From positions 1 through 64,000 of the IMG/VR virus record IMGVR_UViG_3300042402_003259: a DNA stretch of 64,000 nucleotides; one strand, 5' to 3'. The notes beneath the pieces are model-generated. The model saw only the letters and a list, made by a program, of their open reading frames with translations, made no database searches and was not told the origin of the DNA. The translations under genes and the position numbers were made by a program. Shown here piece by piece: positions 1 through 64,000 of the stretch (position 1 is the stretch's first letter; each line of letters begins with the position of its first letter). The stretch is from a virus.

Positions 1-217
1 CTAGTTCTACGCCCACGATTTTATCGCTGCTGTAAGTAACGCAGCCTTGCGAAGCGTATTTGAGTTTATGGCTACCTGTTTTACTATTCCAATCAACGAC
101 AACAGCAACAAAGCCATTCTCCATTTCGTAAGCGTCAAGAATCTTTGCGCCGAAACCAATTTTGGTGAGGTGGTCCACTTCATCGTCCATCAAACTGAAC
201 TCTAAGTATGCTCTCAT
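1..217 (-). CDS. hypothetical protein (runs off window start)
   Basis: ATG at 217 (MRAYLEFSLMDDEV...), open to window edge, preceded by a TTGACG-N17-CATACT promoter. Confidence 0.6.
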   Translation of the reverse strand, partial: MRAYLEFSLMDDEVDHLTKIGFGAKILDAYEMENGFVAVVVDWNSKTGSHKLKYASQGCVTYSSDKIVGVEL

Positions 218-247
218 GTGGGCAGTATGGCAGAAATTTGCGAGTCG

Positions 248-580
248 TCAAGCGATATCTTTGACTGTTACTTGGCAATTCAAGAAATCTTTTTTATTTA
301 AGATAAACGTCTGCTCTTTGATATAAATATATTCGCTACTTTTATCATTCAATTGTTTGTAAATATCATCCACTATCAATTGCAGATCTTCTTTGATCTT
401 TTTTGAATTCTTATTCATCTCTTCGTCACTATTAGCTTTAACTTCGTAACGATAATAGCTAGTATAGGCTTTATCGTTTTGAAGATAAGAAATATCTAAA
501 CTAATTTGTTTATTTTTTGTAAGTGCATAAGCTGGAGCAGCCATAGCTGCGATTTTTGGGCTTTTTTTATTGAAGAACAT
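248..580 (-). CDS. hypothetical protein
   Basis: 110-aa ORF tightly packed (TAA-T-ATG junction). Confidence 0.7.
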   Translation of the reverse strand: MFFNKKSPKIAAMAAPAYALTKNKQISLDISYLQNDKAYTSYYRYEVKANSDEEMNKNSKKIKEDLQLIVDDIYKQLNDKSSEYIYIKEQTFILNKKDFLNCQVTVKDIA

Positions 581-581
581 A

Positions 582-1007
582 TTACTTCTTAGTTACATAT
601 TCAAGGATATAAACTCGGGGAGCGAGTTTAATTTTAATGATTGTTTCGATGTTATCTTTGATAGGTATCATTGAGGCGACTGCTAAACCGATACAAAGTA
701 CAAGAGTAAGTGAATAAATTACAACTTCAGGTTCATAAGATTCTAGCTTTTCGAGCTTTTTCTTGAGCCAAATAATTGCGCCCAAAAGGATAATAACCCC
801 AATACTATAAAAAATACAATTAAATATCGCGTCTCCCATCTTCCAAGATAGAAACTCTTGGACAACAATCGGGGCTTGCTCCATAGCAAAGTCAACGGCT
901 TTTGCCAAGCCAACTTTACTTGTTGCGTACATTTCAGATCCAGCATCTTTGACTCCTTTGAGGACATCAATAAGAATACTATTTACGGTTTCTTGGGTGT
1001 TTGTCAT
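582..1007 (-). CDS. hypothetical membrane protein (2 TM)
   Basis: Two hydrophobic segments; C-terminal APRVYILEY. Confidence 0.75.
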   Translation of the reverse strand: MTNTQETVNSILIDVLKGVKDAGSEMYATSKVGLAKAVDFAMEQAPIVVQEFLSWKMGDAIFNCIFYSIGVIILLGAIIWLKKKLEKLESYEPEVVIYSLTLVLCIGLAVASMIPIKDNIETIIKIKLAPRVYILEYVTKK

Positions 1008-1127
1008 TTTTAAGTTTTTTCTTTGCGATTTCGGATAATGGAAGAGTCTTTTCTAACTGTCGAAGGGCAGTATGATCGTCTTTCAGGGCGTTGTCAAGGC
1101 GATCTTGCAGGGTTGCGAGCTTATTTT

Positions 1128-2318
1128 TCAAGGCTTTTGCAGTTTATAATCAGGTATTTGCCCAGCCATCCAAAAAAAATCCTCTTCAAAAGAATAATAA
1201 AAAGTCTGCTCAGTAACAGGATTGTATGCTTCAATTACGATTCTGTCATTAATTTCGCGCTGTTTGCCACGAAACTCATATTGAGGGTATTTGATTTTTA
1301 ATTCTTCAGGAGCGTGAATGTTCATTTGTCTTTTTATAATTAAATACTATTCTGGCGTTTACAAAATCGCTTTTCTTTTGATATTTTTACATAGTGCTGC
1401 TCAGGAAGCAGTCTTTCAATCTTTGATGTTTCAGATTCCGAGGGTTTTTCTTGAATATATTTAGTATGTTCATATATTGTAATATTCTTTTGCTCTGTTA
1501 TATTCTTCTGTATCAAGTATATTATTATCTTTATCTACTTTGACAAAGAAGTTAATGACTCAATTTTTTCAAGATGTTGGTACATTTTTGCGTATTGATG
1601 TACTTCTTTCGATTTATTTGACAAAAATTGAAAATATCCGTCACTAGTCAAAGTTCTTGAATCTCTAAGAGTAAACAAATCTAGCCGCCATTGAATGCAA
1701 TCATTTTTGGGTTGACATGATCTGTAATATCGGTCTTTATGGTATGATGCCCATTTTGCAGATCCATCATTTATCCCTTGAGGGCATTGATCAATTGCAG
1801 ATTGCATATCTTTAATAAAGATATCAATATCCACATTTAGTAGATACTCTTGCATTGCTTTTTTCATATTAGTATACATAATCTGTATGATTGCACTTGT
1901 TACAGTTCACACTTCGTTTAGGAGGATATGTCAACAGCATAGAAGTTAATCCAGCAGTATAATACAATTCTTCTCCACACTTTGGACAAGCAAAGCCAGA
2001 ATTAAGATTATTGATTGCGGCAAAATTAATATATGCTTGTTTATTATGCTCCTCCAAAGATTTCAAATTCTTTTTTGGAACTTCTGTTTGCTTTTTAACA
2101 CATTCTTCAACTTTAAGCAATCTACTATTTAAGAGCGCGATTCTGTTATGAGCGCACTGTAGCGTTTCTTGAAATCTATAACCTTCTCGCTTCTCTGTAA
2201 TTGTAGGGCTTCCTCCTTTATCATCACTATAATAAGATCCACACCCAAAAAGAGAATGATATCCACCTTTTATTTCATGTGCGCCGCAATTTGGGCAGGT
2301 TTTAATATTGTTACTCAT
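1128..2318 (-). other. cluster of small hypothetical CDSs (1128-1325, 1535-1879, 1869-2318 with Zn-ribbon CxxC motifs)
   Basis: Co-oriented ORFs; CPNC/CPKC/CNKC motifs in 1869-2318. Confidence 0.65.
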
Positions 2319-2595
2319 ATTACTTCAATATAATAATTCTTACTTTAGCTACCTTTGTTTTCGAGTTGGTTAAAAAGTATCTAGTATTTGATTTTTCTGT
2401 GCTGATATTAGTATTCATTTTATTTATAATATGATTAGTTTAGTATATATTCACCCACTTCAGAATCAAATTTGGCATCATCGAAATAAAACAATGGTAC
2501 AGATGGCAATATAACAATATCATCAGTAGTTACATTGTATCCGTGACTCACCATTTTGGTATTTGTTTCTTTATCAAGATAAGTGATTAGAACAA

Positions 2596-3012
2596 TCATT
2601 TTAATAGTTCTGGATTTTCCAATATATTGCCAATAATGACGGACTCAAATGCTACATCACAATTTAGATTTGTGATTTTATAATCTTGGCCTCGCCGTTT
2701 CCACTGAAAGATATAACCGCCGTAGTCAGATTCATATAATACTTGTCCAATTATATTATTACTTACATCATAATGATTTTTTAAGATATCACCCTCGTAA
2801 ATAGGGTCATCATTGCTATCAGTTAAGCCAGTATATTGTTGAGTGACAAAATTATCGTGTTTCAATAGCTCAGACAAACCAACCAAATTAGCCTCCCCGG
2901 TTATCTCCTCACCATCTAAACTATAAGGAATATGCCAATAATAGATGCCTAGTTCTTGAAGATATTGGTTTGTGATTTTATCCCACACTCTAAATTTAAA
3001 GCGGTTATTCAT
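2596..3012 (-). CDS. YopX family protein
   Basis: KFRVWD...QQYTGLTD...IYEGDI...IIGNILENPELL; start moved to ATG 3012. Confidence 0.9.
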   Translation of the reverse strand: MNNRFKFRVWDKITNQYLQELGIYYWHIPYSLDGEEITGEANLVGLSELLKHDNFVTQQYTGLTDSNDDPIYEGDILKNHYDVSNNIIGQVLYESDYGGYIFQWKRRGQDYKITNLNCDVAFESVIIGNILENPELLK

Positions 3013-3013
3013 A

Positions 3014-3364
3014 TTAGTTTGGTAATTCTGGATTTTCAAAGATGTTGCCAATTACTTCTCCGTGGGTACCAACATGCACCAAAGAAGTCCATCCTCCATT
3101 ATGGTATTTCAATCCCATATATTTATCCCACTTTACCACAAGATTAGCATTTAACTCGCCAAATTTTAAATGAATAATATCACCCTCGTAAATTTCTTTA
3201 CCATTTTTATCAGTTAATCCGGTATATTGCATCAATTCATAACCGGGATAATCTACAAAGTCTTGCCAGAAATGATGTAATTGAGCATCATATAACATAT
3301 TCTTAGTAGACATTCCTTTGGTTTCTCGTTTATCCCATACTCTAAATTTAATTGGTCTGTTCAT
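3014..3364 (-). CDS. YopX family protein
   Basis: KFRVWD...MQYTGLTDKNGKEIYEGDI...EVIGNIFENPEL. Confidence 0.92.
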   Translation of the reverse strand: MNRPIKFRVWDKRETKGMSTKNMLYDAQLHHFWQDFVDYPGYELMQYTGLTDKNGKEIYEGDIIHLKFGELNANLVVKWDKYMGLKYHNGGWTSLVHVGTHGEVIGNIFENPELPN

Positions 3365-3555
3365 ATTAGTTTAAATATAATAGCTCCTTAATGCAAGTCC
3401 AATTGTTTTGTGATTGCCAATCTTCAGGCTTAGATTTGCGCTTTCTTTTACATGTAAAAATTAATTTATTAAATATATAACAACGAATCGTTATGTAATA
3501 ATTATTACTTAAATCGTGATAGCTAGATGAAAGTAGTTTGAACATATTAGTTTGA

Positions 3556-3921
3556 TACTTTACCACACACTTTATAGAAAGTCAATCTTAATTTCTGAGA
3601 TATAACTGTCACCATCCCGAACCGCAATAATATTAGGCAAGTCTTTTTCAAAATCAAACTCTGGATTTTCCTCCCATTGTCCATAACCTTTTCCAGCAGG
3701 AGTTCTCCATTTTTCAATTTTAATTGGCGCACCATATTTATTCACTTTATTCAAAGTATATGAACACACTTTTATATTTTCTTTTTGAATTACATCTTTG
3801 ATAGATTTAGCGGCATAATAATTATTCAAGTGAACATCATTACTCCAATCTTTTGAAGCATCAGAAGAAGAATAGGACGCATTAAAATATTTCATAATCT
3901 TACTTTACCACACACTTTATA
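3556..3921. repeat. 21-bp direct repeat (tactttaccacacactttata at 3556-3576 and 3901-3921), a duplicated sigma70-like promoter flanking CDS 3572-3895
   Basis: Identical 21-mers; on the minus strand each reads TTGACT-N17(…TGTGG)-TAAAGT. Confidence 0.85.
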
Positions 3922-4812
3922 ACAAGTCAAGTTTTTTCTGAAATGCGCTATTTTTATCTCGCCAATGAAGATCTGGAATGCCTCGTTTATCTGCCACAAA
4001 TTGAGACACGCCATCCCATTGTTTTTCTTTATACAATTCATACAACTTTGGCAATTCATTATAAGTAATAGACTCAGCATCTGAAGCGGGAACAAAGTAA
4101 TCATTGATTAAAATATACAATCCCAAACACTCTTTTTGAGTGCATCTATCAATTGCTGATGTTACAAACAATACACCTTCATCCAATAGGTAAGCAGCCA
4201 TACTTTCATAGTCTGGTTCCATCTTGCCATAGATGTCATAATAATATGTGCGGGTATCAGTCATATTTACTATTTTTATTTATAGTGGCACTTGAACAAT
4301 AATTAATTTCGCCGCACAATTTGCATATATTTATAGTACCTGTATGTACACAAGTAGATCTCCACTCAGAAGATTCGATGCCAGTCTTTCTAATTCTTAC
4401 TTGCACACGGATTTTATGTTTACAACTATTTTTCATTTGGATATCAACCTTGAATACACCTGATATTATCTTCAAACTTTTTTTGTCTTGCTTCTGCCTC
4501 GGCAGTAGTAGTTGGAGGATCTAATGGCTTAGGCCAAGGAATATCTTTTTCATCATCCACAATAGTCATATCAAATTCATCAATACCGCACAATTCGCCG
4601 TCTTCTCGTTCTTCACCTAGTTTATATCCTAACTTTAGTTCATAGTCGTGTTCGCATACACGGATACCTCTAACCAAGATACTGCCTGATTTAAGCCATT
4701 TATTGTATGACTCAAGCGTAATTCGTTTGCCATATTCATCATAATCAAACGCTTCTGTTCCAGCCTTAAACCAAGTATCAGGCTTGGCAATCAATTTAAC
4801 ATATTTAGTCAT
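3572..4812 (-). other. small hypothetical CDSs 3572-3895, 3917-4264, 4444-4812
   Basis: Co-oriented, tightly packed ORFs. Confidence 0.65.
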
Positions 4813-4818
4813 ATTATT

Positions 4819-4980
4819 TTATAAATCAAAACTTCTGGAATAACCATCCAATGCAGAACTATATCCACTAAACCAATAAAGCTCTTCATCTGAATCTTCT
4901 GGATATGGACATTTTGTTCCGTTATCGTTATATCCAGCTTTATATCCCTCATCAAATGCTTCGTTTTCTTTTGGGGTCAT
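4819..4980 (-). CDS. ribosome modulation factor (RMF)-like small protein, 53 aa
   Basis: Hand translation (below ORF-track cutoff): MTPKENEAFDEGYKAGYNDNGTKCPYPEDSDEELYWFSGY...; matches the RMF pattern A.xxGYxAG...CPY...WxxG(W/Y). Confidence 0.65.
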   Translation of the reverse strand: MTPKENEAFDEGYKAGYNDNGTKCPYPEDSDEELYWFSGYSSALDGYSRSFDL

Positions 4981-5201
4981 CATTGTGGTAACATTTTAAT
5001 ACGATTGTATTTTATATCTATATTGACACTAAACACTAATAGCCCCAATGTCAAGCGTAAACAGGCATAAGTATGTTTGTCAATTGCTTCAATATCATAG
5101 ATAATCTTTGGAAATTGAAGTCTGATTCCTAAAAATAATCCGCCGCCATTTCTACAATGCCATTGCGGATATATACTTAAATATTTTGTATGCATATTCA
5201 A
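4980..5201 (-). CDS. hypothetical protein, paralog of 8756-9049
   Basis: Shared TKY(L/I)xIYPxWH...LG..F and LG(L/M)LV(F/L)S motifs. Confidence 0.65.
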   Translation of the reverse strand: MNMHTKYLSIYPQWHCRNGGGLFLGIRLQFPKIIYDIEAIDKHTYACLRLTLGLLVFSVNIDIKYNRIKMLPQ

Positions 5202-5315
5202 TATTGAGCAGTGTCACTTACTTTTTTAATAAGCCTCATTCTTAGACATTTTGGCAAAATCAAATGTTTAAGTAACCACGCATAGAAGATATGTTTTTTT
5301 GTTTGTCGAATCACG

Positions 5316-5672
5316 CTATTCTTTCCATTTACCGATTGTTTTTACAAACGCCTTTGCGCGTTGGGCTGCGGTGGAGTGCATATTATCTTGACATACAACC
5401 CACTTTCCTCTGTCTGGATTTCGCTGCAACACATCCTGCAAATTAAGCATATATTCAAGCCACTGATCATCATCAAGAAGCCTCTCCGCTTCGCGCATTA
5501 AATTCAAATCATTACAATAATCAGGAACATATTGATCTACCGTATAAGATACAATCTTTCCATTTTTAAAAAAAGGACGCTTTCCAATGATCTGTTTACA
5601 ATCAGAAAAAGAACTAAACTCTTTCCAGCCAAGATATTTGGCAATAGCTTTATTAATTTTTCGGTTAGTCAT
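5316..5672 (-). CDS. phage ABA-sandwich-like hypothetical protein
   Basis: INKAIA..LGW / PDYCNDL / TAAQRAKAF pattern. Confidence 0.55.
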   Translation of the reverse strand: MTNRKINKAIAKYLGWKEFSSFSDCKQIIGKRPFFKNGKIVSYTVDQYVPDYCNDLNLMREAERLLDDDQWLEYMLNLQDVLQRNPDRGKWVVCQDNMHSTAAQRAKAFVKTIGKWKE

Positions 5673-5673
5673 A

Positions 5674-7641
5674 TTATTTAATTATACATTTTGTCTTGCC
5701 TGAATTTTTAACTATCTCAATGGAATTGCATTTTCCTTTTATTACCAATCTTGGTTGATCTTTTTTATTATGAGAAAATGTATTCACATTGCATTCTATT
5801 GCATCTACAATATAGCAGGTTTTGTTATAATGAACGGTTAATTTAGGCGTTTTATATTTTGCAGTCGCTGGTTTGTTGTAATGATACCAAAATACACGCA
5901 TATCAATCTTCTCTCACATTTTCTACTTTAGTTGTAGTTTTTTCATAGGAACCATTTTTTGTATATTGATAACCTACTACAGAAATTGATATAAATCCTG
6001 TATTCTGGCTCACAGAAAAAATAGGATGATCTATGATTATACTTTTAATTGGATCATCTACGGTCATAAATTCAAATATCCCGTCGTAAAAACCCATACG
6101 ATAACACTCTTTTGTTACATATTTATCAGTGTCAAAATCGTAATATGATACTTTGAATTTCATATTGAATCAATAGACTTTCTTGGCTTGTGGATTCTCA
6201 TGATTACGCCACTGAAACTAGGTATTATTTCCCGCTTGTCGCCTCGGGGTAATTTTGCAGTAATAGAATCTACATATTCCCACATCTTTTCAAAGTTTTT
6301 TAAATGATAATAGTCATTTATGATATCTGATTGTTTGTCGGTGAATTTATGGTCTATGTAATTGACAAAATTAACAACCTCTGGCAATGGTTCATCACTC
6401 GACTTCAGCGGACCATGAAAATCAACAGTGTCGCCATAATAGCCGCCATTTCTCTTCACCGCAAGAACTTCTTCAAAAGTTTTTTTAATCTCAAAAGCGA
6501 TTTTACCATTACCAATTTCCGGTGAATTAAAACCATAATTACAACCTTTTTTTGCAAGCTCTGGCAAAGCCATGACTTTTACAATCTTTTCAATAGCATG
6601 ACTCTGGTCATAGGTTAATTTATATTCATAAGCAATATCAAGTGCCATGCTAATCTGACCAGACTTTAACCTATAATAAGCCTCAAGCGCAGTATTAATA
6701 ACAGAAAGGTGAGCATCTGTTAGCTTGACAACATTTATATTGTCTTTTTCTTTTTTAGAAGTTTTTTTGCTCATAACTTAATCTTTGATTGAAGTAAAAC
6801 CAAAAGTCAAAAACATAAACCCAATGCTTCCAATAAAAAAAGCCGTAACATGAAGCTTTGTCAAGTCCCAAAGAAGCCCAGCCGACAGCATTAATAAAAA
6901 TCCAATAACAATTTTTGATTTCATGATTTATTCTCCTTACTTGGCGATTCTACTCGGCTCCTTCCAAGAGCTTCTCTTGCGTCATCACGCAAACATTTAT
7001 TAATAGTATATCCTAAATCTTCAGGATCTAAAAACCTATTAACAAAAGCTTCTAATTGTTCAATGCGGGGCTTTAATATATCAACATTTTTTTCAAGTAA
7101 TTGCAAATATGCAAGGCGTATTTCAGCGAGTTGCCTCCAATAACATACATCGCATAATTCTTTTTCTGTTCCATCTCGCCCATGAGAATGATGGTTAATT
7201 GCGTATGAAAAGCAGCGTTTACAAGAAATCATTGCTTATCCTCCATAGATTGTATAATTTCATACAATTCATCTTTAACGCGCCATGTATTCGTCGCCTC
7301 AAGAAGTCCTCCATCAGACGAATTTCTTGCCTCGCATGATTTCTCAGCAATTCTAGCGTCGATATATTCTAAGAGTTTGTCGATAAGTTTTTCAGTCATA
7401 GTTCGCCTTCTTTTTTTAGTTCAATCATCTCGACTTTCATGCTCTGATCTATTTCATTCGCATGGTTACAGCAGAGAAACCATTGAGAGCTTATAGTTAC
7501 ATGGGACGCTCTTTTTAGGCAATGTTTGCCGTCTGATACCCAGTTGCAGAGTGCGCGACCAGAGTTGTCCACAATGGCAGGGAATACGCTACAATCATCG
7601 TTCAGAAATAGTTGCGGCTTCATTTGTGGCGTATTGCTCAC
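5674..7641 (-). other. hypothetical CDSs 5674-5901, 5903-6163, 6160-6774, 6921-7232, 7396-7641
   Basis: Co-oriented ORFs with coupled stop/start. Confidence 0.65.
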
Positions 7642-8511
7642 GGTTTGCCCTTCTTAGCTCTTGTCCATTCACTAGCTATTTCCATATCACAACCAATACG
7701 ATTTTTAGACATTAACCAATTGTGCATTTTGTCGCCAGCTTTTTCTAGTCGATTGATGCGTTTATTCGCTGCATCACGCTGCTTCATCAGTAATTCAATC
7801 TCACGCCTACGACAGCCATCAGATTGATTAACCCTTTTCCAATCATTAGTCAACCTGATATCTTGCATTGTCTTGCATTCGTAAGTGGCAAATCCCCCAT
7901 CTGATGACCTTAGCGGGTTTCCGCCATGAATCATAATTAATGAATCGCAAAACGGGCATTTATTTGGAACTCGTTTCACGCCTTGGCCTCCTTGGCTTTG
8001 ATGGCGATTGACTCAATCTTGCCAAGCGTCAGTGATTGACCCGCTCCTAGTGGATGACTTGCTGCGTAGGCGATTTCAGCCAATGCCTCCTCCAGTCGCT
8101 TGATGCGCTCATTGGCCTCACGAAGTTCCTCCCTAGCCAAGCGAATGTCTTTTAGAGCGCGTTGGTACGGGTCAGGTTCTATGGATACAGGTGTCACGGC
8201 TTGGCCTCCTTAGCTCTTTTCCATCTTTCCAGAGCTTCATCTCTCGTTAGACTGTTGAATAAAGAATCTCCGCACTCCTCAAGAGTTTCAACGTAGTCTT
8301 CCAACCGCTTGATGCGATTATTTGCTTTTTCTAATTCTTTTTCAAGAATATGTACTTTATTTTCTGCAAAAACTTCGTTTACTGTAGCAACATTTAATTC
8401 AACTTCAAGTTGCACAGAAAGCTCAACCATGAGTTTCGCAAGCTCTTGGGCATCATAAGCTTTTTTCCAAGTTGCGTGTGTTCTTGGAGCTTTTGTCGCG
8501 TCAATATCCAT
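7638..8511 (-). other. three tandem small coiled-coil CDSs (7638-7979, 7976-8197, 8194-8511) sharing a C-terminal module
   Basis: ANxRIxRLE motif and AKxxK(P/A) ends in all three. Confidence 0.7.
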
Positions 8512-9049
8512 TTTGATTCACGATCTTCGCCCCGAAACCGAAGAAAGTCAAGGAAAAATGCCAATAACCTTCTCGGTCATTTAAATAATAAATTTCTGTC
8601 GGGAAACTCATTTTAAATCCTGAATAGTATTGATCAGTCCATTCATTAAACGCATCGATTTTACCTAAGCTTGGAAAATGCAGTTCAATAAATAAAAATT
8701 TAAAATTCTTTTCGTCTTTTATGATGTTTATTTTCATGTTTAAATAATAACTTCTTTACCAAGGTAACCATGTTTTTTTAACATTAGGATGAGGATGAAC
8801 ATATAAATCGCCATTTTTATATTTTTTAAACTTGTAATTAACTATCACATGAATAGATAAAACAAGCATTCCTATATTTATATGAAATTTATTAAAGATT
8901 TCAGGAGACTTTGGAGAAGAAATAATATTGTGTGGTTTTGAAACGAATTCAAATCCCAATAACACTCCATGCACAGTGTTAAAATGCCATCTAGGATATA
9001 TAATTATATATTTAGTGCTTATGTATCCTTTAGTTATTTCAATTTTCAT
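8501..9049 (-). other. hypothetical CDSs 8501-8737 and 8756-9049
   Basis: Co-oriented ORFs. Confidence 0.65.
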
Positions 9050-9112
9050 TATTTTATATTAGATTGCTTTTTATGTCAGTATAAACAGTATACTATCTAC
9101 GCCCAAAAATGG

Positions 9113-9541
9113 TTACTGTTTTAATATTAATTTAGAAGAAGGACTAAATTTAAGAAACGGGCAATCTGTGGCCCAACCATCACAAGTCAAACACTCCCCG
9201 TTGTGATCGAAGCTTTTGGGCTTATGGCACGGCCACTCATTCAAGTTCCCAAGAACTTCAATAGTTATCAATCTCCAATAATCCCATTGATAACCTCTTT
9301 CATTGTGCCAAGTTACAGGCAATATTTCTTCTTTAAAGCCAGCGGGGCCAAAATCAAATAATCCACGAATAACGTCGCCTTCGTAAATGGGTTTGCCGTA
9401 TTTATCTTTCATTCCAGTGTATTGCTGGATTGGATATTCGTCACTAGTTAAATATCTATCAGAATAATCAAAGTCATTAAGCCCAAAATATACATATTTA
9501 CTAAACTCTGGTATATATACTCGGTATTTTAGTTCTCTCAT
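9113..9541 (-). CDS. YopX family protein
   Basis: MRELKYRV...QQYTGMKDKYGKPIYEGDV...EVLGN. Confidence 0.9.
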   Translation of the reverse strand: MRELKYRVYIPEFSKYVYFGLNDFDYSDRYLTSDEYPIQQYTGMKDKYGKPIYEGDVIRGLFDFGPAGFKEEILPVTWHNERGYQWDYWRLITIEVLGNLNEWPCHKPKSFDHNGECLTCDGWATDCPFLKFSPSSKLILKQ

Positions 9542-9542
9542 A

Positions 9543-9956
9543 TTATTTTAATAGCTCTGGATTCTCAAATACATTGCCAATTACTTCGCAATCAGATTGA
9601 ATTGCATTACCTCTAAACTTTGTATTTTGATTTTTAGCGGGTATTGTTTTATATCCAGCATATAAAATATCATCAGAATACTCTTTATATACAACTATTC
9701 CAATATACTCATATCCAATTTTATCGCCCCAATCTTCAAAATGATGTTCTTTAATGATATCGCCTTCATAAATATGATTTCCTTTTGAGTCAGTTAATCC
9801 AGTATATTGTTGTAATATGAACGGATCTTTTTCTCTTGACGCAATCAAACATCTCAATTCACCATTAAAATCAAGCCCGAAATTTCTATCAAGTTCTCTC
9901 TTTGGGACATATTCATTTAATTTAACATCCCAGACTCTAAATTTTAATTCTCTCAT
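9543..9956 (-). CDS. YopX family protein
   Basis: MRELKFRVWD...QQYTGLTD...IYEGDI...EVIGNVFENPELL. Confidence 0.92.
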   Translation of the reverse strand: MRELKFRVWDVKLNEYVPKRELDRNFGLDFNGELRCLIASREKDPFILQQYTGLTDSKGNHIYEGDIIKEHHFEDWGDKIGYEYIGIVVYKEYSDDILYAGYKTIPAKNQNTKFRGNAIQSDCEVIGNVFENPELLK

Positions 9957-9957
9957 A

Positions 9958-10332
9958 TTAGTTTAATAGTTCTGAATGTTCAAAGATGTTGCCGACAACT
10001 TTCATAATATTAAAGCTTGCACAATCATCGTCAATTACTTTAAAGAACCAATTTGGTTTTATTTCTTTTAGTTTGTATTTTCGGTCCCAGTATATTTCAT
10101 ACAATCCACAATGATTATCTTTGACATCTTTGGCTTTATCATTTGCTGCTGTATGTAGCTCAACTATGTCGCCGCAATAAATTTCTTTGCCATCTTTGTC
10201 TTTCAGTCCTATATATTCTTGCGGCTCACTTACGCCGCCAGCGATACCTTGAGGTACTCCTTCGTACACATCAAAGTAAATAAAATACTTAGAAACAAAA
10301 GAATAGATTCTGAATTTATGTTCACGGCTCAT
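9958..10332 (-). CDS. YopX family protein
   Basis: REHKFR...EYIGLKDKDGKEIYCGDIV...VVGNIFE. Confidence 0.9.
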   Translation of the reverse strand: MSREHKFRIYSFVSKYFIYFDVYEGVPQGIAGGVSEPQEYIGLKDKDGKEIYCGDIVELHTAANDKAKDVKDNHCGLYEIYWDRKYKLKEIKPNWFFKVIDDDCASFNIMKVVGNIFEHSELLN

Positions 10333-12117
10333 TTCTTATAATGTATAGTGTTCGTGCAATTGCCTTTATGAGTTAGATTCCATCCATGACCATTATATTG
10401 CTGTATATATTGGCAGTTATCTATTACTTTTATAGTATTATTCCTCTTTCCAATAAGGATCCAAGAATAAATAATTAAACCAATAATCACAACAAATATT
10501 GCGCCCCAAACTATATCTTCTGTATGTCTGTATCTCATATTAATGAACTGTCATTTCTACAACATATTTACGGGCAAGATTATCTAGCGAAGTTGAATCC
10601 ATGCTCTTAAAATAATGATCAGGATAACATTCTTTTATCATAAAATCAAGTGCTTTGCGCTCAGTATCGAAAATAGCATCAACGCCTCCATCTCTATCAC
10701 TATTATTATAAACAAGATAAACTGTCATATTATTTAAATCTTTTTAATATCTTTAGGATGAACTGCTGTCCACTTGTCGAAGCGATCAGCATTATACTTT
10801 TCGATGGGAATGTCAAGAGCAGAATCCCAACCGCTGCCATCTTTTCCTACCCACACGATTTTACATTGATTATCGCCTTGATAAAGAATTCCATTATTAA
10901 ATTTAAATCCGTCTGATCTATAATCGTAATGATCGAATACAAGATAACCTTTCTTGATAAGGCGATTAATTTTTGCCGCCTTCTTCAAGATGTTAAGATA
11001 TCGGGCTTTACGCAATTTATTCATGATTATTTAAATTCCCCAATTGAAACATACTCCACAATAGCAATATTCACTCCACCAAATCTATCATCGGCTTGCT
11101 CAATCCAATAAACAGCAACAACTGGAAAAATAAGATCATTAATCCAATTTTCCAATTTCATATTTTCTGGAGTTGTCTTTGGGATTACAGAGCCATCTTC
11201 ATTGATATTTTCTCCATTGTCGTTTGTATCCCAACAATCATAACTAATATCCACTCCCAAAGCATCATCAACTTTATAATGCTCATGGAGAATGCTGATA
11301 TCGTAAGCCCATTGGCGATATTCTTGGATGTTTTTTAGGAGTTTTTTAGTCATATTATTTATTCCACTACACCATCATTAAAGTGACCAATGTATAACAC
11401 GCATCCTACACTCCGATTATCCGCGTAATTGTACGCGAACATTAAATCATAACCCAATAAATAATTTTTACAAATCAGATCAATAAAATTATACTCTTTC
11501 GGAGAGTTAATGCCTAACTCTGTCCTTGCGGGGCGCAATATCTCAGGATGATCCGGTTTAACTTGATTTAAAGCATATTTGAATTCAATAGGAATTTTTG
11601 TTTTGCTCTTCCAATGTTCGCCAATGATATTTATTTGTGTACTCATATATTATTTATTCCATTTGAAAGTCACAACACCATTAGTATCTACTTCATAATG
11701 CGCCGCACCATGAGAGATTGCTTCTTTTCGCATCTTTTGTTCTATTTGTCTAGGATTAATGTTTAAAAAAGTTAAAATCAAGCACAAAGAAAAAATGCCG
11801 AATAAAGCACCAATAAAAAAGAGAGGGATTTCTTCTTTCATATATTATTCCTCAACAGTGATTTCATCATCTTCTAAAAAGAAAAACCAATCATCAAACT
11901 CATCAAATTTTACTGAAATGCCACAGTCACGATAACCACAATCAGAGATCACAACTTCTTTTATTATTTTTCCTGTTATGTCTGCGACTTTTACATCTGT
12001 ATCTTCATTATAGATATTACAAAGAAACTCTTCTGTTTTTTTAAATTGAGAACCAATGAACTTCTTGCCAACAAAGGCGTTTTTAATAAGGTCTTCGGCG
12101 GATTGTTTAATTGTCAT
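10329..12117 (-). other. array of small hypothetical CDSs (10329-10538, 10540-10728, 10734-11024, 11027-11353, 11359-11646, 11650-11841, 11845-12117)
   Basis: Contiguous ORFs separated by a few nt; two have an N-terminal TM segment. Confidence 0.7.
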
Positions 12118-12118
12118 A

Positions 12119-12514
12119 TTAAATATAATTATGAAACTCTTCTGGCAAGATTACGTTTTCAAATACTCCTGTTGTTTTAACTGTTTTGAAAAGAGGAGCA
12201 ATGTCTGAGATAGGTATTGCCGCAAGTCCTGTCCCGATTTTTGTAACAAGAAACTCATACTCAGGGTGAGAGAATGCCGTTGCGAGGAAATCATTAACAT
12301 GAACTTGGATTTTGTCAAGGGGCAAGGTTTGAATTTTCTTGTCTTTTGTGGGGATGCCGTAGGTCTGACCTACCAAGCCAGCCATACCATGCCTTGCGCC
12401 CCAACGCAAGGCTAATTTTGCGGCTCCTGCACCATGCCTAAATAATTCGTTTGCTCCGTAGCAAAAGATTTGATTTGGTTCTAAATGAGTAATATTTTCT
12501 GGAGTAAATTTCAT
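12119..12514 (-). CDS. macrodomain-like phage protein (A1S_2505-type)
   Basis: TPENIT.L.PNQIF..G.N...RHGAGAA...GQTYGIPT...FLVTKIGTGLA. Confidence 0.75.
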   Translation of the reverse strand: MKFTPENITHLEPNQIFCYGANELFRHGAGAAKLALRWGARHGMAGLVGQTYGIPTKDKKIQTLPLDKIQVHVNDFLATAFSHPEYEFLVTKIGTGLAAIPISDIAPLFKTVKTTGVFENVILPEEFHNYI

Positions 12515-12518
12515 ATTA

Positions 12519-12552
12519 TTTAATCTATAAATCCATTTAATCTATAAATCCA
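12519..12552. repeat. 17-bp tandem duplication (tttaatctataaatcca x2)
   Basis: Direct reading; duplicates the end of the upstream gene. Confidence 0.85.
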
Positions 12553-14029
12553 TATAATTGTTTATTTTTCCACGTTTCAAGATTTTTGACTTGATTTTCG
12601 AGGTTATCAACTGACTTGCGCGAACATACATCATACAAGGCCCAGTTGTCAATACCTTGTTTCTTGAAATAATTTCCAAGAAGCAGGGCTGCGTCCTTGA
12701 CTTCTTGAGGAATTTCTCTCCACAAATTAGGATCTGGACTCATATTTTTCTTTAATTTTTTTTGCATCATATCCATGTTTGGCTAAAGCAGCATAAATAT
12801 CTGGATTATTTCTTGCTTGTAAATGCTCAAATAGTTGATAACCATATTTAATATCCCACATCATGTCAAAATAACTTGGCAATCTTTCTTGAGAATCTAC
12901 TTCTTTTAGTGAAGGCAGGTTCTTAATGAAAGAGTTAAATGATTGTTTATTCTTTTTCATTTTGATAATTAAATAAAATCAACTTCACCTTATTCACTTT
13001 AATACCACATCTTTTTGCAATCTTATGATATGCCATATTATGCTCAAGTCTAAGATGCAATACGTTCATCATTATGATTAAGTCTTGTGCGTCTTTGGCT
13101 TTGTTATAAGCTCCACTAGCATGGGAATAAAGATTAGAGAGTGCTACTACGTCCATATTAATTGTAAGGTTATATTATTTTTATCCTTCTTTGTTCATTT
13201 CTTTCAATTTCTTGGCCAAATCAAACAAATAATCAATCTCAATAAAATTACCACTAGCGACACAATGTTCACTGAATGTTTTTTTGTCAAGTATGTAGCA
13301 CAAGGCTTTAATGTTGTGGCTTAAGGTTACAATTTTTAATTTATTTTCGTCTGTCATTTTCATATTAATCTTTCTTCTCCATCTTCTTCACTTCTGTATC
13401 AGTAAAAAAACAACTATCTCCTTTATCATCTACAAAAAACTCAAACTCACAATCTTTAACTATGCGCCGAGTTCCAGTGTATGTTACTTCATATTTTCTA
13501 CCAACGATGTCAGTGTGGGTAAATTTATCGCCTTTTTTCATATTATTTATTATTGCCATTTCCAAACTAATTTAGGAGTTATTTTTTCCATGCAAGACTT
13601 CTTAAAAGTTAAATACTCTTCGGACATTAGATAGTCTTTGTTGTTGAGGTTATTGGCAATACTTTTAGGAACAAGTCCATGATATTTTTTAGCGTTAAAA
13701 TAAAAAGCGTTACCAGAATATGTAATCCCAGAAACTCTTTTCTTATTCAGGAAACCTTCTTTAGTAAGAGAATGCCAGCGGCTTCTTGGCTTGTAAACGA
13801 AAACAACATCCTCATCCCAATAAAGAGGCTCAACTTTAAAAATTGAGTCTTTAAACTCCCCAAGGTTATTTGAATCTTCATGGATATCCATTAGACCGCA
13901 ACAAACAATTGATCCGTCTCGACTATTACAATAATCAGAATAATTGCCTGTCTTATATCCTGCAAGGCCAAGCTGCTCTAATTTTTTCATATTATTCGTC
14001 GTTCTTAAGCTTCTTGACTTCATCAGCAA
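12537..14029 (-). other. small hypothetical CDSs (12537-~12743, 12727-12960, 12947-13156, 13181-13363, 13365-~13540, 13550-~13990)
   Basis: Co-oriented, coupled ORFs. Confidence 0.6.
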
Positions 14030-14151
14030 GTAATTCTATCGCTTCAATCATTAAATTTAATGTTTTGCGAGTTGGTGCGTCAATATCGTGAGAAGAAATA
14101 TAACCCAAAATGTTTTCTGCTTGCTTGATTTTTTTATCGAAATTTTCCATA

Positions 14152-14484
14152 TTATTCTTCTACTTTTTCGTAAGTTGCGTGAAAGATATCAGGTTTGCAA
14201 GGATAATGTTCTCCTTTGACACCAGTGATAATATAATCACCGGGGCAAACAATATGCCCACCTTCTAAAGTATCAATCCAACCATGCCAGCGCATCTTAC
14301 AGCCACAATGATTGCATTGATGATCTCCGTTGAAGTAAGATCGCCTGAAATATCCTACAATCTTTCCTTGTTTTGGTGCTACTCCTGTATCTTCAGATGG
14401 TGTATAAACATCATCTTCTGGATGATCTCCATTCTTAAACCATTGCGTTGCTTCGATAACTACAGGCTTTTTTCTGTATTTCAT
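14152..14484 (-). CDS. PGDYG-like conserved phage protein
   Basis: MKYRKKPVVIEA.QW...TLEG...PGDYIITGVKGEHYPCKPDIF. Confidence 0.85.
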   Translation of the reverse strand: MKYRKKPVVIEATQWFKNGDHPEDDVYTPSEDTGVAPKQGKIVGYFRRSYFNGDHQCNHCGCKMRWHGWIDTLEGGHIVCPGDYIITGVKGEHYPCKPDIFHATYEKVEE

Positions 14485-14644
14485 AATTAATTAATAAAAG
14501 GCTCTCCATCATTCATAATATGAAACTCATCAAAATCAAAATCCCAAATACTCATGCGACATTTATCACAAACAGAAATAGTGTCGCCGCTCCAAGGAAC
14601 GGCGCACTCTTCTAGTTTTGCTTCTTTTTTGACCTTTAAGCAAG

Positions 14645-15205
14645 TCATATCTTCAGCTTTTCAGGAACAAAAGTCCCATTGTTTTCTACAATATTCTCCA
14701 TGATCAACTGGAGACGCTTTTTGTCAGATGAATTTTTATTATAAAATACTTCAATACGATCATCTTCATCATAATCTCGAAAGAATCCGCCATTTGCTTC
14801 AAAATAAGATTCGATCAATTTTAGTTGATTGGTGCTGAATATTTCATTTAGTTTATTAGATAGTTGTTCTTCTTCAATTAAATTTCCCAATCCTTCTGAA
14901 GCATCATCAAGATCTTCAAGTAAAGTATTATTATTGAAATTTGTGCAACTCATAAAGAGTCCCCCAAGAGCGCACACATTGCAAGATTCGATTTTCTTTT
15001 CTACGAATAACTCTTGAACAGAGTCAGTCTCTGCCACAGTAGTAGGATTGTAATGTATTCGCACCCAACATCCACTCTCAGCAACATATCTCTTAGCCTT
15101 GAGTTGGGCAAGGACATCTTGAGCAATCATTACTCTTTTTTGAGCTTTGGTTGCTTTTTTAAATTCTGCGTTCAATTTATTAATTTTATTCATAATTAAA
15201 TCCAC
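14645..15205 (-). CDS. hypothetical protein
   Basis: 186-aa ORF with CxxCALG motif. Confidence 0.7.
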   Translation of the reverse strand: MDLIMNKINKLNAEFKKATKAQKRVMIAQDVLAQLKAKRYVAESGCWVRIHYNPTTVAETDSVQELFVEKKIESCNVCALGGLFMSCTNFNNNTLLEDLDDASEGLGNLIEEEQLSNKLNEIFSTNQLKLIESYFEANGGFFRDYDEDDRIEVFYNKNSSDKKRLQLIMENIVENNGTFVPEKLKI

Positions 15206-15543
15206 TTTCTATGCTCTTCGTGAACTTCTTCGACCCCATTATAATCTTCAATATACCATTTGATACCATCAGGCACTTCAACAATCTTCAGTTTGGTATA
15301 ACGAGCATTTGCTAAATCGCCAAGCTGTTCGACAACTTCAATAAGAATTGGATCAGTTCTTTCGATGTCCCATTCGGCAAATCCACTTCCCGGCTTCTCT
15401 TCATTTAGATAGTAATGGTATAGGTCTTTAATCACTTCATCTTGTTTAGCTATGATGTTAAGACCTTTCTTCTCACCATACAAGAGAACAGCTTCTTTGC
15501 TAAGATGAAAGCCGCCGTGTTTTTTATTGATTACTATTTTCAT
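15196..15543 (-). CDS. conserved phage hypothetical protein, paralog of 24228-24521
   Basis: KIVIN..HGGF.LS...R.DP.L.EVVE.LG..AN..YT.LKI.E.P. Confidence 0.8.
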   Translation of the reverse strand: MKIVINKKHGGFHLSKEAVLLYGEKKGLNIIAKQDEVIKDLYHYYLNEEKPGSGFAEWDIERTDPILIEVVEQLGDLANARYTKLKIVEVPDGIKWYIEDYNGVEEVHEEHRKWI

Positions 15544-15914
15544 ATCTTTTTAATGCTAACGCTTTCACTATAATAACCATTTGATTCGCCAAGAAACCAA
15601 AACTCTAAACTGGCGTTTTTAGTTTTTAAAGCGTATTTAGTCCAAGTGTGGCTGTAAAGTCTATCGTATTCAGTATACCAATCAGGATCATTTGCGCCAG
15701 CATCTTCTTCAGCAAAGATTATTTCTTCATTGAGAATATCTTTCTCGTCTCCAATAACATTTTCGACGAAAACGCTTTCGCAGCAATCTTGATGATGATA
15801 TAATTTATAAGTTGTTTGATTGGTTACAATATGTACTTCTGGACTGTCTTTTTCTAAACCAGTTATTTCTTTAACGATCTGGCCCTTTAATTCGAAAAAA
15901 TTTGCATCACTCAT
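15540..15914 (-). CDS. conserved phage hypothetical protein
   Basis: YHHQDCCESV...W.GESNGYYSE family motifs; start moved to ATG after the promoter. Confidence 0.8.
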   Translation of the reverse strand: MSDANFFELKGQIVKEITGLEKDSPEVHIVTNQTTYKLYHHQDCCESVFVENVIGDEKDILNEEIIFAEEDAGANDPDWYTEYDRLYSHTWTKYALKTKNASLEFWFLGESNGYYSESVSIKKI

Positions 15915-15984
15915 AATCGTGCGAACATGATGGCAGAAAAATTTCCCCTTGTCAAGCGGCATTTTTCGGTGTAAGAAAATATGT

Positions 15985-16878
15985 ATGACAACCTTACAGC
16001 AGCTAGTCGCAGATCACGCAATTTTAATCCAAAAAATAATTGCAGAAGCTAAAAACGAAGCTTTAAATGATGCGCCCAAACCAAAATCTATAACCACAAA
16101 TAAATTAGATCTATTTTCTCATATCTCTTCTAACTTCGATAATTTAATTAAGGATAGAAAAGAAAAAAATCTCATATCTAGCTTCACTATGACTCCTATA
16201 AAATGGACAAGAAATATTAATTGCTGGGCTAAAGATTTAGATTTGACTGGCACTTCATGTGGTATTTGGGGTTTAGGTGGGGTGGGCGGTGGTACATTGA
16301 TAACTAAAAAACATGTTTTATTAGCTAATCATGTTCCATACCCATCTTTACCAGCAACTATTTATTTTGTAGATAAAAATAATAATTCTTACGAATATAA
16401 AATTATTAAAACAAAACAAGTCGCCAATACCGATATATTAATTGGTGAACTTGATAGAGAAGCTGATGCTTCATTAAAGATATACAAAGCATTACCAACC
16501 AATTATCTTAAATATCTTAATAAGGAGATTAATTTTCCTATTTTATATTCTGATCAAGAAAAAAAAGCATTAATAGGGGAAAATGGTCTTCTCAATACTA
16601 CTTACGGGTCAACAAATACATTAATAAATATTTCCAAAGACTCTAACAGAGCGCAATATTTTGAACCTTTGATAGTTGGAGATAGCGGCAATATTGTTTC
16701 TACTATTATTAATAATGAAGTTGTATTGATCGGCGGCTGGTATATGACACTTGGAGCTATGGCTGGCTTGGCAACAAATATTCCTAGTTATATAAATGAA
16801 GTAAATAATACAATATCTTCATTAAGTAGTGGATATAAAATTAATGAAGTAGACTTGAGTGGATTTAAAATGTATTGA
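15985..16878 (+). CDS. trypsin-like serine protease
   Basis: GGTLIT..HVLLANH (His), TDI (Asp), GDSG (Ser) catalytic triad motifs. Confidence 0.8.
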   Translation: MTTLQQLVADHAILIQKIIAEAKNEALNDAPKPKSITTNKLDLFSHISSNFDNLIKDRKEKNLISSFTMTPIKWTRNINCWAKDLDLTGTSCGIWGLGGVGGGTLITKKHVLLANHVPYPSLPATIYFVDKNNNSYEYKIIKTKQVANTDILIGELDREADASLKIYKALPTNYLKYLNKEINFPILYSDQEKKALIGENGLLNTTYGSTNTLINISKDSNRAQYFEPLIVGDSGNIVSTIINNEVVLIGGWYMTLGAMAGLATNIPSYINEVNNTISSLSSGYKINEVDLSGFKMY

Positions 16879-16881
16879 AAA

Positions 16882-16967
16882 TGGTGGGAGCAGATAGATT
16901 CGAACTATCGTAGGCGTGAGCCGGGACATTTACAGTGTCCTGCAATTGACCACTATGCGATACTCCC
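16882..16967 (-). tRNA. tRNA-Tyr(GUA)
   Basis: Cloverleaf GGGAGTA/TGCTCCC, anticodon loop CTGTAAA, long variable arm, CCA. Confidence 0.95.
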
Positions 16968-17022
16968 AAAAATAATTATTGAATTCCTAGTTCATTTGGA
17001 TAAAATAAGTGTAATTATCAAT

Positions 17023-17544
17023 ATGAACTACGATACTATCAATTCTTTAGTAGCTAAAGGACTTTCTATTAGAAAGATCTCAACTGAATTAAAAACTAGT
17101 CCTACAAATATTAGATACTGGCTTAAGAAATTCAATATTAAAACTATACCTCGCTCAGAAGTTTCTGATTATAGATATTGTCCACGATGTGAAACAGAAA
17201 AATTAAAGACTGAATTTTATAATCGCCGCAATGGTGTTGGTAATTCTGTTTACTGTAAGCCATGCACTCATACTCAAACTCTTGAAAGACAAAGAGATTT
17301 TAAACAAAAGTGCGTTGATTATAAAGGCGGACAATGCGTTTGTTGTGGTTATAAAAAAACAAATAACGCTTTAGAATTTCATCACTTAGATCCTTTAGAA
17401 AAAGATTTTTGTATTTCTTCAGTAAGATTTACTAAATTTGATGATAGAGTTACAAAAGAATTAAATAAGTGCGCTTTAGTTTGTAGAAACTGTCACGCTG
17501 AAATACACGCTGGAGTTATTGATTTATTACCTTATAAAATATAA
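17023..17544 (+). CDS. HNH endonuclease with N-terminal HTH (free-standing, within the tRNA island)
   Basis: GLSIRKIS..L HTH; CxxC; GG.C..CGY...ALEFHHLDP...LVCRNCHAEIH. Confidence 0.88.
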   Translation: MNYDTINSLVAKGLSIRKISTELKTSPTNIRYWLKKFNIKTIPRSEVSDYRYCPRCETEKLKTEFYNRRNGVGNSVYCKPCTHTQTLERQRDFKQKCVDYKGGQCVCCGYKKTNNALEFHHLDPLEKDFCISSVRFTKFDDRVTKELNKCALVCRNCHAEIHAGVIDLLPYKI

Positions 17545-17546
17545 AG

Positions 17547-17621
17547 TGGCTGATAGGGTTGGAATCGAACCAACATCGCCAAAATTAACAGTTTTGTGAA
17601 TTACCATTATTCTACCTATCA
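17547..17621 (-). tRNA. tRNA-Asn(GUU)
   Basis: TGATAGG/CCTATCA stem, loop CTGTTAA, TTCGA, CCA. Confidence 0.93.
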
Positions 17622-17630
17622 GTTTTAAAG

Positions 17631-17709
17631 TGGCGTTCCCGACAGGATTCGAACCTGTGACCGAAAGCTTAGAAGGCTTTTGCTCTAAATCCAACTGAGC
17701 TACGGGAAC
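17631..17709 (-). tRNA. tRNA-Arg(UCU)
   Basis: GTTCCCG/CGGGAAC, loop CTTCTAA, CCA. Confidence 0.95.
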
Positions 17710-17757
17710 GTAAAATCTACAACTATCTTATACACTAATATAGTATTGTCAAATTAA

Positions 17758-18355
17758 ATCCCACTAGAAGTAAGTCTTTTTATAGAACGGGGCATGAAGC
17801 CCATTGTCCTTCTAATGAGAAATATATTCGATGTTGGTTTACGGGAAAACCTTCAGAGCTTATTATAATCTATAACACGATATCTTGCATAGATCAACCC
17901 ACCCACTCTCCACGACTACGCCGCTTGCAATCGGCGTATCTTTTTTCAGCATCGTGAGTCTGCTGACATCGAATAAAATTATTGCCCATTGTTGACTCAG
18001 TGTAAAGCGACTCAAAACAAGATCGCTTGGGCGCACTGTATGTTTTTTGCAGATCAGGTCGTTCAGTTGCTTGATGTGTTCCCAACTAGATATCGGCTTC
18101 AATCAATCCAAATAGTTCGAAAAGCACTATTTTTTTAATTTGATCTCTGCCCCAATTTGTACCAGATCCTTTCCGAGAGGCTTTTCACTGGCTACCCCAA
18201 ACTACGTCTTATGTAGACGACTGCCCTCATTGCTGCAAAATTGTATTGCGGCTTGGGTAATTACTCCCAAACCGCAATTTTTCCTCATCTGCCGTCCATA
18301 ACACGGATTTACCAAGTCCTGTTAACATGGGTTTGCTCTTGGAAGCTGGATGCAT
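17758..18355 (-). ncRNA. large (~600 nt) structured ncRNA, possibly GOLLD/ROOL-like
   Basis: GC-richer, no credible ORF, many hairpins and long-range helices with G-U pairs favouring the minus strand; lies between tRNAs after a GTTCTTTT leader; boundaries approximate. Confidence 0.7.
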
Positions 18356-18387
18356 CTTATTGGAAAAATTTTATAAAAGAACAAAAA

Positions 18388-18856
18388 TGGTGGCGCGAAA
18401 GGGACTTGAACCCTTACGGTATCTCTACCAGCGGATTTTACCTGCCACTATAGTTTTCACTACCAGATTTCTCTGTTTGTGGTCTGGACTATGCCTTTAT
18501 CATATTAATCCGAAGAGCTTTCGTTTAGCTCATTTACAAAGGTAACATCTCCCATTTAAGGGCATTCACCCCGAATTAATTTAGATAGGTGATTATAGTC
18601 TCTACAGCTTCTAATATCTGTCCTTTTTATGAACTTCAATTAGCTTGCCTCGGCGTTGGGTTGTCTCTTGACTAGAAGGTTTCGACTTTTATTAATGTGA
18701 GTTTGAAACCTACAAATATCTGACTTCTCACTACCGCACTAGTGCTGCTTTTCATCAAGAAACGAGCCGTTCACCGAATTTACACCATACTCATACACAA
18801 TTTCTCATGTATGGACCCTTAAGAGTCCGCTATGTCTGCCATTTCATCATCGCGCC
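18388..18856 (-). tRNA. tRNA-Leu(UAA) interrupted by a group I intron (exons 18856-18824 and 18440-18388)
   Basis: Spliced: GGCGCGA...GCGGA CT|TAAAA TCCGC...TTCAAGT...TCGCGCC A CCA. Confidence 0.93.
18441..18823 (-). mobile_element. group I intron (383 nt, ORF-less) at tRNA-Leu position 33/34
   Basis: P1 GGACU/GGUCC with U33-G; P AAATTCGGTGAA; Q AACGCCGAG; R GTAGAGACTATA; S AAGGCATAGTCC; terminal G. Confidence 0.93.
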
Positions 18857-18860
18857 AAAA

Positions 18861-18905
18861 TTTAAAGAACACGCACAATCTACTAGAGATTGCGGCCCCT
18901 GTCAA
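18861..18905 (-). promoter_or_regulatory. sigma70-like promoter followed by a boxA-like GTTCTTTAAA leader
   Basis: TTGACA-N17-TAGATT-N6-GTTCTTTAAA-tRNA-Leu; same arrangement at 19966-20010 and 20096-20139. Confidence 0.75.
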
Positions 18906-18916
18906 GGGGAAAAATT

Positions 18917-18991
18917 TGGCAGTCCATAAGAGAATCGAACTCTTGTTAATAGGTTGAAAACCTACTGTCCTAACCACTAGACGAATGGACC
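18917..18991 (-). tRNA. tRNA-Glu(UUC)
   Basis: GGTCCAT/ATGGACT, loop TTTTCAA, TTCGA, CCA. Confidence 0.92.
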
Positions 18992-18995
18992 GTTT

Positions 18996-19071
18996 TGGTA
19001 GTCCCGGTGGGATTTTCGCCCACAGTCAATCCCTTATAAAGAGAACGCTTTTGATGTTAAGCTACGGGACC
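18996..19071 (-). tRNA. tRNA-Ile(UAU), non-canonical D and T loops
   Basis: GGTCCCG/CGGGACT, loop TTTATAA, T loop CGAAAAT, D loop without GG, CCA. Confidence 0.8.
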
Positions 19072-19095
19072 ACTAAAAATACGCAATAGCCTCTG

Positions 19096-19168
19096 TGGGC
19101 CGTGCTGGACTTGAACCAGCAACCGACGAATTATGAGTTCGCTGCACAAACCATTATGCTAACGGCCC
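19096..19168 (-). tRNA. tRNA-CAU, probably Ile2 (lysidine type); no encoded CCA
   Basis: GGGCCGT/ACGGCCC, loop CTCATAA; GGGCC acceptor typical of Ile2. Confidence 0.85.
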
Positions 19169-19206
19169 ATAGAAACTACTACATATTAAATTTTAAAGAA
19201 CGAAAA

Positions 19207-19356
19207 GAGTAAAGTATAATTCCAATTATGTTTCAGAATATATTACCGAATGACAAACATATTCTTACTCTTTACTCAAATTAAATAAGCAGCGGGAAAC
19301 GTATTTCCATCTATCATAAATAACACACATTATAATGATAGTGACTTCACTGCTTA
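19207..19356 (-). ncRNA. two adjacent ~70-nt three-way-junction elements (19207-19277; 19286-19356)
   Basis: Closing stems GAGTAAAG/CTTTACTC and TAAGCAGTG/CGCTGCTTA, each enclosing one long and one short hairpin. Confidence 0.45.
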
Positions 19357-19379
19357 AAATTTAAAAGAACTGAAAAAAA

Positions 19380-19963
19380 TGGTGCAATCGGCGGGGAACG
19401 ATCCCGCGACTCACAGATTAAACCTACCACTATAGTTTTCACTACCAGTAGAATGTTGTTACATAATTGATTGAATACTAATTACCAATTACTAAACTTC
19501 ATTGGATACAGATTTCTCCCTACTACTGTTTGTGGTCTGGACTATGCCTTTATCATAATTAGCTGTCAGGGGTTCCTCTCTTGCGAGTTTAGCTTACCCG
19601 ACGATTCTCATGCCTTTACCGTGCTAATTTTAGATAGGTGATTATAGTCTCTACACGTTTTTTATTATGAGGCTATAGAATTTATCACAATTAAGTGGCT
19701 AGACGGGTAGCCTAGCAATCATGGTAGGTCACTATTGCGCCTATTTACCCACAATCCTTTCTTCTATTATTTCTCTAGCGTTTGCCTAAAACTTCGCTCG
19801 GCGTTGGGGGCATATATTTACATATTGCAGATTCTTTTGAAATCTGTCATTGCTACCCGTTCACCGAATTTACACCTTACTCATGCACAGTTTCCTATAC
19901 ATGGACCCTTGTTATCTTGCGATAACATCAAGTCTGTTGCTCTACCAACTGAGCTACGATTGC
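19380..19963 (-). tRNA. tRNA-Lys(UUU) interrupted by a group I intron (exons 19963-19931 and 19422-19380)
   Basis: Spliced: GCAATCG TA GCTC...ACAGA CT|TTTAA TCTGT...CGATTGC A CCA. Confidence 0.92.
19423..19930 (-). mobile_element. group I intron (508 nt, ORF-less) at tRNA-Lys position 33/34
   Basis: Same P/Q/R/S core blocks as the tRNA-Leu intron, IGS GGUC, terminal G, larger P6 and P9 insertions. Confidence 0.92.
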
Positions 19964-20019
19964 ATTTTAAAGAACTTCAACATCCTACTTTAGTATGTTG
20001 CCTTTGTCAAGGGGAAACT

Positions 20020-20092
20020 TAGCGGGTATCGGATTCGAACCGATGATCTTCACGTTATGAGCGTGACGAGATGACCTCTTCTCCAACCCGCA
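20020..20092 (-). tRNA. tRNA-fMet(CAU)-like initiator; no encoded CCA
   Basis: Unpaired 1:72 (T:T), GAG/CTC D-stem, loop CTCATAA; anticodon stem TCACG lacks the 3 G-C pairs. Confidence 0.8.
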
Positions 20093-20148
20093 AAATTTAA
20101 AGAACGCGATCAATTTACCATACTTTCACTGATTGTCAAGGGGGAAAT

Positions 20149-20223
20149 TGGAGCCTCGCCAGAGACTTCAACTCTGCTCTGAGGTTTACAAAACCCCTGC
20201 ATCGGCATCTATGCTTGCGAGGC
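20149..20223 (-). tRNA. tRNA-Thr(UGU), atypical D/T loops
   Basis: GCCTCGC/GCGAGGC, loop TTTGTAA, T loop TTGAAGT, CCA. Confidence 0.85.
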
Positions 20224-20241
20224 ACACTTAAATATTATACA

Positions 20242-21171
20242 CTATTTCTTCACACCTTCTAATACTTTACATCCATTTGCAGTAATATATCTAACATTAT
20301 CAATACTAATAAACCCTTTACGAATAAGATACAATTCAAAATCCCTTTGAATCGCGGTTCTTGACAAACCAGTTTTTGCAGCGAGCATAGAAAGAGTACA
20401 GTTACCTTCTTTACGCAAAATATTTAGTATCTGCCACTCAATTCTATTCAAACCGTAAGGAAGAATATCAAGAATATAAAACAACTTCTCAGCATCTTCT
20501 TTGGTAAATCGCGTGATCTCAAATCGATCAGCATAAAGCTTGACTTCTTTGGCGCGAAGCACACAAGAACGTGCATTGCCTCGGGAAGTTTCAGATAACA
20601 TTGATAGAGCTTCTTCATCAAACTCAATATTTGGTAGAGCTTTTTGAAAGATTTGCCTCAATTCATTTGTATTGTAATCTGCAAATTCAATCGTCGTCAA
20701 TCGATCACGCAACGGAATAAATAGCTTATCTGATTCAGTTGTCGCGAATATAAAATGATGCTTCTTGAAATTGAAGATATAATTTGCTTTGCCAGCATTA
20801 TAATCAATTACATGATCTTTCTCTGTAGAGAGAATAGATAGCAATGCGTAAGTAAAGTCTCTTGGCAGACAATGAGCTTCATCAAAGAAACAAATAATTT
20901 CTTGATCTTGAATGTGGGGCAGAAAAACTTGTTCGAAAAACTGATTCCCCGATTTAATACTAGAGCTATTTAGCTCAAGCAGTGGCTTATTGACTCCGGT
21001 GGTGTTATAAATGTTCTTGGCAAATTCGCGAACAAATGCAGTCTTGCCTAGACCTTTTGCGCCAACGAAATTCAAAAACGGTACAAGTTCAGTCTTAGCA
21101 TGAGCTTCCAAATAAAATGAAAGCTTGCGTTTGACTTCTTCTTGACCAACAAGTTCAGCGAAGTAGTTCAT
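20242..21171 (-). CDS. ruvB: Holliday junction branch-migration helicase RuvB-like
   Basis: GAKGLGKT Walker A, FFDEAH Walker B, ATTE...PLRDR, SRGNAR, C-terminal wHTH (E.YLI.KGFI). Confidence 0.88.
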   Translation of the reverse strand: MNYFAELVGQEEVKRKLSFYLEAHAKTELVPFLNFVGAKGLGKTAFVREFAKNIYNTTGVNKPLLELNSSSIKSGNQFFEQVFLPHIQDQEIICFFDEAHCLPRDFTYALLSILSTEKDHVIDYNAGKANYIFNFKKHHFIFATTESDKLFIPLRDRLTTIEFADYNTNELRQIFQKALPNIEFDEEALSMLSETSRGNARSCVLRAKEVKLYADRFEITRFTKEDAEKLFYILDILPYGLNRIEWQILNILRKEGNCTLSMLAAKTGLSRTAIQRDFELYLIRKGFISIDNVRYITANGCKVLEGVKK

Positions 21172-21422
21172 TACTGGGTGATAGTGAACTCTGCAACAGG
21201 CTCCTCGTCAAGCTGATTCTGAATCTCTTGAGGAAGTGAATCGCCATCTTGCGCTGAAGCTACAGGCACGTTCTGGTACTTATTGTACCAAACGCGACCA
21301 ACAACAACAGTGGCGTTCGCATCGTTGTTAAGCTTCGCGAGAAGCTCGCCCAACGTGATTTCAACAGTGGAGGTCGCTCCCTTGGGACGACCACGACCAA
21401 TCTTGGGTGATGGATTTTCCAT
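21171..21422 (-). CDS. small AT-hook DNA-binding protein
   Basis: KIGRGRPKG; start at ATG 21422 just after TTGACA-N16-TAAAGT. Confidence 0.7.
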   Translation of the reverse strand: MENPSPKIGRGRPKGATSTVEITLGELLAKLNNDANATVVVGRVWYNKYQNVPVASAQDGDSLPQEIQNQLDEEPVAEFTITQ

Positions 21423-21502
21423 ACGCGACCACTTTATCAGGTTTTTAGGTGCTGTCAAGGGGCTTCGCAAGATTTTTTGAGAAAAATGAGAGGGTGGGGA
21501 CG

Positions 21503-21617
21503 AAAAAAGACCCGATATCAAACACAAGCTTGATGCGCTTCGGGTCTTACTGTTTTTTAATCAATAGATCAAAGTTTGAACAGTTTATATTTGCGCTACT
21601 ATATATTACACTATTTA
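21503..21617 (-). ncRNA. candidate small RNA (GTGTAA-type promoter, hairpin, terminator)
   Basis: TAAATAGTGTAATATATAGTA, then ACTGTT/AACAGT hairpin and AAGACCCGA/TCGGGTCTT-T-tract; no ORF. Confidence 0.4.
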
Positions 21618-21831
21618 TTCTTCTTCACGACAATTATCTTCTTCATCGTCTGAAAAATTATTATCTATTTCATCAGCATAATCTTCATAGCAGAACACGC
21701 AAACAAATTTCTTACCAACTTTTTGGTAATCGTCATTCTCAGTGTCGATAAATTCGCTACAGTATAAACATTTTTTCATACTTATATTCTAATTGTACAT
21801 ATCATAACAGAAAATGTGAAAAAATAAAATA

Positions 21832-22092
21832 TTATTCTTCACTATTTTCATCGTATAGATCTGTATACATATCAAAAATAATTACTTTGTCCTCGCATTG
21901 TTCTAAATAACCTTCGTCACTTAAAAATTTAATTACATGATTGCGACAGGAATCATCTTGAGAATCGCACTCAAATGGATGCTTTAACGTCATTAGTTTT
22001 TTATTAAAACAAATGATATTATGATTACGAAACTGTAATTTAAAAAGGGGATCGAAGTTTTCTTCGTCCCCTATTAGTTCTTTAAGATTCAT
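21832..22092 (-). CDS. hypothetical protein
   Basis: 86-aa ORF in operon. Confidence 0.65.
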   Translation of the reverse strand: MNLKELIGDEENFDPLFKLQFRNHNIICFNKKLMTLKHPFECDSQDDSCRNHVIKFLSDEGYLEQCEDKVIIFDMYTDLYDENSEE

Positions 22093-22355
22093 TTCTTTAT
22101 AAATCTATTATACACAAGTTTACCTAAATTGGCGGCAAACTTTCTAGCTTTCTTTTCAGGCAGTTCAAAAAGATGTGCATGAAAGACTTCTTCGATCAAT
22201 ACATTAAGTTGGCGGCGAGTCAATAATGTTGGATCAATTAAAATTTGAGGATCATCAGTATCAGGAGAATCACACAAACCAGAAGCGTGAAATCTTGTAG
22301 GCGGTTTATTATAATTAACTGTGTATTCTACACCCTCAAAATTCTTGAATTTCAT
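22089..22355 (-). CDS. small zincin-like protein (EEVFH in place of HExxH)
   Basis: G.C......I.ID......L.VLIEEVFHA pattern. Confidence 0.55.
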   Translation of the reverse strand: MKFKNFEGVEYTVNYNKPPTRFHASGLCDSPDTDDPQILIDPTLLTRRQLNVLIEEVFHAHLFELPEKKARKFAANLGKLVYNRFIKK

Positions 22356-22358
22356 AAT

Positions 22359-22730
22359 TTAATTTTTAGGCCATCCACCTGCCCAATAATTATCTCCATA
22401 ATGTATGAAGATTTCTTCGCCAGCATTGATCTTTCTTGAAGCATGAATGTAAATACCCTTTTTAGAAGTTGACCAATGAGCGTTATTATTATCGCTATGA
22501 TTGTATAAAGATATATAACCTAACGCAATAACATAGTTGTTTTCCCCTTGAGGAAATGAAAAAACTATCTTTCTCAAATCTTCAGGAGTTTCTTTCCATT
22601 GACTTTTCCAACAACTACTAAATGGAGAATGTTCTATAATTACTTGAGGAGCTATGTCTATCTTGGTGAATACGCCAAGACCTAGTGGAGTATCTTTAAT
22701 TTCTAAAAAAGAAGAAATAAAATAATTCAT
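22359..22730 (-). CDS. SET-domain lysine methyltransferase
   Basis: GLGVFT, SLYNHS..NA, A.RKI.AGEEIFIHYG..YW. Confidence 0.92.
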   Translation of the reverse strand: MNYFISSFLEIKDTPLGLGVFTKIDIAPQVIIEHSPFSSCWKSQWKETPEDLRKIVFSFPQGENNYVIALGYISLYNHSDNNNAHWSTSKKGIYIHASRKINAGEEIFIHYGDNYWAGGWPKN

Positions 22731-23797
22731 TTTAAAAATTCTTTTAACTTTTTCTGATTCTCTGCGTTTAATATTATAAAGTCAGACCAAGGTTTTCCAT
22801 ATCTCAGTATCTGCCAACACCATCTTAATCTCTCTGACCAACCTAGCGTTCTACCACTCAATCCTCTTTCAAATAAACTTAAGCATACTTCTTCATCATC
22901 GAACTTCTCAACAAGAAGCCCATGACTATAACAATCGCAAATAAGAAACTCAGAGTCTTTTTCTTCTTTCACTTTATCATTAAAAAATTATGTACTCGCC
23001 AGACTCTACTAGATAAAAAGCACAAAGCTTTGTATACTTTATCGCAAATAAATTTAAGAATCTTATTGTATGGATTCAAGAAATACTTATATCGACGAGT
23101 TTTTCTAAATTCGTCCCATTCTCGTAATTTATTATGGAATTCTATGTCTTTTTTTTTGCGTTCGCCATTTGCGGTGGCTTCGAAAGTAGTTAATTTAATA
23201 TCTTTTATTTTACCGTCAATAAATACAGCATCATATACAATCCAGTAATCATAATCAGTTTTATTCGAACTAAAAAAATCATAAAATTGTACTGTGCAAG
23301 TTTTATTTACAGATTCAAGCCATGTCTTTTTAGTTTTTATATGTCCTACTTTATCTAAAAAGCCTTTGGCATTTGGATCTCCTTCTACCCATTCTGTTTC
23401 GCGGCGTTCAATAAATAATTGACCGTTCTCGTCGATGATATAAATATCTAACGCGCAATCAAAATCTTTAGTTTGAAAGCCGTGCGAGCCAGTATAACCT
23501 TTTGGTTCATCTGGCATTGGCAAAAAACATTTGCATTCTATACTGTCATACATTCCCATCTTAATTGCCTCCTTTATCAACTTTATAATCCATTATGTCC
23601 TCAAAGAATTTGCGAAATGCTAAATAGTCTTGATGATCTGCGTCATTCATGCCTTTAACATCTACACGATTTAAATAATCGCAAATAACGCCATCATAAT
23701 AAGATGGAATAATAATATTCTTTCCATCGTATTTTAGATCATCGCTTTGAATAACAATCTTCTCGTTAGGATTCTTCATGTATAAATCTTTCTTCAT
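22727..23797 (-). other. hypothetical CDSs 22727-22972, 22969-~23560 (MGMYD family), 23561-23797
   Basis: Co-oriented ORFs; MGMYD...FQTKD motif. Confidence 0.7.
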
Positions 23798-23834
23798 TAC
23801 GGTTATGATATTCTAGCCTCAGATATAGTCAAGG

Positions 23835-24227
23835 TTAATTTGACAATTTTTCAATATTACCCTCACTATCTGAATAAAAAACTTCTTCGACATTGTAAGA
23901 CTTAAGCAAACTCAAACAACCGGGACACGGTTTACTGTTTGCCAATCGTCCTTTTCTATCAACTCTAAGTACGATCATAGAATGATCGTTAAGATCTTCA
24001 AGACCTGATTTTAAAATGACATCTAATTCAGCATGAGTGCCAACATATCCATCGTGATATGGATGTTTAGATATTTCAGGGTGAGTTCTTTTTCTATTCC
24101 AACCAATTTTTACTATCTTGTTCTTTTTAACAAGAAAAGCTACATGAGAATTATTAACATTCTTCCAATTAGTAGGGCATAGAGCGTGAGCAGTTTCAAC
24201 TGCTCTCTTTAATATTCGCGGCTTCAT
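23835..24227 (-). CDS. zinc-dependent cytidine/dCMP deaminase-like protein
   Basis: HAE...SKPCPGC. Confidence 0.85.
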   Translation of the reverse strand: MKPRILKRAVETAHALCPTNWKNVNNSHVAFLVKKNKIVKIGWNRKRTHPEISKHPYHDGYVGTHAELDVILKSGLEDLNDHSMIVLRVDRKGRLANSKPCPGCLSLLKSYNVEEVFYSDSEGNIEKLSN

Positions 24228-24521
24228 TCATCGCCAAGTACGATGCGCTTCAGCAATATATTCGCCAGAAGTATCGGACATTATTTTCCAACCTATATCA
24301 TTAGGTATTTCAATAATCTTTAAAGTAGTATATAAACCATTAGCCTTTTTGCCAAGCTTTTCTACAGCTTCCACAAGTAAAGGATTACATCTATCATTAT
24401 CAAAAGCATAAGCATTTATTTCTGACTTAGCTTTTACGCTCTTTATATTTTTTTGAATATACAGTATAGCATCGCGACTTATAGCAAAATTACTATGAGA
24501 AGTATTAATTACGACTTGCAT
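24228..24521 (-). CDS. conserved phage hypothetical protein, paralog of 15196-15543
   Basis: VVIN...DR.NPLLVEAVEKLG..AN..YT.LKIIEIP. Confidence 0.75.
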   Translation of the reverse strand: MQVVINTSHSNFAISRDAILYIQKNIKSVKAKSEINAYAFDNDRCNPLLVEAVEKLGKKANGLYTTLKIIEIPNDIGWKIMSDTSGEYIAEAHRTWR

Positions 24522-24825
24522 ACATTGATATCAGTTTTTCGAGTTCATCACAGACAGTTTTGATATCCGCAGTTATCTGTGCTGGAACAATTCCAGCTTC
24601 AGTCATAGTGCGTTCATCTTTTCCCGTGCGCCAATCGTTGAATGCGCGAAGGCGTTCTATAGCTTTTTCAATCATGATTTGTAGATACGGTAATGACGTT
24701 GACAGTTATACCTGCTTTGCCGTCATATTTAGCACCATAATGACGCTTAGATTCCAGAAAGTCAAGGAGATCTTTTTGAATTTTTTCAGCGTCTTCACGA
24801 CTAAAACCTTTTGGAAGATTTAAAG

Positions 24826-25185
24826 TTAAATAAAAATTTGGTTGATGCATAACTTATAGATTATCCAGATAGTAAATATGTGCCAAACATTGTCAACAAC
24901 AATTAATGACCAAGGGGCAAACGGAGGTTTGGTAAAATTTGTTTGCCCAATTTTTTTCATATACCAAGGAATTAGTTGCCATCTGTCTTGTATATAATGT
25001 GTTACAAATAGAACAGTAAATACTTTAACGTTCCATATATCACCCATTACGCAAACCAACGTCGCCCATATAAAACAATGTAGGGCGCAAATTAAACTCT
25101 TCTTTTTCTTATTCTCAGCAATAAAATCGAATTGCAGAAGATAATCTGCAATAAGATGTCCTATAATTGCTGAAGTTAAGTCCAT
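24826..25185 (-). CDS. DUF3307 membrane protein
   Basis: GHLIADYLLQ...H...TH..QD...DN.WH. Confidence 0.85.
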   Translation of the reverse strand: MDLTSAIIGHLIADYLLQFDFIAENKKKKSLICALHCFIWATLVCVMGDIWNVKVFTVLFVTHYIQDRWQLIPWYMKKIGQTNFTKPPFAPWSLIVVDNVWHIFTIWIIYKLCINQIFI

Positions 25186-26383
25186 TACATTCTCTGTTCT
25201 AATTCTTCTATACTACCACACTCGTTATAAATATAATCAAACAACCAATCTTCGGCGTATATTGTTACGTTCAATTCTTTAACAAGATCATCGTAGAGTT
25301 TATGTTGTTTTTCTGTCAGATCTCGAATTTCGTCGCGAGTCTTGATTAAAAGTTCGATTTGTTGAGGTGTGAATTTCATTTCCAAATCACTTGAAGTGTA
25401 ACTATAATACCGCACAGACATAATAATGTCAACGTTTTTAAACTTAATTTTTCACCAAAATGAAAAGAAGTTAAAAACGTAAATAATATGATGCCTATCG
25501 TAAAAGTTAATATTCTATTAGGCCAAATCAAACCATTAAAATGTTCATTAATTAATTTGATGGCGCGAATAGATATTAGTGTAGTTGGTACGCTAATAAA
25601 TATTAGATAGTATTCATACTTCTTGAACCATTCAGATAAGAATTGTCCATGAATCTGATACCATCCAATAACATAAACTAAACTAAGAAGTAATATTGCT
25701 AAAAATAATTTCATTTAGATCCACAAAATATCCATGTGTTCTACAAATAATTGTAAACCTTGTGTCTTACGTTCGTTGTATTGCTCGCATTTCTTCATGT
25801 ATTCATCCCAAGCTACTTTTTCTTCAATAGTTTTTTCTCTATTAAAGTAGTTTTTATCTTTAAGATCCCATTTAGTTGATGACTCTGGAAAAGGTAAATA
25901 CTTATCAGGATCAATAATATAATCAAAAGCAAAAATAATTTCATCCATGATGCGATCAATTTCTTTTTCAGCGATTTTTTCTGCTTTTCGCTGATCTTCT
26001 TCTGACAAAGAAGTATAGTCGTTAGGCAAAAATTTCATTGGAATACCCATTTTGCCTATCTTCTTGAGATATTGCAGACGAGGAACAATAAATTTAGCAA
26101 TATTAGTTTCTAAAGAAAAAACATCATCATCAGAAACTCCATAACGAAACTTCTGATACTTACACTTTGCCCACCAACGCAATTCACACCAATTATGTTT
26201 GAAGCCCCATCCAAGTCGATAAGGCAGAAGATCAATAAGTTTGTCTACATATTTATTATATGTATAATAATTATTATCTTCTGGAAACAACTTATTTAAT
26301 TCAGCTTCTTGATCATGCCAATGTTTAAGGCGTTTTTCTTTTTGTTCTGGCGTTTCGAAATCAAATTCAGTTTGATAGCTCAT
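25185..26383 (-). other. hypothetical CDSs 25185-~25379, 25376-25714 (4-TM membrane protein), 25715-26383
   Basis: Coupled ORFs. Confidence 0.7.
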
Positions 26384-26763
26384 AGTGTTTTATTATAGTT
26401 TTCTATATAAGATTCAATATTCTTTTTACCAACAGGATTCATGCTATGCACGACATAAGGTGGATGTTTGATATTCTTTTCAAAAAAACAATAAGCTACC
26501 AACCATTTGGCGCAATCATATCCAGTCTTTTCTTTATAAGAATCATAAGGAATATCATCGTTATTTAATCCATGCCCATAATGAGAATCTGCTAGATCGT
26601 GATCGTAGCAGACGAACTTGGGAACTCCTCTAAGAGTTATTAAGTCTACAAATTCCTTGTAGTTTCGTACAACAGAATAATGTTGATCGATTGGTACATT
26701 AGCCCAAGTTACATCGGTTGGGATGCGAATGTCATCAAGGAATAAATTATATTTACTTATCAT
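26380..26763 (-). CDS. cyclic-phosphate-processing receiver-domain protein
   Basis: LFLDD.R, YDHDL, TGYDCAKWL, HSMNPVG. Confidence 0.85.
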   Translation of the reverse strand: MISKYNLFLDDIRIPTDVTWANVPIDQHYSVVRNYKEFVDLITLRGVPKFVCYDHDLADSHYGHGLNNDDIPYDSYKEKTGYDCAKWLVAYCFFEKNIKHPPYVVHSMNPVGKKNIESYIENYNKTL

Positions 26764-27449
26764 AGTTCGAATGCGGCGATTGTATGCTCAAAAGGATTAC
26801 CTTCAATATTCTTTACTAGACGCAACATCTCGGCGGCAATTTCTCTAATCTCTTTTTGAGCGTCAGGCTTGTTACGCAAACTCAAGAAATGATAGAAAGA
26901 ACGCCAATTAAACATAACATCAGCCTGAATTTGAGAGTTATAAGTCTTGAAATAACGAGCAGATTCCTTGGCTCGCTTGCGACCAAGCACAGGCTCAAGA
27001 TCCTTCAGAGCGGCATGATATAATCTGTTGCCAGCTTGCGTATACATTTCTAACACATCGGCCCAATTTTTGCCGGGAAAATTAAGTTGACTATTTACGT
27101 CAAGATTATTCGTGACTTCAATATTTTTCCAATCATCAGGAATCAAATACTTATCTTCTTTAATTTCTTTATAACGAGCGGATTCGCCATTAACAGATGT
27201 TCCAACTCGGTGTTTTATAATATGAATGTGACTAGCAATATCTGTATCAACTAAGAAGTGAAGAGAAGATTTTTCAAAAGGTGTGTGATGACCTGCATCA
27301 GCGAGCATTTTAAGAAGTTTAGGAATTCTATTAATCTTATCTTCATTTAAATCTCTACTTGTAGAAGTCCAAGCTGAACAAGCATGAACTTGATCGCTAC
27401 CGTAATAGCCAATTAACTGTACTTTATTATCATTCTTATCGTTAATCAT
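26760..27449 (-). CDS. thyX: FAD-dependent thymidylate synthase
   Basis: GHHTPFE, KHR..S.NGESARY, LRNKPDAQKEIR. Confidence 0.95.
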   Translation of the reverse strand: MINDKNDNKVQLIGYYGSDQVHACSAWTSTSRDLNEDKINRIPKLLKMLADAGHHTPFEKSSLHFLVDTDIASHIHIIKHRVGTSVNGESARYKEIKEDKYLIPDDWKNIEVTNNLDVNSQLNFPGKNWADVLEMYTQAGNRLYHAALKDLEPVLGRKRAKESARYFKTYNSQIQADVMFNWRSFYHFLSLRNKPDAQKEIREIAAEMLRLVKNIEGNPFEHTIAAFEL

Positions 27450-28216
27450 ATATCTAAAAATTTTTTAATTTCTAACTTACCGTTGCTGATAACTATATAC
27501 TCATTTAGTCCATTGTCAATACAAAGATTATCGCAATCTGCTGGATTCAGATTGCCATCTAAATGATGAGGATTAACTCTACCATTTTTATGATAAGTGT
27601 GACCAACGATTTGTTTTAATCCTTCAATAGGCTGAAACTCTTGTTTGAAATCTAACCAAACAATTCCTCCACCTTTCTTAGGACCACCTCGGCTTCGGCC
27701 AGCAAAATAAAACCAATGATTTTGATCTGTCATTAAAGCAATGTTTGCGCGTTCTACTTCTTTCACAAGAAATAAACTGAGATCATCGTTATTTTTAACA
27801 GATGGATCTATGTAATCAGGAAATAATCCTGCATGAGTGCAAAGGATACCATCAACCCAAAAACGCCATTTAAATTTGTTAATGATGTTTTTGCGTTCAG
27901 ATCCTAGCATTTCATCGATGGCAAAATACTTTCTATCTTCATAACCGCTACACATCGTATAATGATTATTAAATAGATAATGCAAATCATGATTACCAAA
28001 AAGAGTATAGTTATTTGGCGCAGATAGATATCGCATCAAATAATCAGCGGTCTTTTTATAATCATCATTGTCATCCAAATAAAAACTATCAAACCAATCG
28101 CCAAGACAAATATTTATGTCCGCCGATTCGTGCTGAATAATCTTATTGAACTTCTCAACGTTATTGTGAAGATCAGAAAGTATTACTATTTTCTTTTTGT
28201 GACTATCGAATGTCAT
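27446..28216 (-). CDS. calcineurin-like metallophosphoesterase
   Basis: SDLH, LGDWFD, GNHD, THAG, VGHT. Confidence 0.92.
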   Translation of the reverse strand: MTFDSHKKKIVILSDLHNNVEKFNKIIQHESADINICLGDWFDSFYLDDNDDYKKTADYLMRYLSAPNNYTLFGNHDLHYLFNNHYTMCSGYEDRKYFAIDEMLGSERKNIINKFKWRFWVDGILCTHAGLFPDYIDPSVKNNDDLSLFLVKEVERANIALMTDQNHWFYFAGRSRGGPKKGGGIVWLDFKQEFQPIEGLKQIVGHTYHKNGRVNPHHLDGNLNPADCDNLCIDNGLNEYIVISNGKLEIKKFLDI

Positions 28217-28580
28217 TTCTAAATTGTGTTTTAAAAGGATCAATCGTTGGTTTGCTGATCATGATTCTTGTATCAGTTTCGTTTTCTTTAACTTCTAACC
28301 ATTTGACTTCAAAGTCGCCTTTTTCATTTCCACTCATTTCTAGCGTTCGATCATTAACATGAAAAATAATACCGTGGACATGGAGCTTAGTAATGGGCAT
28401 ACTAGTTCCTAATCCAACGTTATCTGATCCTCCAATACCAAGATTGCCATTATTAAGTGAAAAATCTTTTGACGGTTGAATATTCTCTTCTGCTTTGATT
28501 AGAGATGGAGTCGCTGCTGCCGCTACAAAACCGCCAAATATAGATTTAAAGAATCCCTTACGAGTAAATTTCATACTCAT
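28203..28580 (-). CDS. exported protein with Tat-like signal and fibre-type GNxGIG repeat
   Basis: TRKGFFKS...AAAA; NGNLGIG..NVGLGTSMP..KLHV. Confidence 0.6.
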   Translation of the reverse strand: MSMKFTRKGFFKSIFGGFVAAAATPSLIKAEENIQPSKDFSLNNGNLGIGGSDNVGLGTSMPITKLHVHGIIFHVNDRTLEMSGNEKGDFEVKWLEVKENETDTRIMISKPTIDPFKTQFRNDIR

Positions 28581-28591
28581 ATAATATAACT

Positions 28592-29008
28592 TTACTTGTC
28601 GTAGTCTATTTTTCCAATGACATTTATGCGAAAAGTATTAGTTACTTTTCCATCATTTGAGCTAGTGACAATGTAGCTTTCTTCTATCGTGCCGTCAAGA
28701 AAAAAAACGATTTTTGTTGCAGATGTTTCTATTATTTTTAAATCGTTAGTTATTGCGGCGAGTTCATCTGGATTTTCTATAGAGTTTATAGTATAATCTT
28801 CAGAAAAAGATAGCTCAGATTGTTTTTGATGATATGCTGCTTGATGACGTTTATTTATTAGAAAGGTTTTTAAATTCTCTCTAGCTTCCTGATATCTATT
28901 AGCGTTAAAAGAATCAAAGTTAATAACAAGAGCGGCGATCAATGATAATAATATCACTGTCGCCAATACTATCTCTATAAGAGTAAATCCTTTAGATTTA
29001 CCAGTCAT
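28592..29008 (-). CDS. prepilin/pseudopilin (type IV pilin N-terminal methylation motif)
   Basis: KG|FTLIEIVLATVILLSLIAALV. Confidence 0.88.
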   Translation of the reverse strand: MTGKSKGFTLIEIVLATVILLSLIAALVINFDSFNANRYQEARENLKTFLINKRHQAAYHQKQSELSFSEDYTINSIENPDELAAITNDLKIIETSATKIVFFLDGTIEESYIVTSSNDGKVTNTFRINVIGKIDYDK

Positions 29009-29499
29009 TGGAATTTGGTAATTGCTCTAATTCTTTTTCTCTTTCGATTGCTCGTTTAATTATCTTCTTTAAAGTGTGCAATGCTTCTTCATAAGTATCG
29101 CACTTTGCTTCAATATCATCAGTTATGTTTCCATAGTGTCGAACAAAGTATTTTGGCGATAAGCCATAAGACCAAACTGATTCTATATACCAGTGACAGT
29201 CACGATCTTTATGAATTCCCTCGCAGACAAGTTCGTTCCATTCTTCAGTTAATTTAAGTATATCTTTTTGTATGTCGTCAGTCATGGATGTTTATGCGTC
29301 GAATGTTAATTTCTTCATATAAAAGAGTGCGAATAGCTTCGATAGCTTCATCTGCTGTTTTAAAATCGTGTCCAAATTTATGATAGCTTCGTAGTCTATC
29401 TTCAAAATGACAAATAGCAGAAAACATATCAATAGCTTGATTAGCTATTTCAAATCGTTTTTGATCTTCGGGCAAATTAAATTCTAATATAGCTTTCAT
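28998..29499 (-). other. hypothetical CDSs 28998-29285 and 29278-29499
   Basis: Coupled ORFs; MKAILEFNLPED is a common phage N-terminus. Confidence 0.7.
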
Positions 29500-30035
29500 A
29501 TTCTTGAAAAGTTTTCGCTTAAACTTTTTCCTTTTAGATCTCTTTGTTTCACAGCTTCTTCTACAGAATCAAATGTTCCTAAATAATATCTTTTATTATT
29601 TATTTTAAACATACAATAAAACTTGTTATTTTTCTTATAAATATTTGAAAAACCACTTTTGTTTTGTCTTTTATTTTTTCGATTCTGTAGATTTTCTGAA
29701 AAAGTTACAAGCCTTAAATTATCAGGATTATTATTATATTTATTTCCATCTATATGGTCAATAATCTTGTCGTCAAACTGTGTTGTATTATTATGTATTG
29801 CAAATATTATGTTGTGAACCCTAAATTTTTGATTATTGATTTCTACTTTATAATATTTATCTTTATTTCCAGCAACTTTGCCAGCAAATTGTGGATTCCA
29901 AGTTTTATAAATATTTTCAGATTTAAAATGTGATCTAGGTCTTTCTTTTTTCCATCTCAAATAAGAAGGGCTTGAAGGATCTATGATAAAACATTCATTC
30001 AAATACTCTATCGATGGTAATTCATTTATTTTCAT
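29496..30035 (-). CDS. HNH-AP2 homing endonuclease
   Basis: IDHIDGNKYNN..DNLRL..SEN..N plus YLGTFDSVEEA. Confidence 0.92.
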   Translation of the reverse strand: MKINELPSIEYLNECFIIDPSSPSYLRWKKERPRSHFKSENIYKTWNPQFAGKVAGNKDKYYKVEINNQKFRVHNIIFAIHNNTTQFDDKIIDHIDGNKYNNNPDNLRLVTFSENLQNRKNKRQNKSGFSNIYKKNNKFYCMFKINNKRYYLGTFDSVEEAVKQRDLKGKSLSENFSRI

Positions 30036-30693
30036 ACTTTAAAAGCTGTTCACCAATATATTTAGTATAAGCAGGCGGAATAGCTTCTGTCAATTCCCAT
30101 CCTCGCTTAGGCCAATGCATATCCATAACCTTGCGCCAAACGTCGATTGAACCTTTGCGGCGACTCTTGCCGGTAACACTCATGTCGCGATAATCAATAC
30201 CATTCTCTTCGGCATATTTTTTAGAATATCCACGTTTAGTGATATTTTTTAATGGCGCAACTGGAAAGTTGCATTCAAAATATCTTGCTCGTTCAATTGG
30301 CATACCAAACATATAACCAGTTAATCTAAACGGTTCTATGAGATATTCTTTTGCACCGGCAACATTTTCAATAATATAATACTTTTTAGTCTCAATAAGT
30401 GCTTGGCGAACTGGCTCAATTAGTTTTGGCGTGTCTTTGCCTTGAGAATAATGAACATAAATTGAATCAGGCTTGGTAGCTTTGCTGTATCCCTGACAAG
30501 GAGGTGATGCATGAATAACGTCAAATGAATTAAGAAAATCTTTATCTTTCAAGATTTCAATGACATCACCCTTAATAAATTTAAAAGGATAACTAGGCTG
30601 ATCTTTAATATCAACTCCAGTTACTTCAAATCCCGCACGATGATAGCCCATGCTTGCACCGCCAGCGCAACAAAATAAATCAAGTAATTTCAT
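30022..30693 (-). CDS. DNA cytosine-C5 methyltransferase
   Basis: LDLFCCAGG, HASPPCQ, IENV, EAIPPAYT. Confidence 0.92.
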   Translation of the reverse strand: MKLLDLFCCAGGASMGYHRAGFEVTGVDIKDQPSYPFKFIKGDVIEILKDKDFLNSFDVIHASPPCQGYSKATKPDSIYVHYSQGKDTPKLIEPVRQALIETKKYYIIENVAGAKEYLIEPFRLTGYMFGMPIERARYFECNFPVAPLKNITKRGYSKKYAEENGIDYRDMSVTGKSRRKGSIDVWRKVMDMHWPKRGWELTEAIPPAYTKYIGEQLLKYENK

Positions 30694-30739
30694 ATCGTTT
30701 CAAAACCAACTTATCGCATAGAAGGCATCAGGTCAAGAA

Positions 30740-30763
30740 AAACCCTCCAATTACGGAGGGTTT
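30740..30763 (-). terminator. intrinsic terminator
   Basis: ACCCTCC-GTAATT-GGAGGGT followed by T-tract. Confidence 0.7.
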
Positions 30764-30768
30764 ATTTT

Positions 30769-31140
30769 TTATTTAAATTTTTTAAATCCAAGAAGAATCG
30801 CAGATTGAGTAGACAGCGTTTTATACCATCCATTCTTTTCGTATGTAGAACCTTTTCCGCCAGTGACTTCGCAAGTCTGAGAAGAAAGTTTTGAATACTT
30901 TTCAATCATAGCGTGGGTAACTTCATTTCCGCCACTTGAATAAAAACGAAGTCCTGCAAACTTTTCTTTAACTTGAAGTGCGACAACTTGTTCACAACCA
31001 GAATTATTAATTTCATGTTGTACGTCTTTGCAAAGATTAAAGATGATATCAAACCATCCATCGTCACATTCAAAATAAAAATCCTCTTTAAAAATAGAGG
31101 GAAATCTATTAACGAGTTTTTCAGTATTTTTATCAGTCAT
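30769..31140 (-). CDS. conserved phage hypothetical protein
   Basis: ECDDGW...QVKEKFAGLRFY...CEVTG motif. Confidence 0.8.
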   Translation of the reverse strand: MTDKNTEKLVNRFPSIFKEDFYFECDDGWFDIIFNLCKDVQHEINNSGCEQVVALQVKEKFAGLRFYSSGGNEVTHAMIEKYSKLSSQTCEVTGGKGSTYEKNGWYKTLSTQSAILLGFKKFK

Positions 31141-31982
31141 GATTTCTATCGTTTTGGTTTAAATCGAAAGGGCTATCGTCTTGTTCTTCAATTTCTCCGA
31201 GGCAATCTACACAAACAGAACAATAATTAAGATCTTCTAAGAAAGCGGTTTTTTTGCCGCAGTAATCGCAGTTCATTGATTTGCTAATTTAAAAATATCA
31301 TCAAGAGTTTCTTTAACTCTAATACCATTATTATTCCAACGAGTAATAATTATACTATGCTTTTTACTCGGACTCGGCTCAATACTTACTACAGTATCAA
31401 GATTAAAAAGAATAGGAGTATAAGTCATGCTGTTGTCGTGATGCAAATCTAGTTGATTCAATTTTACAAAGTGTGCCATATAAATAAAAGCGGTTTTAAG
31501 GGTTACCGCAAACCTTTTGTCCTACTTAGTATCGACGGTTCTCAGGAGCGCGAAATACTTCTTGCTCTTTACTTGAATCACCTTCGACATAGTAAATTAC
31601 GCCATTTACAGACTTAGCGCACTGCATAGCCCAATCATACGCTTGCTTCTTTCCTAGCGCAAGATTATAAGCTGACTGATACGCACCGTCCTTATCTCTA
31701 ACGATATATCGTTTGTTCATTTTAGGAATTCTTGATTAGAATGTCGTGAATCAAATGACGAGTCTTATGGTCGAGGATTCGACCTGTCTCATCCTTCGGA
31801 AGATCAGTGACAACCTTATCAAAATTAAGCCCAAGAACGGAACTCATGCACTTAATCTTTCGGTAAATACCAATCTCCTTATACTTTAGAATTGACCACA
31901 ATGTGTCAACTTGTTCTGGAGTTGCCTTAGTGATGGCATTCAACAAGACAACTGGCTCTGTAACTGTAGCTGTTTCACTCAT
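31133..31982 (-). other. small CDSs 31133-31276 (47-aa Zn-finger, hand-called), 31273-31479 (FlbD-like), 31526-31720, 31722-31982
   Basis: CDYC/CVDC motifs; N.DTVVSIEP...VKETLDDI. Confidence 0.6.
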
Positions 31983-31991
31983 GTTATAATA

Positions 31992-33101
31992 TTACTGATC
32001 GTCAGACTTTTCACTGATTGTCACAATAGTTACAAGACTATTAGACAAAGCAATGTTGTCATCTTCATGAACGGTAAATCCTAGATCCAAACAAATATCC
32101 TTGATTTCTTGACAAGTGATATGCGTTCCCTTTAGGCGGGACTGAATGGACTTGAGGGTAGCAGGTGTTCCACCTTCAACGCGACCCTCAACGTAATTCT
32201 TAATGGCAAGAATAGTAGCATCACTATATTCATAGCCTTCGTTGATATTGCAACCACAACCGTCGAAACAATCATCACTGTCATCATCAACGCTGATTTC
32301 TTTATCAGTATTGTAATATGGCTCATTAAGCGGAGCTTCAGTTTCCTTAACACGCTCGAAAGGAACTTCGCCAATGACCTTATACTTAGAAACGCGAAGT
32401 TTCTGGAAGTTGCAATCAGTAGGTACGCTAACTGCATTGGAAGGATCAAACTCAACCATCATAAGATGACCGTCATTTGCAGCCCAATCCTTTGCATAAT
32501 CATAGCTGCCGATATGCAAACCATGAGAACAATGATTATCCTTGTTATCATCAACACTATTGCGAGCCACTTCAACAGTCTCGCCAATCTTGTTCAAGAT
32601 GCAGCCGTTTTCATTTACAGTGCCAGTAATAACAATTGTATCCTTATTACCACGCTTTGAATAATAATTAGCATCAACACCCTTATATCCAATAACATTG
32701 CCAGTTTCAGTCAATGGCAGAGTCTTGTAAGAAAGAAAAGTGTATAGTTGATCGACACTATTCTTGCTAGGATTGAACATAAGCTTCTCAATAAAATTGA
32801 GAATAGGTTGAGCGTCCTTAGCTCCTGAGCGCAAAAACTCAAGCAGCTTATCAATTACGAAACCCTTCAACTCATGGTTGCCATAATAAACCTTCTCGGA
32901 AACAACTTTAATGCTGCCATGAGAGAAGTTTTCGATCTGCTTCTTAATATCCAGAAAACGAGGAATAGTATCGTATTCTGCATTGATTAGTGCATTTTTC
33001 AGTCCAGTATAATTGGGATTGTCGGTATTAAGCGTGTATGGCTTACCTTCCCAAATAACCGTGATTGCATTGCTAGTGACAATATATGCTGGCTTGTTCA
33101 T
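31992..33101 (-). CDS. rIIB: rIIB-like protein
   Basis: NPS..SV.QLY.FL, GYKGV, VDD.....CS.GLH.G...Y, VSVP.D....KLRV. Confidence 0.92.
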   Translation of the reverse strand: MNKPAYIVTSNAITVIWEGKPYTLNTDNPNYTGLKNALINAEYDTIPRFLDIKKQIENFSHGSIKVVSEKVYYGNHELKGFVIDKLLEFLRSGAKDAQPILNFIEKLMFNPSKNSVDQLYTFLSYKTLPLTETGNVIGYKGVDANYYSKRGNKDTIVITGTVNENGCILNKIGETVEVARNSVDDNKDNHCSHGLHIGSYDYAKDWAANDGHLMMVEFDPSNAVSVPTDCNFQKLRVSKYKVIGEVPFERVKETEAPLNEPYYNTDKEISVDDDSDDCFDGCGCNINEGYEYSDATILAIKNYVEGRVEGGTPATLKSIQSRLKGTHITCQEIKDICLDLGFTVHEDDNIALSNSLVTIVTISEKSDDQ

Positions 33102-33138
33102 AATATTTTTTACACCTTTATTCTTCGACTATGCTAAC

Positions 33139-35337
33139 TCAAATTTCTGAAAAGTCAACAGAATTCTGTTGATTCATGAAGGAAATATATTCCTTAAATT
33201 TTACTTCATTTTTGATGCGATCACTATTGTACATGTCGGCATGAATTTCAAGCATTGGATAATTTTTATAAATTTCTTCGGTTGCTTGTTTTAGATATTT
33301 TCCGCAGATAGAAACTGGAGTTTCATTGTCGTGAGACATGTTAATTTTAAGAATTTCTAACGCATTCCGCCATTTTTTAATAAAATCTGCAAATTCAAGC
33401 GCACCTGCTTTCTTAAGATTTTCTGAACAAAATTTCAGCTTGTAATCGTATTGCTGATAAGTGATAATGTCTCCAATCATAGAAACGAAATCCATAATAT
33501 TATACCCACCATCAGTCTTGCAAGAAATATATTCAAGAATCAACGACTTAACTTCATCAGAACAAGCATTCCATTTATCTTGGATATACTTAATAATATC
33601 AACGAAATCAGCGCGATTTTTAAATTTAACAGTTGCGGCTACATTATTTGATACTGCATAAATACCAACATTAAATAGCTTACCTACTTCACTAAAAAAG
33701 TAGCTATTAAGTTTATTCTTTTCCTGATGAAAATGTAAATAGTTATTAACTGGTTTGCCATTAGAAACAGGAAAATAAAGCTTAGTAATAGAACTATCAT
33801 TAATTTCTTTAGCAAAAACACTTGAACACCGAAAATAACAACTCTCAACCTTATAAAAATAATTAGCAGTATATGAACTAGTAGAACCTTTTTTAGTAGA
33901 AGGAAGCTTTACTGGAGTCAATTCACTAAGATTACAGTAACCAGACTTGACAAGATCAAATCGATTAACCTCTTTAAACTTGTCAACACCATTAAGAGTA
34001 GCGGAACTAATGATTGATTGATCGTGAGCAACAACGACTACGTTTTTATATTTTTTAACTAATTCGTAAACGCGAGGAACGACCTTCGTATTGTCTGGCA
34101 AATCATGAAATACAATATAAGTATCTTTATCATTGCCAACAGTATAACATTTAGCAACAGCTACACGATCACCAGATACGCAATAATTCTTAGCATAAAC
34201 AGGAATCCTGATCATTTCATCATTCTCTTCGTAACTAGAACGATTGAAATTCCAAGTAATAATTTTATAGCCCTTGAAAACAAATTGATTTTGAAGTTGA
34301 TCAAAAACGTTACGGGGAAACGTCTGGCTAATGTCTTTATAGTAAGACATAGCATCACGCAAACAATCAAATTGCGCGATCTTATTCTTAATTGAATCCG
34401 TAAACTCTTTACAGAAAGCTTGATAACGAGACTTCAAATAAGTCTTAGTAGTCTTGTTATACTCAAGCGTTTCGCGTGAGTGATGCAGCGAAACAGATCC
34501 AATATCAGCAATAAAAACAAGCTTATTAAGAAACTTAGTCCATGAAATTAGTCCAGCGTAATCATCGTCACTCTTGAAATCAACAAGTTCAGGATTGATA
34601 GGATAATAAATGCCGCCCATTACAATACCCTGCTCACCAACTGAATAATGATTATAACCATTAAAAGATTTGCGAATTTGCCAATTAGTACCAGAAGCGA
34701 CAATCTCAGGCTTTGCAATTTCAACTTGCAAATTCAAGAAGTGAGGCTGAACTTCAAAATTACTAAAGAATGAAGAAATTTCCTGATTGAACTTGTTGAT
34801 ATCGCCGCTCGAAACACCTACAGAAATACAAATACCATTTGCTTCCAAGGTAGGCTCACAAAATATCTCGTCAATCTTAGTGTCATTCTCTTCTGAGATA
34901 TAAAGACTATAAATAGACTTGATACCTTCGTGATAAGAAGTAACAGTGAAACTGTCTTTGTAAGAAAGAGGAGCGAAGCGTCCAATCCCATATCCGCCGA
35001 TCAGAGAATTTGAATTTCGTTTTGTAGACTTACCAAATTTGCTATATAGATTAAAAATCTGATCGCGACTCAAACCAGCACCAAAATCACGAACAAAGAA
35101 AGTTTGGTCAAGAAAAGTTGGTGATTTAATTTGGATGGATTCAGTAGACAATCCAGATTCTTTATTAGCGTCAGCAGCGTTTGCGTAAACCTCGCGAATA
35201 GTAGCGAGTATAGTATTCGAATAATTATTCCGAAGAAGCGAGGAAATGTACCTCATATCTTCGGGATCAATCGAACAATTTACGGTGGGAAAATCGTGCG
35301 AGGTAGCAACGATTCGATCAGCAACAAGGATTTCCAT
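33139..35337 (-). CDS. rIIA: rIIA-like protein (GHKL ATPase N-terminus)
   Basis: YSN...A.IRE..ANA.DA, VRDFGAGLS, STKR.SN..IGGYGIG; directly upstream of rIIB. Confidence 0.92.
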   Translation of the reverse strand: MEILVADRIVATSHDFPTVNCSIDPEDMRYISSLLRNNYSNTILATIREVYANAADANKESGLSTESIQIKSPTFLDQTFFVRDFGAGLSRDQIFNLYSKFGKSTKRNSNSLIGGYGIGRFAPLSYKDSFTVTSYHEGIKSIYSLYISEENDTKIDEIFCEPTLEANGICISVGVSSGDINKFNQEISSFFSNFEVQPHFLNLQVEIAKPEIVASGTNWQIRKSFNGYNHYSVGEQGIVMGGIYYPINPELVDFKSDDDYAGLISWTKFLNKLVFIADIGSVSLHHSRETLEYNKTTKTYLKSRYQAFCKEFTDSIKNKIAQFDCLRDAMSYYKDISQTFPRNVFDQLQNQFVFKGYKIITWNFNRSSYEENDEMIRIPVYAKNYCVSGDRVAVAKCYTVGNDKDTYIVFHDLPDNTKVVPRVYELVKKYKNVVVVAHDQSIISSATLNGVDKFKEVNRFDLVKSGYCNLSELTPVKLPSTKKGSTSSYTANYFYKVESCYFRCSSVFAKEINDSSITKLYFPVSNGKPVNNYLHFHQEKNKLNSYFFSEVGKLFNVGIYAVSNNVAATVKFKNRADFVDIIKYIQDKWNACSDEVKSLILEYISCKTDGGYNIMDFVSMIGDIITYQQYDYKLKFCSENLKKAGALEFADFIKKWRNALEILKINMSHDNETPVSICGKYLKQATEEIYKNYPMLEIHADMYNSDRIKNEVKFKEYISFMNQQNSVDFSEI

Positions 35338-35348
35338 ACGCGAAGACT

Positions 35349-35987
35349 CTAGGCGATTTCGTGCATACTGTCAAGGGGTATTTTGTCGGATTTTGAAAGA
35401 TTTTCGTGCGCCCAAAGCGGTTGCAAATTTTTATAATTAAAACATTTTAAACAGTCTTCTTTTTTTGATAGGTCGAAAGCCGCGCATGGAATTATATGGT
35501 CGATATGCCATTCGCCATGATTTTGCCAAGTCATACCTTCTTTGAATTGATTTTGTAAATGAGTTTTTAACTCTTCAATATTACATCCAAGGAATTCTAT
35601 TGTCTTCTTTTTATTTTTATATTTATTTATTAAATGATTTTTTAAAGCTTGTCTTATTCTTCCACTAATAGTTATTCTCAATTTAAAATGAGCGTCAACT
35701 TTTTTTCTATTATTTTTATTTATATTACGTTTGTCTCTATTATTTTTTGCATATTCTGCATTTTGTTTTCTTATTCTTTCTGAATTTAATTTATAATGCT
35801 CTCTTTTTTGAGCGTTTATTTTATATCTATTTAATTCCCTATATTTATTTTGATGTTCTCTGGTTTCTTTATGGTTAGAAAGATAATATTCTTGTTTATT
35901 TTTCTTTAAGCAATTGTTGCAAATTCTTCTATCTTTTCTAAATCCTATTAAATCTTCTGTAGCGTTACATGTTTTACATATTTTCAT
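35349..35987 (-). CDS. HNH endonuclease (basic repeat N-terminus)
   Basis: LGC....LK.HL..QF..GMTW.NHGEWHIDHIIPC..FD...CFNY.NLQPLWA.ENLSK. Confidence 0.9.
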   Translation of the reverse strand: MKICKTCNATEDLIGFRKDRRICNNCLKKNKQEYYLSNHKETREHQNKYRELNRYKINAQKREHYKLNSERIRKQNAEYAKNNRDKRNINKNNRKKVDAHFKLRITISGRIRQALKNHLINKYKNKKKTIEFLGCNIEELKTHLQNQFKEGMTWQNHGEWHIDHIIPCAAFDLSKKEDCLKCFNYKNLQPLWAHENLSKSDKIPLDSMHEIA

Positions 35988-36124
35988 AAAAAATCCCCTT
36001 TCCGACACTACTCGAAAAAGGGACGATGCGTAAACGCACCTATTTAGCGATTGCCGCTAAAAATTGATTTTTCATCCTCCGATTTCTCGGGTAGTGTAGG
36101 ATATACTATATAATACACTATTTA
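35988..36124 (-). promoter_or_regulatory. structured 5' leader or small RNA with a terminator-like hairpin abutting the HNH start codon
   Basis: Four hairpins; 5' ACACTAC is complementary to GTAGTGT in the final hairpin loop. Confidence 0.55.
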
Positions 36125-36129
36125 TTGAT

Positions 36130-36414
36130 TTATTCCAAATCGTCAAGGGGTTTTTCAAAAAAATCATCAAGGTATCCACTACTTAATTCAAGGTAAAAAA
36201 TGACGCTGTTCTCGTCTTCAAATACTTTGACTTCACCAGCAATACTTTTAGCACACTTATAAAATATATCACTGCTATATTTATCCACGCTCTCTTCATC
36301 AGGAACTAATGCTCTTACTACGTCTAAAACAAGAACTCTCAAATAAAAATCATTATTATACTGAACTTTATCGTAAAAGTTTCTATCTACAACAATTGCA
36401 AATTTATGAGTCAT
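36130..36414 (-). CDS. hypothetical protein
   Basis: 94-aa ORF. Confidence 0.65.
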   Translation of the reverse strand: MTHKFAIVVDRNFYDKVQYNNDFYLRVLVLDVVRALVPDEESVDKYSSDIFYKCAKSIAGEVKVFEDENSVIFYLELSSGYLDDFFEKPLDDLE

Positions 36415-36419
36415 GAAAG

Positions 36420-36493
36420 TGGAGCGGGTAGCGAGAATTGAACTCGCATTATCACTTTGGAAGAGTGAGACTTTACCATTAAGTTATACCCGC
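36420..36493 (-). tRNA. tRNA-Gly(UCC)
   Basis: GCGGGTA/TACCCGC, loop CTTCCAA, U73, CCA. Confidence 0.95.
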
Positions 36494-36500
36494 TTTTAAA

Positions 36501-36800
36501 TTAAGGATTAACTACCTTCACTAAATTAACTACAGGTTTCAATCGCAATAAAGCTTTGCCACCATGCTTATCATCATGCTGAATAACAAAACATTGAATA
36601 AAAACATTCTCTCCAATAAATCTTACGTCTATTAATTGTATACTATGTTGCTTATTATCTTCTGTCTTTAATGTGGCAAGTGGAGGAGAATTGATATCTA
36701 TATCTTTATACAAAGATTCAATATCTACTGTTTGCCCAATATAGTTTTCCAAGAACTTTCCACCATTATTGGTTCCATCTATATTGAGAATGAATTTCAT
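36501..36800 (-). CDS. hypothetical protein
   Basis: 99-aa ORF. Confidence 0.65.
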   Translation of the reverse strand: MKFILNIDGTNNGGKFLENYIGQTVDIESLYKDIDINSPPLATLKTEDNKQHSIQLIDVRFIGENVFIQCFVIQHDDKHGGKALLRLKPVVNLVKVVNP

Positions 36801-37000
36801 AGATCTACTTCTTCAGTGATATTCATCTTAGGGTTATTTAGAACTTGGCGAAGAATCTCAATAATCAATAGATCTTGCTTTGCTTGAGGCTTAAAGTTAG
36901 CTTCATTCTTAAAAATTTCAGACAAATCTTCAAGATCTTTATCCCCGATTTTAACTGTAACGTGCTTCATGTATTAATAATACAATCAGCCACAAAGTTT

Positions 37001-37945
37001 TCAATTAGGAAAACGCTTAATGAAATGAACAAAAGCTTTATCTTTGCCTTTGACTTCGATCTCCCAAGTAACATCCAATCCCATATCAGGAGGAGGAACA
37101 GTGAGATTCTTGGCGTGATTACGCTTTGTATCTTTCTCTGCTTCAGACCAATGAAAAACAGGGGGAACATCCCAAGTTTGAAAAAACTTCATAAAGTTTT
37201 TCTCGAAAGGAATAATCGTACCATCAGCGATAATACTAGGATTTGCCGTATCGTGCAAGTTATCATAAGTCAAAGGAAAATGGAAACTATAAACCTGCCT
37301 CATGTAATTATGAAAATAATCATGAAGATTAAGACAGTTCCAAAATCCTTTGTCTTCGTTTTCGACGACTAGGCGATTGCGAACACCAATATCACACCGA
37401 AAGAAATTACGCACAAACTTGTCTACGAATTTCTGGGCAGATTCAAAGTTAGACAAACTAGGATGAATATTGATCGGGCATAGATGCGATTGCGGCATCT
37501 TCATTTGATCAAGCACCCAAGCATGAAAATTAAGTTCAGCAATAGATTTGTTGCAAATGTCATCTGAATCAGACCCGAGAACTACAAACTGATCAGGATG
37601 AATTGACATAGAAATATTAAGTTCGCGAGCAACGCGACCAATTTCCATCAACTTTTGTTCCAAAATATTCCAATACGGAAGCAAGTCTACTTGGATTTTT
37701 AGAGTAGGATCAGTAACAAGCGGAAACAGCTTGCATGACAAACGGTAATGCTTGATGCCAACCTCTTTGCAGTGTTTAAGTGTTTCAATGGTTACGGTCA
37801 AGTTATGGGAAATGCGTCGAGACAATTCTTGAATTGATTCATCGCGACTTTTCTTCAAGAACTGAGTCCGAGTCATGGTCTTGAAGGCCAGATCAGGATT
37901 TTTATCGCGCAAAAGTTCTGAAATACAAACGAGTCCTAATTTCAT
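37001..37945 (-). CDS. uvsE: UV-damage endonuclease UvsE/UVDE
   Basis: LGLVCIS, YRLS..LFP, HPDQFVVL.S, RLVVENED, FHWSE, EIEVKGKD. Confidence 0.92.
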   Translation of the reverse strand: MKLGLVCISELLRDKNPDLAFKTMTRTQFLKKSRDESIQELSRRISHNLTVTIETLKHCKEVGIKHYRLSCKLFPLVTDPTLKIQVDLLPYWNILEQKLMEIGRVARELNISMSIHPDQFVVLGSDSDDICNKSIAELNFHAWVLDQMKMPQSHLCPINIHPSLSNFESAQKFVDKFVRNFFRCDIGVRNRLVVENEDKGFWNCLNLHDYFHNYMRQVYSFHFPLTYDNLHDTANPSIIADGTIIPFEKNFMKFFQTWDVPPVFHWSEAEKDTKRNHAKNLTVPPPDMGLDVTWEIEVKGKDKAFVHFIKRFPN

Positions 37946-38454
37946 ACGCCGTGATTCTCGCAGGTTCCTTGGTTGTTGTCAAGGGGTTGTTTAGAAATTT
38001 CGCAAGAGTATTGCTTGCAAATATATAGTGGATTATTTATTTCTTTCAAAGAAAAATTTAATTTTAATTTTTGCGCCGTTTTGTTTGCAGCGTTTAAAGC
38101 TTCAAAATTTGTTTTGAATATGTTTGTTTCCAGTTTTTCGGCCTTATCTTTTATTTGCAAATAAAATTGTTCTCTGAAATATCTGCCGTGTCTTCTATTT
38201 TTATTTTTTGGAGATATATAATAGAAATGAAATCTTAAAGTTTTATTTATTATAGAATAAAGTATATATCCAATTATTTCTGAATCGTTGTATAATAACT
38301 TTATTGTTTTATTATATATGCAAGGTTGCGTATATTTAGTATAAAACTCTTCAGTGTCAGGGTAGTTTTTCTTTAATGCGTATAAAGATTCTCTATAGAT
38401 TTTTTCGAAATCTAAAGAGTTTATAAAAAGTTTGTAATCTTCGATGCGTGGCAT
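37942..38454 (-). CDS. GNAT-like acetyltransferase
   Basis: EIIGYILY, YISPKNKNRRHG, TN..A. Confidence 0.55.
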   Translation of the reverse strand: MPRIEDYKLFINSLDFEKIYRESLYALKKNYPDTEEFYTKYTQPCIYNKTIKLLYNDSEIIGYILYSIINKTLRFHFYYISPKNKNRRHGRYFREQFYLQIKDKAEKLETNIFKTNFEALNAANKTAQKLKLNFSLKEINNPLYICKQYSCEISKQPLDNNQGTCENHGV

Positions 38455-38459
38455 AAAAT

Positions 38460-38479
38460 AGCCCCCATTTCTGGGGGCT
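38460..38479 (-). terminator. intrinsic terminator
   Basis: AGCCCCCA-GAAA-TGGGGGCT-ATTTT. Confidence 0.7.
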
Positions 38480-38487
38480 TTGCTTAC

Positions 38488-38814
38488 TTACATCGGAATT
38501 CCATCGTCATCGGAATCAACGCTTGCTGGTTGAGGCGTTCGCTTTGGAGGGGCAGAAGCCTTAGCCTTCGGTGCAGGAGCGGCATCAACATTATCTTGTT
38601 CATTCGAAAGATAAATAATAAAGTCTGGAGACTTCTCATTATTCTTTGTCTTGTTAGAGAACATGATTACACGTTGCTTCACCTTATTTCCAATCTCGTC
38701 GGAAACAATGTATCCAGTACAATATGAACTCTTGCCATTGGCAGCAGCCTTCTTCCAAAGTGCGCCAACTTCACGATTCTTCCATTCTGATTGCTTATCT
38801 GTAGTATTACTCAT
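38488..38814 (-). CDS. DUF736-like putative ssDNA-binding protein
   Basis: VGALWK...G..Y.TG...N..K..EKSPDF; acidic tail DDDGIPM. Confidence 0.7.
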   Translation of the reverse strand: MSNTTDKQSEWKNREVGALWKKAAANGKSSYCTGYIVSDEIGNKVKQRVIMFSNKTKNNEKSPDFIIYLSNEQDNVDAAPAPKAKASAPPKRTPQPASVDSDDDGIPM

Positions 38815-39126
38815 ATTTTTTATTGTGATGTATAACTAAAACGAACGAAGTGAACATTATTATTAATAGTAGCACTAATTTTAATTTTCATATTCGCAAT
38901 TATTTACGCGAGATCACCTTAGCAGGTTTTTCGAGGCTGTCAAGAGGTTTTTCAAAAATTTCCAAGCTCGTCGATCATTTTCACCTCAAGGGTTAATCTA
39001 TTTTTTAGTGCCATCAATTGTTTCAAATATTTAGTTCTTTGTTTATCATTTTTTGCATTTGTTATTTTATAAATAACTTTATCAACCTCTTTGTTAAAAA
39101 ATGCAGCAGAATCTTCCATGATTTGT

Positions 39127-39645
39127 TTATGATTCAACATAGAGGGAATTTAAAAAATCTTGATCCTTTTTGTTCCAGTACAAGATCTTTTTGATATTCT
39201 TATTATCCATTTGAATGCAATTTATTCCATAAAATTTAAAGATTTCTTGGTATTTCAAATCGGGTTGCTGGTCTGAGCCTTTTAGATATTGCTGAATAAA
39301 ATAAACGCTCTTTATTTTTGAGGCAGCGATTGTTTTGGCGCAATGAATGCATGGACTATAAACCATGCAAGCGTAATAAGCTTGTCGCGAAGAATATAAA
39401 ATAGCATTAATTTCTGCATGATTAATTAAGCAAGACTTCGTTTCGCGATCTTTAAATACCGTTTCTTTGGGTAAAAAGCCGGGGCCGAATCCGTTAAACC
39501 CAGTAGAAACTGTTCTCCACTCTTCATCAAATAAGGCAACGCCTACTTGAGTGTGTGGGTCTTCTGAACGTGATCTAGCTGACAAAGCTAGATAACAACC
39601 GTATTCAGGTTTACTTAGTCTCGGTGTGTTCGGGTTGAAACTCAT
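39127..39645 (-). CDS. dCMP deaminase
   Basis: RSEDPHTQVG, GFNG, HAEINA, PCIHC. Confidence 0.92.
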   Translation of the reverse strand: MSFNPNTPRLSKPEYGCYLALSARSRSEDPHTQVGVALFDEEWRTVSTGFNGFGPGFLPKETVFKDRETKSCLINHAEINAILYSSRQAYYACMVYSPCIHCAKTIAASKIKSVYFIQQYLKGSDQQPDLKYQEIFKFYGINCIQMDNKNIKKILYWNKKDQDFLNSLYVES

Positions 39646-40270
39646 AGTACATTAATTCTGCGTCTCCTGCGGTCCATTTGTGAGCTAGACCTTCACAAGA
39701 AAATTCTTTTGAGAATGGTTTCCAAGTCTTCGATTCGGGTGGTAGTTTGCTTGAAATCCAAGCTCCGCTGTCTCTGAAAATTATTCTATTGTTTGGTTGG
39801 GCGAACATTTGTCCTCCTTCGCCCCAAAAAACATGAGCGCATTTGTGTCCAGCGGCTATTTCAGAATAACCCAGATTATAATCTTCTGAATTGCACCAAT
39901 CAATTGTGAACAAATATTTTCCAACGTGCATTTTTTTATCTTTTAAATAAATATATGCACTTCCATTTTTTAAATAGTCAAATCTTTGAACTGTAAAATA
40001 ATAACTAAAACTGTCCCATAGCTGAAGCCAGTCTAGTGTATATTTGGTGCTGGGTTGTTCACTATTGGAGAGATAGTGAATAGGCACTCTAGCAAATTGT
40101 GCGCCGTATTCACTCATTACATTGAACATCAAACACCTTTTAGGGATAGAAACGACTGAAAATATTTCTACAGGAATAAATTTTTCAGATGTTCGCGGCA
40201 TCTGATCGTGTAGAAAAGAAGTATCTAAATATCCTATTTGTACTGGTATATTTGTCGATAGATAGCTCAC
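39611..40270 (-). CDS. conserved phage hypothetical protein
   Basis: YLFTIDW...E...HKCAH...AQPNNRI motif. Confidence 0.75.
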   Translation of the reverse strand: MSYLSTNIPVQIGYLDTSFLHDQMPRTSEKFIPVEIFSVVSIPKRCLMFNVMSEYGAQFARVPIHYLSNSEQPSTKYTLDWLQLWDSFSYYFTVQRFDYLKNGSAYIYLKDKKMHVGKYLFTIDWCNSEDYNLGYSEIAAGHKCAHVFWGEGGQMFAQPNNRIIFRDSGAWISSKLPPESKTWKPFSKEFSCEGLAHKWTAGDAELMYYEFQPEHTETK

Positions 40271-40451
40271 TATTCACCTTTTAAAAATGTTTCTTTCAAT
40301 TCTGTAATAGCCTTTAACATACTATCAAGAGTAGCTATTCTATTTGCATAAAGATTTTCTGTCTTTATCTGTTCTTCTTTAATTAGCTTTTCTAACTCTT
40401 TGATTCTTTTTAAAGTTTTTACTGGTTTAGTTCTTTCGAATTCAGAGACGT

Positions 40452-41045
40452 TCATAGTTTTTTATATATAAAATATTTCTGCCATTCTTGTCTATTATTA
40501 ATCGGCCTGTTTGGAAGAACAGGGATAGGCATTGGAACAGATTTTATATCGCGATTCTTGATATCAAAGAATGGATACATATCTTTCTTAATCTGATTAC
40601 ACCGCGCACAAGTGAGTGTGATGTTTTCAATTTCTTTGGTTCCACCTTTGGAGCGAGGGAAAATATGTTCGACTGTCATGTCCTTTTTGTCAAACTTTTC
40701 GTGACAAATTTGGCAAGTATTATCGAAGATCATGCATAATTTCTGCAAGCTTAGAGTGCGAGGCAGTCTTTTTCTCTTAGAATAAAAAGACGCTTTGATA
40801 ACAGCAGTAGTTGGTAGAAACCAAATTCTATCTTTAGAAGTCAAGAACGGCTGATCTTCATGAAAATTGATTCCCTGATTAGAAAACCATTGAAGATTAT
40901 TATCTATAAGATTCTCGCTTGCATCAAAGCATTTAATATTATTCTTTATCAAATGTAAGAATGTCGCCCTGCCTGTTAAAAAAGTATAAGGCATGAACGA
41001 AGAATCTAAAAGTAAAGTGGTTATTTGATTAGAATAACTCGACAT
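40452..41045 (-). CDS. HNH endonuclease
   Basis: CQIC...TVEHIFPRSKGG....N....C..CN. Confidence 0.88.
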   Translation of the reverse strand: MSSYSNQITTLLLDSSFMPYTFLTGRATFLHLIKNNIKCFDASENLIDNNLQWFSNQGINFHEDQPFLTSKDRIWFLPTTAVIKASFYSKRKRLPRTLSLQKLCMIFDNTCQICHEKFDKKDMTVEHIFPRSKGGTKEIENITLTCARCNQIKKDMYPFFDIKNRDIKSVPMPIPVLPNRPINNRQEWQKYFIYKKL

Positions 41046-41088
41046 TGTTCGACGATAACAGAAAAATATCGGATGTCAACACAAAAAA

Positions 41089-41110
41089 ACCGCCAACTTT
41101 CGTTGGCGGT
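41089..41110 (-). terminator. intrinsic terminator
   Basis: ACCGCCAAC-GAAA-GTTGGCGGT followed by T-tract. Confidence 0.8.
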
Positions 41111-41135
41111 ATATTTGACTAAATATCGTTCACTA

Positions 41136-41840
41136 TTAGAAGTTCCAGCGAACACCAGCGACAGCAACGATGTCGCCGCTAAACTCTTGCGAAGCGAACT
41201 TGTACTTTGAAGCTGAGAAGTTGTTGTCATACCAACCGACTTCAGCATAAGGCTGCAAGTGGTTGAAGAAAGTGCGAGATACGCCGATCTTTGCCGCGAC
41301 AACATCATAATCAGTGAACTTACCATACTCTATTGCTGGAGTAACAGTGACCCATCCAAATACATCGGTTGGGCGTTCAACGCCAACGATATAACCAGAT
41401 TGCTTTAGATTGAAATCATGTGAACCACGAATATAAGGAGTTAGATATGGATTGACCAAAGCAATCTTTGGGGCTAGTTCGATAGAATTACGACCACCAA
41501 CAATTGAGCTTTGATGGCGTAGCAATTGTAGATCGCCACGAAGAGAAAACTTCTCGGTAATCTTTAGAGCCTTGCCTACACCTACATTCCAGTGAGATTC
41601 ATCGATGCTGTTAGAATCAGGAAGAATAACACCACCGACATAACCATCTACGCCAAAATAAGTTGATCCAATATCAAAACCAGCGAAACCTTGTCCGCTA
41701 GTCTTGGCTAGACCATTTACGATGTAGTGGTTGTTGTAGCCAGCATTAATACTGGCGCGAACTGAAGACTCAGTATCCGCAGCAAAAACTGCGACTGAGG
41801 CTAGAATTGACACGATGAATAACTTAAATGATTTAATCAT
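41136..41840 (-). CDS. outer-membrane beta-barrel protein
   Basis: Signal peptide (AVFA), alternating beta strands, C-terminal GVRWNF BAM signal. Confidence 0.85.
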   Translation of the reverse strand: MIKSFKLFIVSILASVAVFAADTESSVRASINAGYNNHYIVNGLAKTSGQGFAGFDIGSTYFGVDGYVGGVILPDSNSIDESHWNVGVGKALKITEKFSLRGDLQLLRHQSSIVGGRNSIELAPKIALVNPYLTPYIRGSHDFNLKQSGYIVGVERPTDVFGWVTVTPAIEYGKFTDYDVVAAKIGVSRTFFNHLQPYAEVGWYDNNFSASKYKFASQEFSGDIVAVAGVRWNF

Positions 41841-41873
41841 AGGTATATAATCTTACACAGATTCTGCGCCTTG

Positions 41874-42473
41874 TCAACAAGTTTTTTCAGAGTCTTCTAG
41901 CTCTCTAATATTTATTAATTTACCGACATATTTACCATCTTCTTGTCTGACTGCTATACATTTTGCACTGAAAGATCTATTTTTACTATCTACAATTATT
42001 ATTTCGTGTTCAAAGTTTCTTTTATTTTCTATTGCTATTTGCCAGCTTTCATTTATTTCTGTTCTAGTATTTTCGCAAAGAGCATTGATCCAATTATTGT
42101 TTTCTAAATCTTTAAATAATCTATCAGTCAAACGTATCATTGCGCTATTCGCCCAAGTAAAATTTCCGTTTTCATCTGTTTCAAATATCGGTTCTTCTCT
42201 ATTATCTAATATCCATCTTTGTCGATAAAGAATTGTTTTAGTGGATAATTGAAGATCATTCATTTGATCTTTCAAGCTTTTACCGCCATTTGGTTTTAGT
42301 TCTTTAGAAATGTGTGATATTTCATTTTTAAGAACCGCTATATCCGTAGTAATTGTTGTGAAAGGATGCAATTTTTTTAAAACATAAAACATATATCCGC
42401 AAAATGCTGTAATTACAACAATTGACGAGTTTATTTTATTTATAGTTTCAATAATTTCTTTTAGCGTATCCAT
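41874..42473 (-). CDS. membrane-anchored PAS-domain protein
   Basis: N-terminal TM, PNGGKSLKD linker, PIFETDENGNFTWAN...W PAS motif. Confidence 0.8.
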   Translation of the reverse strand: MDTLKEIIETINKINSSIVVITAFCGYMFYVLKKLHPFTTITTDIAVLKNEISHISKELKPNGGKSLKDQMNDLQLSTKTILYRQRWILDNREEPIFETDENGNFTWANSAMIRLTDRLFKDLENNNWINALCENTRTEINESWQIAIENKRNFEHEIIIVDSKNRSFSAKCIAVRQEDGKYVGKLINIRELEDSEKTC

Positions 42474-42500
42474 AATTTAATATTATGATTTTACACCGTT

Positions 42501-44267
42501 TTAAACATTAGTAGAATCACTTTTTTTAACTCTTGAAGATGGAAAACTTTTATTTCCAAAATCAGAACTATATAAACTATATAATCTCATTACGACTCCA
42601 TGTTTAACAATAACGTCGCCAAGATCTTCTACTAAAACATAATTAGGTCTATCATATTTAGCCATAACGTCAGAGCTAACTAATAAATGATTGCTTTCAC
42701 CTGCATCCATAACTCTTTGAGCATAATTGATTCCATCGCCGCTTATATTTAAGTTACCGTTGATGTCTTCTAATGGACAAACATCGCCGCAGTGAACGCC
42801 CATTCTCATTTGTAGATCTTCTCTATTTTTTACAGCTTTTGCTACAGTAATGCCACAATTAATAGCATCTTCAAGATAAGTAAAGAATCCAAGAATCATG
42901 CCATCGCCTGTTGGTAAAACAATTAATTTTTCAAGAGCGTTGGCGGTTTTAAATTGGATGGTTGATTTGACTATTTCTCCTAAATCTTTAAATACTTTTC
43001 TTTGTTCATCAGTTGTTTTTTTACTGTATCCAACAATATCCATGAAAAATATATAGCCATCTTGTATTTTATCCAATTCAAGGCGACTAGATTTAACTTC
43101 AGCATCAATCGCCGCAACTTGATTTATTATTTTCTTAGGTGCTTTTGGTGCTTCAACTTTTTTAATCTCTTCGACTTTCTTTTCTTCGACTGGTTTGTTT
43201 TTGCTTTTTAAAAATTCTTTCCAACTAATGGTCTTTTTATCTTTTTTCTTTGGGTCTTTTGCGACTTCTTCTTCATGTATCTTTTTTAACTTAACTTCTT
43301 CTTCATTTCTTTTATCAATGTAAGCTTGCATTTGCTTTTTAAATTCTTCACTGATATGGATTGTAACGTCTTTGCCGCCACCTCCATTGTCGATTTTTTT
43401 CTTTCTTGCTGCTCCTTTTAATTGAAGCAGTGTTTGCATTTTAATATTACCAGTTTTAAAAGCTAAATCTAAAGGAGCGATTTCACCTTTAAAGTCTGCA
43501 CCATTAACATTAGCTCCTAGACAGATCAAAAATTCAACCATTTCAATATCATTAGCATTAACTGCATAATGAATTGGCATCCATCCATTTTTATCATCGC
43601 GACCATTTATACGGCCATCAATATCAAAATACTTTTGAACTCCTTCGAAGTCTCCCGTTTCAGCGCAAAAATGAATACTTGAGCCACCAGAAGACTTTGC
43701 TCCTGCTTTAGTTAGTATTCTTACTATTTCTCCTCTATTGCCTAAAGCTAATACGTCTATTGGATTATTCTTGCCTAAGAAGTCTTTAGCGTTAACATCT
43801 GCGCCTCTGAGTAATAAGTATTCTACAAGATGTTTTTGTCCGTAATGAACTGCATAATGCATAGCAGTCCAACCTTTTGCCGCATCTACTTCATTTAAAG
43901 TATTTCCTTTGTTCAACATTTCTTCAACAGAAACTATATCTCCATTTTTAGCAGCTAAATGAAAACTACTACCGCTTCCGTATTTTGCACCACGTTTTTG
44001 AAGAACATCAACAATAGATAAAAAACCTTTTTGTTCTGCAATATCAAGTGCTGTGTTTTTACTTGTCCAGTCTTTGCAGTTAACGTCAGCACCATGATTT
44101 AATAGTAATTCGACAATCTCTTTATTATTCTCTGATACGGCAGCTATGAGAGGGGGATTTCCAGTGTCCTCGTCTCTTTCATTTATATTTACCTTATCTT
44201 TTACTATGCAATTATAAACATTATCGTATAAATTGCGACGGATATGAGTAAAAATATTTATTGCCAT
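42501..44267 (-). CDS. ankyrin-repeat / class III nucleotide cyclase fusion
   Basis: Ankyrin repeats (GADVN, GW..(M/I)HYAV); FMDIVGYS, TGDG, RMGVHCG, GDGINYAQR. Confidence 0.9.
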   Translation of the reverse strand: MAINIFTHIRRNLYDNVYNCIVKDKVNINERDEDTGNPPLIAAVSENNKEIVELLLNHGADVNCKDWTSKNTALDIAEQKGFLSIVDVLQKRGAKYGSGSSFHLAAKNGDIVSVEEMLNKGNTLNEVDAAKGWTAMHYAVHYGQKHLVEYLLLRGADVNAKDFLGKNNPIDVLALGNRGEIVRILTKAGAKSSGGSSIHFCAETGDFEGVQKYFDIDGRINGRDDKNGWMPIHYAVNANDIEMVEFLICLGANVNGADFKGEIAPLDLAFKTGNIKMQTLLQLKGAARKKKIDNGGGGKDVTIHISEEFKKQMQAYIDKRNEEEVKLKKIHEEEVAKDPKKKDKKTISWKEFLKSKNKPVEEKKVEEIKKVEAPKAPKKIINQVAAIDAEVKSSRLELDKIQDGYIFFMDIVGYSKKTTDEQRKVFKDLGEIVKSTIQFKTANALEKLIVLPTGDGMILGFFTYLEDAINCGITVAKAVKNREDLQMRMGVHCGDVCPLEDINGNLNISGDGINYAQRVMDAGESNHLLVSSDVMAKYDRPNYVLVEDLGDVIVKHGVVMRLYSLYSSDFGNKSFPSSRVKKSDSTNV

Positions 44268-44268
44268 T

Positions 44269-44649
44269 TTAGTCTTGCTTCTTAAATCTACTGAGATCTA
44301 AGTTAGCAAGTGGCTTTTCGATATTTAATGATGCTAGTCTTTCGTTTTGAACCACTAACTTGCTGCCGCCCAAAACCTTTCCGTCAACAACATCGTATAT
44401 GAAGAATACGGTCTTTGTTAAACCTACTCTGACTATTCTTCCAGGCTTACCATCGACATACACAACGTCATCTTCTTTATAATCATTTCCTACAAACATA
44501 AACAAAGCAGCCGCAAACTTTTCAATACTAGACTTAAACATTAAAGCTATAAGTCCCACAATAAATAACCAAACATATTTACCAGTCAAATCTTGACCAG
44601 TTGATTCTAATACTTGTTGCGATATAATCTGAACATCGTTTGTATTCAT
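44269..44649 (-). CDS. MscS-like small membrane protein (TM plus Sm-like beta domain)
   Basis: YKEDDVVYVDGKPGRIVRVGLTKT resembles MscS F..GD.I.v.g..G.V..IG...T. Confidence 0.6.
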   Translation of the reverse strand: MNTNDVQIISQQVLESTGQDLTGKYVWLFIVGLIALMFKSSIEKFAAALFMFVGNDYKEDDVVYVDGKPGRIVRVGLTKTVFFIYDVVDGKVLGGSKLVVQNERLASLNIEKPLANLDLSRFKKQD

Positions 44650-44734
44650 ATAATCAGTGTGACATAACTGATTACACTAAAATAAACCAAATAGATTTTT
44701 TTAATTCATCCGGTATTGATTAGTAATTTTCCGG

Positions 44735-45694
44735 TTATTTAGTCCACTTTTGTTCTTTTAAAATATCATCAATCAAATCTTTTTCTGGTTTATCCATTTC
44801 TTTATCAAATCTCTTTAATACTTCGGTTAATGGATATACTCTATCTGGAGATTCTTTTTGTTTTTCTTTAAGCTCTTGAATTACATCTACAATTTTAACA
44901 AGAGGAGATTTAAATTCATCGACCTTATCTTTTGTGGCAAAATTACACATTTCAAAAGCTTTGGGAGTTAAAGCCTTTAGAACTGAGATGATTGCCGATC
45001 CTAACATATTAAATATTGAAAATGCAGCACCAGCAGCAGGATGTACAGTTGCTAGAAGGCGAAGAATAACGAATACTACTACAAATACAATAATTGCAGT
45101 TAATGCGCTAAGTATAAACTTCTTTAACCCCCAAAATACTGCATTAAGACCAAACATTCCGCTCATTGAGTCTAACACAGCTTTATTTTGATCAGCTTCT
45201 TTGGCTACTTCTTTAGCTTTATCGGTTAGTTGCCAGAGTTGATCGTCGTATTTTTCATTTAATTCTGACTTTTCTTTTTGAAGTTTATTGATTATTTCAT
45301 CTCGCTGGGATAATAATTCTTCGCCTTTTTTGCGTTCTTCAGCAACTTGAGAATTTAATAGATCTACGGTGGCTTTAATTCTTTTTATTTCATCAATATG
45401 AGGTGAGCCGACAATAGAAATCACTCTTTCATTAAGAGCTTTAGCCGTATCTACTTGAACGGGCGGATTTGAAACTTGATTTAAAGAATGTTGAATGCCG
45501 ATTGAAAGCCCTGAGGTTTGAATTCTCTTGCCTTTATCGTTCTTTTCCATCTCTACTAAAGTAGTATCTACTTTTTTCTCTTCTTTAGCGATAACTTTTT
45601 GATTGTCATCAATTTGTTTCGCTGGTCTTATAGTAGAGAAGCACCCAGTAAATAAAAAAACCAATATTATTAATATTGGTAGTTTGGTTGTCAT
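44735..45694 (-). CDS. lipoprotein with coiled coil and C-terminal TM helices
   Basis: Lipobox FTG|C, long heptad region, hydrophobic stretches. Confidence 0.7.
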   Translation of the reverse strand: MTTKLPILIILVFLFTGCFSTIRPAKQIDDNQKVIAKEEKKVDTTLVEMEKNDKGKRIQTSGLSIGIQHSLNQVSNPPVQVDTAKALNERVISIVGSPHIDEIKRIKATVDLLNSQVAEERKKGEELLSQRDEIINKLQKEKSELNEKYDDQLWQLTDKAKEVAKEADQNKAVLDSMSGMFGLNAVFWGLKKFILSALTAIIVFVVVFVILRLLATVHPAAGAAFSIFNMLGSAIISVLKALTPKAFEMCNFATKDKVDEFKSPLVKIVDVIQELKEKQKESPDRVYPLTEVLKRFDKEMDKPEKDLIDDILKEQKWTK

Positions 45695-45736
45695 ATCTGT
45701 TATTACACAGATAATGATAAAAAGAAATAATTAAAA

Positions 45737-47047
45737 TTATCTGCTGATTTCTTCCCAATCTATAGAAGCGAATATATTTTGACTATTACTTCCAGCGGTA
45801 ACAGCAAGAGTAAGTTCATAAGGCGTTGAAGTTAATCCATTTCTTTCTAATTGAAATGTAAAAAGAGCTTCTTTAAGGATATCAATTGATGGAGAACCTT
45901 GATTAGAAGAGTTTATAAATCCACTGGCAAGCACTCTTCCTCCAGTAAAAGAAGTTCCACTGATATTATATTCAACAGCACTGTCAGTGCCAGCACTTAT
46001 CCAGCTACCGTCAGTAGTAGCACCAGAAGCAACTACTCGCCAACTATAATTTATACCATTACCTATACCCATCATTGAAAGCGCAGTTAAAATTACAATA
46101 CCGTCTAAAGCTGTGCTTTTTAATCTTACAGAAATCACTGGATAATAAGTTCCTGCAACTGCAAGGCTTGATGGAGTATTTATTGGAGTTGCTATTGCTT
46201 GTTGTAATCCACGAAGTTCATAACCGCCTTCTGAAATTACAGTTGAGCAAATTTGCTTAAGAGTGCTGGAGCCAGAAGTCGCAGCGGTATTTTTAATTTC
46301 ATAACGAAGCGGCAAACATGCTGTTGTAATATATGTTGAAGAAATTAAATTTGCATGGTTAAATATGTGACAAACAATAATTTGACCATTAATTATAAAT
46401 CCAGTTCTAACAGAGCCAACACCCAGCCATTCAATATCCATCCAAAAAATTTGAGCTTTAGACGTATCTAAAGTTAAACCTGAAGGGCCAGTTCCATCTA
46501 ACTTATCTCCATTCCAAGATGATTGCGATACTCTAGTTTCTGCTAGACCACCACTTACATAAGATCTTTCTACAAAATTTATAGTTGAATTATTAACTTC
46601 AAAATATATTCCATTATAATCGTTATAATATCCAGCTCTTTGACGAAGACCAGTTTTTTTAGCTTGCATTACAAACGTATTCAAAACCAACAATGATTTT
46701 CCCGGTTGATAGGAAAATACTTTGGTAGTTTCTCTTATAACTTCAGAGTTTATAGAATTATCAACAGCCAAATCTACTAAACCTTGATTTGCATTAAAAG
46801 TGGCAGAAGCAGTTCCTGTAGTCGCTGTAGTCCAAAGACCGTTGTCTTTATATCTATGAGAGCTATCAAATAAAGTTAAAGGAGTAGAGACTCTTTGGCG
46901 ACCAAAAATATCAAAAGCGGGATTTAAAATGCCGCCGCCAATAGTAAAATCAGTGTCTCTGGCAGGTCTATAGTATTGATTTATTGAATCATAAATCAAA
47001 TTAGTATTGACATTCTGCGGAAACTGAACGGCGAAATTCTGGGCCAT
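45737..47047 (-). CDS. putative virion structural protein (beta-rich)
   Basis: DIFGRQRVSTP.TLFD, YQPGKS, WLGVG.VR.G motifs seen in freshwater phage proteins; Ser/Thr/Gly-rich. Confidence 0.6.
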   Translation of the reverse strand: MAQNFAVQFPQNVNTNLIYDSINQYYRPARDTDFTIGGGILNPAFDIFGRQRVSTPLTLFDSSHRYKDNGLWTTATTGTASATFNANQGLVDLAVDNSINSEVIRETTKVFSYQPGKSLLVLNTFVMQAKKTGLRQRAGYYNDYNGIYFEVNNSTINFVERSYVSGGLAETRVSQSSWNGDKLDGTGPSGLTLDTSKAQIFWMDIEWLGVGSVRTGFIINGQIIVCHIFNHANLISSTYITTACLPLRYEIKNTAATSGSSTLKQICSTVISEGGYELRGLQQAIATPINTPSSLAVAGTYYPVISVRLKSTALDGIVILTALSMMGIGNGINYSWRVVASGATTDGSWISAGTDSAVEYNISGTSFTGGRVLASGFINSSNQGSPSIDILKEALFTFQLERNGLTSTPYELTLAVTAGSNSQNIFASIDWEEISR

Positions 47048-47381
47048 AAATATTTTTACACTTACTTTCTTCGATATACTGTATTTTCTTTAAGCACTTT
47101 ATATTTCAAAAGCTTATTTCCTTCAGCAATTTTTACATATTGATCGTCATACAATAATACTAAATCATCTTTTTTAAAACTATCTCCAACTTTAACTAAA
47201 GAATACTTTTTAATTTCTTTGTCAGTGAGGGCCGTTACATTGATTGCTCTATGTATATTTGAAGAATTATCGCTCACTATTGGAGCCTTTCTTATTCTTC
47301 TTGTTTTTCTTACGACCCCAATCTATCAAATCATGATTGTCTTTATATTGTTTACTAAAACAATTTCTTGGTTTATCGCCT

Positions 47382-47585
47382 TTACCAGCACTCATATTGG
47401 TCTTTTAGTTGTATATTTGGCTTTAGATCGTTCATTATTGCAAGTCTTTCAGACTCTTTATAAAAGGTCCAATCTCTGATTTGTTGCCAAGTTCGACCGC
47501 AGCCTACACAATGATCGTTTATTAACTTGCATTTTCTAGTGCAGGGAGTTGATATTTTAACAGCAGTGTCCTCGTTTATTATCAT
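47382..47585 (-). CDS. DUF1289 family small Cys-rich protein
   Basis: TPC...C......CVGCGRT...I..W. Confidence 0.8.
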   Translation of the reverse strand: MIINEDTAVKISTPCTRKCKLINDHCVGCGRTWQQIRDWTFYKESERLAIMNDLKPNIQLKDQYECW

Positions 47586-47758
47586 TCAGAGGTTTATACA
47601 CTGATTTTTGTTCGCGGTATTTATAAAGTTCAGCGTAAGCTTCTTGAACGTGCTTGTCTATATCTTTTACTAAATAAGGAATAGACTTATTAGAATCAAC
47701 TGTTTTAATTGATTCTATTAGTTTAGATATAATGGATTGTACTTCTTGCATTATAAAA

Positions 47759-47832
47759 TGGTTGTCCGAACAGGATTTGAACCTATACAAAGAGAGTCAA
47801 AGTCTCTTGTGCTACCATTACACCATCGGACA
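47759..47832 (-). tRNA. tRNA-Gln(UUG)
   Basis: TGTCCGA/TCGGACA, loop CTTTGAC, CCA. Confidence 0.95.
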
Positions 47833-47840
47833 ATTTAAAT

Positions 47841-47931
47841 TGGCGGTGAGAGAAGGATTTGAACCTTCGGTACTCTTTTGGAGTACGGGGCTTTAGCAAA
47901 GCCCTGCATTAGACCACTCTGCCACCTCACC
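47841..47931 (-). tRNA. tRNA-Ser(GCU)
   Basis: GGTGAGG/TCTCACC, loop TTGCTAA, long variable arm, G73, CCA. Confidence 0.95.
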
Positions 47932-48480
47932 TTAATTTTTCTATCTCAAAACATCCGTAACCAGCTTGGTGTTCGAATGTTAGTAGTCCGCATCTTTTAC
48001 TTCTTTTATTTGTGCAGACTCCGAAATCAACGTCTGCATCTCTATATTTCTGATTGTATAAAGGAATAAAATGCTTACAGCCACCGCTGCAATCGCTGTA
48101 ATTATAATCAGGATCACTGTGGCGACGTATTTTTCCTCCATAGTCAGAATAATCTGTATCTAAAACTTTACAAAGATCTAATAATTTGAGATCCCGCTTC
48201 ACTTCTTTTTTGACTTTTTAGAAGATTGAGTCGAAGTCCTTAGACCGTAATTCAAATCAATCCACGCAGTTTCTATCAATGCTTTGTCTTTCGTGAGCTT
48301 CATCTTTTCGCGCATATATTTCATAGTCCAGTTCTTCCACTTTTCATTATCTTCTGGAGTATAAGAATACTTTGTTAACCAGTTTGGAGTTTGGTTATCG
48401 CGGATATCTTCATATTTAAGATCTACATTGGCTATCTTAAATTGCTTATCTATGATTTTTTTTATGTGCTTGTCGTTCAT
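47927..48480 (-). other. hypothetical CDSs 47927-48202 and 48199-48480
   Basis: DCS.GC..F..L...D.GVC.N..S...GLLTFEHQ in the first. Confidence 0.7.
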
Positions 48481-48926
48481 TTTCCTGTTGATCCAAAGCC
48501 GCCAGCTTGTCTCAATGTATTATCTAAATTATCTACATTATTTAAAGTGGCGATATAACAAGCTTCAAAAATAATCTGAGCGATTCGATCACCTTTCTTA
48601 ACAGTGAAATCGATATTCTTATCTGTATTATAAAGAATAACTCCAATATCTCCACGATAATCAGAATCAATTACTCCAGCCAAAACATCAATACCGTTTT
48701 TATAAGCTAGACCGGAACGCGGAGCAATTCGTCCATAATAACCGGGAGTAATTTCCATTGAGACATTGGTTTTGATCAGCTTGCGAGTTCCGCAAACTAC
48801 GACCGCATCTTCTGCTGCGTATAAATCATATCCAGCAGCAAAGCTTGTTCCTTGAGTAGGAATAGTTGCGTTTTCTGAAAGCTTCTTTACGTTAATTTGT
48901 AAAATTTCTCTATACATAATTATCAC
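48477..48926 (-). CDS. dut: trimeric dUTPase
   Basis: AGYDL, PRSGLA, GVIDSDYRG, GDRIAQ, R..GGFGSTG. Confidence 0.97.
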   Translation of the reverse strand: MIIMYREILQINVKKLSENATIPTQGTSFAAGYDLYAAEDAVVVCGTRKLIKTNVSMEITPGYYGRIAPRSGLAYKNGIDVLAGVIDSDYRGDIGVILYNTDKNIDFTVKKGDRIAQIIFEACYIATLNNVDNLDNTLRQAGGFGSTGK

Positions 48927-49675
48927 TTATCTTTTAGAATTGACATCAAAATTCTAGCTTCTTTTGCTGGAATATCATTGTATGAAGTCCATACTTTAGC
49001 TTCAGCGTTCTTATAAACACCAAGTTTCCAAGCATTGCGAAGATAATCTTGAAATTCTTCAAAAGAATTAATGCTAGAATTCTTAGCAGTCTTCTCTAGC
49101 ATTCCTTGTGAAGAAGGAAGCGCGACTTCATTATCTTCTTCGAATACAGAAGGAGTGCCTTTCTTAGAAGCGTCGATTTCGTCGCTACCTACAATGTGTA
49201 CGCCTAAAAAGTTTCTTACAGCCCTAACGAATGCGCGATTAGCTGCAATCGTTTCCAAAAATTTGACAGCAAAGTCCGAAGTATTATTGACTGTAGCGTT
49301 TGCGATATCTTCGTAATAACTTTCATATTCTGATTCGTAGTTTGGAATCCAAGTTATGCCACACTTAATGCTGACGTAAGATGGTTCACACTTAATAACG
49401 TCATACTTTACGCTTGTGTATCCTCGGAGCTTGGCAAGCTCTTTAATGCCAGCAAGCTTGATAAGAAGCTGATTATCAGCAAGACCTTCAATGGAAGTGG
49501 GCATCTGCTGTTTACGCAATTCAAACCAACCTCTATTAGGGAATAGATGTTCTGTTTTAACCATTGCTCGCCAGTTGATTGAGCCGTCTTCATTTTTTTT
49601 GTAGTCTATACCTTCAATTAAGCCCCAAGCATTACGCGACTGAGGCACCAGATTTTGATTCTTCTTCTCGCTCAT
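48923..49675 (-). CDS. hypothetical protein, possibly ssDNA-annealing/recombination
   Basis: LxGIKELA, ETIA.NRAFVRAVR..LG..IVG.DE resembles annealing-protein cores. Confidence 0.5.
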   Translation of the reverse strand: MSEKKNQNLVPQSRNAWGLIEGIDYKKNEDGSINWRAMVKTEHLFPNRGWFELRKQQMPTSIEGLADNQLLIKLAGIKELAKLRGYTSVKYDVIKCEPSYVSIKCGITWIPNYESEYESYYEDIANATVNNTSDFAVKFLETIAANRAFVRAVRNFLGVHIVGSDEIDASKKGTPSVFEEDNEVALPSSQGMLEKTAKNSSINSFEEFQDYLRNAWKLGVYKNAEAKVWTSYNDIPAKEARILMSILKDK

Positions 49676-50828
49676 TGTAAATTTTAAAGAATTCTAGTTC
49701 TTGTTCGAATTCTTTTGAGAGAATAACTGTTTCTTCTGAATTGTCAAGGTGTTTGTTCGAAAGATAGTTGGCTTTGCATGAAAACTGTTTGCCTTTAGAA
49801 ATTAAAATTTTGGAGCTAATGAACTTAGATTTTTCAGAAATGTTTTGTAGTTTTTCTAAAGCTCCATCATTTTCGAAATCTTTATTTACTTCCCAGTCTA
49901 AGAATTTAAATCTGTATTCTTCTAGTTTGTCTTTATCGTCGCAAAAGATTTTTAATTTAAGACCGATAGCCTTGCAATGCTTTAAAAATTTTTCTGAAAT
50001 ATTTGGAGAAAGCATTATCGTCATCAAGATTATATTATTTCTAAATGGAGCGATCATGTTAACATTGATATCTTTATCGGTAATTATGTTAACTTTTCTA
50101 TTGGTTAGCCAATAGTTGAAGACAGATGCATTTAGATTTTTTACATAATCAAGTCTTAAATTGATGGATCTGTCCTTCATAAAATCTTCTGAAGATATAA
50201 AGTCAGGAACTATTTCTACAACTTTTTGATGAAAACTTCTGCCCAAATTAACTAATTCAAAACGATGCAGATCATTTTCTATACCAAGACTGTCTAAAAT
50301 ATTTTTGGCAATAACGTATGGGCTAATAAAATTTATGGTTTTGGGAGACTCTTTTAAATGACCATAAGTGGGAAGATTACCGTCTCTATTGGATTCTAAA
50401 ATAATTTGCGAGCTTTGGTTCCAAATTGGTCTGGTATTTTTAGGATTAAATAAAGAATACAAACCTATAGACTTCGTATTAAATACTGAAGCGATATGCA
50501 AAGAATAATTTTCATTCGAAATCAAAAGTCTAGCTTTTGATATGAGATAGTTTTCTTGCTTTTTATTTATTGTTATAAAGCATTTATTACATTGTAGCTT
50601 AGGGCTTTTATCCGTGGCGAATTGAAATACTTCTATATTTGAATCTTTAAGATATGGTTTAATTAAATCAAGAACATCTGCAAAATAATCATACTCGCCG
50701 TTCGTATTTTTGCAACGAGTGTCTATGATGATATAATTATCGCTTTTCAGCGGAATAAAATATCTATCAAGATAAGGCTGCGAAATTTTTACTCCGCAAT
50801 CTAATGCCATTTTTTCAGTTAGATTCAT
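49632..50828 (-). CDS. glycosyltransferase family 9-like protein
   Basis: LISKARLLISNEN..LHIAS.FN.KSIGLY. Confidence 0.65.
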   Translation of the reverse strand: MNLTEKMALDCGVKISQPYLDRYFIPLKSDNYIIIDTRCKNTNGEYDYFADVLDLIKPYLKDSNIEVFQFATDKSPKLQCNKCFITINKKQENYLISKARLLISNENYSLHIASVFNTKSIGLYSLFNPKNTRPIWNQSSQIILESNRDGNLPTYGHLKESPKTINFISPYVIAKNILDSLGIENDLHRFELVNLGRSFHQKVVEIVPDFISSEDFMKDRSINLRLDYVKNLNASVFNYWLTNRKVNIITDKDINVNMIAPFRNNIILMTIMLSPNISEKFLKHCKAIGLKLKIFCDDKDKLEEYRFKFLDWEVNKDFENDGALEKLQNISEKSKFISSKILISKGKQFSCKANYLSNKHLDNSEETVILSKEFEQELEFFKIYNEREEESKSGASVA

Positions 50829-52710
50829 AAATATTATATTGCAGAATATCTTCTGAGTTTCGAAAGTAATTATTATGTATGGAAAGATGAGGAGCATAAA
50901 CTATGTCAAAGTATTTAGTGTTTGGTCCTTTACCTTCGAAAAACAATGGATCGTCCATTTTGCTGAAGTAATTTAATACTTTCTTGATATCTGGATGTGA
51001 ATTTACTAAATCAAAGTTTTCAGACTTGGTAAAGAAATAAATATCATGTTGTGGATATAGTTTCTTTATTGAAGATATCAATGATGTGGCGATAATAACT
51101 TCTTCTGCGCCTTCTGGTTGTATAAACGCTATCTTTTTGGTGCTATCGCTTTCTTTTAACGATTCTAACATTTCAGAAAGAAATGTATTTTGATTTTCGT
51201 TTAACGCTGTTTTCCTGAAATACGCTAACACATCTGATCTTTTAAGATCATTGCTAAGTCTTTGTATCCAATGAGTAACTCCAGCAGGATCTTTCTTCAT
51301 CAAAATATTATCATATAGCGATTCAACCCATTCTTTATCATTTAAATTAGAATCAACATCGTAGAATGGATTGCATTTGGTCTTTTTATTTTCGAAGTTG
51401 TAGTTAACTGAAGGCAAGCTATCAAAAAGTTCTTCAAAATATTTGCCGACAACTTCAATGCTATAATTATCTATAACAAATTGACGAGCTTTTTGACCTA
51501 TTTGTTTTTTGTCTTCATTAGATAAATTGAAAACATATTGTAGCTGAGATAAAATACTCGTTGGTAAAGTGGAAGCTTTGATGAATTGTGTTCCAGGTTC
51601 TCTGTATTCAGCCCATTCAAGAGGCAAGCCGCCACTAGCTTCTGTAGAACAATCTTCACCGCAACTATAATTAGTAACCAACGTTATTAGTTCTGTAAGT
51701 TTAGCTTCTTGAATTGGAATCTCCTGCCCACCAGAAGTAAATGGATGACAATACACATCCATGAGATTATAAATCTCATTGAGTTGCTGTTCATTTACTC
51801 CATTTTTTACATTTGTAGTTTCGCAGCTATTTTGTGCGCGACAAAAATCACAATGAGCGATATGAGTGGAGAACGGTTTCACCGCATAAGCATTGCAATT
51901 TTTACAAACATAAGTGGTCAATATATTTTTTGTGCTGATGTCTTTTTCTTTTAAAAGTTTTAAGATATCCCAACCTTCATTCCAAGAAGTATGTAAAAGA
52001 AGTTTCGCATTTGCTTGTGGATTTGCGGCGCAAAACATTTTAAAACCATCAAGTAAATTAGGCACTGACTTTCTTAGTTGATTTCTAAAAACAAATCCAA
52101 TAATGAATTCATCATTTAGTTTGAAACGAGTGCGAATTTTCTTTCTGTCTTCATCAAGCAATCGATAAAAAGAATTTGTATCTAGTGTTCCATGTACTGT
52201 TTTTACATGAGTATGTCCAAGCTTGTGCATAGCTTTTTCAGCAAATGATGCCCAAACTAAATAATGATTAACTTTTGGCGCAATAGAAACTGCGTCAGGA
52301 AGTATAGGAAGACTATCAAGAGTGGTGTGAATAATGCAGTGAACTTTATTCCACCACTCTTTGTCTTGAAAACCATTGAAAGCCCAAACGTCTTCTATTC
52401 CTAAGTAAATATCGGGTTTTAATTCTTGTATTGCATGATCAATCATTTCTGCGCCATAACCTGCACCATGTTTACGTCTTTCATCAATAGCAATTTCTTT
52501 AATAATCTCTGGATCTTCTGGTAACATACCATAAGATTTCCAAGGTACAAATTGTACTTGTTCTGATTCCCAAGTAAATCCATTGCTTAATTCTATAAGA
52601 TCGTATTTTCCAGTCTTATATAAATATGACAATAAATTCTTTTTATGTTTACCGAAACCAGTAAACATCTTGCAAAAATTACTATGAATTAAAACCCGTT
52701 TCTTAGACAT
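50815..52710 (-). CDS. GT-B glycosyltransferase with C-terminal GT9-like domain
   Basis: TGFG, RNQLRK, EIYNLMDVY.HP..SGGQEIPIQEA; C-terminal I.ATSLI..IK..YP. Confidence 0.85.
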   Translation of the reverse strand: MSKKRVLIHSNFCKMFTGFGKHKKNLLSYLYKTGKYDLIELSNGFTWESEQVQFVPWKSYGMLPEDPEIIKEIAIDERRKHGAGYGAEMIDHAIQELKPDIYLGIEDVWAFNGFQDKEWWNKVHCIIHTTLDSLPILPDAVSIAPKVNHYLVWASFAEKAMHKLGHTHVKTVHGTLDTNSFYRLLDEDRKKIRTRFKLNDEFIIGFVFRNQLRKSVPNLLDGFKMFCAANPQANAKLLLHTSWNEGWDILKLLKEKDISTKNILTTYVCKNCNAYAVKPFSTHIAHCDFCRAQNSCETTNVKNGVNEQQLNEIYNLMDVYCHPFTSGGQEIPIQEAKLTELITLVTNYSCGEDCSTEASGGLPLEWAEYREPGTQFIKASTLPTSILSQLQYVFNLSNEDKKQIGQKARQFVIDNYSIEVVGKYFEELFDSLPSVNYNFENKKTKCNPFYDVDSNLNDKEWVESLYDNILMKKDPAGVTHWIQRLSNDLKRSDVLAYFRKTALNENQNTFLSEMLESLKESDSTKKIAFIQPEGAEEVIIATSLISSIKKLYPQHDIYFFTKSENFDLVNSHPDIKKVLNYFSKMDDPLFFEGKGPNTKYFDIVYAPHLSIHNNYFRNSEDILQYNIYESN

Positions 52711-53300
52711 TAGAAGTCCATTTCTTCTGTATCTGCGGCAACTGGTTCTGCCTTCTTAGGCTTTGGAGCGGCTTCTTGAGGCACTGCTTCTCGCTTTGCT
52801 GGTGCGGCTTGTTCTGACTTCGGTGGTAGCTTTCGTGAGTCATCAAGTAGAGAATAGAACTTATTAATAAAAGAAATAAGCCTAACAGCCTCTCCCGGCT
52901 CTAGCGGAACCTTGAAAGTGTCCGCTCCATTTCGAATGAAAGACAATCCAAAAGCGGTATACTTGACAGCGTAATCTCCAGTACCCTTTGTCTTCTCGTA
53001 TGGCGCGAGCTTGATTTGGGTCTTGTTGGATTCGCTAGAATGGAACGCTGAATAAGAAGTCTTTTGCTGAAACGCGTTAATCATTTCACCAAGTTCAAAC
53101 TCATTGAACTTGATAGCAATAGTCTTTGATGGATTATTACGACTCTCCGCGAATGAGCCTGTCTTGGTCTGATCGTTCCAAGAATGTTGAGCAATACAGT
53201 TTACATAAAACTGCGGCTCACTGTTTGGCTTTTGTGAGATTTGGAAGCTGATAGCGCAACCCTGATTCTTAGGGTTTGGCTTATAGATCTGAAGATTCAT
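52710..53300 (-). CDS. putative ssDNA-binding protein
   Basis: Beta-rich core, Pro/Ala linker, acidic aromatic tail TEEMDF. Confidence 0.55.
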   Translation of the reverse strand: MNLQIYKPNPKNQGCAISFQISQKPNSEPQFYVNCIAQHSWNDQTKTGSFAESRNNPSKTIAIKFNEFELGEMINAFQQKTSYSAFHSSESNKTQIKLAPYEKTKGTGDYAVKYTAFGLSFIRNGADTFKVPLEPGEAVRLISFINKFYSLLDDSRKLPPKSEQAAPAKREAVPQEAAPKPKKAEPVAADTEEMDF

Positions 53301-53333
53301 ATATCGCAGGATAATAAGGTTATCCTGCGATAT
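53301..53333. promoter_or_regulatory. perfect 14-bp inverted repeat abutting the start codon
   Basis: atatcgcaggataa-taagg-ttatcctgcgatat. Confidence 0.7.
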
Positions 53334-53344
53334 TTCTAATAAAA

Positions 53345-53572
53345 TTACTCGAAATAATAGAATAAACTTCTAGCTGTTCCACTAACAACTGGACTAGAAA
53401 TTTTAATAGGAATAGTAGGATTTAAACTTTGATTAGCGCCTACTGTTATAGTGCCAAAATCTCCACTAAAAGAAGCTAATGCCGATACGATATAAATATC
53501 TTTATCGCTAGTTGGGGTAACAGTTGTGCCAGTATTAAAATAACAAAATGGAATGTCTTGATTATTAGCCAT
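53345..53572 (-). CDS. hypothetical protein
   Basis: 75-aa ORF with GTGTAA-N8-ATG upstream. Confidence 0.7.
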   Translation of the reverse strand: MANNQDIPFCYFNTGTTVTPTSDKDIYIVSALASFSGDFGTITVGANQSLNPTIPIKISSPVVSGTARSLFYYFE

Positions 53573-53586
53573 ATATTTTATTACAC

Positions 53587-54735
53587 TTATTGACTAGCTT
53601 TTAGAAGAGCTTCTAGTTTACCATTTGGAGTTGTAATACCACCAATAGCCGTAAAGATAGAAAGTCCTTCTTTAACTCCCTTATAAACACCTTGATGAAC
53701 GGTGCTATTGGTCTTCAAGGTTCTATTCAATTGATTGAAAGCGTTGTCTAAATATTCTTGAGGAATATTGTCTAACGTTCTTTCATCACAAATCGCCACA
53801 GCAGCAGCGGTGCTACCAGTAGAAAGATCAAGCTCGCCGCAAAGAACATTTCTCTTGAGATTTTCGCGAACTGCTTTGCTGATTTCGGCTTCGCTACTAT
53901 GATTAGTAATGTTAGCTGCACCAAAAACCATAATACCAGAATCGAGAACAGTTCTGAAATCATTTGTATCGAATGTACTATATTGACTATTCTTAGTAAT
54001 GATGTTATTAAACAAGTGAAATAAAGAACAAATATTAGCATTTGCTACTTGCCAGAACTTGTTTACAGAAAGTTTTGGATAAAGCGTATTGATTCTTTCG
54101 TTATCAAGAATAATAAGAGGAGAAACAATCTTCTGTTCTACTAACTCACAAGCTTCCTTGAGTGTTTCATAAGCATTCTGACTGACTTTCTTGCCTTCAG
54201 AAAGCTTTGGTAGAGCGAGAATTAAGCCAACATAAGGAGAAGTGGCTTTCACTGTTGTCTGATATTCTTTTACGGTTTTTACTAGTTCGGCGCAAACACC
54301 TGCGCCAGTTCCGCCACCAGCACCAACTGTAACGAAAATACGATCAATATCTGTTCCGACAGAAGACTTGATAAAATCTACTACATCTTCTTTACTATTT
54401 AAGAAAGCTTGTTTAGCGAATTCTCTATTCTTACCAGCACCTTGTTGTTCTCCAAACTTCATTTTGTTTGGCACGTTTATGGTAGCTAGATCTTGATCGG
54501 CTGTATTAATAACACCAACTCTAGCATATCCAATCTGAGAAAATGTTTCAGCTAGTTTTCCACCGCCTTGACCAGCACCAATAAATCCAAACTTAAAACC
54601 TACAGCATCTTTATCTTTTGGTTCTGGCTTTTCACTTTGAGGAGGCTCAGGAATATCTGGCATCGCAAAATCAAATGTGTCATTAGAAGATGGAGGGTTA
54701 GGGTTCACACCGTAAATAGGATTATGCTCATTCAT
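53587..54735 (-). CDS. tubulin/FtsZ superfamily GTPase (PhuZ/TubZ-like)
   Basis: GAGQGG, INTA..DL, GAGK, GAGGGTGAG, LDNE, FDTNDF. Confidence 0.92.
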   Translation of the reverse strand: MNEHNPIYGVNPNPPSSNDTFDFAMPDIPEPPQSEKPEPKDKDAVGFKFGFIGAGQGGGKLAETFSQIGYARVGVINTADQDLATINVPNKMKFGEQQGAGKNREFAKQAFLNSKEDVVDFIKSSVGTDIDRIFVTVGAGGGTGAGVCAELVKTVKEYQTTVKATSPYVGLILALPKLSEGKKVSQNAYETLKEACELVEQKIVSPLIILDNERINTLYPKLSVNKFWQVANANICSLFHLFNNIITKNSQYSTFDTNDFRTVLDSGIMVFGAANITNHSSEAEISKAVRENLKRNVLCGELDLSTGSTAAAVAICDERTLDNIPQEYLDNAFNQLNRTLKTNSTVHQGVYKGVKEGLSIFTAIGGITTPNGKLEALLKASQ

Positions 54736-54738
54736 ATA

Positions 54739-54942
54739 TTATAGAAGATTTAAACTGTCACCTTTGCGAACGTCATCCCAGCTAGTTTCTCCTTTTGCCT
54801 TATGGCGAATCTTATATTGAGAATAACAAACAGCAGCGCGTTGCTTTTGATCTTTAAAATCTTTATTCATCATATCGTCACCCATGCAGCGGCTAACGAA
54901 TTCTTGTTCTGTTTCTTTCTTACTAGGTTTTGGGAGCGGCAT
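54739..54942 (-). CDS. conserved small phage protein
   Basis: MPLPKP...E...EFVSRCM.D..M...F....QRAAVC. Confidence 0.75.
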
Positions 54943-54947
54943 ATAAA

Positions 54948-57353
54948 TTATATTACACAAATATTGTTGTCTTTAATAGAAATTTCTAGATTTAGTTTCT
55001 TGTCTGAATCTAGCATCTTTTCCGCTACTTGTGTTTGAAGTTCGCGTTGAATAGTTTTGATAACCTGTCTTGCGCCAAAGTTGTTAAATTGAATTTTATT
55101 AAATATAAAATCAGTTACTTCTGATGAATATTTTATAATCACATTTCTTTCTATCAAATCTGATTTAAAAGATTGCAGTTCTTTATCTATAATTAGTTTG
55201 ATCTGTTCTTGCTCAAGAGAATCGAAAATAATTATTTCATCAATGCGATTCAATAAATCAGGAGGAAAATGTTTTTTAATAGAAGATAAAACGTCTGATT
55301 TACCAGCCTTTTGCTTTCCAAAACCAATCGAAGAATGATTAACCACTTCTGCTCCGACATTCGTAGTCATAACAATCATCGTGTTTGAAAAGTCAACGGT
55401 CTTACCAGAAGAATCGGTTATCTTGCCTTCTTCAAGTATTTGTAACAAAGAATACAAAACGTCTTCATCAGCTTTTTGTATTTCATCAAATAGAATTAAA
55501 GAGTATGGATTTTTTCTAACCTTTTCAGTTAATACTCCACCTTTATCAAATCCAATATAACCGGGACTAGATCCAACTAGTTTATTTACGGCGGTCTTGT
55601 CTGTGTATTCAGACATATCAATTGTTATAAAATTGTTCTTATTAATGAATAATGTTTCAGCAATTATCTTTGCAGTCATTGTCTTGCCAACACCCGTTGG
55701 TCCAGCATAAAGCATTGAACAAATGGGTTTATTTGGATTGCGGAAACCAGCTTTCGCTCTGATTAAAGATTTATATATATGTTCAATTTGATTATCTTGA
55801 CCAAATACTTGTTCTTTTAGCTTAATTTTAAGCAATTTAACTTTATCAAAGTCTTGTAATTCCAAATCATCAATTGGAATATTAGTTTTATCAGAGACGA
55901 CTTCTAAAATATCGGTGTTTGTGACTTGATATCTATTATTACGCCAATTAGTAATCATCTTTTTTGTAGACTCTTCATACTCAACCAATAGCTCTTCTAA
56001 AGAAGAAATCTTTTTCTTCTCTATTGTTTGCTTATTAGAATCTACAAATTTACTGAGTTTCTTTTCTATCTTAAGCATTTCAGGAGACTTTACAAAGTTC
56101 TTTAATTTAACTTTAGCTCCTACTTGATCAATAATGTCTAAAGCTTTGTCAGGAAATCTTCCTTCAATATACTTTTCAGCACTATTAATAATAAAATGAA
56201 TAACATCATCAGAGAAATCTATTACATGAAAATTTTCATATCCGCCTTTAATATTCTTGATTAGATTGAAGGTTTGTTCTTTTGTGGGTTCTTCAATTTT
56301 AATAATCTGAAAACGCCTAGATAAAGCTGGGTCATCAGATATAGTCTTCTTGTATTCGTCAAAAGTGGTAGCACCAATGCAGCTAATTTCTCCTCTGGCT
56401 AAATAAGGCTTTAGAATATTAGCAACATCGTTGCCATTTTCTGGATTTCCAGCACCAATGATCGTGTGAATTTCATCGATAAATAAAACTATATACGGAT
56501 CATCTGTAATTTCTTTTAATAGATTCTTAATTTTTTCTTCAAACTCACCACGGAATTTGCAACCAGCAATCATCATTGGAATATCTAAGCTGTAAATCTG
56601 CTTTAAACTAAGCAAATCAGAAGCTTCACCTTTAACGATGGCTTGAGCCAATGATTCAACTAGTGCAGTTTTACCAACACCGGCTTCACCTACAATAAGT
56701 GGATTATTTTTATTTTTACGACAAAGGACTTCTGAGATCTTTTGAATTAATTCTTTATTAAGATGCAGATTATTTATCTTACCATTAACAACTTGTATAT
56801 TAAGATTATTAGCGTAAGTATTTAAAACTTTATACTTCTTTATATCAAAAGTTTGTTTCGCTTCATTAGGAACGTTTGTTTCCTCCTCAACGCTTGGCAA
56901 CATATCATCATCTTCTAGTTTTTGCTCAACATAGTCCACGACTTTAACAAAATCATAATTATAATCAATCAAGTAAAGTTCAAAAGTCTGATTAGGAACT
57001 TCAAACAAACTTAAAAATACATGTTCTAATCCGATGTATTTATGATCGAATTTAGAAGATATAGTTTTGGCGCATTTAAAAACATTAGTTACACCTTCAG
57101 ATAATAAAGGCTTTAACGTAGCTTTCTTTTGTGCTGGAACATTAGCTTTTAGAAATGCTATGGCACTATTCTTTATCTTTAAAGAATCTATACCGAAATT
57201 TCCAAATGCTTCTTCTATCTGACTTTGCTTAAGATTCAAAAAGCTTATAAACAAATGAAGATGCGTGATCTCTGTGTGTTTGAGATCTACAGCTATTTTA
57301 TAAGCTTCTTTGATTAGCTTTTGCGCTCTTGGTGTTAAATTTAAATTTTTCAT
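54948..57353 (-). CDS. ClpC/ClpA-type AAA+ ATPase
   Basis: Clp N-domain, [35 protein letters not shown] loop. Confidence 0.95.
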
Positions 57354-59902
57354 TCTATGTCAGATAACTTCATGTAGATCTTGTCGTCCAAGATTCCGAT
57401 GTTCTCTATCCATAGCACATCGTCACCCTTTCTGCCAGTGAAAACTACAATACTTTCCTTATCTGGAATTTTAAGACCGTCTTCAAGATACTCTGTTAAT
57501 CTTTGGTGTTTTCCACCATCTAAAAACATCGCACTTACGCTGCCAACTTCATCTTTCAATTGGAATCTATAGAATGTAGAATTAGACTTTTTAGTTTTGC
57601 CCTTATAAACATCATCTATCACTCCAACCATCTTTACTCTGTCTTCTTTAAAAGCAGATTGAAATTCCATTGTATCTGTAAACGTACACTCAGATTGCTG
57701 AAAAATAGTCTTTAGTCGAATAGTTGGAGTGTAACCTAAGAGCCTATTTTCAAAGACCCAATTAGCAAACTTCTCATGATTCTTGTTTTGCTCGTAGATC
57801 TTTTTATACTCATCGTACTTTTTTCTGAATGTTATTTTACGCTTTTCATTCATGAATGGTTTACCATTCTCATTAAGAGATTGTGCTTTAAAAGCGCATT
57901 CACTTACAATAGTTAAAATATCGTAATCATATTTAGGCCCAACACTGCAAGCGAATTTCTTTTCTTTATCAGTTAAGATGTTGAAAGTTTGAGCTTCAAG
58001 AACTAAGCGTGATCTTCTATGAGTATATGAACTTAGAGTTCCAGCTTGAATCAAAGAAGAAAGTAGACCAATATTAATACCAGCTTGTTTAGCGGCGATA
58101 AAAATATCGAACTTTGTTGGAGTGTTTGTCTCTCTAAAGCTTTGAAGAGCTTGCAACGTCTTTTCAGAAACACCCTTAATAGAGTTCAATCCAAAACGAA
58201 TATTTCCATCTTCAATCTTAAAATCTAATGCAGACTTTGCTAGATCAGGAGGTAGAAGTTTGATATCAAAATATACTAGCTCTTTTGAAATCTTGTTAAT
58301 TTCTTGATGTGAATCAGGCTCATATTTAGACAACTGAAGCAATGCCAAGAAAAATTCATGTGGATACTTGAATTTTAGATAAGCAGTCCATGCAGCCAAA
58401 ATAGCATAAGAGATAGAGTGAGATTTATTAAACGAATAGTTCGCTGAGTCTTCAGCTACTTTCCACAATACATCGCCAATCGCAGGATCAAGATTCTGTT
58501 CGGATACTTTCTGACGAATCTTTCCTTGCCATGCTGGCATTTGATCCACCTTCTTTTTACCAACGATACGTCGCAACTGCTCTGACTCATCAAGAGTGAA
58601 TCCCAAACGCACAGCCATCTTCATCAACTGCTCTTGATAAAGAGGAATGCCACCAGTATATGAAAGCTCTTCTTTAAAGAAATCGTGAACAAGCTGGAAT
58701 ACTCCTGAAGCTGAATATGTAGCATACTGATCAGCGAAATCCAATGCGCCGGGACGAGCAATAGCAACTACCGCACTAAGCTGTTCAAGAGACTTGGGCT
58801 TAACTTTACGGCATACCTTGAAGTTGGTTTCCGCTTCAATTTGGAATAGACCTTGTGGAGTACGAAGATTCTGAAAGCTTTCATAAATGAAAGGATCTTC
58901 TGGATCAATAGAAGTCATTTCAATATTCAGTCTCTTGCAAACTTCGCTGACTACAGTCAAAGTTCTCAAGCCAAGAACATCGAACTTAACCATTAGTTCG
59001 GCTACATAATTCATATCATAGCCGCTAACTAAATCACCATCAGAAGTCTTTTGAACTGGGCAAACTTCTTCGATCTTATAATAAGAAATAGCAATACCAG
59101 AAGGATGAACACCAGTATTCTTATTCAACCCTTCAATCTTCTTAGCTATTTCAAATACGAATTTATTTTGATCAACCCAAGCTTTAAATTTATCATTAGC
59201 TTTATACGCTTCTTCTAAATCAAAAACCCGTCCAAACAGTTTGGGAATATTGTCGCTAACTTCATTTACGTCTGTTTCTGATAAAGCACCAACAATCTTT
59301 CCGCACTCTTTAATACAAAGCTTACTAGAAAGAGTATTGAGAGTTAAGATCTTCGATGTTTTGCCTAGATGTTTCTGCTCAATATACTTAATCACTTCTG
59401 CGCGTCTATCATAGCTAATATCGTTATCTACGTCAGGAAGAAGTGAACCATCAAGATAGGTAATATCATCTTTGATAATCTTCTTAGCGCGAGAACGGCT
59501 AACGAAACGCTCAAAGAATAGTTCATATTTTATGGGATCAACTTTCGTAACACCCACGATAAACAAAACCAAAGAACCCGCAGCACTACCACGACCAGCA
59601 CCAGTTGGAATATTATTTTCATGGCAGTAATTAAGAATATCCCAGTTGAGAAGTACATAATCAACGAAATCAAGCTCTCTGAAGATTTCCAGTTCCATCT
59701 CCATACGCTCAACATATTGATTATTGTTTAATCCTAAATTATTTAAACTCCTATAACAAAGTGTCTTAAGGAATGTAAAATTATCGGAAGAAATAGGAAT
59801 CTTCAGTAAATCATAATATTTACCTTCAATAGAGATTTGAGGCAAGCGAACGCCGGGAAGCATGGCGTTATCATAAGTTTTAATGTCTTGTAAAAAATTC
59901 AT
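57350..59902 (-). CDS. dnaE: DNA polymerase III alpha catalytic core (no PHP domain)
   Basis: GRGSAAGS, FERF, PDVDND, HPSG, KFDVLGL, YSFNKSH, C-terminal OB fold. Confidence 0.95.
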   Translation of the reverse strand: MNFLQDIKTYDNAMLPGVRLPQISIEGKYYDLLKIPISSDNFTFLKTLCYRSLNNLGLNNNQYVERMEMELEIFRELDFVDYVLLNWDILNYCHENNIPTGAGRGSAAGSLVLFIVGVTKVDPIKYELFFERFVSRSRAKKIIKDDITYLDGSLLPDVDNDISYDRRAEVIKYIEQKHLGKTSKILTLNTLSSKLCIKECGKIVGALSETDVNEVSDNIPKLFGRVFDLEEAYKANDKFKAWVDQNKFVFEIAKKIEGLNKNTGVHPSGIAISYYKIEEVCPVQKTSDGDLVSGYDMNYVAELMVKFDVLGLRTLTVVSEVCKRLNIEMTSIDPEDPFIYESFQNLRTPQGLFQIEAETNFKVCRKVKPKSLEQLSAVVAIARPGALDFADQYATYSASGVFQLVHDFFKEELSYTGGIPLYQEQLMKMAVRLGFTLDESEQLRRIVGKKKVDQMPAWQGKIRQKVSEQNLDPAIGDVLWKVAEDSANYSFNKSHSISYAILAAWTAYLKFKYPHEFFLALLQLSKYEPDSHQEINKISKELVYFDIKLLPPDLAKSALDFKIEDGNIRFGLNSIKGVSEKTLQALQSFRETNTPTKFDIFIAAKQAGINIGLLSSLIQAGTLSSYTHRRSRLVLEAQTFNILTDKEKKFACSVGPKYDYDILTIVSECAFKAQSLNENGKPFMNEKRKITFRKKYDEYKKIYEQNKNHEKFANWVFENRLLGYTPTIRLKTIFQQSECTFTDTMEFQSAFKEDRVKMVGVIDDVYKGKTKKSNSTFYRFQLKDEVGSVSAMFLDGGKHQRLTEYLEDGLKIPDKESIVVFTGRKGDDVLWIENIGILDDKIYMKLSDIE

Positions 59903-60528
59903 ATTTCAATTTGCCAAAGCTGCTTCTGAAAAATCTTAAAATTCATCTGAACGTCGTACATGGAATTGTGAAGCATATTCTCATCGAAGTCAATCTTATA
60001 TTCTTTCAATTGAGTTTTAATGCTTGTCTTTAAACCTTTCTCACGAAAGTCATTTAATCTATATTGCCAAAAAGTAAAATCAGAATCTCTTTGAGGTTTT
60101 AAATTCTTTTTAATAGCTTTGGCTAGACAATTTGTATCTATTATTCTCTTTACATAAGAGAAGTCGCTCTTCTTGCCCATTAATTTTCTGTATGTATTAT
60201 GAATATATACATCAAATCCAAGAAGATTCTGTCCTATAATAAGGTATTGATCGTCATAGATATAGTCTTCAAAAGCTGCCAAAACTTCTTTTGGATCGGC
60301 GGCTAATGAATGGTATTTACGCTCATCAAAATGAGTAACTAGCTTTGCGCCTTCAGAAAGCTTCAAATCAGGCCAATAGATATGATTGTCTACTTCTTTA
60401 ATTATGTTACTTCCTTTTGCAATTAAATAACTTAATTGCCAAGGCTTATTGCTATCATCAAGTAGATTTAGATGACAGGTTTCGAAATCGAAACAAATAT
60501 ACTTTTGTTCTTTATTAAATCGTAGCAT
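59899..60528 (-). CDS. DEDDh 3'-5' exonuclease (DnaQ-like)
   Basis: FDFET, GQN..GFD, IDT, HNSMYDV. Confidence 0.9.
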   Translation of the reverse strand: MLRFNKEQKYICFDFETCHLNLLDDSNKPWQLSYLIAKGSNIIKEVDNHIYWPDLKLSEGAKLVTHFDERKYHSLAADPKEVLAAFEDYIYDDQYLIIGQNLLGFDVYIHNTYRKLMGKKSDFSYVKRIIDTNCLAKAIKKNLKPQRDSDFTFWQYRLNDFREKGLKTSIKTQLKEYKIDFDENMLHNSMYDVQMNFKIFQKQLWQIEI

Positions 60529-61273
60529 TTTCTTCCTTCCAAGCTTCGAAGCTGAATTTGTCGCTGCAAAAATGAGGTAGTTCTGGTTTCTCCAAAGAAC
60601 GATCTTTACCGAAAGATCGATTACAGATTATCTTATAAGCCATAAAAGCTTTGACATCTGATTTCTTGTTGTAATAGATACTTCGAACTTTAACCATTGG
60701 CAGATCATTGTTTGTAGAGAATTCTCTGACCTTCTCCTCAAGTATATAATCTAAAGCTAGATCGTTCTGCTCATAGAACAATGTAGCTTTTGTAAAAGAC
60801 AAATCTGGCACCGCGTTTCCAAAAGAAAGATTGTTTATATAAATAAACGAATCATAAAAAGGAATAGCGAGCTTGAGAGAGTTTTCATTCCACAACTCTT
60901 TCAACTCGCTATAACTTAGAAATCCAGAATTAGCGCAAAAAGCTTTTGAATATATTTTATTCAGAAGTTTGCACCCAATATCATCTTTGGCGAAGATGAT
61001 TACTTTATGTTGACTGCCTTCATCTTCTGGAAGAGCAGAGTTTCTCATTGAAAGTCTAAGACCAAATATTAATTGAATACCCATTTCTTTGCTGCGCTTG
61101 TACGCTTCAAAGAATCCAATCAATGAGTCTTCGACTAAAATGATTTGTTTTAGACCGTTATCTTTAGCGATTTTAAATACGCTATCTGATCCTCCTTCAG
61201 TAACTTTCTTGGGATCATCTAAAGTTAGTATAGATTTTCCTATACTAAAGTGTGACTTGAACAATGGCAGCAT
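60515..61273 (-). CDS. stand-alone PHP domain of Pol III alpha
   Basis: SHFS...SIL, A...GL..I.L.ED, G..E.Y, I..IFG, AK...G...L.KIYS. Confidence 0.85.
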   Translation of the reverse strand: MLPLFKSHFSIGKSILTLDDPKKVTEGGSDSVFKIAKDNGLKQIILVEDSLIGFFEAYKRSKEMGIQLIFGLRLSMRNSALPEDEGSQHKVIIFAKDDIGCKLLNKIYSKAFCANSGFLSYSELKELWNENSLKLAIPFYDSFIYINNLSFGNAVPDLSFTKATLFYEQNDLALDYILEEKVREFSTNNDLPMVKVRSIYYNKKSDVKAFMAYKIICNRSFGKDRSLEKPELPHFCSDKFSFEAWKEENATI

Positions 61274-61296
61274 TCTCCATAAACCTTAGCAAGAAC

Positions 61297-62346
61297 TTAA
61301 AACTTGTCAAGGTCGAAATCGTCTGTGGCTTCAACTGGTTTTGGTTTAAAACAAGGACATCCATCGTATTTATTTTTTACTATCTTCTCTCCTTCTGCTA
61401 ATTTAATTTTCTGCAACTCTTTTTTAGTAAACGCGGACTTCTTAATCTTTTCATCTTTGTCTACAATTGCATAATAATCAAATCCAAATTTATAAGTGCA
61501 ATACCACATTGGAGTACCGTCTTTTTTAATTTGATTTGGTTGTTTAGCGAATCCACAAAGAAGTTTGCCAGCAAAACTTCCATCTTTAGGCATACCTTGA
61601 TTTGCTGCCATATTAGATATAGCCGTCTTTTCTGTAAAAGAATCGGCGTATTTTTGATAGCCAGTCAGTTCATGCTCAAAGCCAAGAAGTTCATACTTAT
61701 CTTTAGCTTCCATAGGCATAACTCCATCAGCATTTAAATCCTGTTTCAAGAACAAGAATTCCATTTTGATATCTTTGAGGTGAGGATAAAGCTTTCTAAT
61801 AGCAAGAGTGTACATATAATCTTGTAGATTATCGGTAACTTCTTTGCCCTCGTATTTCTTTTTATTAGTCTTGAAGTCTCTAATTAATACAATTCCATGA
61901 TCGCCATAAATAAAAAGTTTATCGATGAAACCTTTTATTTTATAGCTGATATCTTCTTCTTGAACTGTAATCTCGAAATCTTTTTCTGAAATGACTTCTG
62001 TTGGAGTCCCGTACTTATTACCGAAAAAATCATACATCAATCCGTTCAAGGCCATTGAGCAAATATTTTCTAAGTCTGATTCGGTATTAAGATCTTTTCT
62101 CTTAATATGTTTATGAACCATTCTTTTAATAGCTTTAGATGCAAAGATATTTTTCTTCTTTATGATTAAATCATAATGTTTTTTATGTCTGGACGAGCCA
62201 AGACATTCAAGAATGATATGCACAGTATCGCCAATTAAAGCTCCAGAATTTGTTTTATCTGGTAACTTCAATACATATTTGCACCAATACTGCCATGAGC
62301 AGGATTTTAATGTCTTTATTTTGCTGGCTGATAAAGTTTCCTTCAA
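61297..62346 (-). CDS. PD-(D/E)XK nuclease (RecB/Cas4-like)
   Basis: LSASKI..L.SC, G..VH, KGFIDK, RDFKT, LQ..MY. Confidence 0.85.
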   Translation of the reverse strand: MKETLSASKIKTLKSCSWQYWCKYVLKLPDKTNSGALIGDTVHIILECLGSSRHKKHYDLIIKKKNIFASKAIKRMVHKHIKRKDLNTESDLENICSMALNGLMYDFFGNKYGTPTEVISEKDFEITVQEEDISYKIKGFIDKLFIYGDHGIVLIRDFKTNKKKYEGKEVTDNLQDYMYTLAIRKLYPHLKDIKMEFLFLKQDLNADGVMPMEAKDKYELLGFEHELTGYQKYADSFTEKTAISNMAANQGMPKDGSFAGKLLCGFAKQPNQIKKDGTPMWYCTYKFGFDYYAIVDKDEKIKKSAFTKKELQKIKLAEGEKIVKNKYDGCPCFKPKPVEATDDFDLDKF

Positions 62347-63422
62347 AGCTTTAGACTTTCTAAATAATTTTTAAGGATAGAAATAGTTTTCTTATCCTTA
62401 TCGTTATTATATACATAATCAAAAATGTATTCTACTTGAGTTATTCTATCTCGCTTCTTATTTTCCCATCTTTCCATCGAAATACCTTTCTCCAGCATTT
62501 CGCCAAAGTCTTTGCAGATAGGAAGTTTAATCTTAACCTTATCGATATCGATATATTTAATAAGCTTAAGGAATATCTTTATAGCTGCTTGAAGTCCGCG
62601 ATTGTCAGTTTTATCAGCGTCATTGTTTGTAGAAACGACAACTTCGTCTACAGATAAAGACATTAAATAAGACAACTGTTTAGAACTAATCTCCAAACCA
62701 AATACTACAAGATGATTATAATATCCTTGTTGAGACAATGCGAGACTATCTCCAATGCCTTCTACAAGAATGATTGAGCGTTTTTCTTCGATAGTCTTTT
62801 TAAATATATTATCATCTTCAGATTGTAGATTGATTGGATATATCCAGTTGCCTTTTCTACCAATGTGTTTCCACTTTGGAGCAGGAGCATTTGGTTTCCA
62901 AAGCAAATGTCTGCCGCTAATTCCAATCACTTTTTTATTTTCATCAAATATTGGAAACACGAAACGGCCATTCATTTTTCCAGACATTGAAAAACCAGAT
63001 CGATAGATCTCTAGAATTTCAGAACTAATGCATTTCTTGTTATAAAAATCATAATGAGGAAGCAAGGTCTTTACTTCATCGTGGTCGAAAAATTGATCTG
63101 ATTCCATTTTAGGTGTTCTGATTGATTCTATACAAGGATCATTATTATTCTTAATCGAATGCAAGATTTCTTCTATCTGAGAATCGTCTTTGCAAGAAAG
63201 CTCAAGAAGTCTTTTAAAGGGTTGATAAGAAGTGTTTGCTACGAAATCTTTCCAGATTCCGGTATCTTTCCAAATTTGTAGAGCGGTTCTATTATCTCCA
63301 TCACGATAAACAGCATTACATTGCCAATACTTGCCACGATCTGAGAGTTGATATCCAAGATCGATTAAAGTTTTTTCTATGAGTTCTGCTTGATTATTAA
63401 TCGAGGTTAGGTACGTCGTCAT
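62343..63422 (-). CDS. DNA primase (TOPRIM); start uncertain
   Basis: RFVFPI.D....IGISGR, KW.H, LVEGIGD.LAL, NND. Confidence 0.88.
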   Translation of the reverse strand: MTTYLTSINNQAELIEKTLIDLGYQLSDRGKYWQCNAVYRDGDNRTALQIWKDTGIWKDFVANTSYQPFKRLLELSCKDDSQIEEILHSIKNNNDPCIESIRTPKMESDQFFDHDEVKTLLPHYDFYNKKCISSEILEIYRSGFSMSGKMNGRFVFPIFDENKKVIGISGRHLLWKPNAPAPKWKHIGRKGNWIYPINLQSEDDNIFKKTIEEKRSIILVEGIGDSLALSQQGYYNHLVVFGLEISSKQLSYLMSLSVDEVVVSTNNDADKTDNRGLQAAIKIFLKLIKYIDIDKVKIKLPICKDFGEMLEKGISMERWENKKRDRITQVEYIFDYVYNNDKDKKTISILKNYLESLKL

Positions 63423-64000
63423 CGTTATCTTTAGCTACAGTTGCGGTTGCGCTTAGAGAATCGACGATATCTCTATAATCACCTTTTTCAGTGACACAGA
63501 AATTAGCAATTTCTAGGTTAATAAAATTCTTTTTAAGGCTTCCATCAGGAAGTTTTACTGGATTAATAGCTCCAGCAATGTCTTTACCCAAATGACGGGC
63601 TTTAATATTAATTAATTTATGAGTGCCGTAACCAGCTTCATTCTGTAATTCATCAAATGTTTTCTGACGAAGAATAAACATATGAGATGAAAACTGAGTG
63701 ATTCGATCTGATAGGGAGACGATGCTTTCATCATCAGTTACGTTAGCCGCGCTCTTGTTTGTTACGATACCTGCGCGATTAGACTGAACTGAAGTCATCA
63801 TTGAAATACATGGACCTTTGTCGCTCTTAATATCTCTTTGAATACAACGCTTATATTTATCCACCATTTCGCCAACAAGCTGCCATTCATTTTTGTTACC
63901 GCTGTTTTCGCTTGTTGTTTTAATATAATCGAAGCTGAAAATAAGAGGATTACCTCGACCAATTTTTGAATAATAAAAACGCTTCAATACGCTTATTTGA
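63397..64000 (-). CDS. dnaB: replicative DnaB-like helicase (C-terminal part)
   Basis: FDYIK, SVQSNR, SDRI, KARH; frame open to window end. Confidence 0.85.
   Translation of the reverse strand, partial: QISVLKRFYYSKIGRGNPLIFSFDYIKTTSENSGNKNEWQLVGEMVDKYKRCIQRDIKSDKGPCISMMTSVQSNRAGIVTNKSAANVTDDESIVSLSDRITQFSSHMFILRQKTFDELQNEAGYGTHKLINIKARHLGKDIAGAINPVKLPDGSLKKNFINLEIANFCVTEKGDYRDIVDSLSATATVAKDNDDDVPNLD

Follow-up and report, generated by a model that had tools for sequence, protein, structure and literature searches.

The window, by which we mean the whole 64,000-nt stretch of viral DNA that was analysed, carries on its minus strand an RNA-gene island of ~3.4 kb (~20140-16880) in which ARAGORN and Rfam call only tRNA genes. 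Inside the island lies the stretch flagged by a first-pass annotation, which had described it as one ornate non-coding RNA of ~600 nt behind tRNA-Leu. That tRNA is real, and its gene is split: tRNA-Leu(UAA) occupies 18866-18385 (minus strand) and is divided after U33 into a 5' exon (~18866-18830) and a 3' exon (~18434-18385) by an insert of ~400 nt, and it is because of this insert that both ARAGORN and Rfam missed the gene. A second gene missed by both programs, tRNA-Lys(UUU) (19959-19372, minus strand), is also split after U33 by a paralogous insert. The two inserts (~400-500 nt each) have conserved blocks in common, and neither gave a group I intron match in Rfam at E<=10. Each was partly covered by contigs from RNA libraries, and one contig in each of three RNA runs joined 19656 to 18608, as would be expected if a different phage had a related insert. 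Between tRNA-Asn and tRNA-Tyr lies an antisense ORF of 182 aa (16996-17544, plus strand) that we call endonuclease-like since by eye it has an HH...N...H pattern ("HNH-like"); Pfam gave no family for it at E<=0.001. A further stem-closed non-tRNA sequence, partly conserved in relatives, is found between tRNA-Lys and the next tRNA (19207-19356, minus strand). Elsewhere on the minus strand Pfam identified an ankyrin-repeat protein with a nucleotide cyclase domain (42501-44267), a ClpB-like double AAA protein (54948-57353) and a DNA polymerase III alpha-like protein (57350-59902).

A promoter-like site before tRNA-Leu (TTGACA-17-TAGATT, 18877..18905, minus strand, 10 of 12 positions) would drive a unit that includes the flagged stretch, and a strong one (TTGACA-16-TAAGAT, 17752-17725, minus strand) stands before tRNA-Arg, directly after the last module described below. 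Since promoter-like sites precede both tRNA-Leu and tRNA-Arg, the flagged stretch (18369-17760, minus strand) belongs to the tRNA-Leu transcription unit, as its untranslated tail. From the 18905-18877 site down to 17752 a single minus-strand promoter-like match was listed, the weaker TTTACA-17-AATAAT at 18006-17978 (10/12), and the scan returned no terminator-like site on the minus strand of the tail. The tail is GC-richer than its surroundings, as had been stated (0.41-0.46 against ~0.28-0.34). For its six ORFs (42-79 aa) Pfam gave nothing better than E = 0.15, and the 79-aa ORF runs across parts that are absent from relatives.

Immediately downstream of the tRNA-Leu 3' exon (which ends at ~18385) is the spacer GTTCTTTTATA (18372..18382, minus strand), a BoxA-like element that leads into the first module; the leader claimed for the stretch, similar to those of the tRNAs, is indeed there, as GTTCTTT at 18382-18372. 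The window contains 11 matches to the motif GTTCTTTWWWW where 3.24 would be expected; six of the 11, which follow promoters or tRNA ends, are on the minus strand at 18372-20105. The BoxA consensus GYTCTTTAANA, as described in PMC5725501, is gammaproteobacterial. It is fitted perfectly at 19201-19191 and 19975-19965, and at 10 of 11 positions at 18382-18372, 18870-18860, 19370-19360 and 20105-20095. The leaders thus resemble the BoxA of rrn operons and lambda at 10-11 of 11 positions, and like them stand at the starts of untranslated RNA units. It is a reasonable inference that Nus-factor antitermination operates across this long untranslated unit, in which case the BoxA-like boxes would recruit Nus factors and so shield the RNA from Rho.

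Every helix listed in the first-pass annotation occurs in the minus-strand sequence. When these helices were examined in related sequences, they fell into modules that we have named M0 to M4 in order of transcription. M0 (124 nt, 18246..18369, minus strand) begins with a stem, P0 (AUUUUUCC/GGAAAAAU), enclosing a three-way junction with a pairing between its two hairpin loops (CCAAG/CUUGG), and continues into a 12-bp hairpin (18277-18246) with the loop AG-UAAUUA. Across 17 sequences, 96.9% of cells in the alignment were paired and 16 of the 30 pairs were compensatory, compared with 8.2 in shuffled controls (0/500). Both P0 and the loop-loop contact are preserved through compensatory changes, UCCAAG/CUUGGA becoming UAUCAAG/CUUGAUA in locus L191 and UCCAAA/UUUGGA in L021. 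The 12-bp hairpin, already noticed at the first pass, has compensatory changes at six of its 11 aligned pairs in the same 17 sequences, and the folding energy of M0 is low (z = -3.31).

The next element, M1-M2, is ~265 nt in the window and represents the long form of a ~170-nt core, the structure of which was derived from the covarying columns of an alignment of 33 short-form sequences. M1 in its long form (18043..18240, minus strand) consists of P1 (UUUUGCAG/CUGCAAAA), the internal loop CAAUGA/UGAU, P2, a hairpin P3 and the arm Pc-P4; an enlarged P4 and an extra sub-domain together take up 123 nt (18192-18070), compared with ~24 nt in the short form. The extra sub-domain has covarying helices of its own, with 10 compensatory pairs among nine distinct long-form sequences including that of the window. 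One M1 helix with covarying pairs includes an isolated G-C flanked by AG and GA, and at the end of M1 a three-way junction holds a small hairpin and the arm GUUUG/YARRC, where compensatory changes are abundant. The proposed P1 and the internal loop never vary; read as a k-turn, CAAUGA/UGAU would have its U-U pair on the side of the G-A pairs opposite to that in the consensus. M2 (17975..18042, minus strand), within which the weaker promoter-like match falls, is predicted to be an H-type pseudoknot with a U-rich tail, formed by CAGUG/CACUG, an inner hairpin AGCGAU/GUCGCU and the pairing GCCCA/UGGGC, which spans an A-rich linker (the A-rich third loop). The nested hairpin drawn here at the first pass is present as CAGTG[AGCGAT/GTCGCT]CACTG: its inner stem covaries, pair 127-144 being compensatory in 11 of 33 sequences, and its outer stem is invariant. 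The two M2 helices other than the inner hairpin are either invariant or differ by no more than exchanges of G-C and G-U. Over the 33 distinct sequences of M1-M2, 98.0% of 1517 cells were paired and 13 pairs were compensatory, against 5.3 +/- 1.5 in shuffled alignments (0/500) and 1-5 in slid controls. Single-sequence folding was no better than for shuffles (z = -0.52 for M1 and -0.67 for M2), and the support for the proposed structures of both is comparative only. In five loci (L021, L039, L189, L205 and L202) a long-form M1 and then another M1 copy, in the short form, precede a single M2, and this tandem duplication is the source of the G-C to C-G covariation in P2.

M3 (151 nt, 17825..17975, minus strand) is closed by a 10-bp stem, ATTCGATGT/ACATCGAAT, that encloses three hairpins or stems and a conserved 3' segment. 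The closing stem had been drawn as a long-range helix of the larger RNA. As a helix it holds, since 11 of 12 sequences have it unchanged and the divergent L288 compensates every change, but it closes M3 alone and is not a long-range link. Within it, the hairpin CAGCA/UGCUG, listed previously as TCAGCA/TGCTGA, is present though it never varies, and its loop is able to pair with GUGGGU downstream. The 7-bp stem at 17938-17917, listed as TACGCCG/CGGCGTA, is hypervariable in sequence, with seven of the nine pairs of the stem changing on both sides, while its loop A-UUGCAA-G is fixed; the loop of a further hairpin (~17897-17869) contains GAUAUC. With seven sequences, 99.2% of cells were paired and nine pairs were compensatory versus 4.9 in shuffled controls (1/500); with 12 sequences, 14 of 38 predicted pairs were compensatory. 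In the M3 pattern scan, four loci (L284, L291, L292 and L294) were set aside by eye as chance matches. The folding energy of M3 is also low (z = -3.20). A tRNA-like shape for M3 was considered and rejected, since a cloverleaf is not matched by its 10-bp closing stem and by a 7-bp stem that carries a loop of 8 nt.

The last module before the next promoter, M4 (60 nt, 17760..17819, minus strand; z = -3.26), has an 11-bp outer stem that encloses a small G+C hairpin and, after it, GUUCUAUAAAA, in place of which relatives have GUUCUUUAAAA, a perfect copy of the BoxA consensus. The outer stem corresponds to CTCATTAGAAG/CTTCTAGTGGG, proposed as the terminal helix of the large RNA; it is present and closes M4, and the 14 distinct variants compared by eye have only one-sided changes that keep the pairs. 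For the region as a whole the folding energy gave only z = -2.09.

Relatives of the locus were sought through the neighbouring RuvB-like protein, which matched 17 viral contigs (for 15, the identity was 92-98% along the entire length), and further loci were collected with exact element patterns from viral, metagenome and genome collections. In BLAST comparisons of the island with the first of these loci, the 600 nt proved to be a mosaic of blocks that are kept, missing or swapped in otherwise near-identical phages. In total, 75 loci contained at least one module and reduced to 51 distinct regions, 41 of them complete. Among the 41, M2 is present in 41, M0 in 17, M4 in 16, M3 in eight and the extra M1 domain in eight, and M1 is present in 40, a near-universality that is partly by construction, most loci having been fetched with the M1 pattern. 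All six parts occur together in a single one of the 41 complete regions, which is the window's own sequence (L251 is identical). The order of the slot is tRNA-Leu, [M0], M1, M2, [M3 or an unrelated block], [M4], promoter, tRNA-Arg, tRNA-Asn, the bracketed elements being optional. Between tRNA-Leu and tRNA-Arg, M1-M2 is the core of the slot that stays constant, and the other modules have been gained or lost independently among related lake phages. M1 starts 1-2 nt past the tRNA 3' end in 29 of the 75 loci, and in six loci M2 ends 7-8 nt ahead of a tRNA. In L039, two tRNAs separate M3 from M1-M2, and M3 is flanked by tRNA-Asn at a distance of 5 nt and by tRNA-Tyr at 4 nt; in the window this slot is taken by the endonuclease-like ORF. 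In L020 and L042 a leader-like spacer, GTTCTTTTATAA, parts M2 from M3; the window has no such spacer.

Other contents of the slot were also seen. A block of ~190 nt unrelated to M3 replaces it between M2 and M4 in L001, L003, L007, L019 and others; a different hairpin module stands ahead of M1, instead of M0, in L020, L028, L029 and L033; and in L007 two small ORFs, each with a TTGAC promoter-like site, lie between M4 and the tRNA-Arg promoter (13730-14360). Among 50,697 isolate phage records there was no match to 17700-18480 by distant blastn or to 10000-30000 by megablast. In genome contigs 119 stretches fitted a 17-base M1 pattern, of which only two passed the profile, L095 and L122, both on short contigs, one with the label of a Flavobacterium MAG and the other with that of a gammaproteobacterium. 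Since the other stretches look like chance, no host has been assigned.

Eighteen of the 24 sequencing runs listed, all from lakes or other freshwater, contain at least half of the sampled words of the stretch, and six of the 24 are RNA libraries. In each of the four lake metatranscriptome runs examined we found contigs of 271-317 nt covering 18242 to 17984-18030 at a contig depth of 9-30, one of them identical to the window over 241 nt. These contigs stop at the 3' edge of M2 without a loose end, and upstream they extend 50-58 nt into a module other than M0, namely the hairpin seen in L020. Contigs from RNA libraries prove neither transcription nor ends, and the expression of M1-M2 in nature is therefore a hint only. 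M0, M3, M4 and the endonuclease-like ORF were uncovered in the four RNA runs, which counts neither for nor against them.

The covariation of M0, M1-M2 and M3, together with ORFs that have no Pfam support, bears out the original reading of this region as non-coding structured RNA in a phage tRNA island. The number of RNAs is another matter. Only one helix drawn at the first pass, CGATATCT/AGATATCG, joins different modules, and it is unsupported: its first arm belongs to a locally paired, covarying sub-domain, and its two arms are not inherited together, as L039 has both modules and lacks the second arm, and relatives that have the second arm lack the first. The mosaic inheritance, the occurrence of M3 in another tRNA slot, the spacer between M2 and M3 and this helix that is not co-inherited all favour separate RNAs. 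We therefore propose that the stretch probably encodes four separate stem-closed RNAs (M0, M1-M2, M3 and M4), the structures of the first three being supported by covariation.

Such a unit would be transcribed from the promoter at 18905. Because modules lie flush against tRNAs in relatives, we further propose that they are freed by the cuts that mature the tRNAs, that is by RNase P at tRNA 5' ends and by trimming at 3' ends, and the M2 pseudoknot may then cap the 3' end of M1-M2. The same arrangement, in which each module is stem-closed and abuts tRNAs, could also be read as purely cis-acting furniture of the tRNA operon. On that reading the modules would be spacers, processing guides, 3' caps and, in M4, an antiterminator or terminator, having no role of their own beyond helping tRNA-Leu and its neighbours to fold and mature. 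The position of M4, with its G+C hairpin and BoxA-like box right before the next promoter, and that of M2 as a 3' pseudoknot would suit such roles. We nevertheless consider this unlikely, since long invariant unpaired stretches, the loop-loop contact of M0, the pseudoknot and the maintained palindromes (see below) exceed what a spacer needs, and many relatives do without M0, M3 and M4 beside the same tRNAs.

The idea that the stretch is one multi-domain ornate RNA of ~600 nt, resembling GOLLD or ROOL, with optional domains and assembling through self-complementary loops, is quite improbable in the light of the mosaic. It draws on the collinear order of the modules (M0, M1, M2, M3, M4) in every architecture save that of L039, on a tail with no minus-strand terminator-like site and a single weak promoter-like match inside, on the direct junction of M2 and M3 in the window, on segments at ~18096 and 17885 that are complementary there over 8 nt, and on self-complementary loops like those of GOLLD and OLE. 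The junction and the scarcity of promoter-like matches would also suit one long precursor of the modules. GOLLD, ROOL and OLE are phage-borne and often near tRNA islands, and symmetric kissing loops with covarying palindromes hold them together (PMC12286853); according to the same source, one half of GOLLD, the 5' one, is variable and its linker contains tRNAs. Against this, the full set of parts is confined to one complete region of 41, two tRNAs intervene between M3 and M1-M2 in L039, a spacer parts M2 from M3 in L020 and L042, the only inter-module helix is not co-inherited, and the RNA-library contigs end where M2 ends. GOLLD and ROOL are single RNAs of ~600-800 nt with one conserved architecture, whereas the window has separable modules of 60-265 nt.

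The comparison with Rfam 15 that had been suggested as a check went against the proposed divergent GOLLD or ROOL: neither covariance model matched the flagged stretch at E<=10. Searches of the 3.4-kb island and of a 701-nt segment gave no RNase P, tmRNA, intron or ribozyme in the stretch at that threshold either, and at the Rfam gathering score GOLLD, ROOL, tmRNA and RNase P were likewise absent. The only Rfam hit was a chance-level match to the greA leader on the other strand, so that no family of Rfam 15 accounts for the stretch, as the alternative of a new class had implied. The earlier remark that tmRNA and RNase P features are lacking agrees with this and with ARAGORN, which finds no tmRNA. 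In the literature we found no paper describing these RNAs, which could still be held in supplementary motif lists (e.g. PMC5737381).

We also considered that the modules might be self-cleaving ribozymes that trim the 3' trailer of the tRNA. There is a precedent in the HDV-like theta ribozymes, structured RNAs found directly 3' of tRNAs in gut phages and proposed to process the trailer (PMC10879173), and it is suggestive both that M1 starts so close to the tRNA end in 29 of 75 loci and that the helices of M2, with no P4 and a 'P3' of 6 bp, follow the order a-b-c-c'-a'-b' of a nested double pseudoknot. However, M2 is not directly behind the tRNA, and no Rfam ribozyme family, the HDV family included, was matched at E<=10. 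HDV-like and theta ribozymes are defined, according to the same source, by a catalytic C at the first position of J4/2; the corresponding linker of M2 does not conserve it, having no C in 13 of 33 sequences. A ribozyme is thus very unlikely. That the modules act as DNA, either as small mobile cassettes or as endonuclease target or binding sites, is the least probable reading of all, since the cassette-like presence and absence among relatives with 92-98% identity in the neighbouring protein, the endonuclease-like ORF in the island (16996-17544) and palindromes typical of protein sites are outweighed by many G-U pairs in the stems, which only the minus-strand transcript can form, by pseudoknot and loop-loop pairings that covary and by the presence of the sequence in RNA libraries.

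With four separate RNAs as the preferred reading, the loops of M0 and M3 become of particular interest. The terminal loop of M0 is AG followed by UAAUUA (five sequences), UCAUGA (six) or UAGCUA (three), which accounts for 14 of 17, and the other three keep CAUG. The fixed loop of M3 contains UUGCAA in 10 of 12 distinct sequences and UUCGAA in one, the remaining one having only a 4-nt palindrome, and its other hairpin loop contains GAUAUC in eight of 12 and, by eye, ACUAGU in two. Palindromic hexamers arise by chance about once per 64 positions, and what counts is therefore only that they are conserved while their sequence changes. In both modules the palindrome changes and stays a palindrome, even at the adjacent central bases, as is characteristic of symmetric kissing loops. 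Swaps of these central bases (AU/GC, GC/CG) keep the palindrome, which means that the pairing cannot be intramolecular. The same argument was made for L9.3 of OLE and L21a of GOLLD, where cryo-EM then showed the loops to bridge molecules (PMC12286853).

For M0 and M3 the loop sequences make self-association an evenly balanced prospect, each RNA perhaps pairing with its own copies through symmetric loop-loop contacts. The check for multimers that the first-pass annotation proposed accords with these palindromic loops. Since M3 often has two self-complementary loops, assemblies beyond dimers are possible. That M3 with its two loops and M0 with its one are small RNAs that assemble naturally into dimers, rings or larger closed structures is an attractive but somewhat doubtful extension. 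Among RNAs of such length, manA and others of <200 nt, some from phages, are reported to form cages, trimers and filaments via kissing loops (preprint 10.64898/2026.07.01.735769); the RNAs of the window, whose own assembly is putative, have no Rfam family relation to these.

The closest analogues of the window RNAs are rnaC and rnaD of phage T4, the stable RNAs known as species 1 and 2, which are cut from a tRNA precursor. These two RNAs (139 and 119 nt) lie right behind tRNA-Arg at the distal end of the T4 tRNA cluster, and the gene of the homing endonuclease SegB is within the cluster (AF158101). The window thus resembles T4 both in having small non-tRNA RNA genes that abut tRNAs in a phage tRNA cluster and in having an endonuclease-like ORF in the island where T4 has a homing endonuclease gene. 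It differs in that its RNAs are more numerous, some are larger, and they lack sequence likeness: profiles of M0, M1-M2 and M3 found nothing in the T4 region with nhmmer at E<=100, and blastn returned only chance matches of 10-19 nt. As to function, we can offer only a guess, to which we would give less than an even chance: the modules may accumulate during infection as stable RNA particles, to which some host factor active in tRNA metabolism or in defence would be bound or by which it would be sequestered. This would place them in the same unexplained niche as rnaC and rnaD.

We conclude that these are new structured-RNA families at a known kind of locus. Stable RNAs in phage tRNA clusters have been unexplained since species 1 and 2 of T4, and here at least three well-supported, uncatalogued families share one slot in many lake phages. 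Since the modules are short, their dimerisation, processing and binding partners are directly testable in vitro. If the self-assembly that we consider somewhat doubtful did occur, a phage tRNA operon would give rise to quaternary structures made of RNA alone, with components much shorter than GOLLD or ROOL, and such assemblies might enclose or tether tRNAs or a host factor.

Follow-up and report, generated by a model that had tools for sequence, protein, structure and literature searches.

Group I introns without open reading frames split the tRNA-Leu(UAA) and tRNA-Lys(UUU) genes of an uncultured lake phage

We found that an uncultured lake phage carries two tRNA genes, Leu and Lys, on the minus strand of the 64,000-nucleotide stretch of DNA analyzed here (the window), each split within the anticodon loop. 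Each insert is a group I intron that lacks an ORF and belongs to the family found in anticodon loops of bacterial tRNAs, labelled IC3 in the literature; the label rests here on a statement in Williams 2020 (bioRxiv 10.1101/2020.01.27.920355) and on shared core sequence rather than on a subgroup classifier. They are additional, phage-borne members of a known family of tRNA group I introns. Very probably, these tRNA-type introns splice the Leu and Lys tRNAs and the Leu intron circularizes, which is the best explanation of the data presented below. Studies of codon adaptation, of stop-codon recoding and of how phages escape tRNA-cutting defences draw on phage tRNA counts, from which standard finders omit split genes such as these. 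The phage origin claimed in a preliminary description of this DNA agrees with the rIIA/rIIB, DnaE-like polymerase and virion protein genes in the window. The parts of the two genes are as follows.

18824..18856, minus strand: tRNA-Leu(UAA) 5' exon, with acceptor, D arm, 5' anticodon stem and C32-U33 (ARAGORN on the spliced join)
18441..18823, minus strand: Leu intron, 383 nt, ORF-less group I (tRNA/IC3-type), terminal G at 18441
18388..18440, minus strand: tRNA-Leu(UAA) 3' exon, with UAA anticodon, long variable arm, T arm, acceptor and CCA
19931..19963, minus strand: tRNA-Lys(UUU) 5' exon (ARAGORN, spliced join and introns allowed)
19423..19930, minus strand: Lys intron, 508 nt, ORF-less group I, terminal G at 19423
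19380..19422, minus strand: tRNA-Lys(UUU) 3' exon, with UUU anticodon, T arm, acceptor and CCA
18861..18905, minus strand: promoter-like TTGACA-17-TAGATT and conserved leader, immediately 5' of the Leu gene
19966..20010, minus strand: promoter-like TTGACA-17-TAGGAT and conserved leader, immediately 5' of the Lys gene

The whole split genes thus span 18388-18856 (Leu) and 19380-19963 (Lys). Removal of 18441-18823 and 19423-19930 had been proposed to rebuild two cloverleaves with CCA, and when the exons were joined by coordinates, ARAGORN indeed called a tRNA-Leu(taa) of 86 nt and a tRNA-Lys(ttt) of 76 nt, both with an encoded CCA. The proposed splice-site features were also found in both introns: U33 precedes the intron, the last intron base is G, and an intron GGUC pairs with exon G30-A31-C32-U33 through a U33-G wobble, so that both have the P1 wobble with an internal guide and the terminal G by which group I splice sites are recognized. 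The insertion site, 33/34, corresponds to what Williams 2020 calls 'position 2', and in the Leu gene it leaves the entire anticodon within the 3' exon. The T loop of the Lys tRNA is unusual. The sense strand of each intron contains no ORF of 40 aa or longer, as had been claimed, and neither intron encodes the homing endonuclease that characterizes homing introns. The classical cyanobacterial tRNA-fMet intron encodes a homing endonuclease ORF. We also considered whether the Lys site is significant because an anticodon nuclease cleaves tRNA-Lys at this very bond, and dropped the idea; the spliced tRNA-Lys is ordinary there.

Both introns contain the group I core, P3-P9 including the P3/P7 pseudoknot, in canonical order, and P1-P9 are fully paired at homologous places, as listed below.

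18827-18823/18818-18814, minus strand: Leu P1
18813-18805/18800-18792, minus strand: Leu P2, GAAA loop
18786-18783/18591-18588, minus strand: Leu P3
18777-18772/18655-18650, minus strand: Leu P4
18768-18767/18660-18659, minus strand: Leu P5
18649-18647/18608-18606, minus strand: Leu P6
18600-18595/18492-18487, minus strand: Leu P7
18580-18572/18512-18504, minus strand: Leu P8
18482-18479/18448-18445, minus strand: Leu P9.0
18475-18464 and 18462-18451, minus strand: two paired Leu GAAA hairpins
19934-19930/19908-19904, minus strand: Lys P1, with an inserted GCAA hairpin at 19926-19911
19903-19895/19890-19882, minus strand: Lys P2
19877-19873/19640-19636, minus strand: Lys P3
19867-19862/19803-19798, minus strand: Lys P4
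19858-19856/19809-19807, minus strand: Lys P5
19797-19795/19657-19655, minus strand: Lys P6
19649-19644/19545-19540, minus strand: Lys P7
19628-19623/19563-19558, minus strand: Lys P8
19535-19532/19430-19427, minus strand: Lys P9.0
19528-19523/19451-19446, minus strand: Lys extended P9a
19444-19433, minus strand: paired Lys GAAA hairpin

The Leu intron has insertions of ~100 nt in P5 and ~70 nt in P8, and the Lys intron has large insertions in P1, P5-P6 and P9, with two G-U pairs in P1. P2 was said to covary, and it comprises 9 bp in both introns, with two compensatory and two one-sided changes between them. The same helices covaried in an alignment of 42 relatives (A2), in which 93.3% of cells were paired, versus 30-42% when the partners were slid, and 33 of the 46 pairs showed compensatory changes; a three-sequence MAFFT alignment (A1), whose middle part was of low quality, was set aside. 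Among 22 introns at site 33/34, P2 was paired in 94.9% of cells with compensatory change in all nine of its pairs (9/9), and the P1 pair facing exon nucleotide 31 was A-U in 12 and G-C in 7, tracking the exon.

Standard tRNA scans had been expected to overlook both genes, and they did: neither was listed by ARAGORN with default settings (9 tRNAs in the window) or by the Rfam tRNA model at its gathering threshold (10 matches in the window). When introns were allowed, ARAGORN called the Lys gene exactly, i(34,508), and found the correct Leu bounds, 18388-18856, but misread that gene as Phe(aaa) with i(31,385), so that this proposed check succeeded for Lys and failed for the identity and intron of Leu. 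Intron placement by ARAGORN is unreliable, since 10 of 82 phage calls had no U-1/terminal-G option at the called intron length.

The group I model of Rfam, RF00028 (Intron_gpI), yielded no intron match in the window at its gathering score of 50 bits, which is a database cut-off and not a defining property of a ribozyme. Below this threshold, it detected the Leu intron (30.3 bits, E 2.2e-5) and the Lys intron (13.2 bits, E 3), both over model positions 1-253. None of the 12 RF00028 seeds is bacterial, and the working cut-off in Williams 2020 was 18-20 bits. Our own covariance model, R1, is based on 42 tRNA introns, 21 from phages and 21 from bacteria, none of them from the window. R1 matched the Leu intron at 75.1 bits (E 5.6e-21) and the Lys intron in two pieces, 19519-19730 (40.2 bits, E 1.1e-10) and 19757-19935 (18.7 bits, E 2.5e-4), and produced no other match on either strand of the 64-kb window. 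The covariance-model check thus came out negative with RF00028 at gathering and positive with R1 for both introns. The Leu score rests mainly on P6-P9, as the ~100-nt P5 insertion leads R1 astray in the 5' half of this intron, and for this reason no tree or covariation count is based on the R1 alignments of the window introns. The R1 matches, the P1-P9 pairings and the splice sites together support the reading of the inserts as group I introns at 33/34 in the Leu(UAA) and Lys(UUU) genes.

Since R1 matches both window introns, they are homologous to the introns of the Leu.3, fMet.2, Ile2.5 and Arg.5 settings; Williams 2020 describes 21 bacterial settings. The cyanobacterial and plastid tRNA-Leu(UAA) intron, 'Leu.3Ug' in that study, has the same tRNA host, lack of ORF and U-1/terminal-G chemistry as the window Leu intron, and the core blocks of phage and bacterial TAA.3 introns align in A2 with those of site-33/34 introns from the sub-lineage of the window introns. 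However, Leu.3Ug sits at 34/35, the classic site named in the preliminary description, whereas the window intron lies one nucleotide 5' of it, resides in a phage and has the P5 and P8 insertions; the window thus adds a leucine tRNA split one base off the textbook site. Site 33/34 is that of the cyanobacterial tRNA-fMet intron ('fMet.2Ug'; Williams 2020), as had also been stated, and bacterial CAT.2 introns have the core and P2 in common with the window introns, although their guide is adapted to a GGCU exon instead of GACU and the host tRNA differs. The 'Ile2.5Ug' intron of Azoarcus tRNA-Ile(CAU) and the 'Arg.5Ug' intron of Agrobacterium tRNA-Arg share P4-P6-P7 sequence blocks and GAAA loops on P2 and P9 with the window introns (bacterial CAT.5 and Arg.5 introns are among the R1 seeds), but are inserted after the anticodon (position 5) and have a different P9 domain. 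The window introns presumably resemble the Azoarcus ribozyme.

Like the td and nrdB introns of T4, the window introns are group I introns in a phage; unlike them, they lie in tRNA genes and are ORF-less. We assume that they also lack the extra P7-P3 helices typical of the T4-type subgroup. The DnaB-gene intron of the crAss-like phage Kolpuevirus, which contains a GIY-YIG ORF, is 85% identical over 74 nt in the 3' domain. A 2014 review (PMC3984707) places all phage introns then known in protein genes, in line with the earlier statement that phage group I introns are best known from there. The 'enigmatic' introns of Lak megaphages, left unclassified in Devoto 2019 (PMC6784885), are likewise in phage tRNA genes, but the window pair is clearly group I.

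The rarity implied by the preliminary description did not hold. A 19-nt core motif retrieved at least 116 viral stretches, most of them within split tRNA genes, and the core is shared with bacterial tRNA introns; phage tRNA genes therefore often contain group I introns, which have hardly been described. A search of openly available article texts turned up no description of such introns in these genes, and yet this one short motif retrieves dozens of genes split in this way. Among the matches listed, Leu(UAA) and Met(CAU) genes are repeatedly split at 33/34, and the Lys(UUU) host, which the window adds, occurs only in the window and one near-identical contig. A candidate bacterial case, 'TTT.2' in L222, is actually Leu(CAA) at position 2; we claim no bacterial Lys host because many odd bacterial 'settings' are ARAGORN mis-parses.

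We then compared the two introns with each other and with their relatives. The near-identical blocks reported earlier are four in number (54 nt, 87%; 27 nt, 100%; 32 nt, 100%; 26 nt, 96%), and the introns share the same IGS, site and P7/P3' signature, by which they appear to belong to one sub-lineage tied to site 33/34. The claimed paralogy is upheld at this level, but a duplication within this genome is not shown because each intron has a closer relative in other phages: the 5' and 3' cores of the Leu intron match those in the Leu(UAA) gene of L126/L127 at 98-100% identity, and the P5-P6 domain of the Lys intron is 99% identical, over 183 nt, to the Met(CAU) intron in L120. A copy of the Lys intron (99.6% identical) is present in a metagenome contig from an independent assembly (L257). 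Among 17 related loci, 9 have a Lys(UUU) gene without an intron; for Leu(UAA), 5 have an intronless gene and 2 have one interrupted at the identical site. Intronless alleles thus exist as same-slot genes, but these are only ~79% alike (Leu 3' exon) or less, and exact intronless counterparts of the two genes turned up neither in the related loci nor with 29-nt 3'-exon probes, for which exact matches numbered 0 in viral contigs (Leu and Lys) and 1 in metagenome contigs (Lys). Within a mosaic tRNA array, each tRNA gene and its intron behave like a cassette that can be exchanged as one unit, and the close relatives with and without introns offer a ready system to test the spread of ORF-less introns.

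We tentatively suggest that the guide of a promiscuous sub-lineage may read little beyond A31-C32-U33, which is nearly universal in tRNAs, and may thereby let the sub-lineage hop at 33/34 between Leu, Met and Lys tRNAs. The probable route would be reverse splicing or an exchange of cassettes within phage tRNA arrays, and copies would trade peripheral domains with one another; the arrays might then be a large, overlooked reservoir and mixing ground for bacterial tRNA introns, with freed introns surviving in nature as circles. Less likely, the introns are kept because they benefit the phage, either by shielding the anticodon region from homing nucleases or by delaying or gating the tRNA supply. 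A free-standing HNH endonuclease gene (16996-17544), so named by PHROGs and matched only weakly by helix-turn-helix families of Pfam, lies within the tRNA array, 844 bases from the Leu gene, and this, the cassette-like swapping of tRNA units and the frequency of such introns in phage tRNA genes would suit a benefit; however, close relatives thrive with intronless genes in the same slots, the pattern expected of a neutral selfish element.

In the splicing pathway that we favour, each split gene would be transcribed from its own predicted promoter (the promoter-like pattern has 3 matches in the window versus 0 expected). The intron would fold, its GGUC guide would pair with G30-A31-C32-U33, and the U33-G wobble would mark the 5' splice site, after which free guanosine would cut. 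The exon 3' OH would then attack after the terminal G (18441 in Leu, 19423 in Lys), and exon ligation would create the anticodon loops CU|UAAAA and CU|UUUAA of mature tRNA-Leu(UAA) and tRNA-Lys(UUU). The freed Leu intron would circularize by joining its terminal G to its third nucleotide. The sub-lineage at 33/34 occupies Leu(UAA) and Met(CAU) genes in related phages and a Lys(UUU) gene in the window. We infer exon ligation, protein-free self-splicing and, for the Lys intron, splicing of any kind.

Lake metatranscriptome contigs from two of four runs (X19 and X20) contain a permuted joint, 18818>18438, that jumps back by 381. Its flanks of 56 and 67 letters match perfectly, with 3 letters common to both sides, so that the joint may lie up to 3 places lower. 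This fits an intron circle formed by the terminal G:

18441..18821, minus strand: inferred Leu intron circle, 381 nt, terminal G 18441 joined to intron nucleotide 3 (18821)

No exon-exon joins of Leu or Lys were present among the RNA contigs, which leave the exons uncovered, and no permuted or exon junctions of the Lys intron were among them. The spacers 18912-19045 and 19180-19447 are uncovered as well, and the contigs from the Lys intron end at 19520-19528 and 19915-19920; neither gaps nor ends were counted as evidence.

It is quite improbable that one or both inserts are decayed remnants in pseudogenes that yield no working tRNA. This reading is most plausible for Lys, given the low RF00028 score, the split R1 match, the odd T loop and the intact intronless Lys(UUU) at the same slot in related phages, and ligated-exon RNA was not seen; but the core helices are all intact in both introns, promoter-like sites accompany both genes, another assembly carries the Lys intron at 99.6% identity, and the Leu intron has a terminal-G junction in RNA. 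Slighter still is the chance that the permuted joint reflects a tandem DNA duplication in a strain or an assembly artefact and hence no catalysis in vivo: the joint was read from contigs, not reads, and DNA may be present in RNA libraries, but it occurs in two runs with long perfect flanks, its sides share only 3 letters and therefore offer no repeat that could mis-join 31-letter words, its position is exactly that expected of terminal-G attack, and the DNA assemblies examined (the window and L126/L127) are single-copy. Natural ribozyme activity of the Leu intron is thus supported by the permuted joint at its terminal G, and RNA from a natural sample that points to an active ribozyme is a further addition from this window.

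The two tRNA genes that the preliminary description took to be split by group I introns were reconstructed by joining their exons on the minus strand. Without the 383-nt Leu intron (18441-18823), 18856-18824 and 18440-18388 form a class II tRNA-Leu with the anticodon loop CU/UAAAA (slash, exon junction); without the 508-nt Lys intron (19423-19930), 19963-19931 and 19422-19380 form a tRNA-Lys with the loop CU/UUUAA. ARAGORN called these coordinate-based joins as tRNA-Leu(taa) of 86 nt and tRNA-Lys(ttt) of 76 nt, both with CCA, so that excision restores two cloverleaves, as had been proposed. The default ARAGORN and Rfam tRNA lists contain neither split gene, confirming that standard scans miss both. 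With introns allowed on raw DNA, ARAGORN found the Lys gene exactly, i(34,508), and the correct bounds of the Leu gene, but mis-parsed the Leu intron. Neither intron contains a sense-strand ORF of at least 40 aa, in agreement with their description as ORF-less. In the tRNA-Lys 3' exon (19380-19422, minus strand), the T loop carries A54 and U58 instead of the usual T54 and A58, a swapped reverse-Hoogsteen pair.

In both genes, exon bases G30-A31-C32-U33 pair with the intron guide GGUC, with U33 opposite G, the first intron base pairs with the next G (by coordinate check), and the terminal intron base is G. Both splice boundaries and the U33-G wobble thus stand as initially reported. Across 22 site-33/34 introns, P2 is paired in 94.9% of cells with compensatory changes at all 9 of 9 pairs, and the P1 pair facing exon base 31 is A-U in 12 and G-C in 7, tracking the exon; three rows whose P1 holds an insertion were mis-placed by MAFFT and counted as unpaired. 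The classical types are Leu.3Ug, fMet.2Ug, Arg.5Ug and Ile2.5Ug, all IC3 in the database cited (Williams 2020, bioRxiv 10.1101/2020.01.27.920355). In that naming, the introns of the window would be Leu.2Ug and Lys.2Ug, the former at a shifted site relative to the classical Leu.3Ug type.

The single group I model of Rfam matched both introns from end to end of the model, at scores below its 50-bit cut-off (Leu, 30.3 bits, E 2.2e-5; Lys, 13.2 bits, E 3). Williams 2020 (bioRxiv 10.1101/2020.01.27.920355), where 18-20 bits were used, states that this model has no bacterial seeds. A 19-nt motif from the P7-P9 region common to both introns occurs in at least 116 viral stretches, and a P4-P6-P7 pattern in at least 120 bacterial stretches. 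From these matches, 21 phage and 21 bacterial tRNA introns (178-218 nt) were aligned, leaving out the window. P1-P9, including the P3/P7 pseudoknot, are paired in 93.3% of cells of this alignment, versus 30-42% when the partners were slid by 1-3 columns, and 33 of 46 pairs show compensatory changes. The resulting covariance model, R1 (215 positions, 41 pairs), matched the two introns and nothing else on either strand of the 64-kb window.

Matches of covariance model R1 in the window
18441-18728, Leu intron: 75.1 bits, E 5.6e-21
19519-19730, one half of the Lys intron: 40.2 bits, E 1.1e-10
19757-19935, other half of the Lys intron: 18.7 bits, E 2.5e-4

Since long insertions spoil the R1 threading of the Leu intron 5' half, the helices were checked by coordinates: in both introns, P1, P2, P3, P4, P5, P6, P7, P8, P9.0 and the hairpins of P9 lie at homologous places and show complete pairing. 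With R1 matching only there and all core helices paired, the inserts are group I introns; the covariance search proposed for this identification succeeded with R1 in both, down to E 5.6e-21, and fell short of the cut-off with Rfam. The mechanism of both introns is that of an already known family. At 19519 (minus strand), a sequence resembling the 3' strand of P9.0 with the terminal G offers an alternative end for the R1 match.

Six lake metatranscriptome runs contained 22-39% of the window's sampled words, and contigs of four of the six were compared with the window. In X19 and X20, which carry two study codes and share year and habitat, a 123-letter contig covers 18763-18818 and then goes back 381, to 18438-18504. 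The joint 18818>18438, impossible from linear DNA order, matches perfectly on either side, with three letters fitting both; its highest placement joins the terminal G, 18441, to 18821, the third intron base. This permuted joint fits a 381-nt Leu intron circle without the first two intron bases. Found in natural RNA, it is evidence for Leu intron activity, coming from contigs, with a tandem DNA copy as the alternative. The RNA contigs of the four runs contained no exon-exon joint of either gene and no comparable joint of the Lys intron; further contigs fall inside both introns. Contigs of three runs end at 19520-19528, the start of the Lys intron's 97-nt P9 insertion, which may reflect cryptic processing, variation between strains or chance.

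The two introns share four aligned blocks (139 nt in total, 87-100% identity), consistent with the near-identical blocks noticed earlier. Of the 71 other phage introns parsed among the matches listed, 11 carry their common P7/P3' signature as well, ten at site 33/34 (6 Leu, 4 Met/Ile2), the eleventh being the mis-parsed L062. The Leu intron ends are 98-100% identical to the intron ends of two relatives, L126 and L127, and the Lys intron shares 99% identity with the Met intron of L120 over its bases 123-305. Because of these common features and the closer relatives elsewhere, the introns belong to a single site-33/34 sub-lineage whose peripheral domains have been shuffled; a recent duplication within this genome is not supported. 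The proposal of one lineage in two tRNAs is retained in this form, with the nearest kin in other phages. In the phage Met genes of L034, L105 and L120, the exon AACU faces the same guide with a mismatch, which hints at recent moves between tRNA species.

Seventeen IMG/VR relatives, obtained via the RuvB-like gene adjoining the array, share the order Thr-Met-Lys-Met-(Ile)-Glu-Leu-Arg-Asn-Tyr. As the preliminary description had suggested looking for, intronless alleles exist: nine of the 17 loci (L121, L123, L126, L127, L129, L130, L131, L133, L134) have a Lys(UUU) without intron and none a split one, and five (L120, L129, L131, L133, L134) have a Leu(UAA) without intron. L126 and L127 have a Leu(UAA) with a 287-nt intron at the same 33/34 site, L120 a Met(CAU) gene with a 436-nt intron at 33/34, and L121 a short tRNA with a UAA anticodon and a 204-nt intron at 34/35; other loci are truncated or lack the genes. 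Neighbouring genes are 87-94% identical in DNA, in contrast to the patchwork of tRNA units, where similarity breaks at gene ends. L257, a metagenome contig beginning within the intron, contains the Lys intron and 3' exon (99.6% over 460 nt) and has a different, intronless tRNA in its Leu slot. L062 has a Leu gene with an intron in the same position, 91% alike over the initial 100 nt. In close relatives, the Leu slot can hold short class I tRNAs with the leucine anticodon UAA and no long variable arm, intronless in L257:1810-1885 and split at 34/35 by the 204-nt group I intron in L121:13409-13688.

The 125 motif matches listed include the window's two and duplicates (phage Atu_ph07 twice). ARAGORN split-tRNA calls enclose 82 of them, 72 of the 82 with a U-1/terminal-G option.

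Settings of the introns, counted as loci and not independent events
Leu(UAA) at 34/35: at least 35 loci
Leu(UAA) at 33/34: at least 10 loci
CAU at 33/34: at least 7 loci
Arg(UCU) at 34/35: at least 7 loci
Lys(UUU) at 33/34: 1 locus among the matches listed, the window
Other tRNAs: smaller numbers among the matches listed

Agrobacterium phage Atu_ph07, a cultured jumbo phage (MF403008.1), has an unannotated tRNA-Leu(UAA) with a 278-nt group I intron at 34/35 (L001:1240-1601); its record instead shows a 'hypothetical protein' CDS (L001 1563-1679) that overlaps the 3' exon and the final three bases of the intron. In a crAss-like Kolpuevirus (OQ198718.1, L002:520-1575), the DnaB helicase gene is split by an intron with a GIY-YIG endonuclease, whose 3' domain shares 85% identity with the Leu intron of the window over 74 nt; the same intron family is therefore found in phage protein genes too.

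Group I introns in phage tRNA genes were not described in the literature searched. Williams 2020 (bioRxiv 10.1101/2020.01.27.920355) covers bacterial genomes only, and a study of Lak phages reports unclassified tRNA introns, with no earlier report known to its authors (Devoto 2019, PMC6784885). The original observation is confirmed and its reading essentially right; new are Lys as a host tRNA, the displaced insertion point in Leu, the presence of two such introns in a single phage array and natural-sample RNA evidence for intron activity. Phage tRNA genes commonly house such introns and merit a proper survey.

The window is DNA of an uncultured freshwater phage. Phage families are matched by its large ORFs (rIIA, rIIB, DnaE-like DNA polymerase, ATP-dependent protease, virion structural protein), and 18 lake/freshwater DNA runs each contain at least half of its sampled words. 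The DnaE-like polymerase stays below 30% identity to every entry among 50,697 phage records.

Further features of the tRNA array
~16.9-20.2 kb, minus strand: tRNA array; Tyr, Asn, Arg, Glu, Met and Met by default ARAGORN
16996-17544, plus strand: free-standing HNH endonuclease gene (PHROG 2255, E 2.9e-31), inserted between the oppositely oriented tRNA-Tyr and tRNA-Asn genes
18999-19071, minus strand: UAU tRNA (Ile-type; Rfam, 50.4 bits), absent from default ARAGORN calls
20149-20223, minus strand: tRNA-Thr(UGU)-like gene immediately following the RuvB-like gene, absent from both the ARAGORN and the Rfam calls
18861-18905, 19966-20010 and 20096-20139, minus strand: promoter-plus-leader unit (TTGACA, 16-17 bases, TAnnnT, then TTCTTTAAA)

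The promoter-plus-leader unit has 3 matches against 0 expected, upstream of the Leu, Lys and Met tRNA genes. Judging from these motifs, each of the three looks like its own transcription unit, an arrangement that fits cassette exchange. The UAU tRNA has mismatches in the anticodon stem and an odd T loop, and its slot is called as tRNA-Ile(tat) in the relatives L126/L127 and L062. The T loop of the Thr-like gene has a G versus the C of L126, where ARAGORN calls tRNA-Thr. The HNH gene is missing in 9 of the 17 relatives (L121, L122, L125-L127, L129, L131, L133, L134), leaving an Asn-Tyr gap of ~10 bases; a 65%-alike stretch lies elsewhere in the L126 array. Within the 680-base Arg-Leu spacer, 18022-18242 is partly covered, with small indels, by RNA contigs of X19 and X21, another of the lake metatranscriptome runs, and is kept in relatives at 84-100% (97.7% in L257). 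This segment matched no RNA family and holds no convincing ORF; it could be an unrecognised small RNA.
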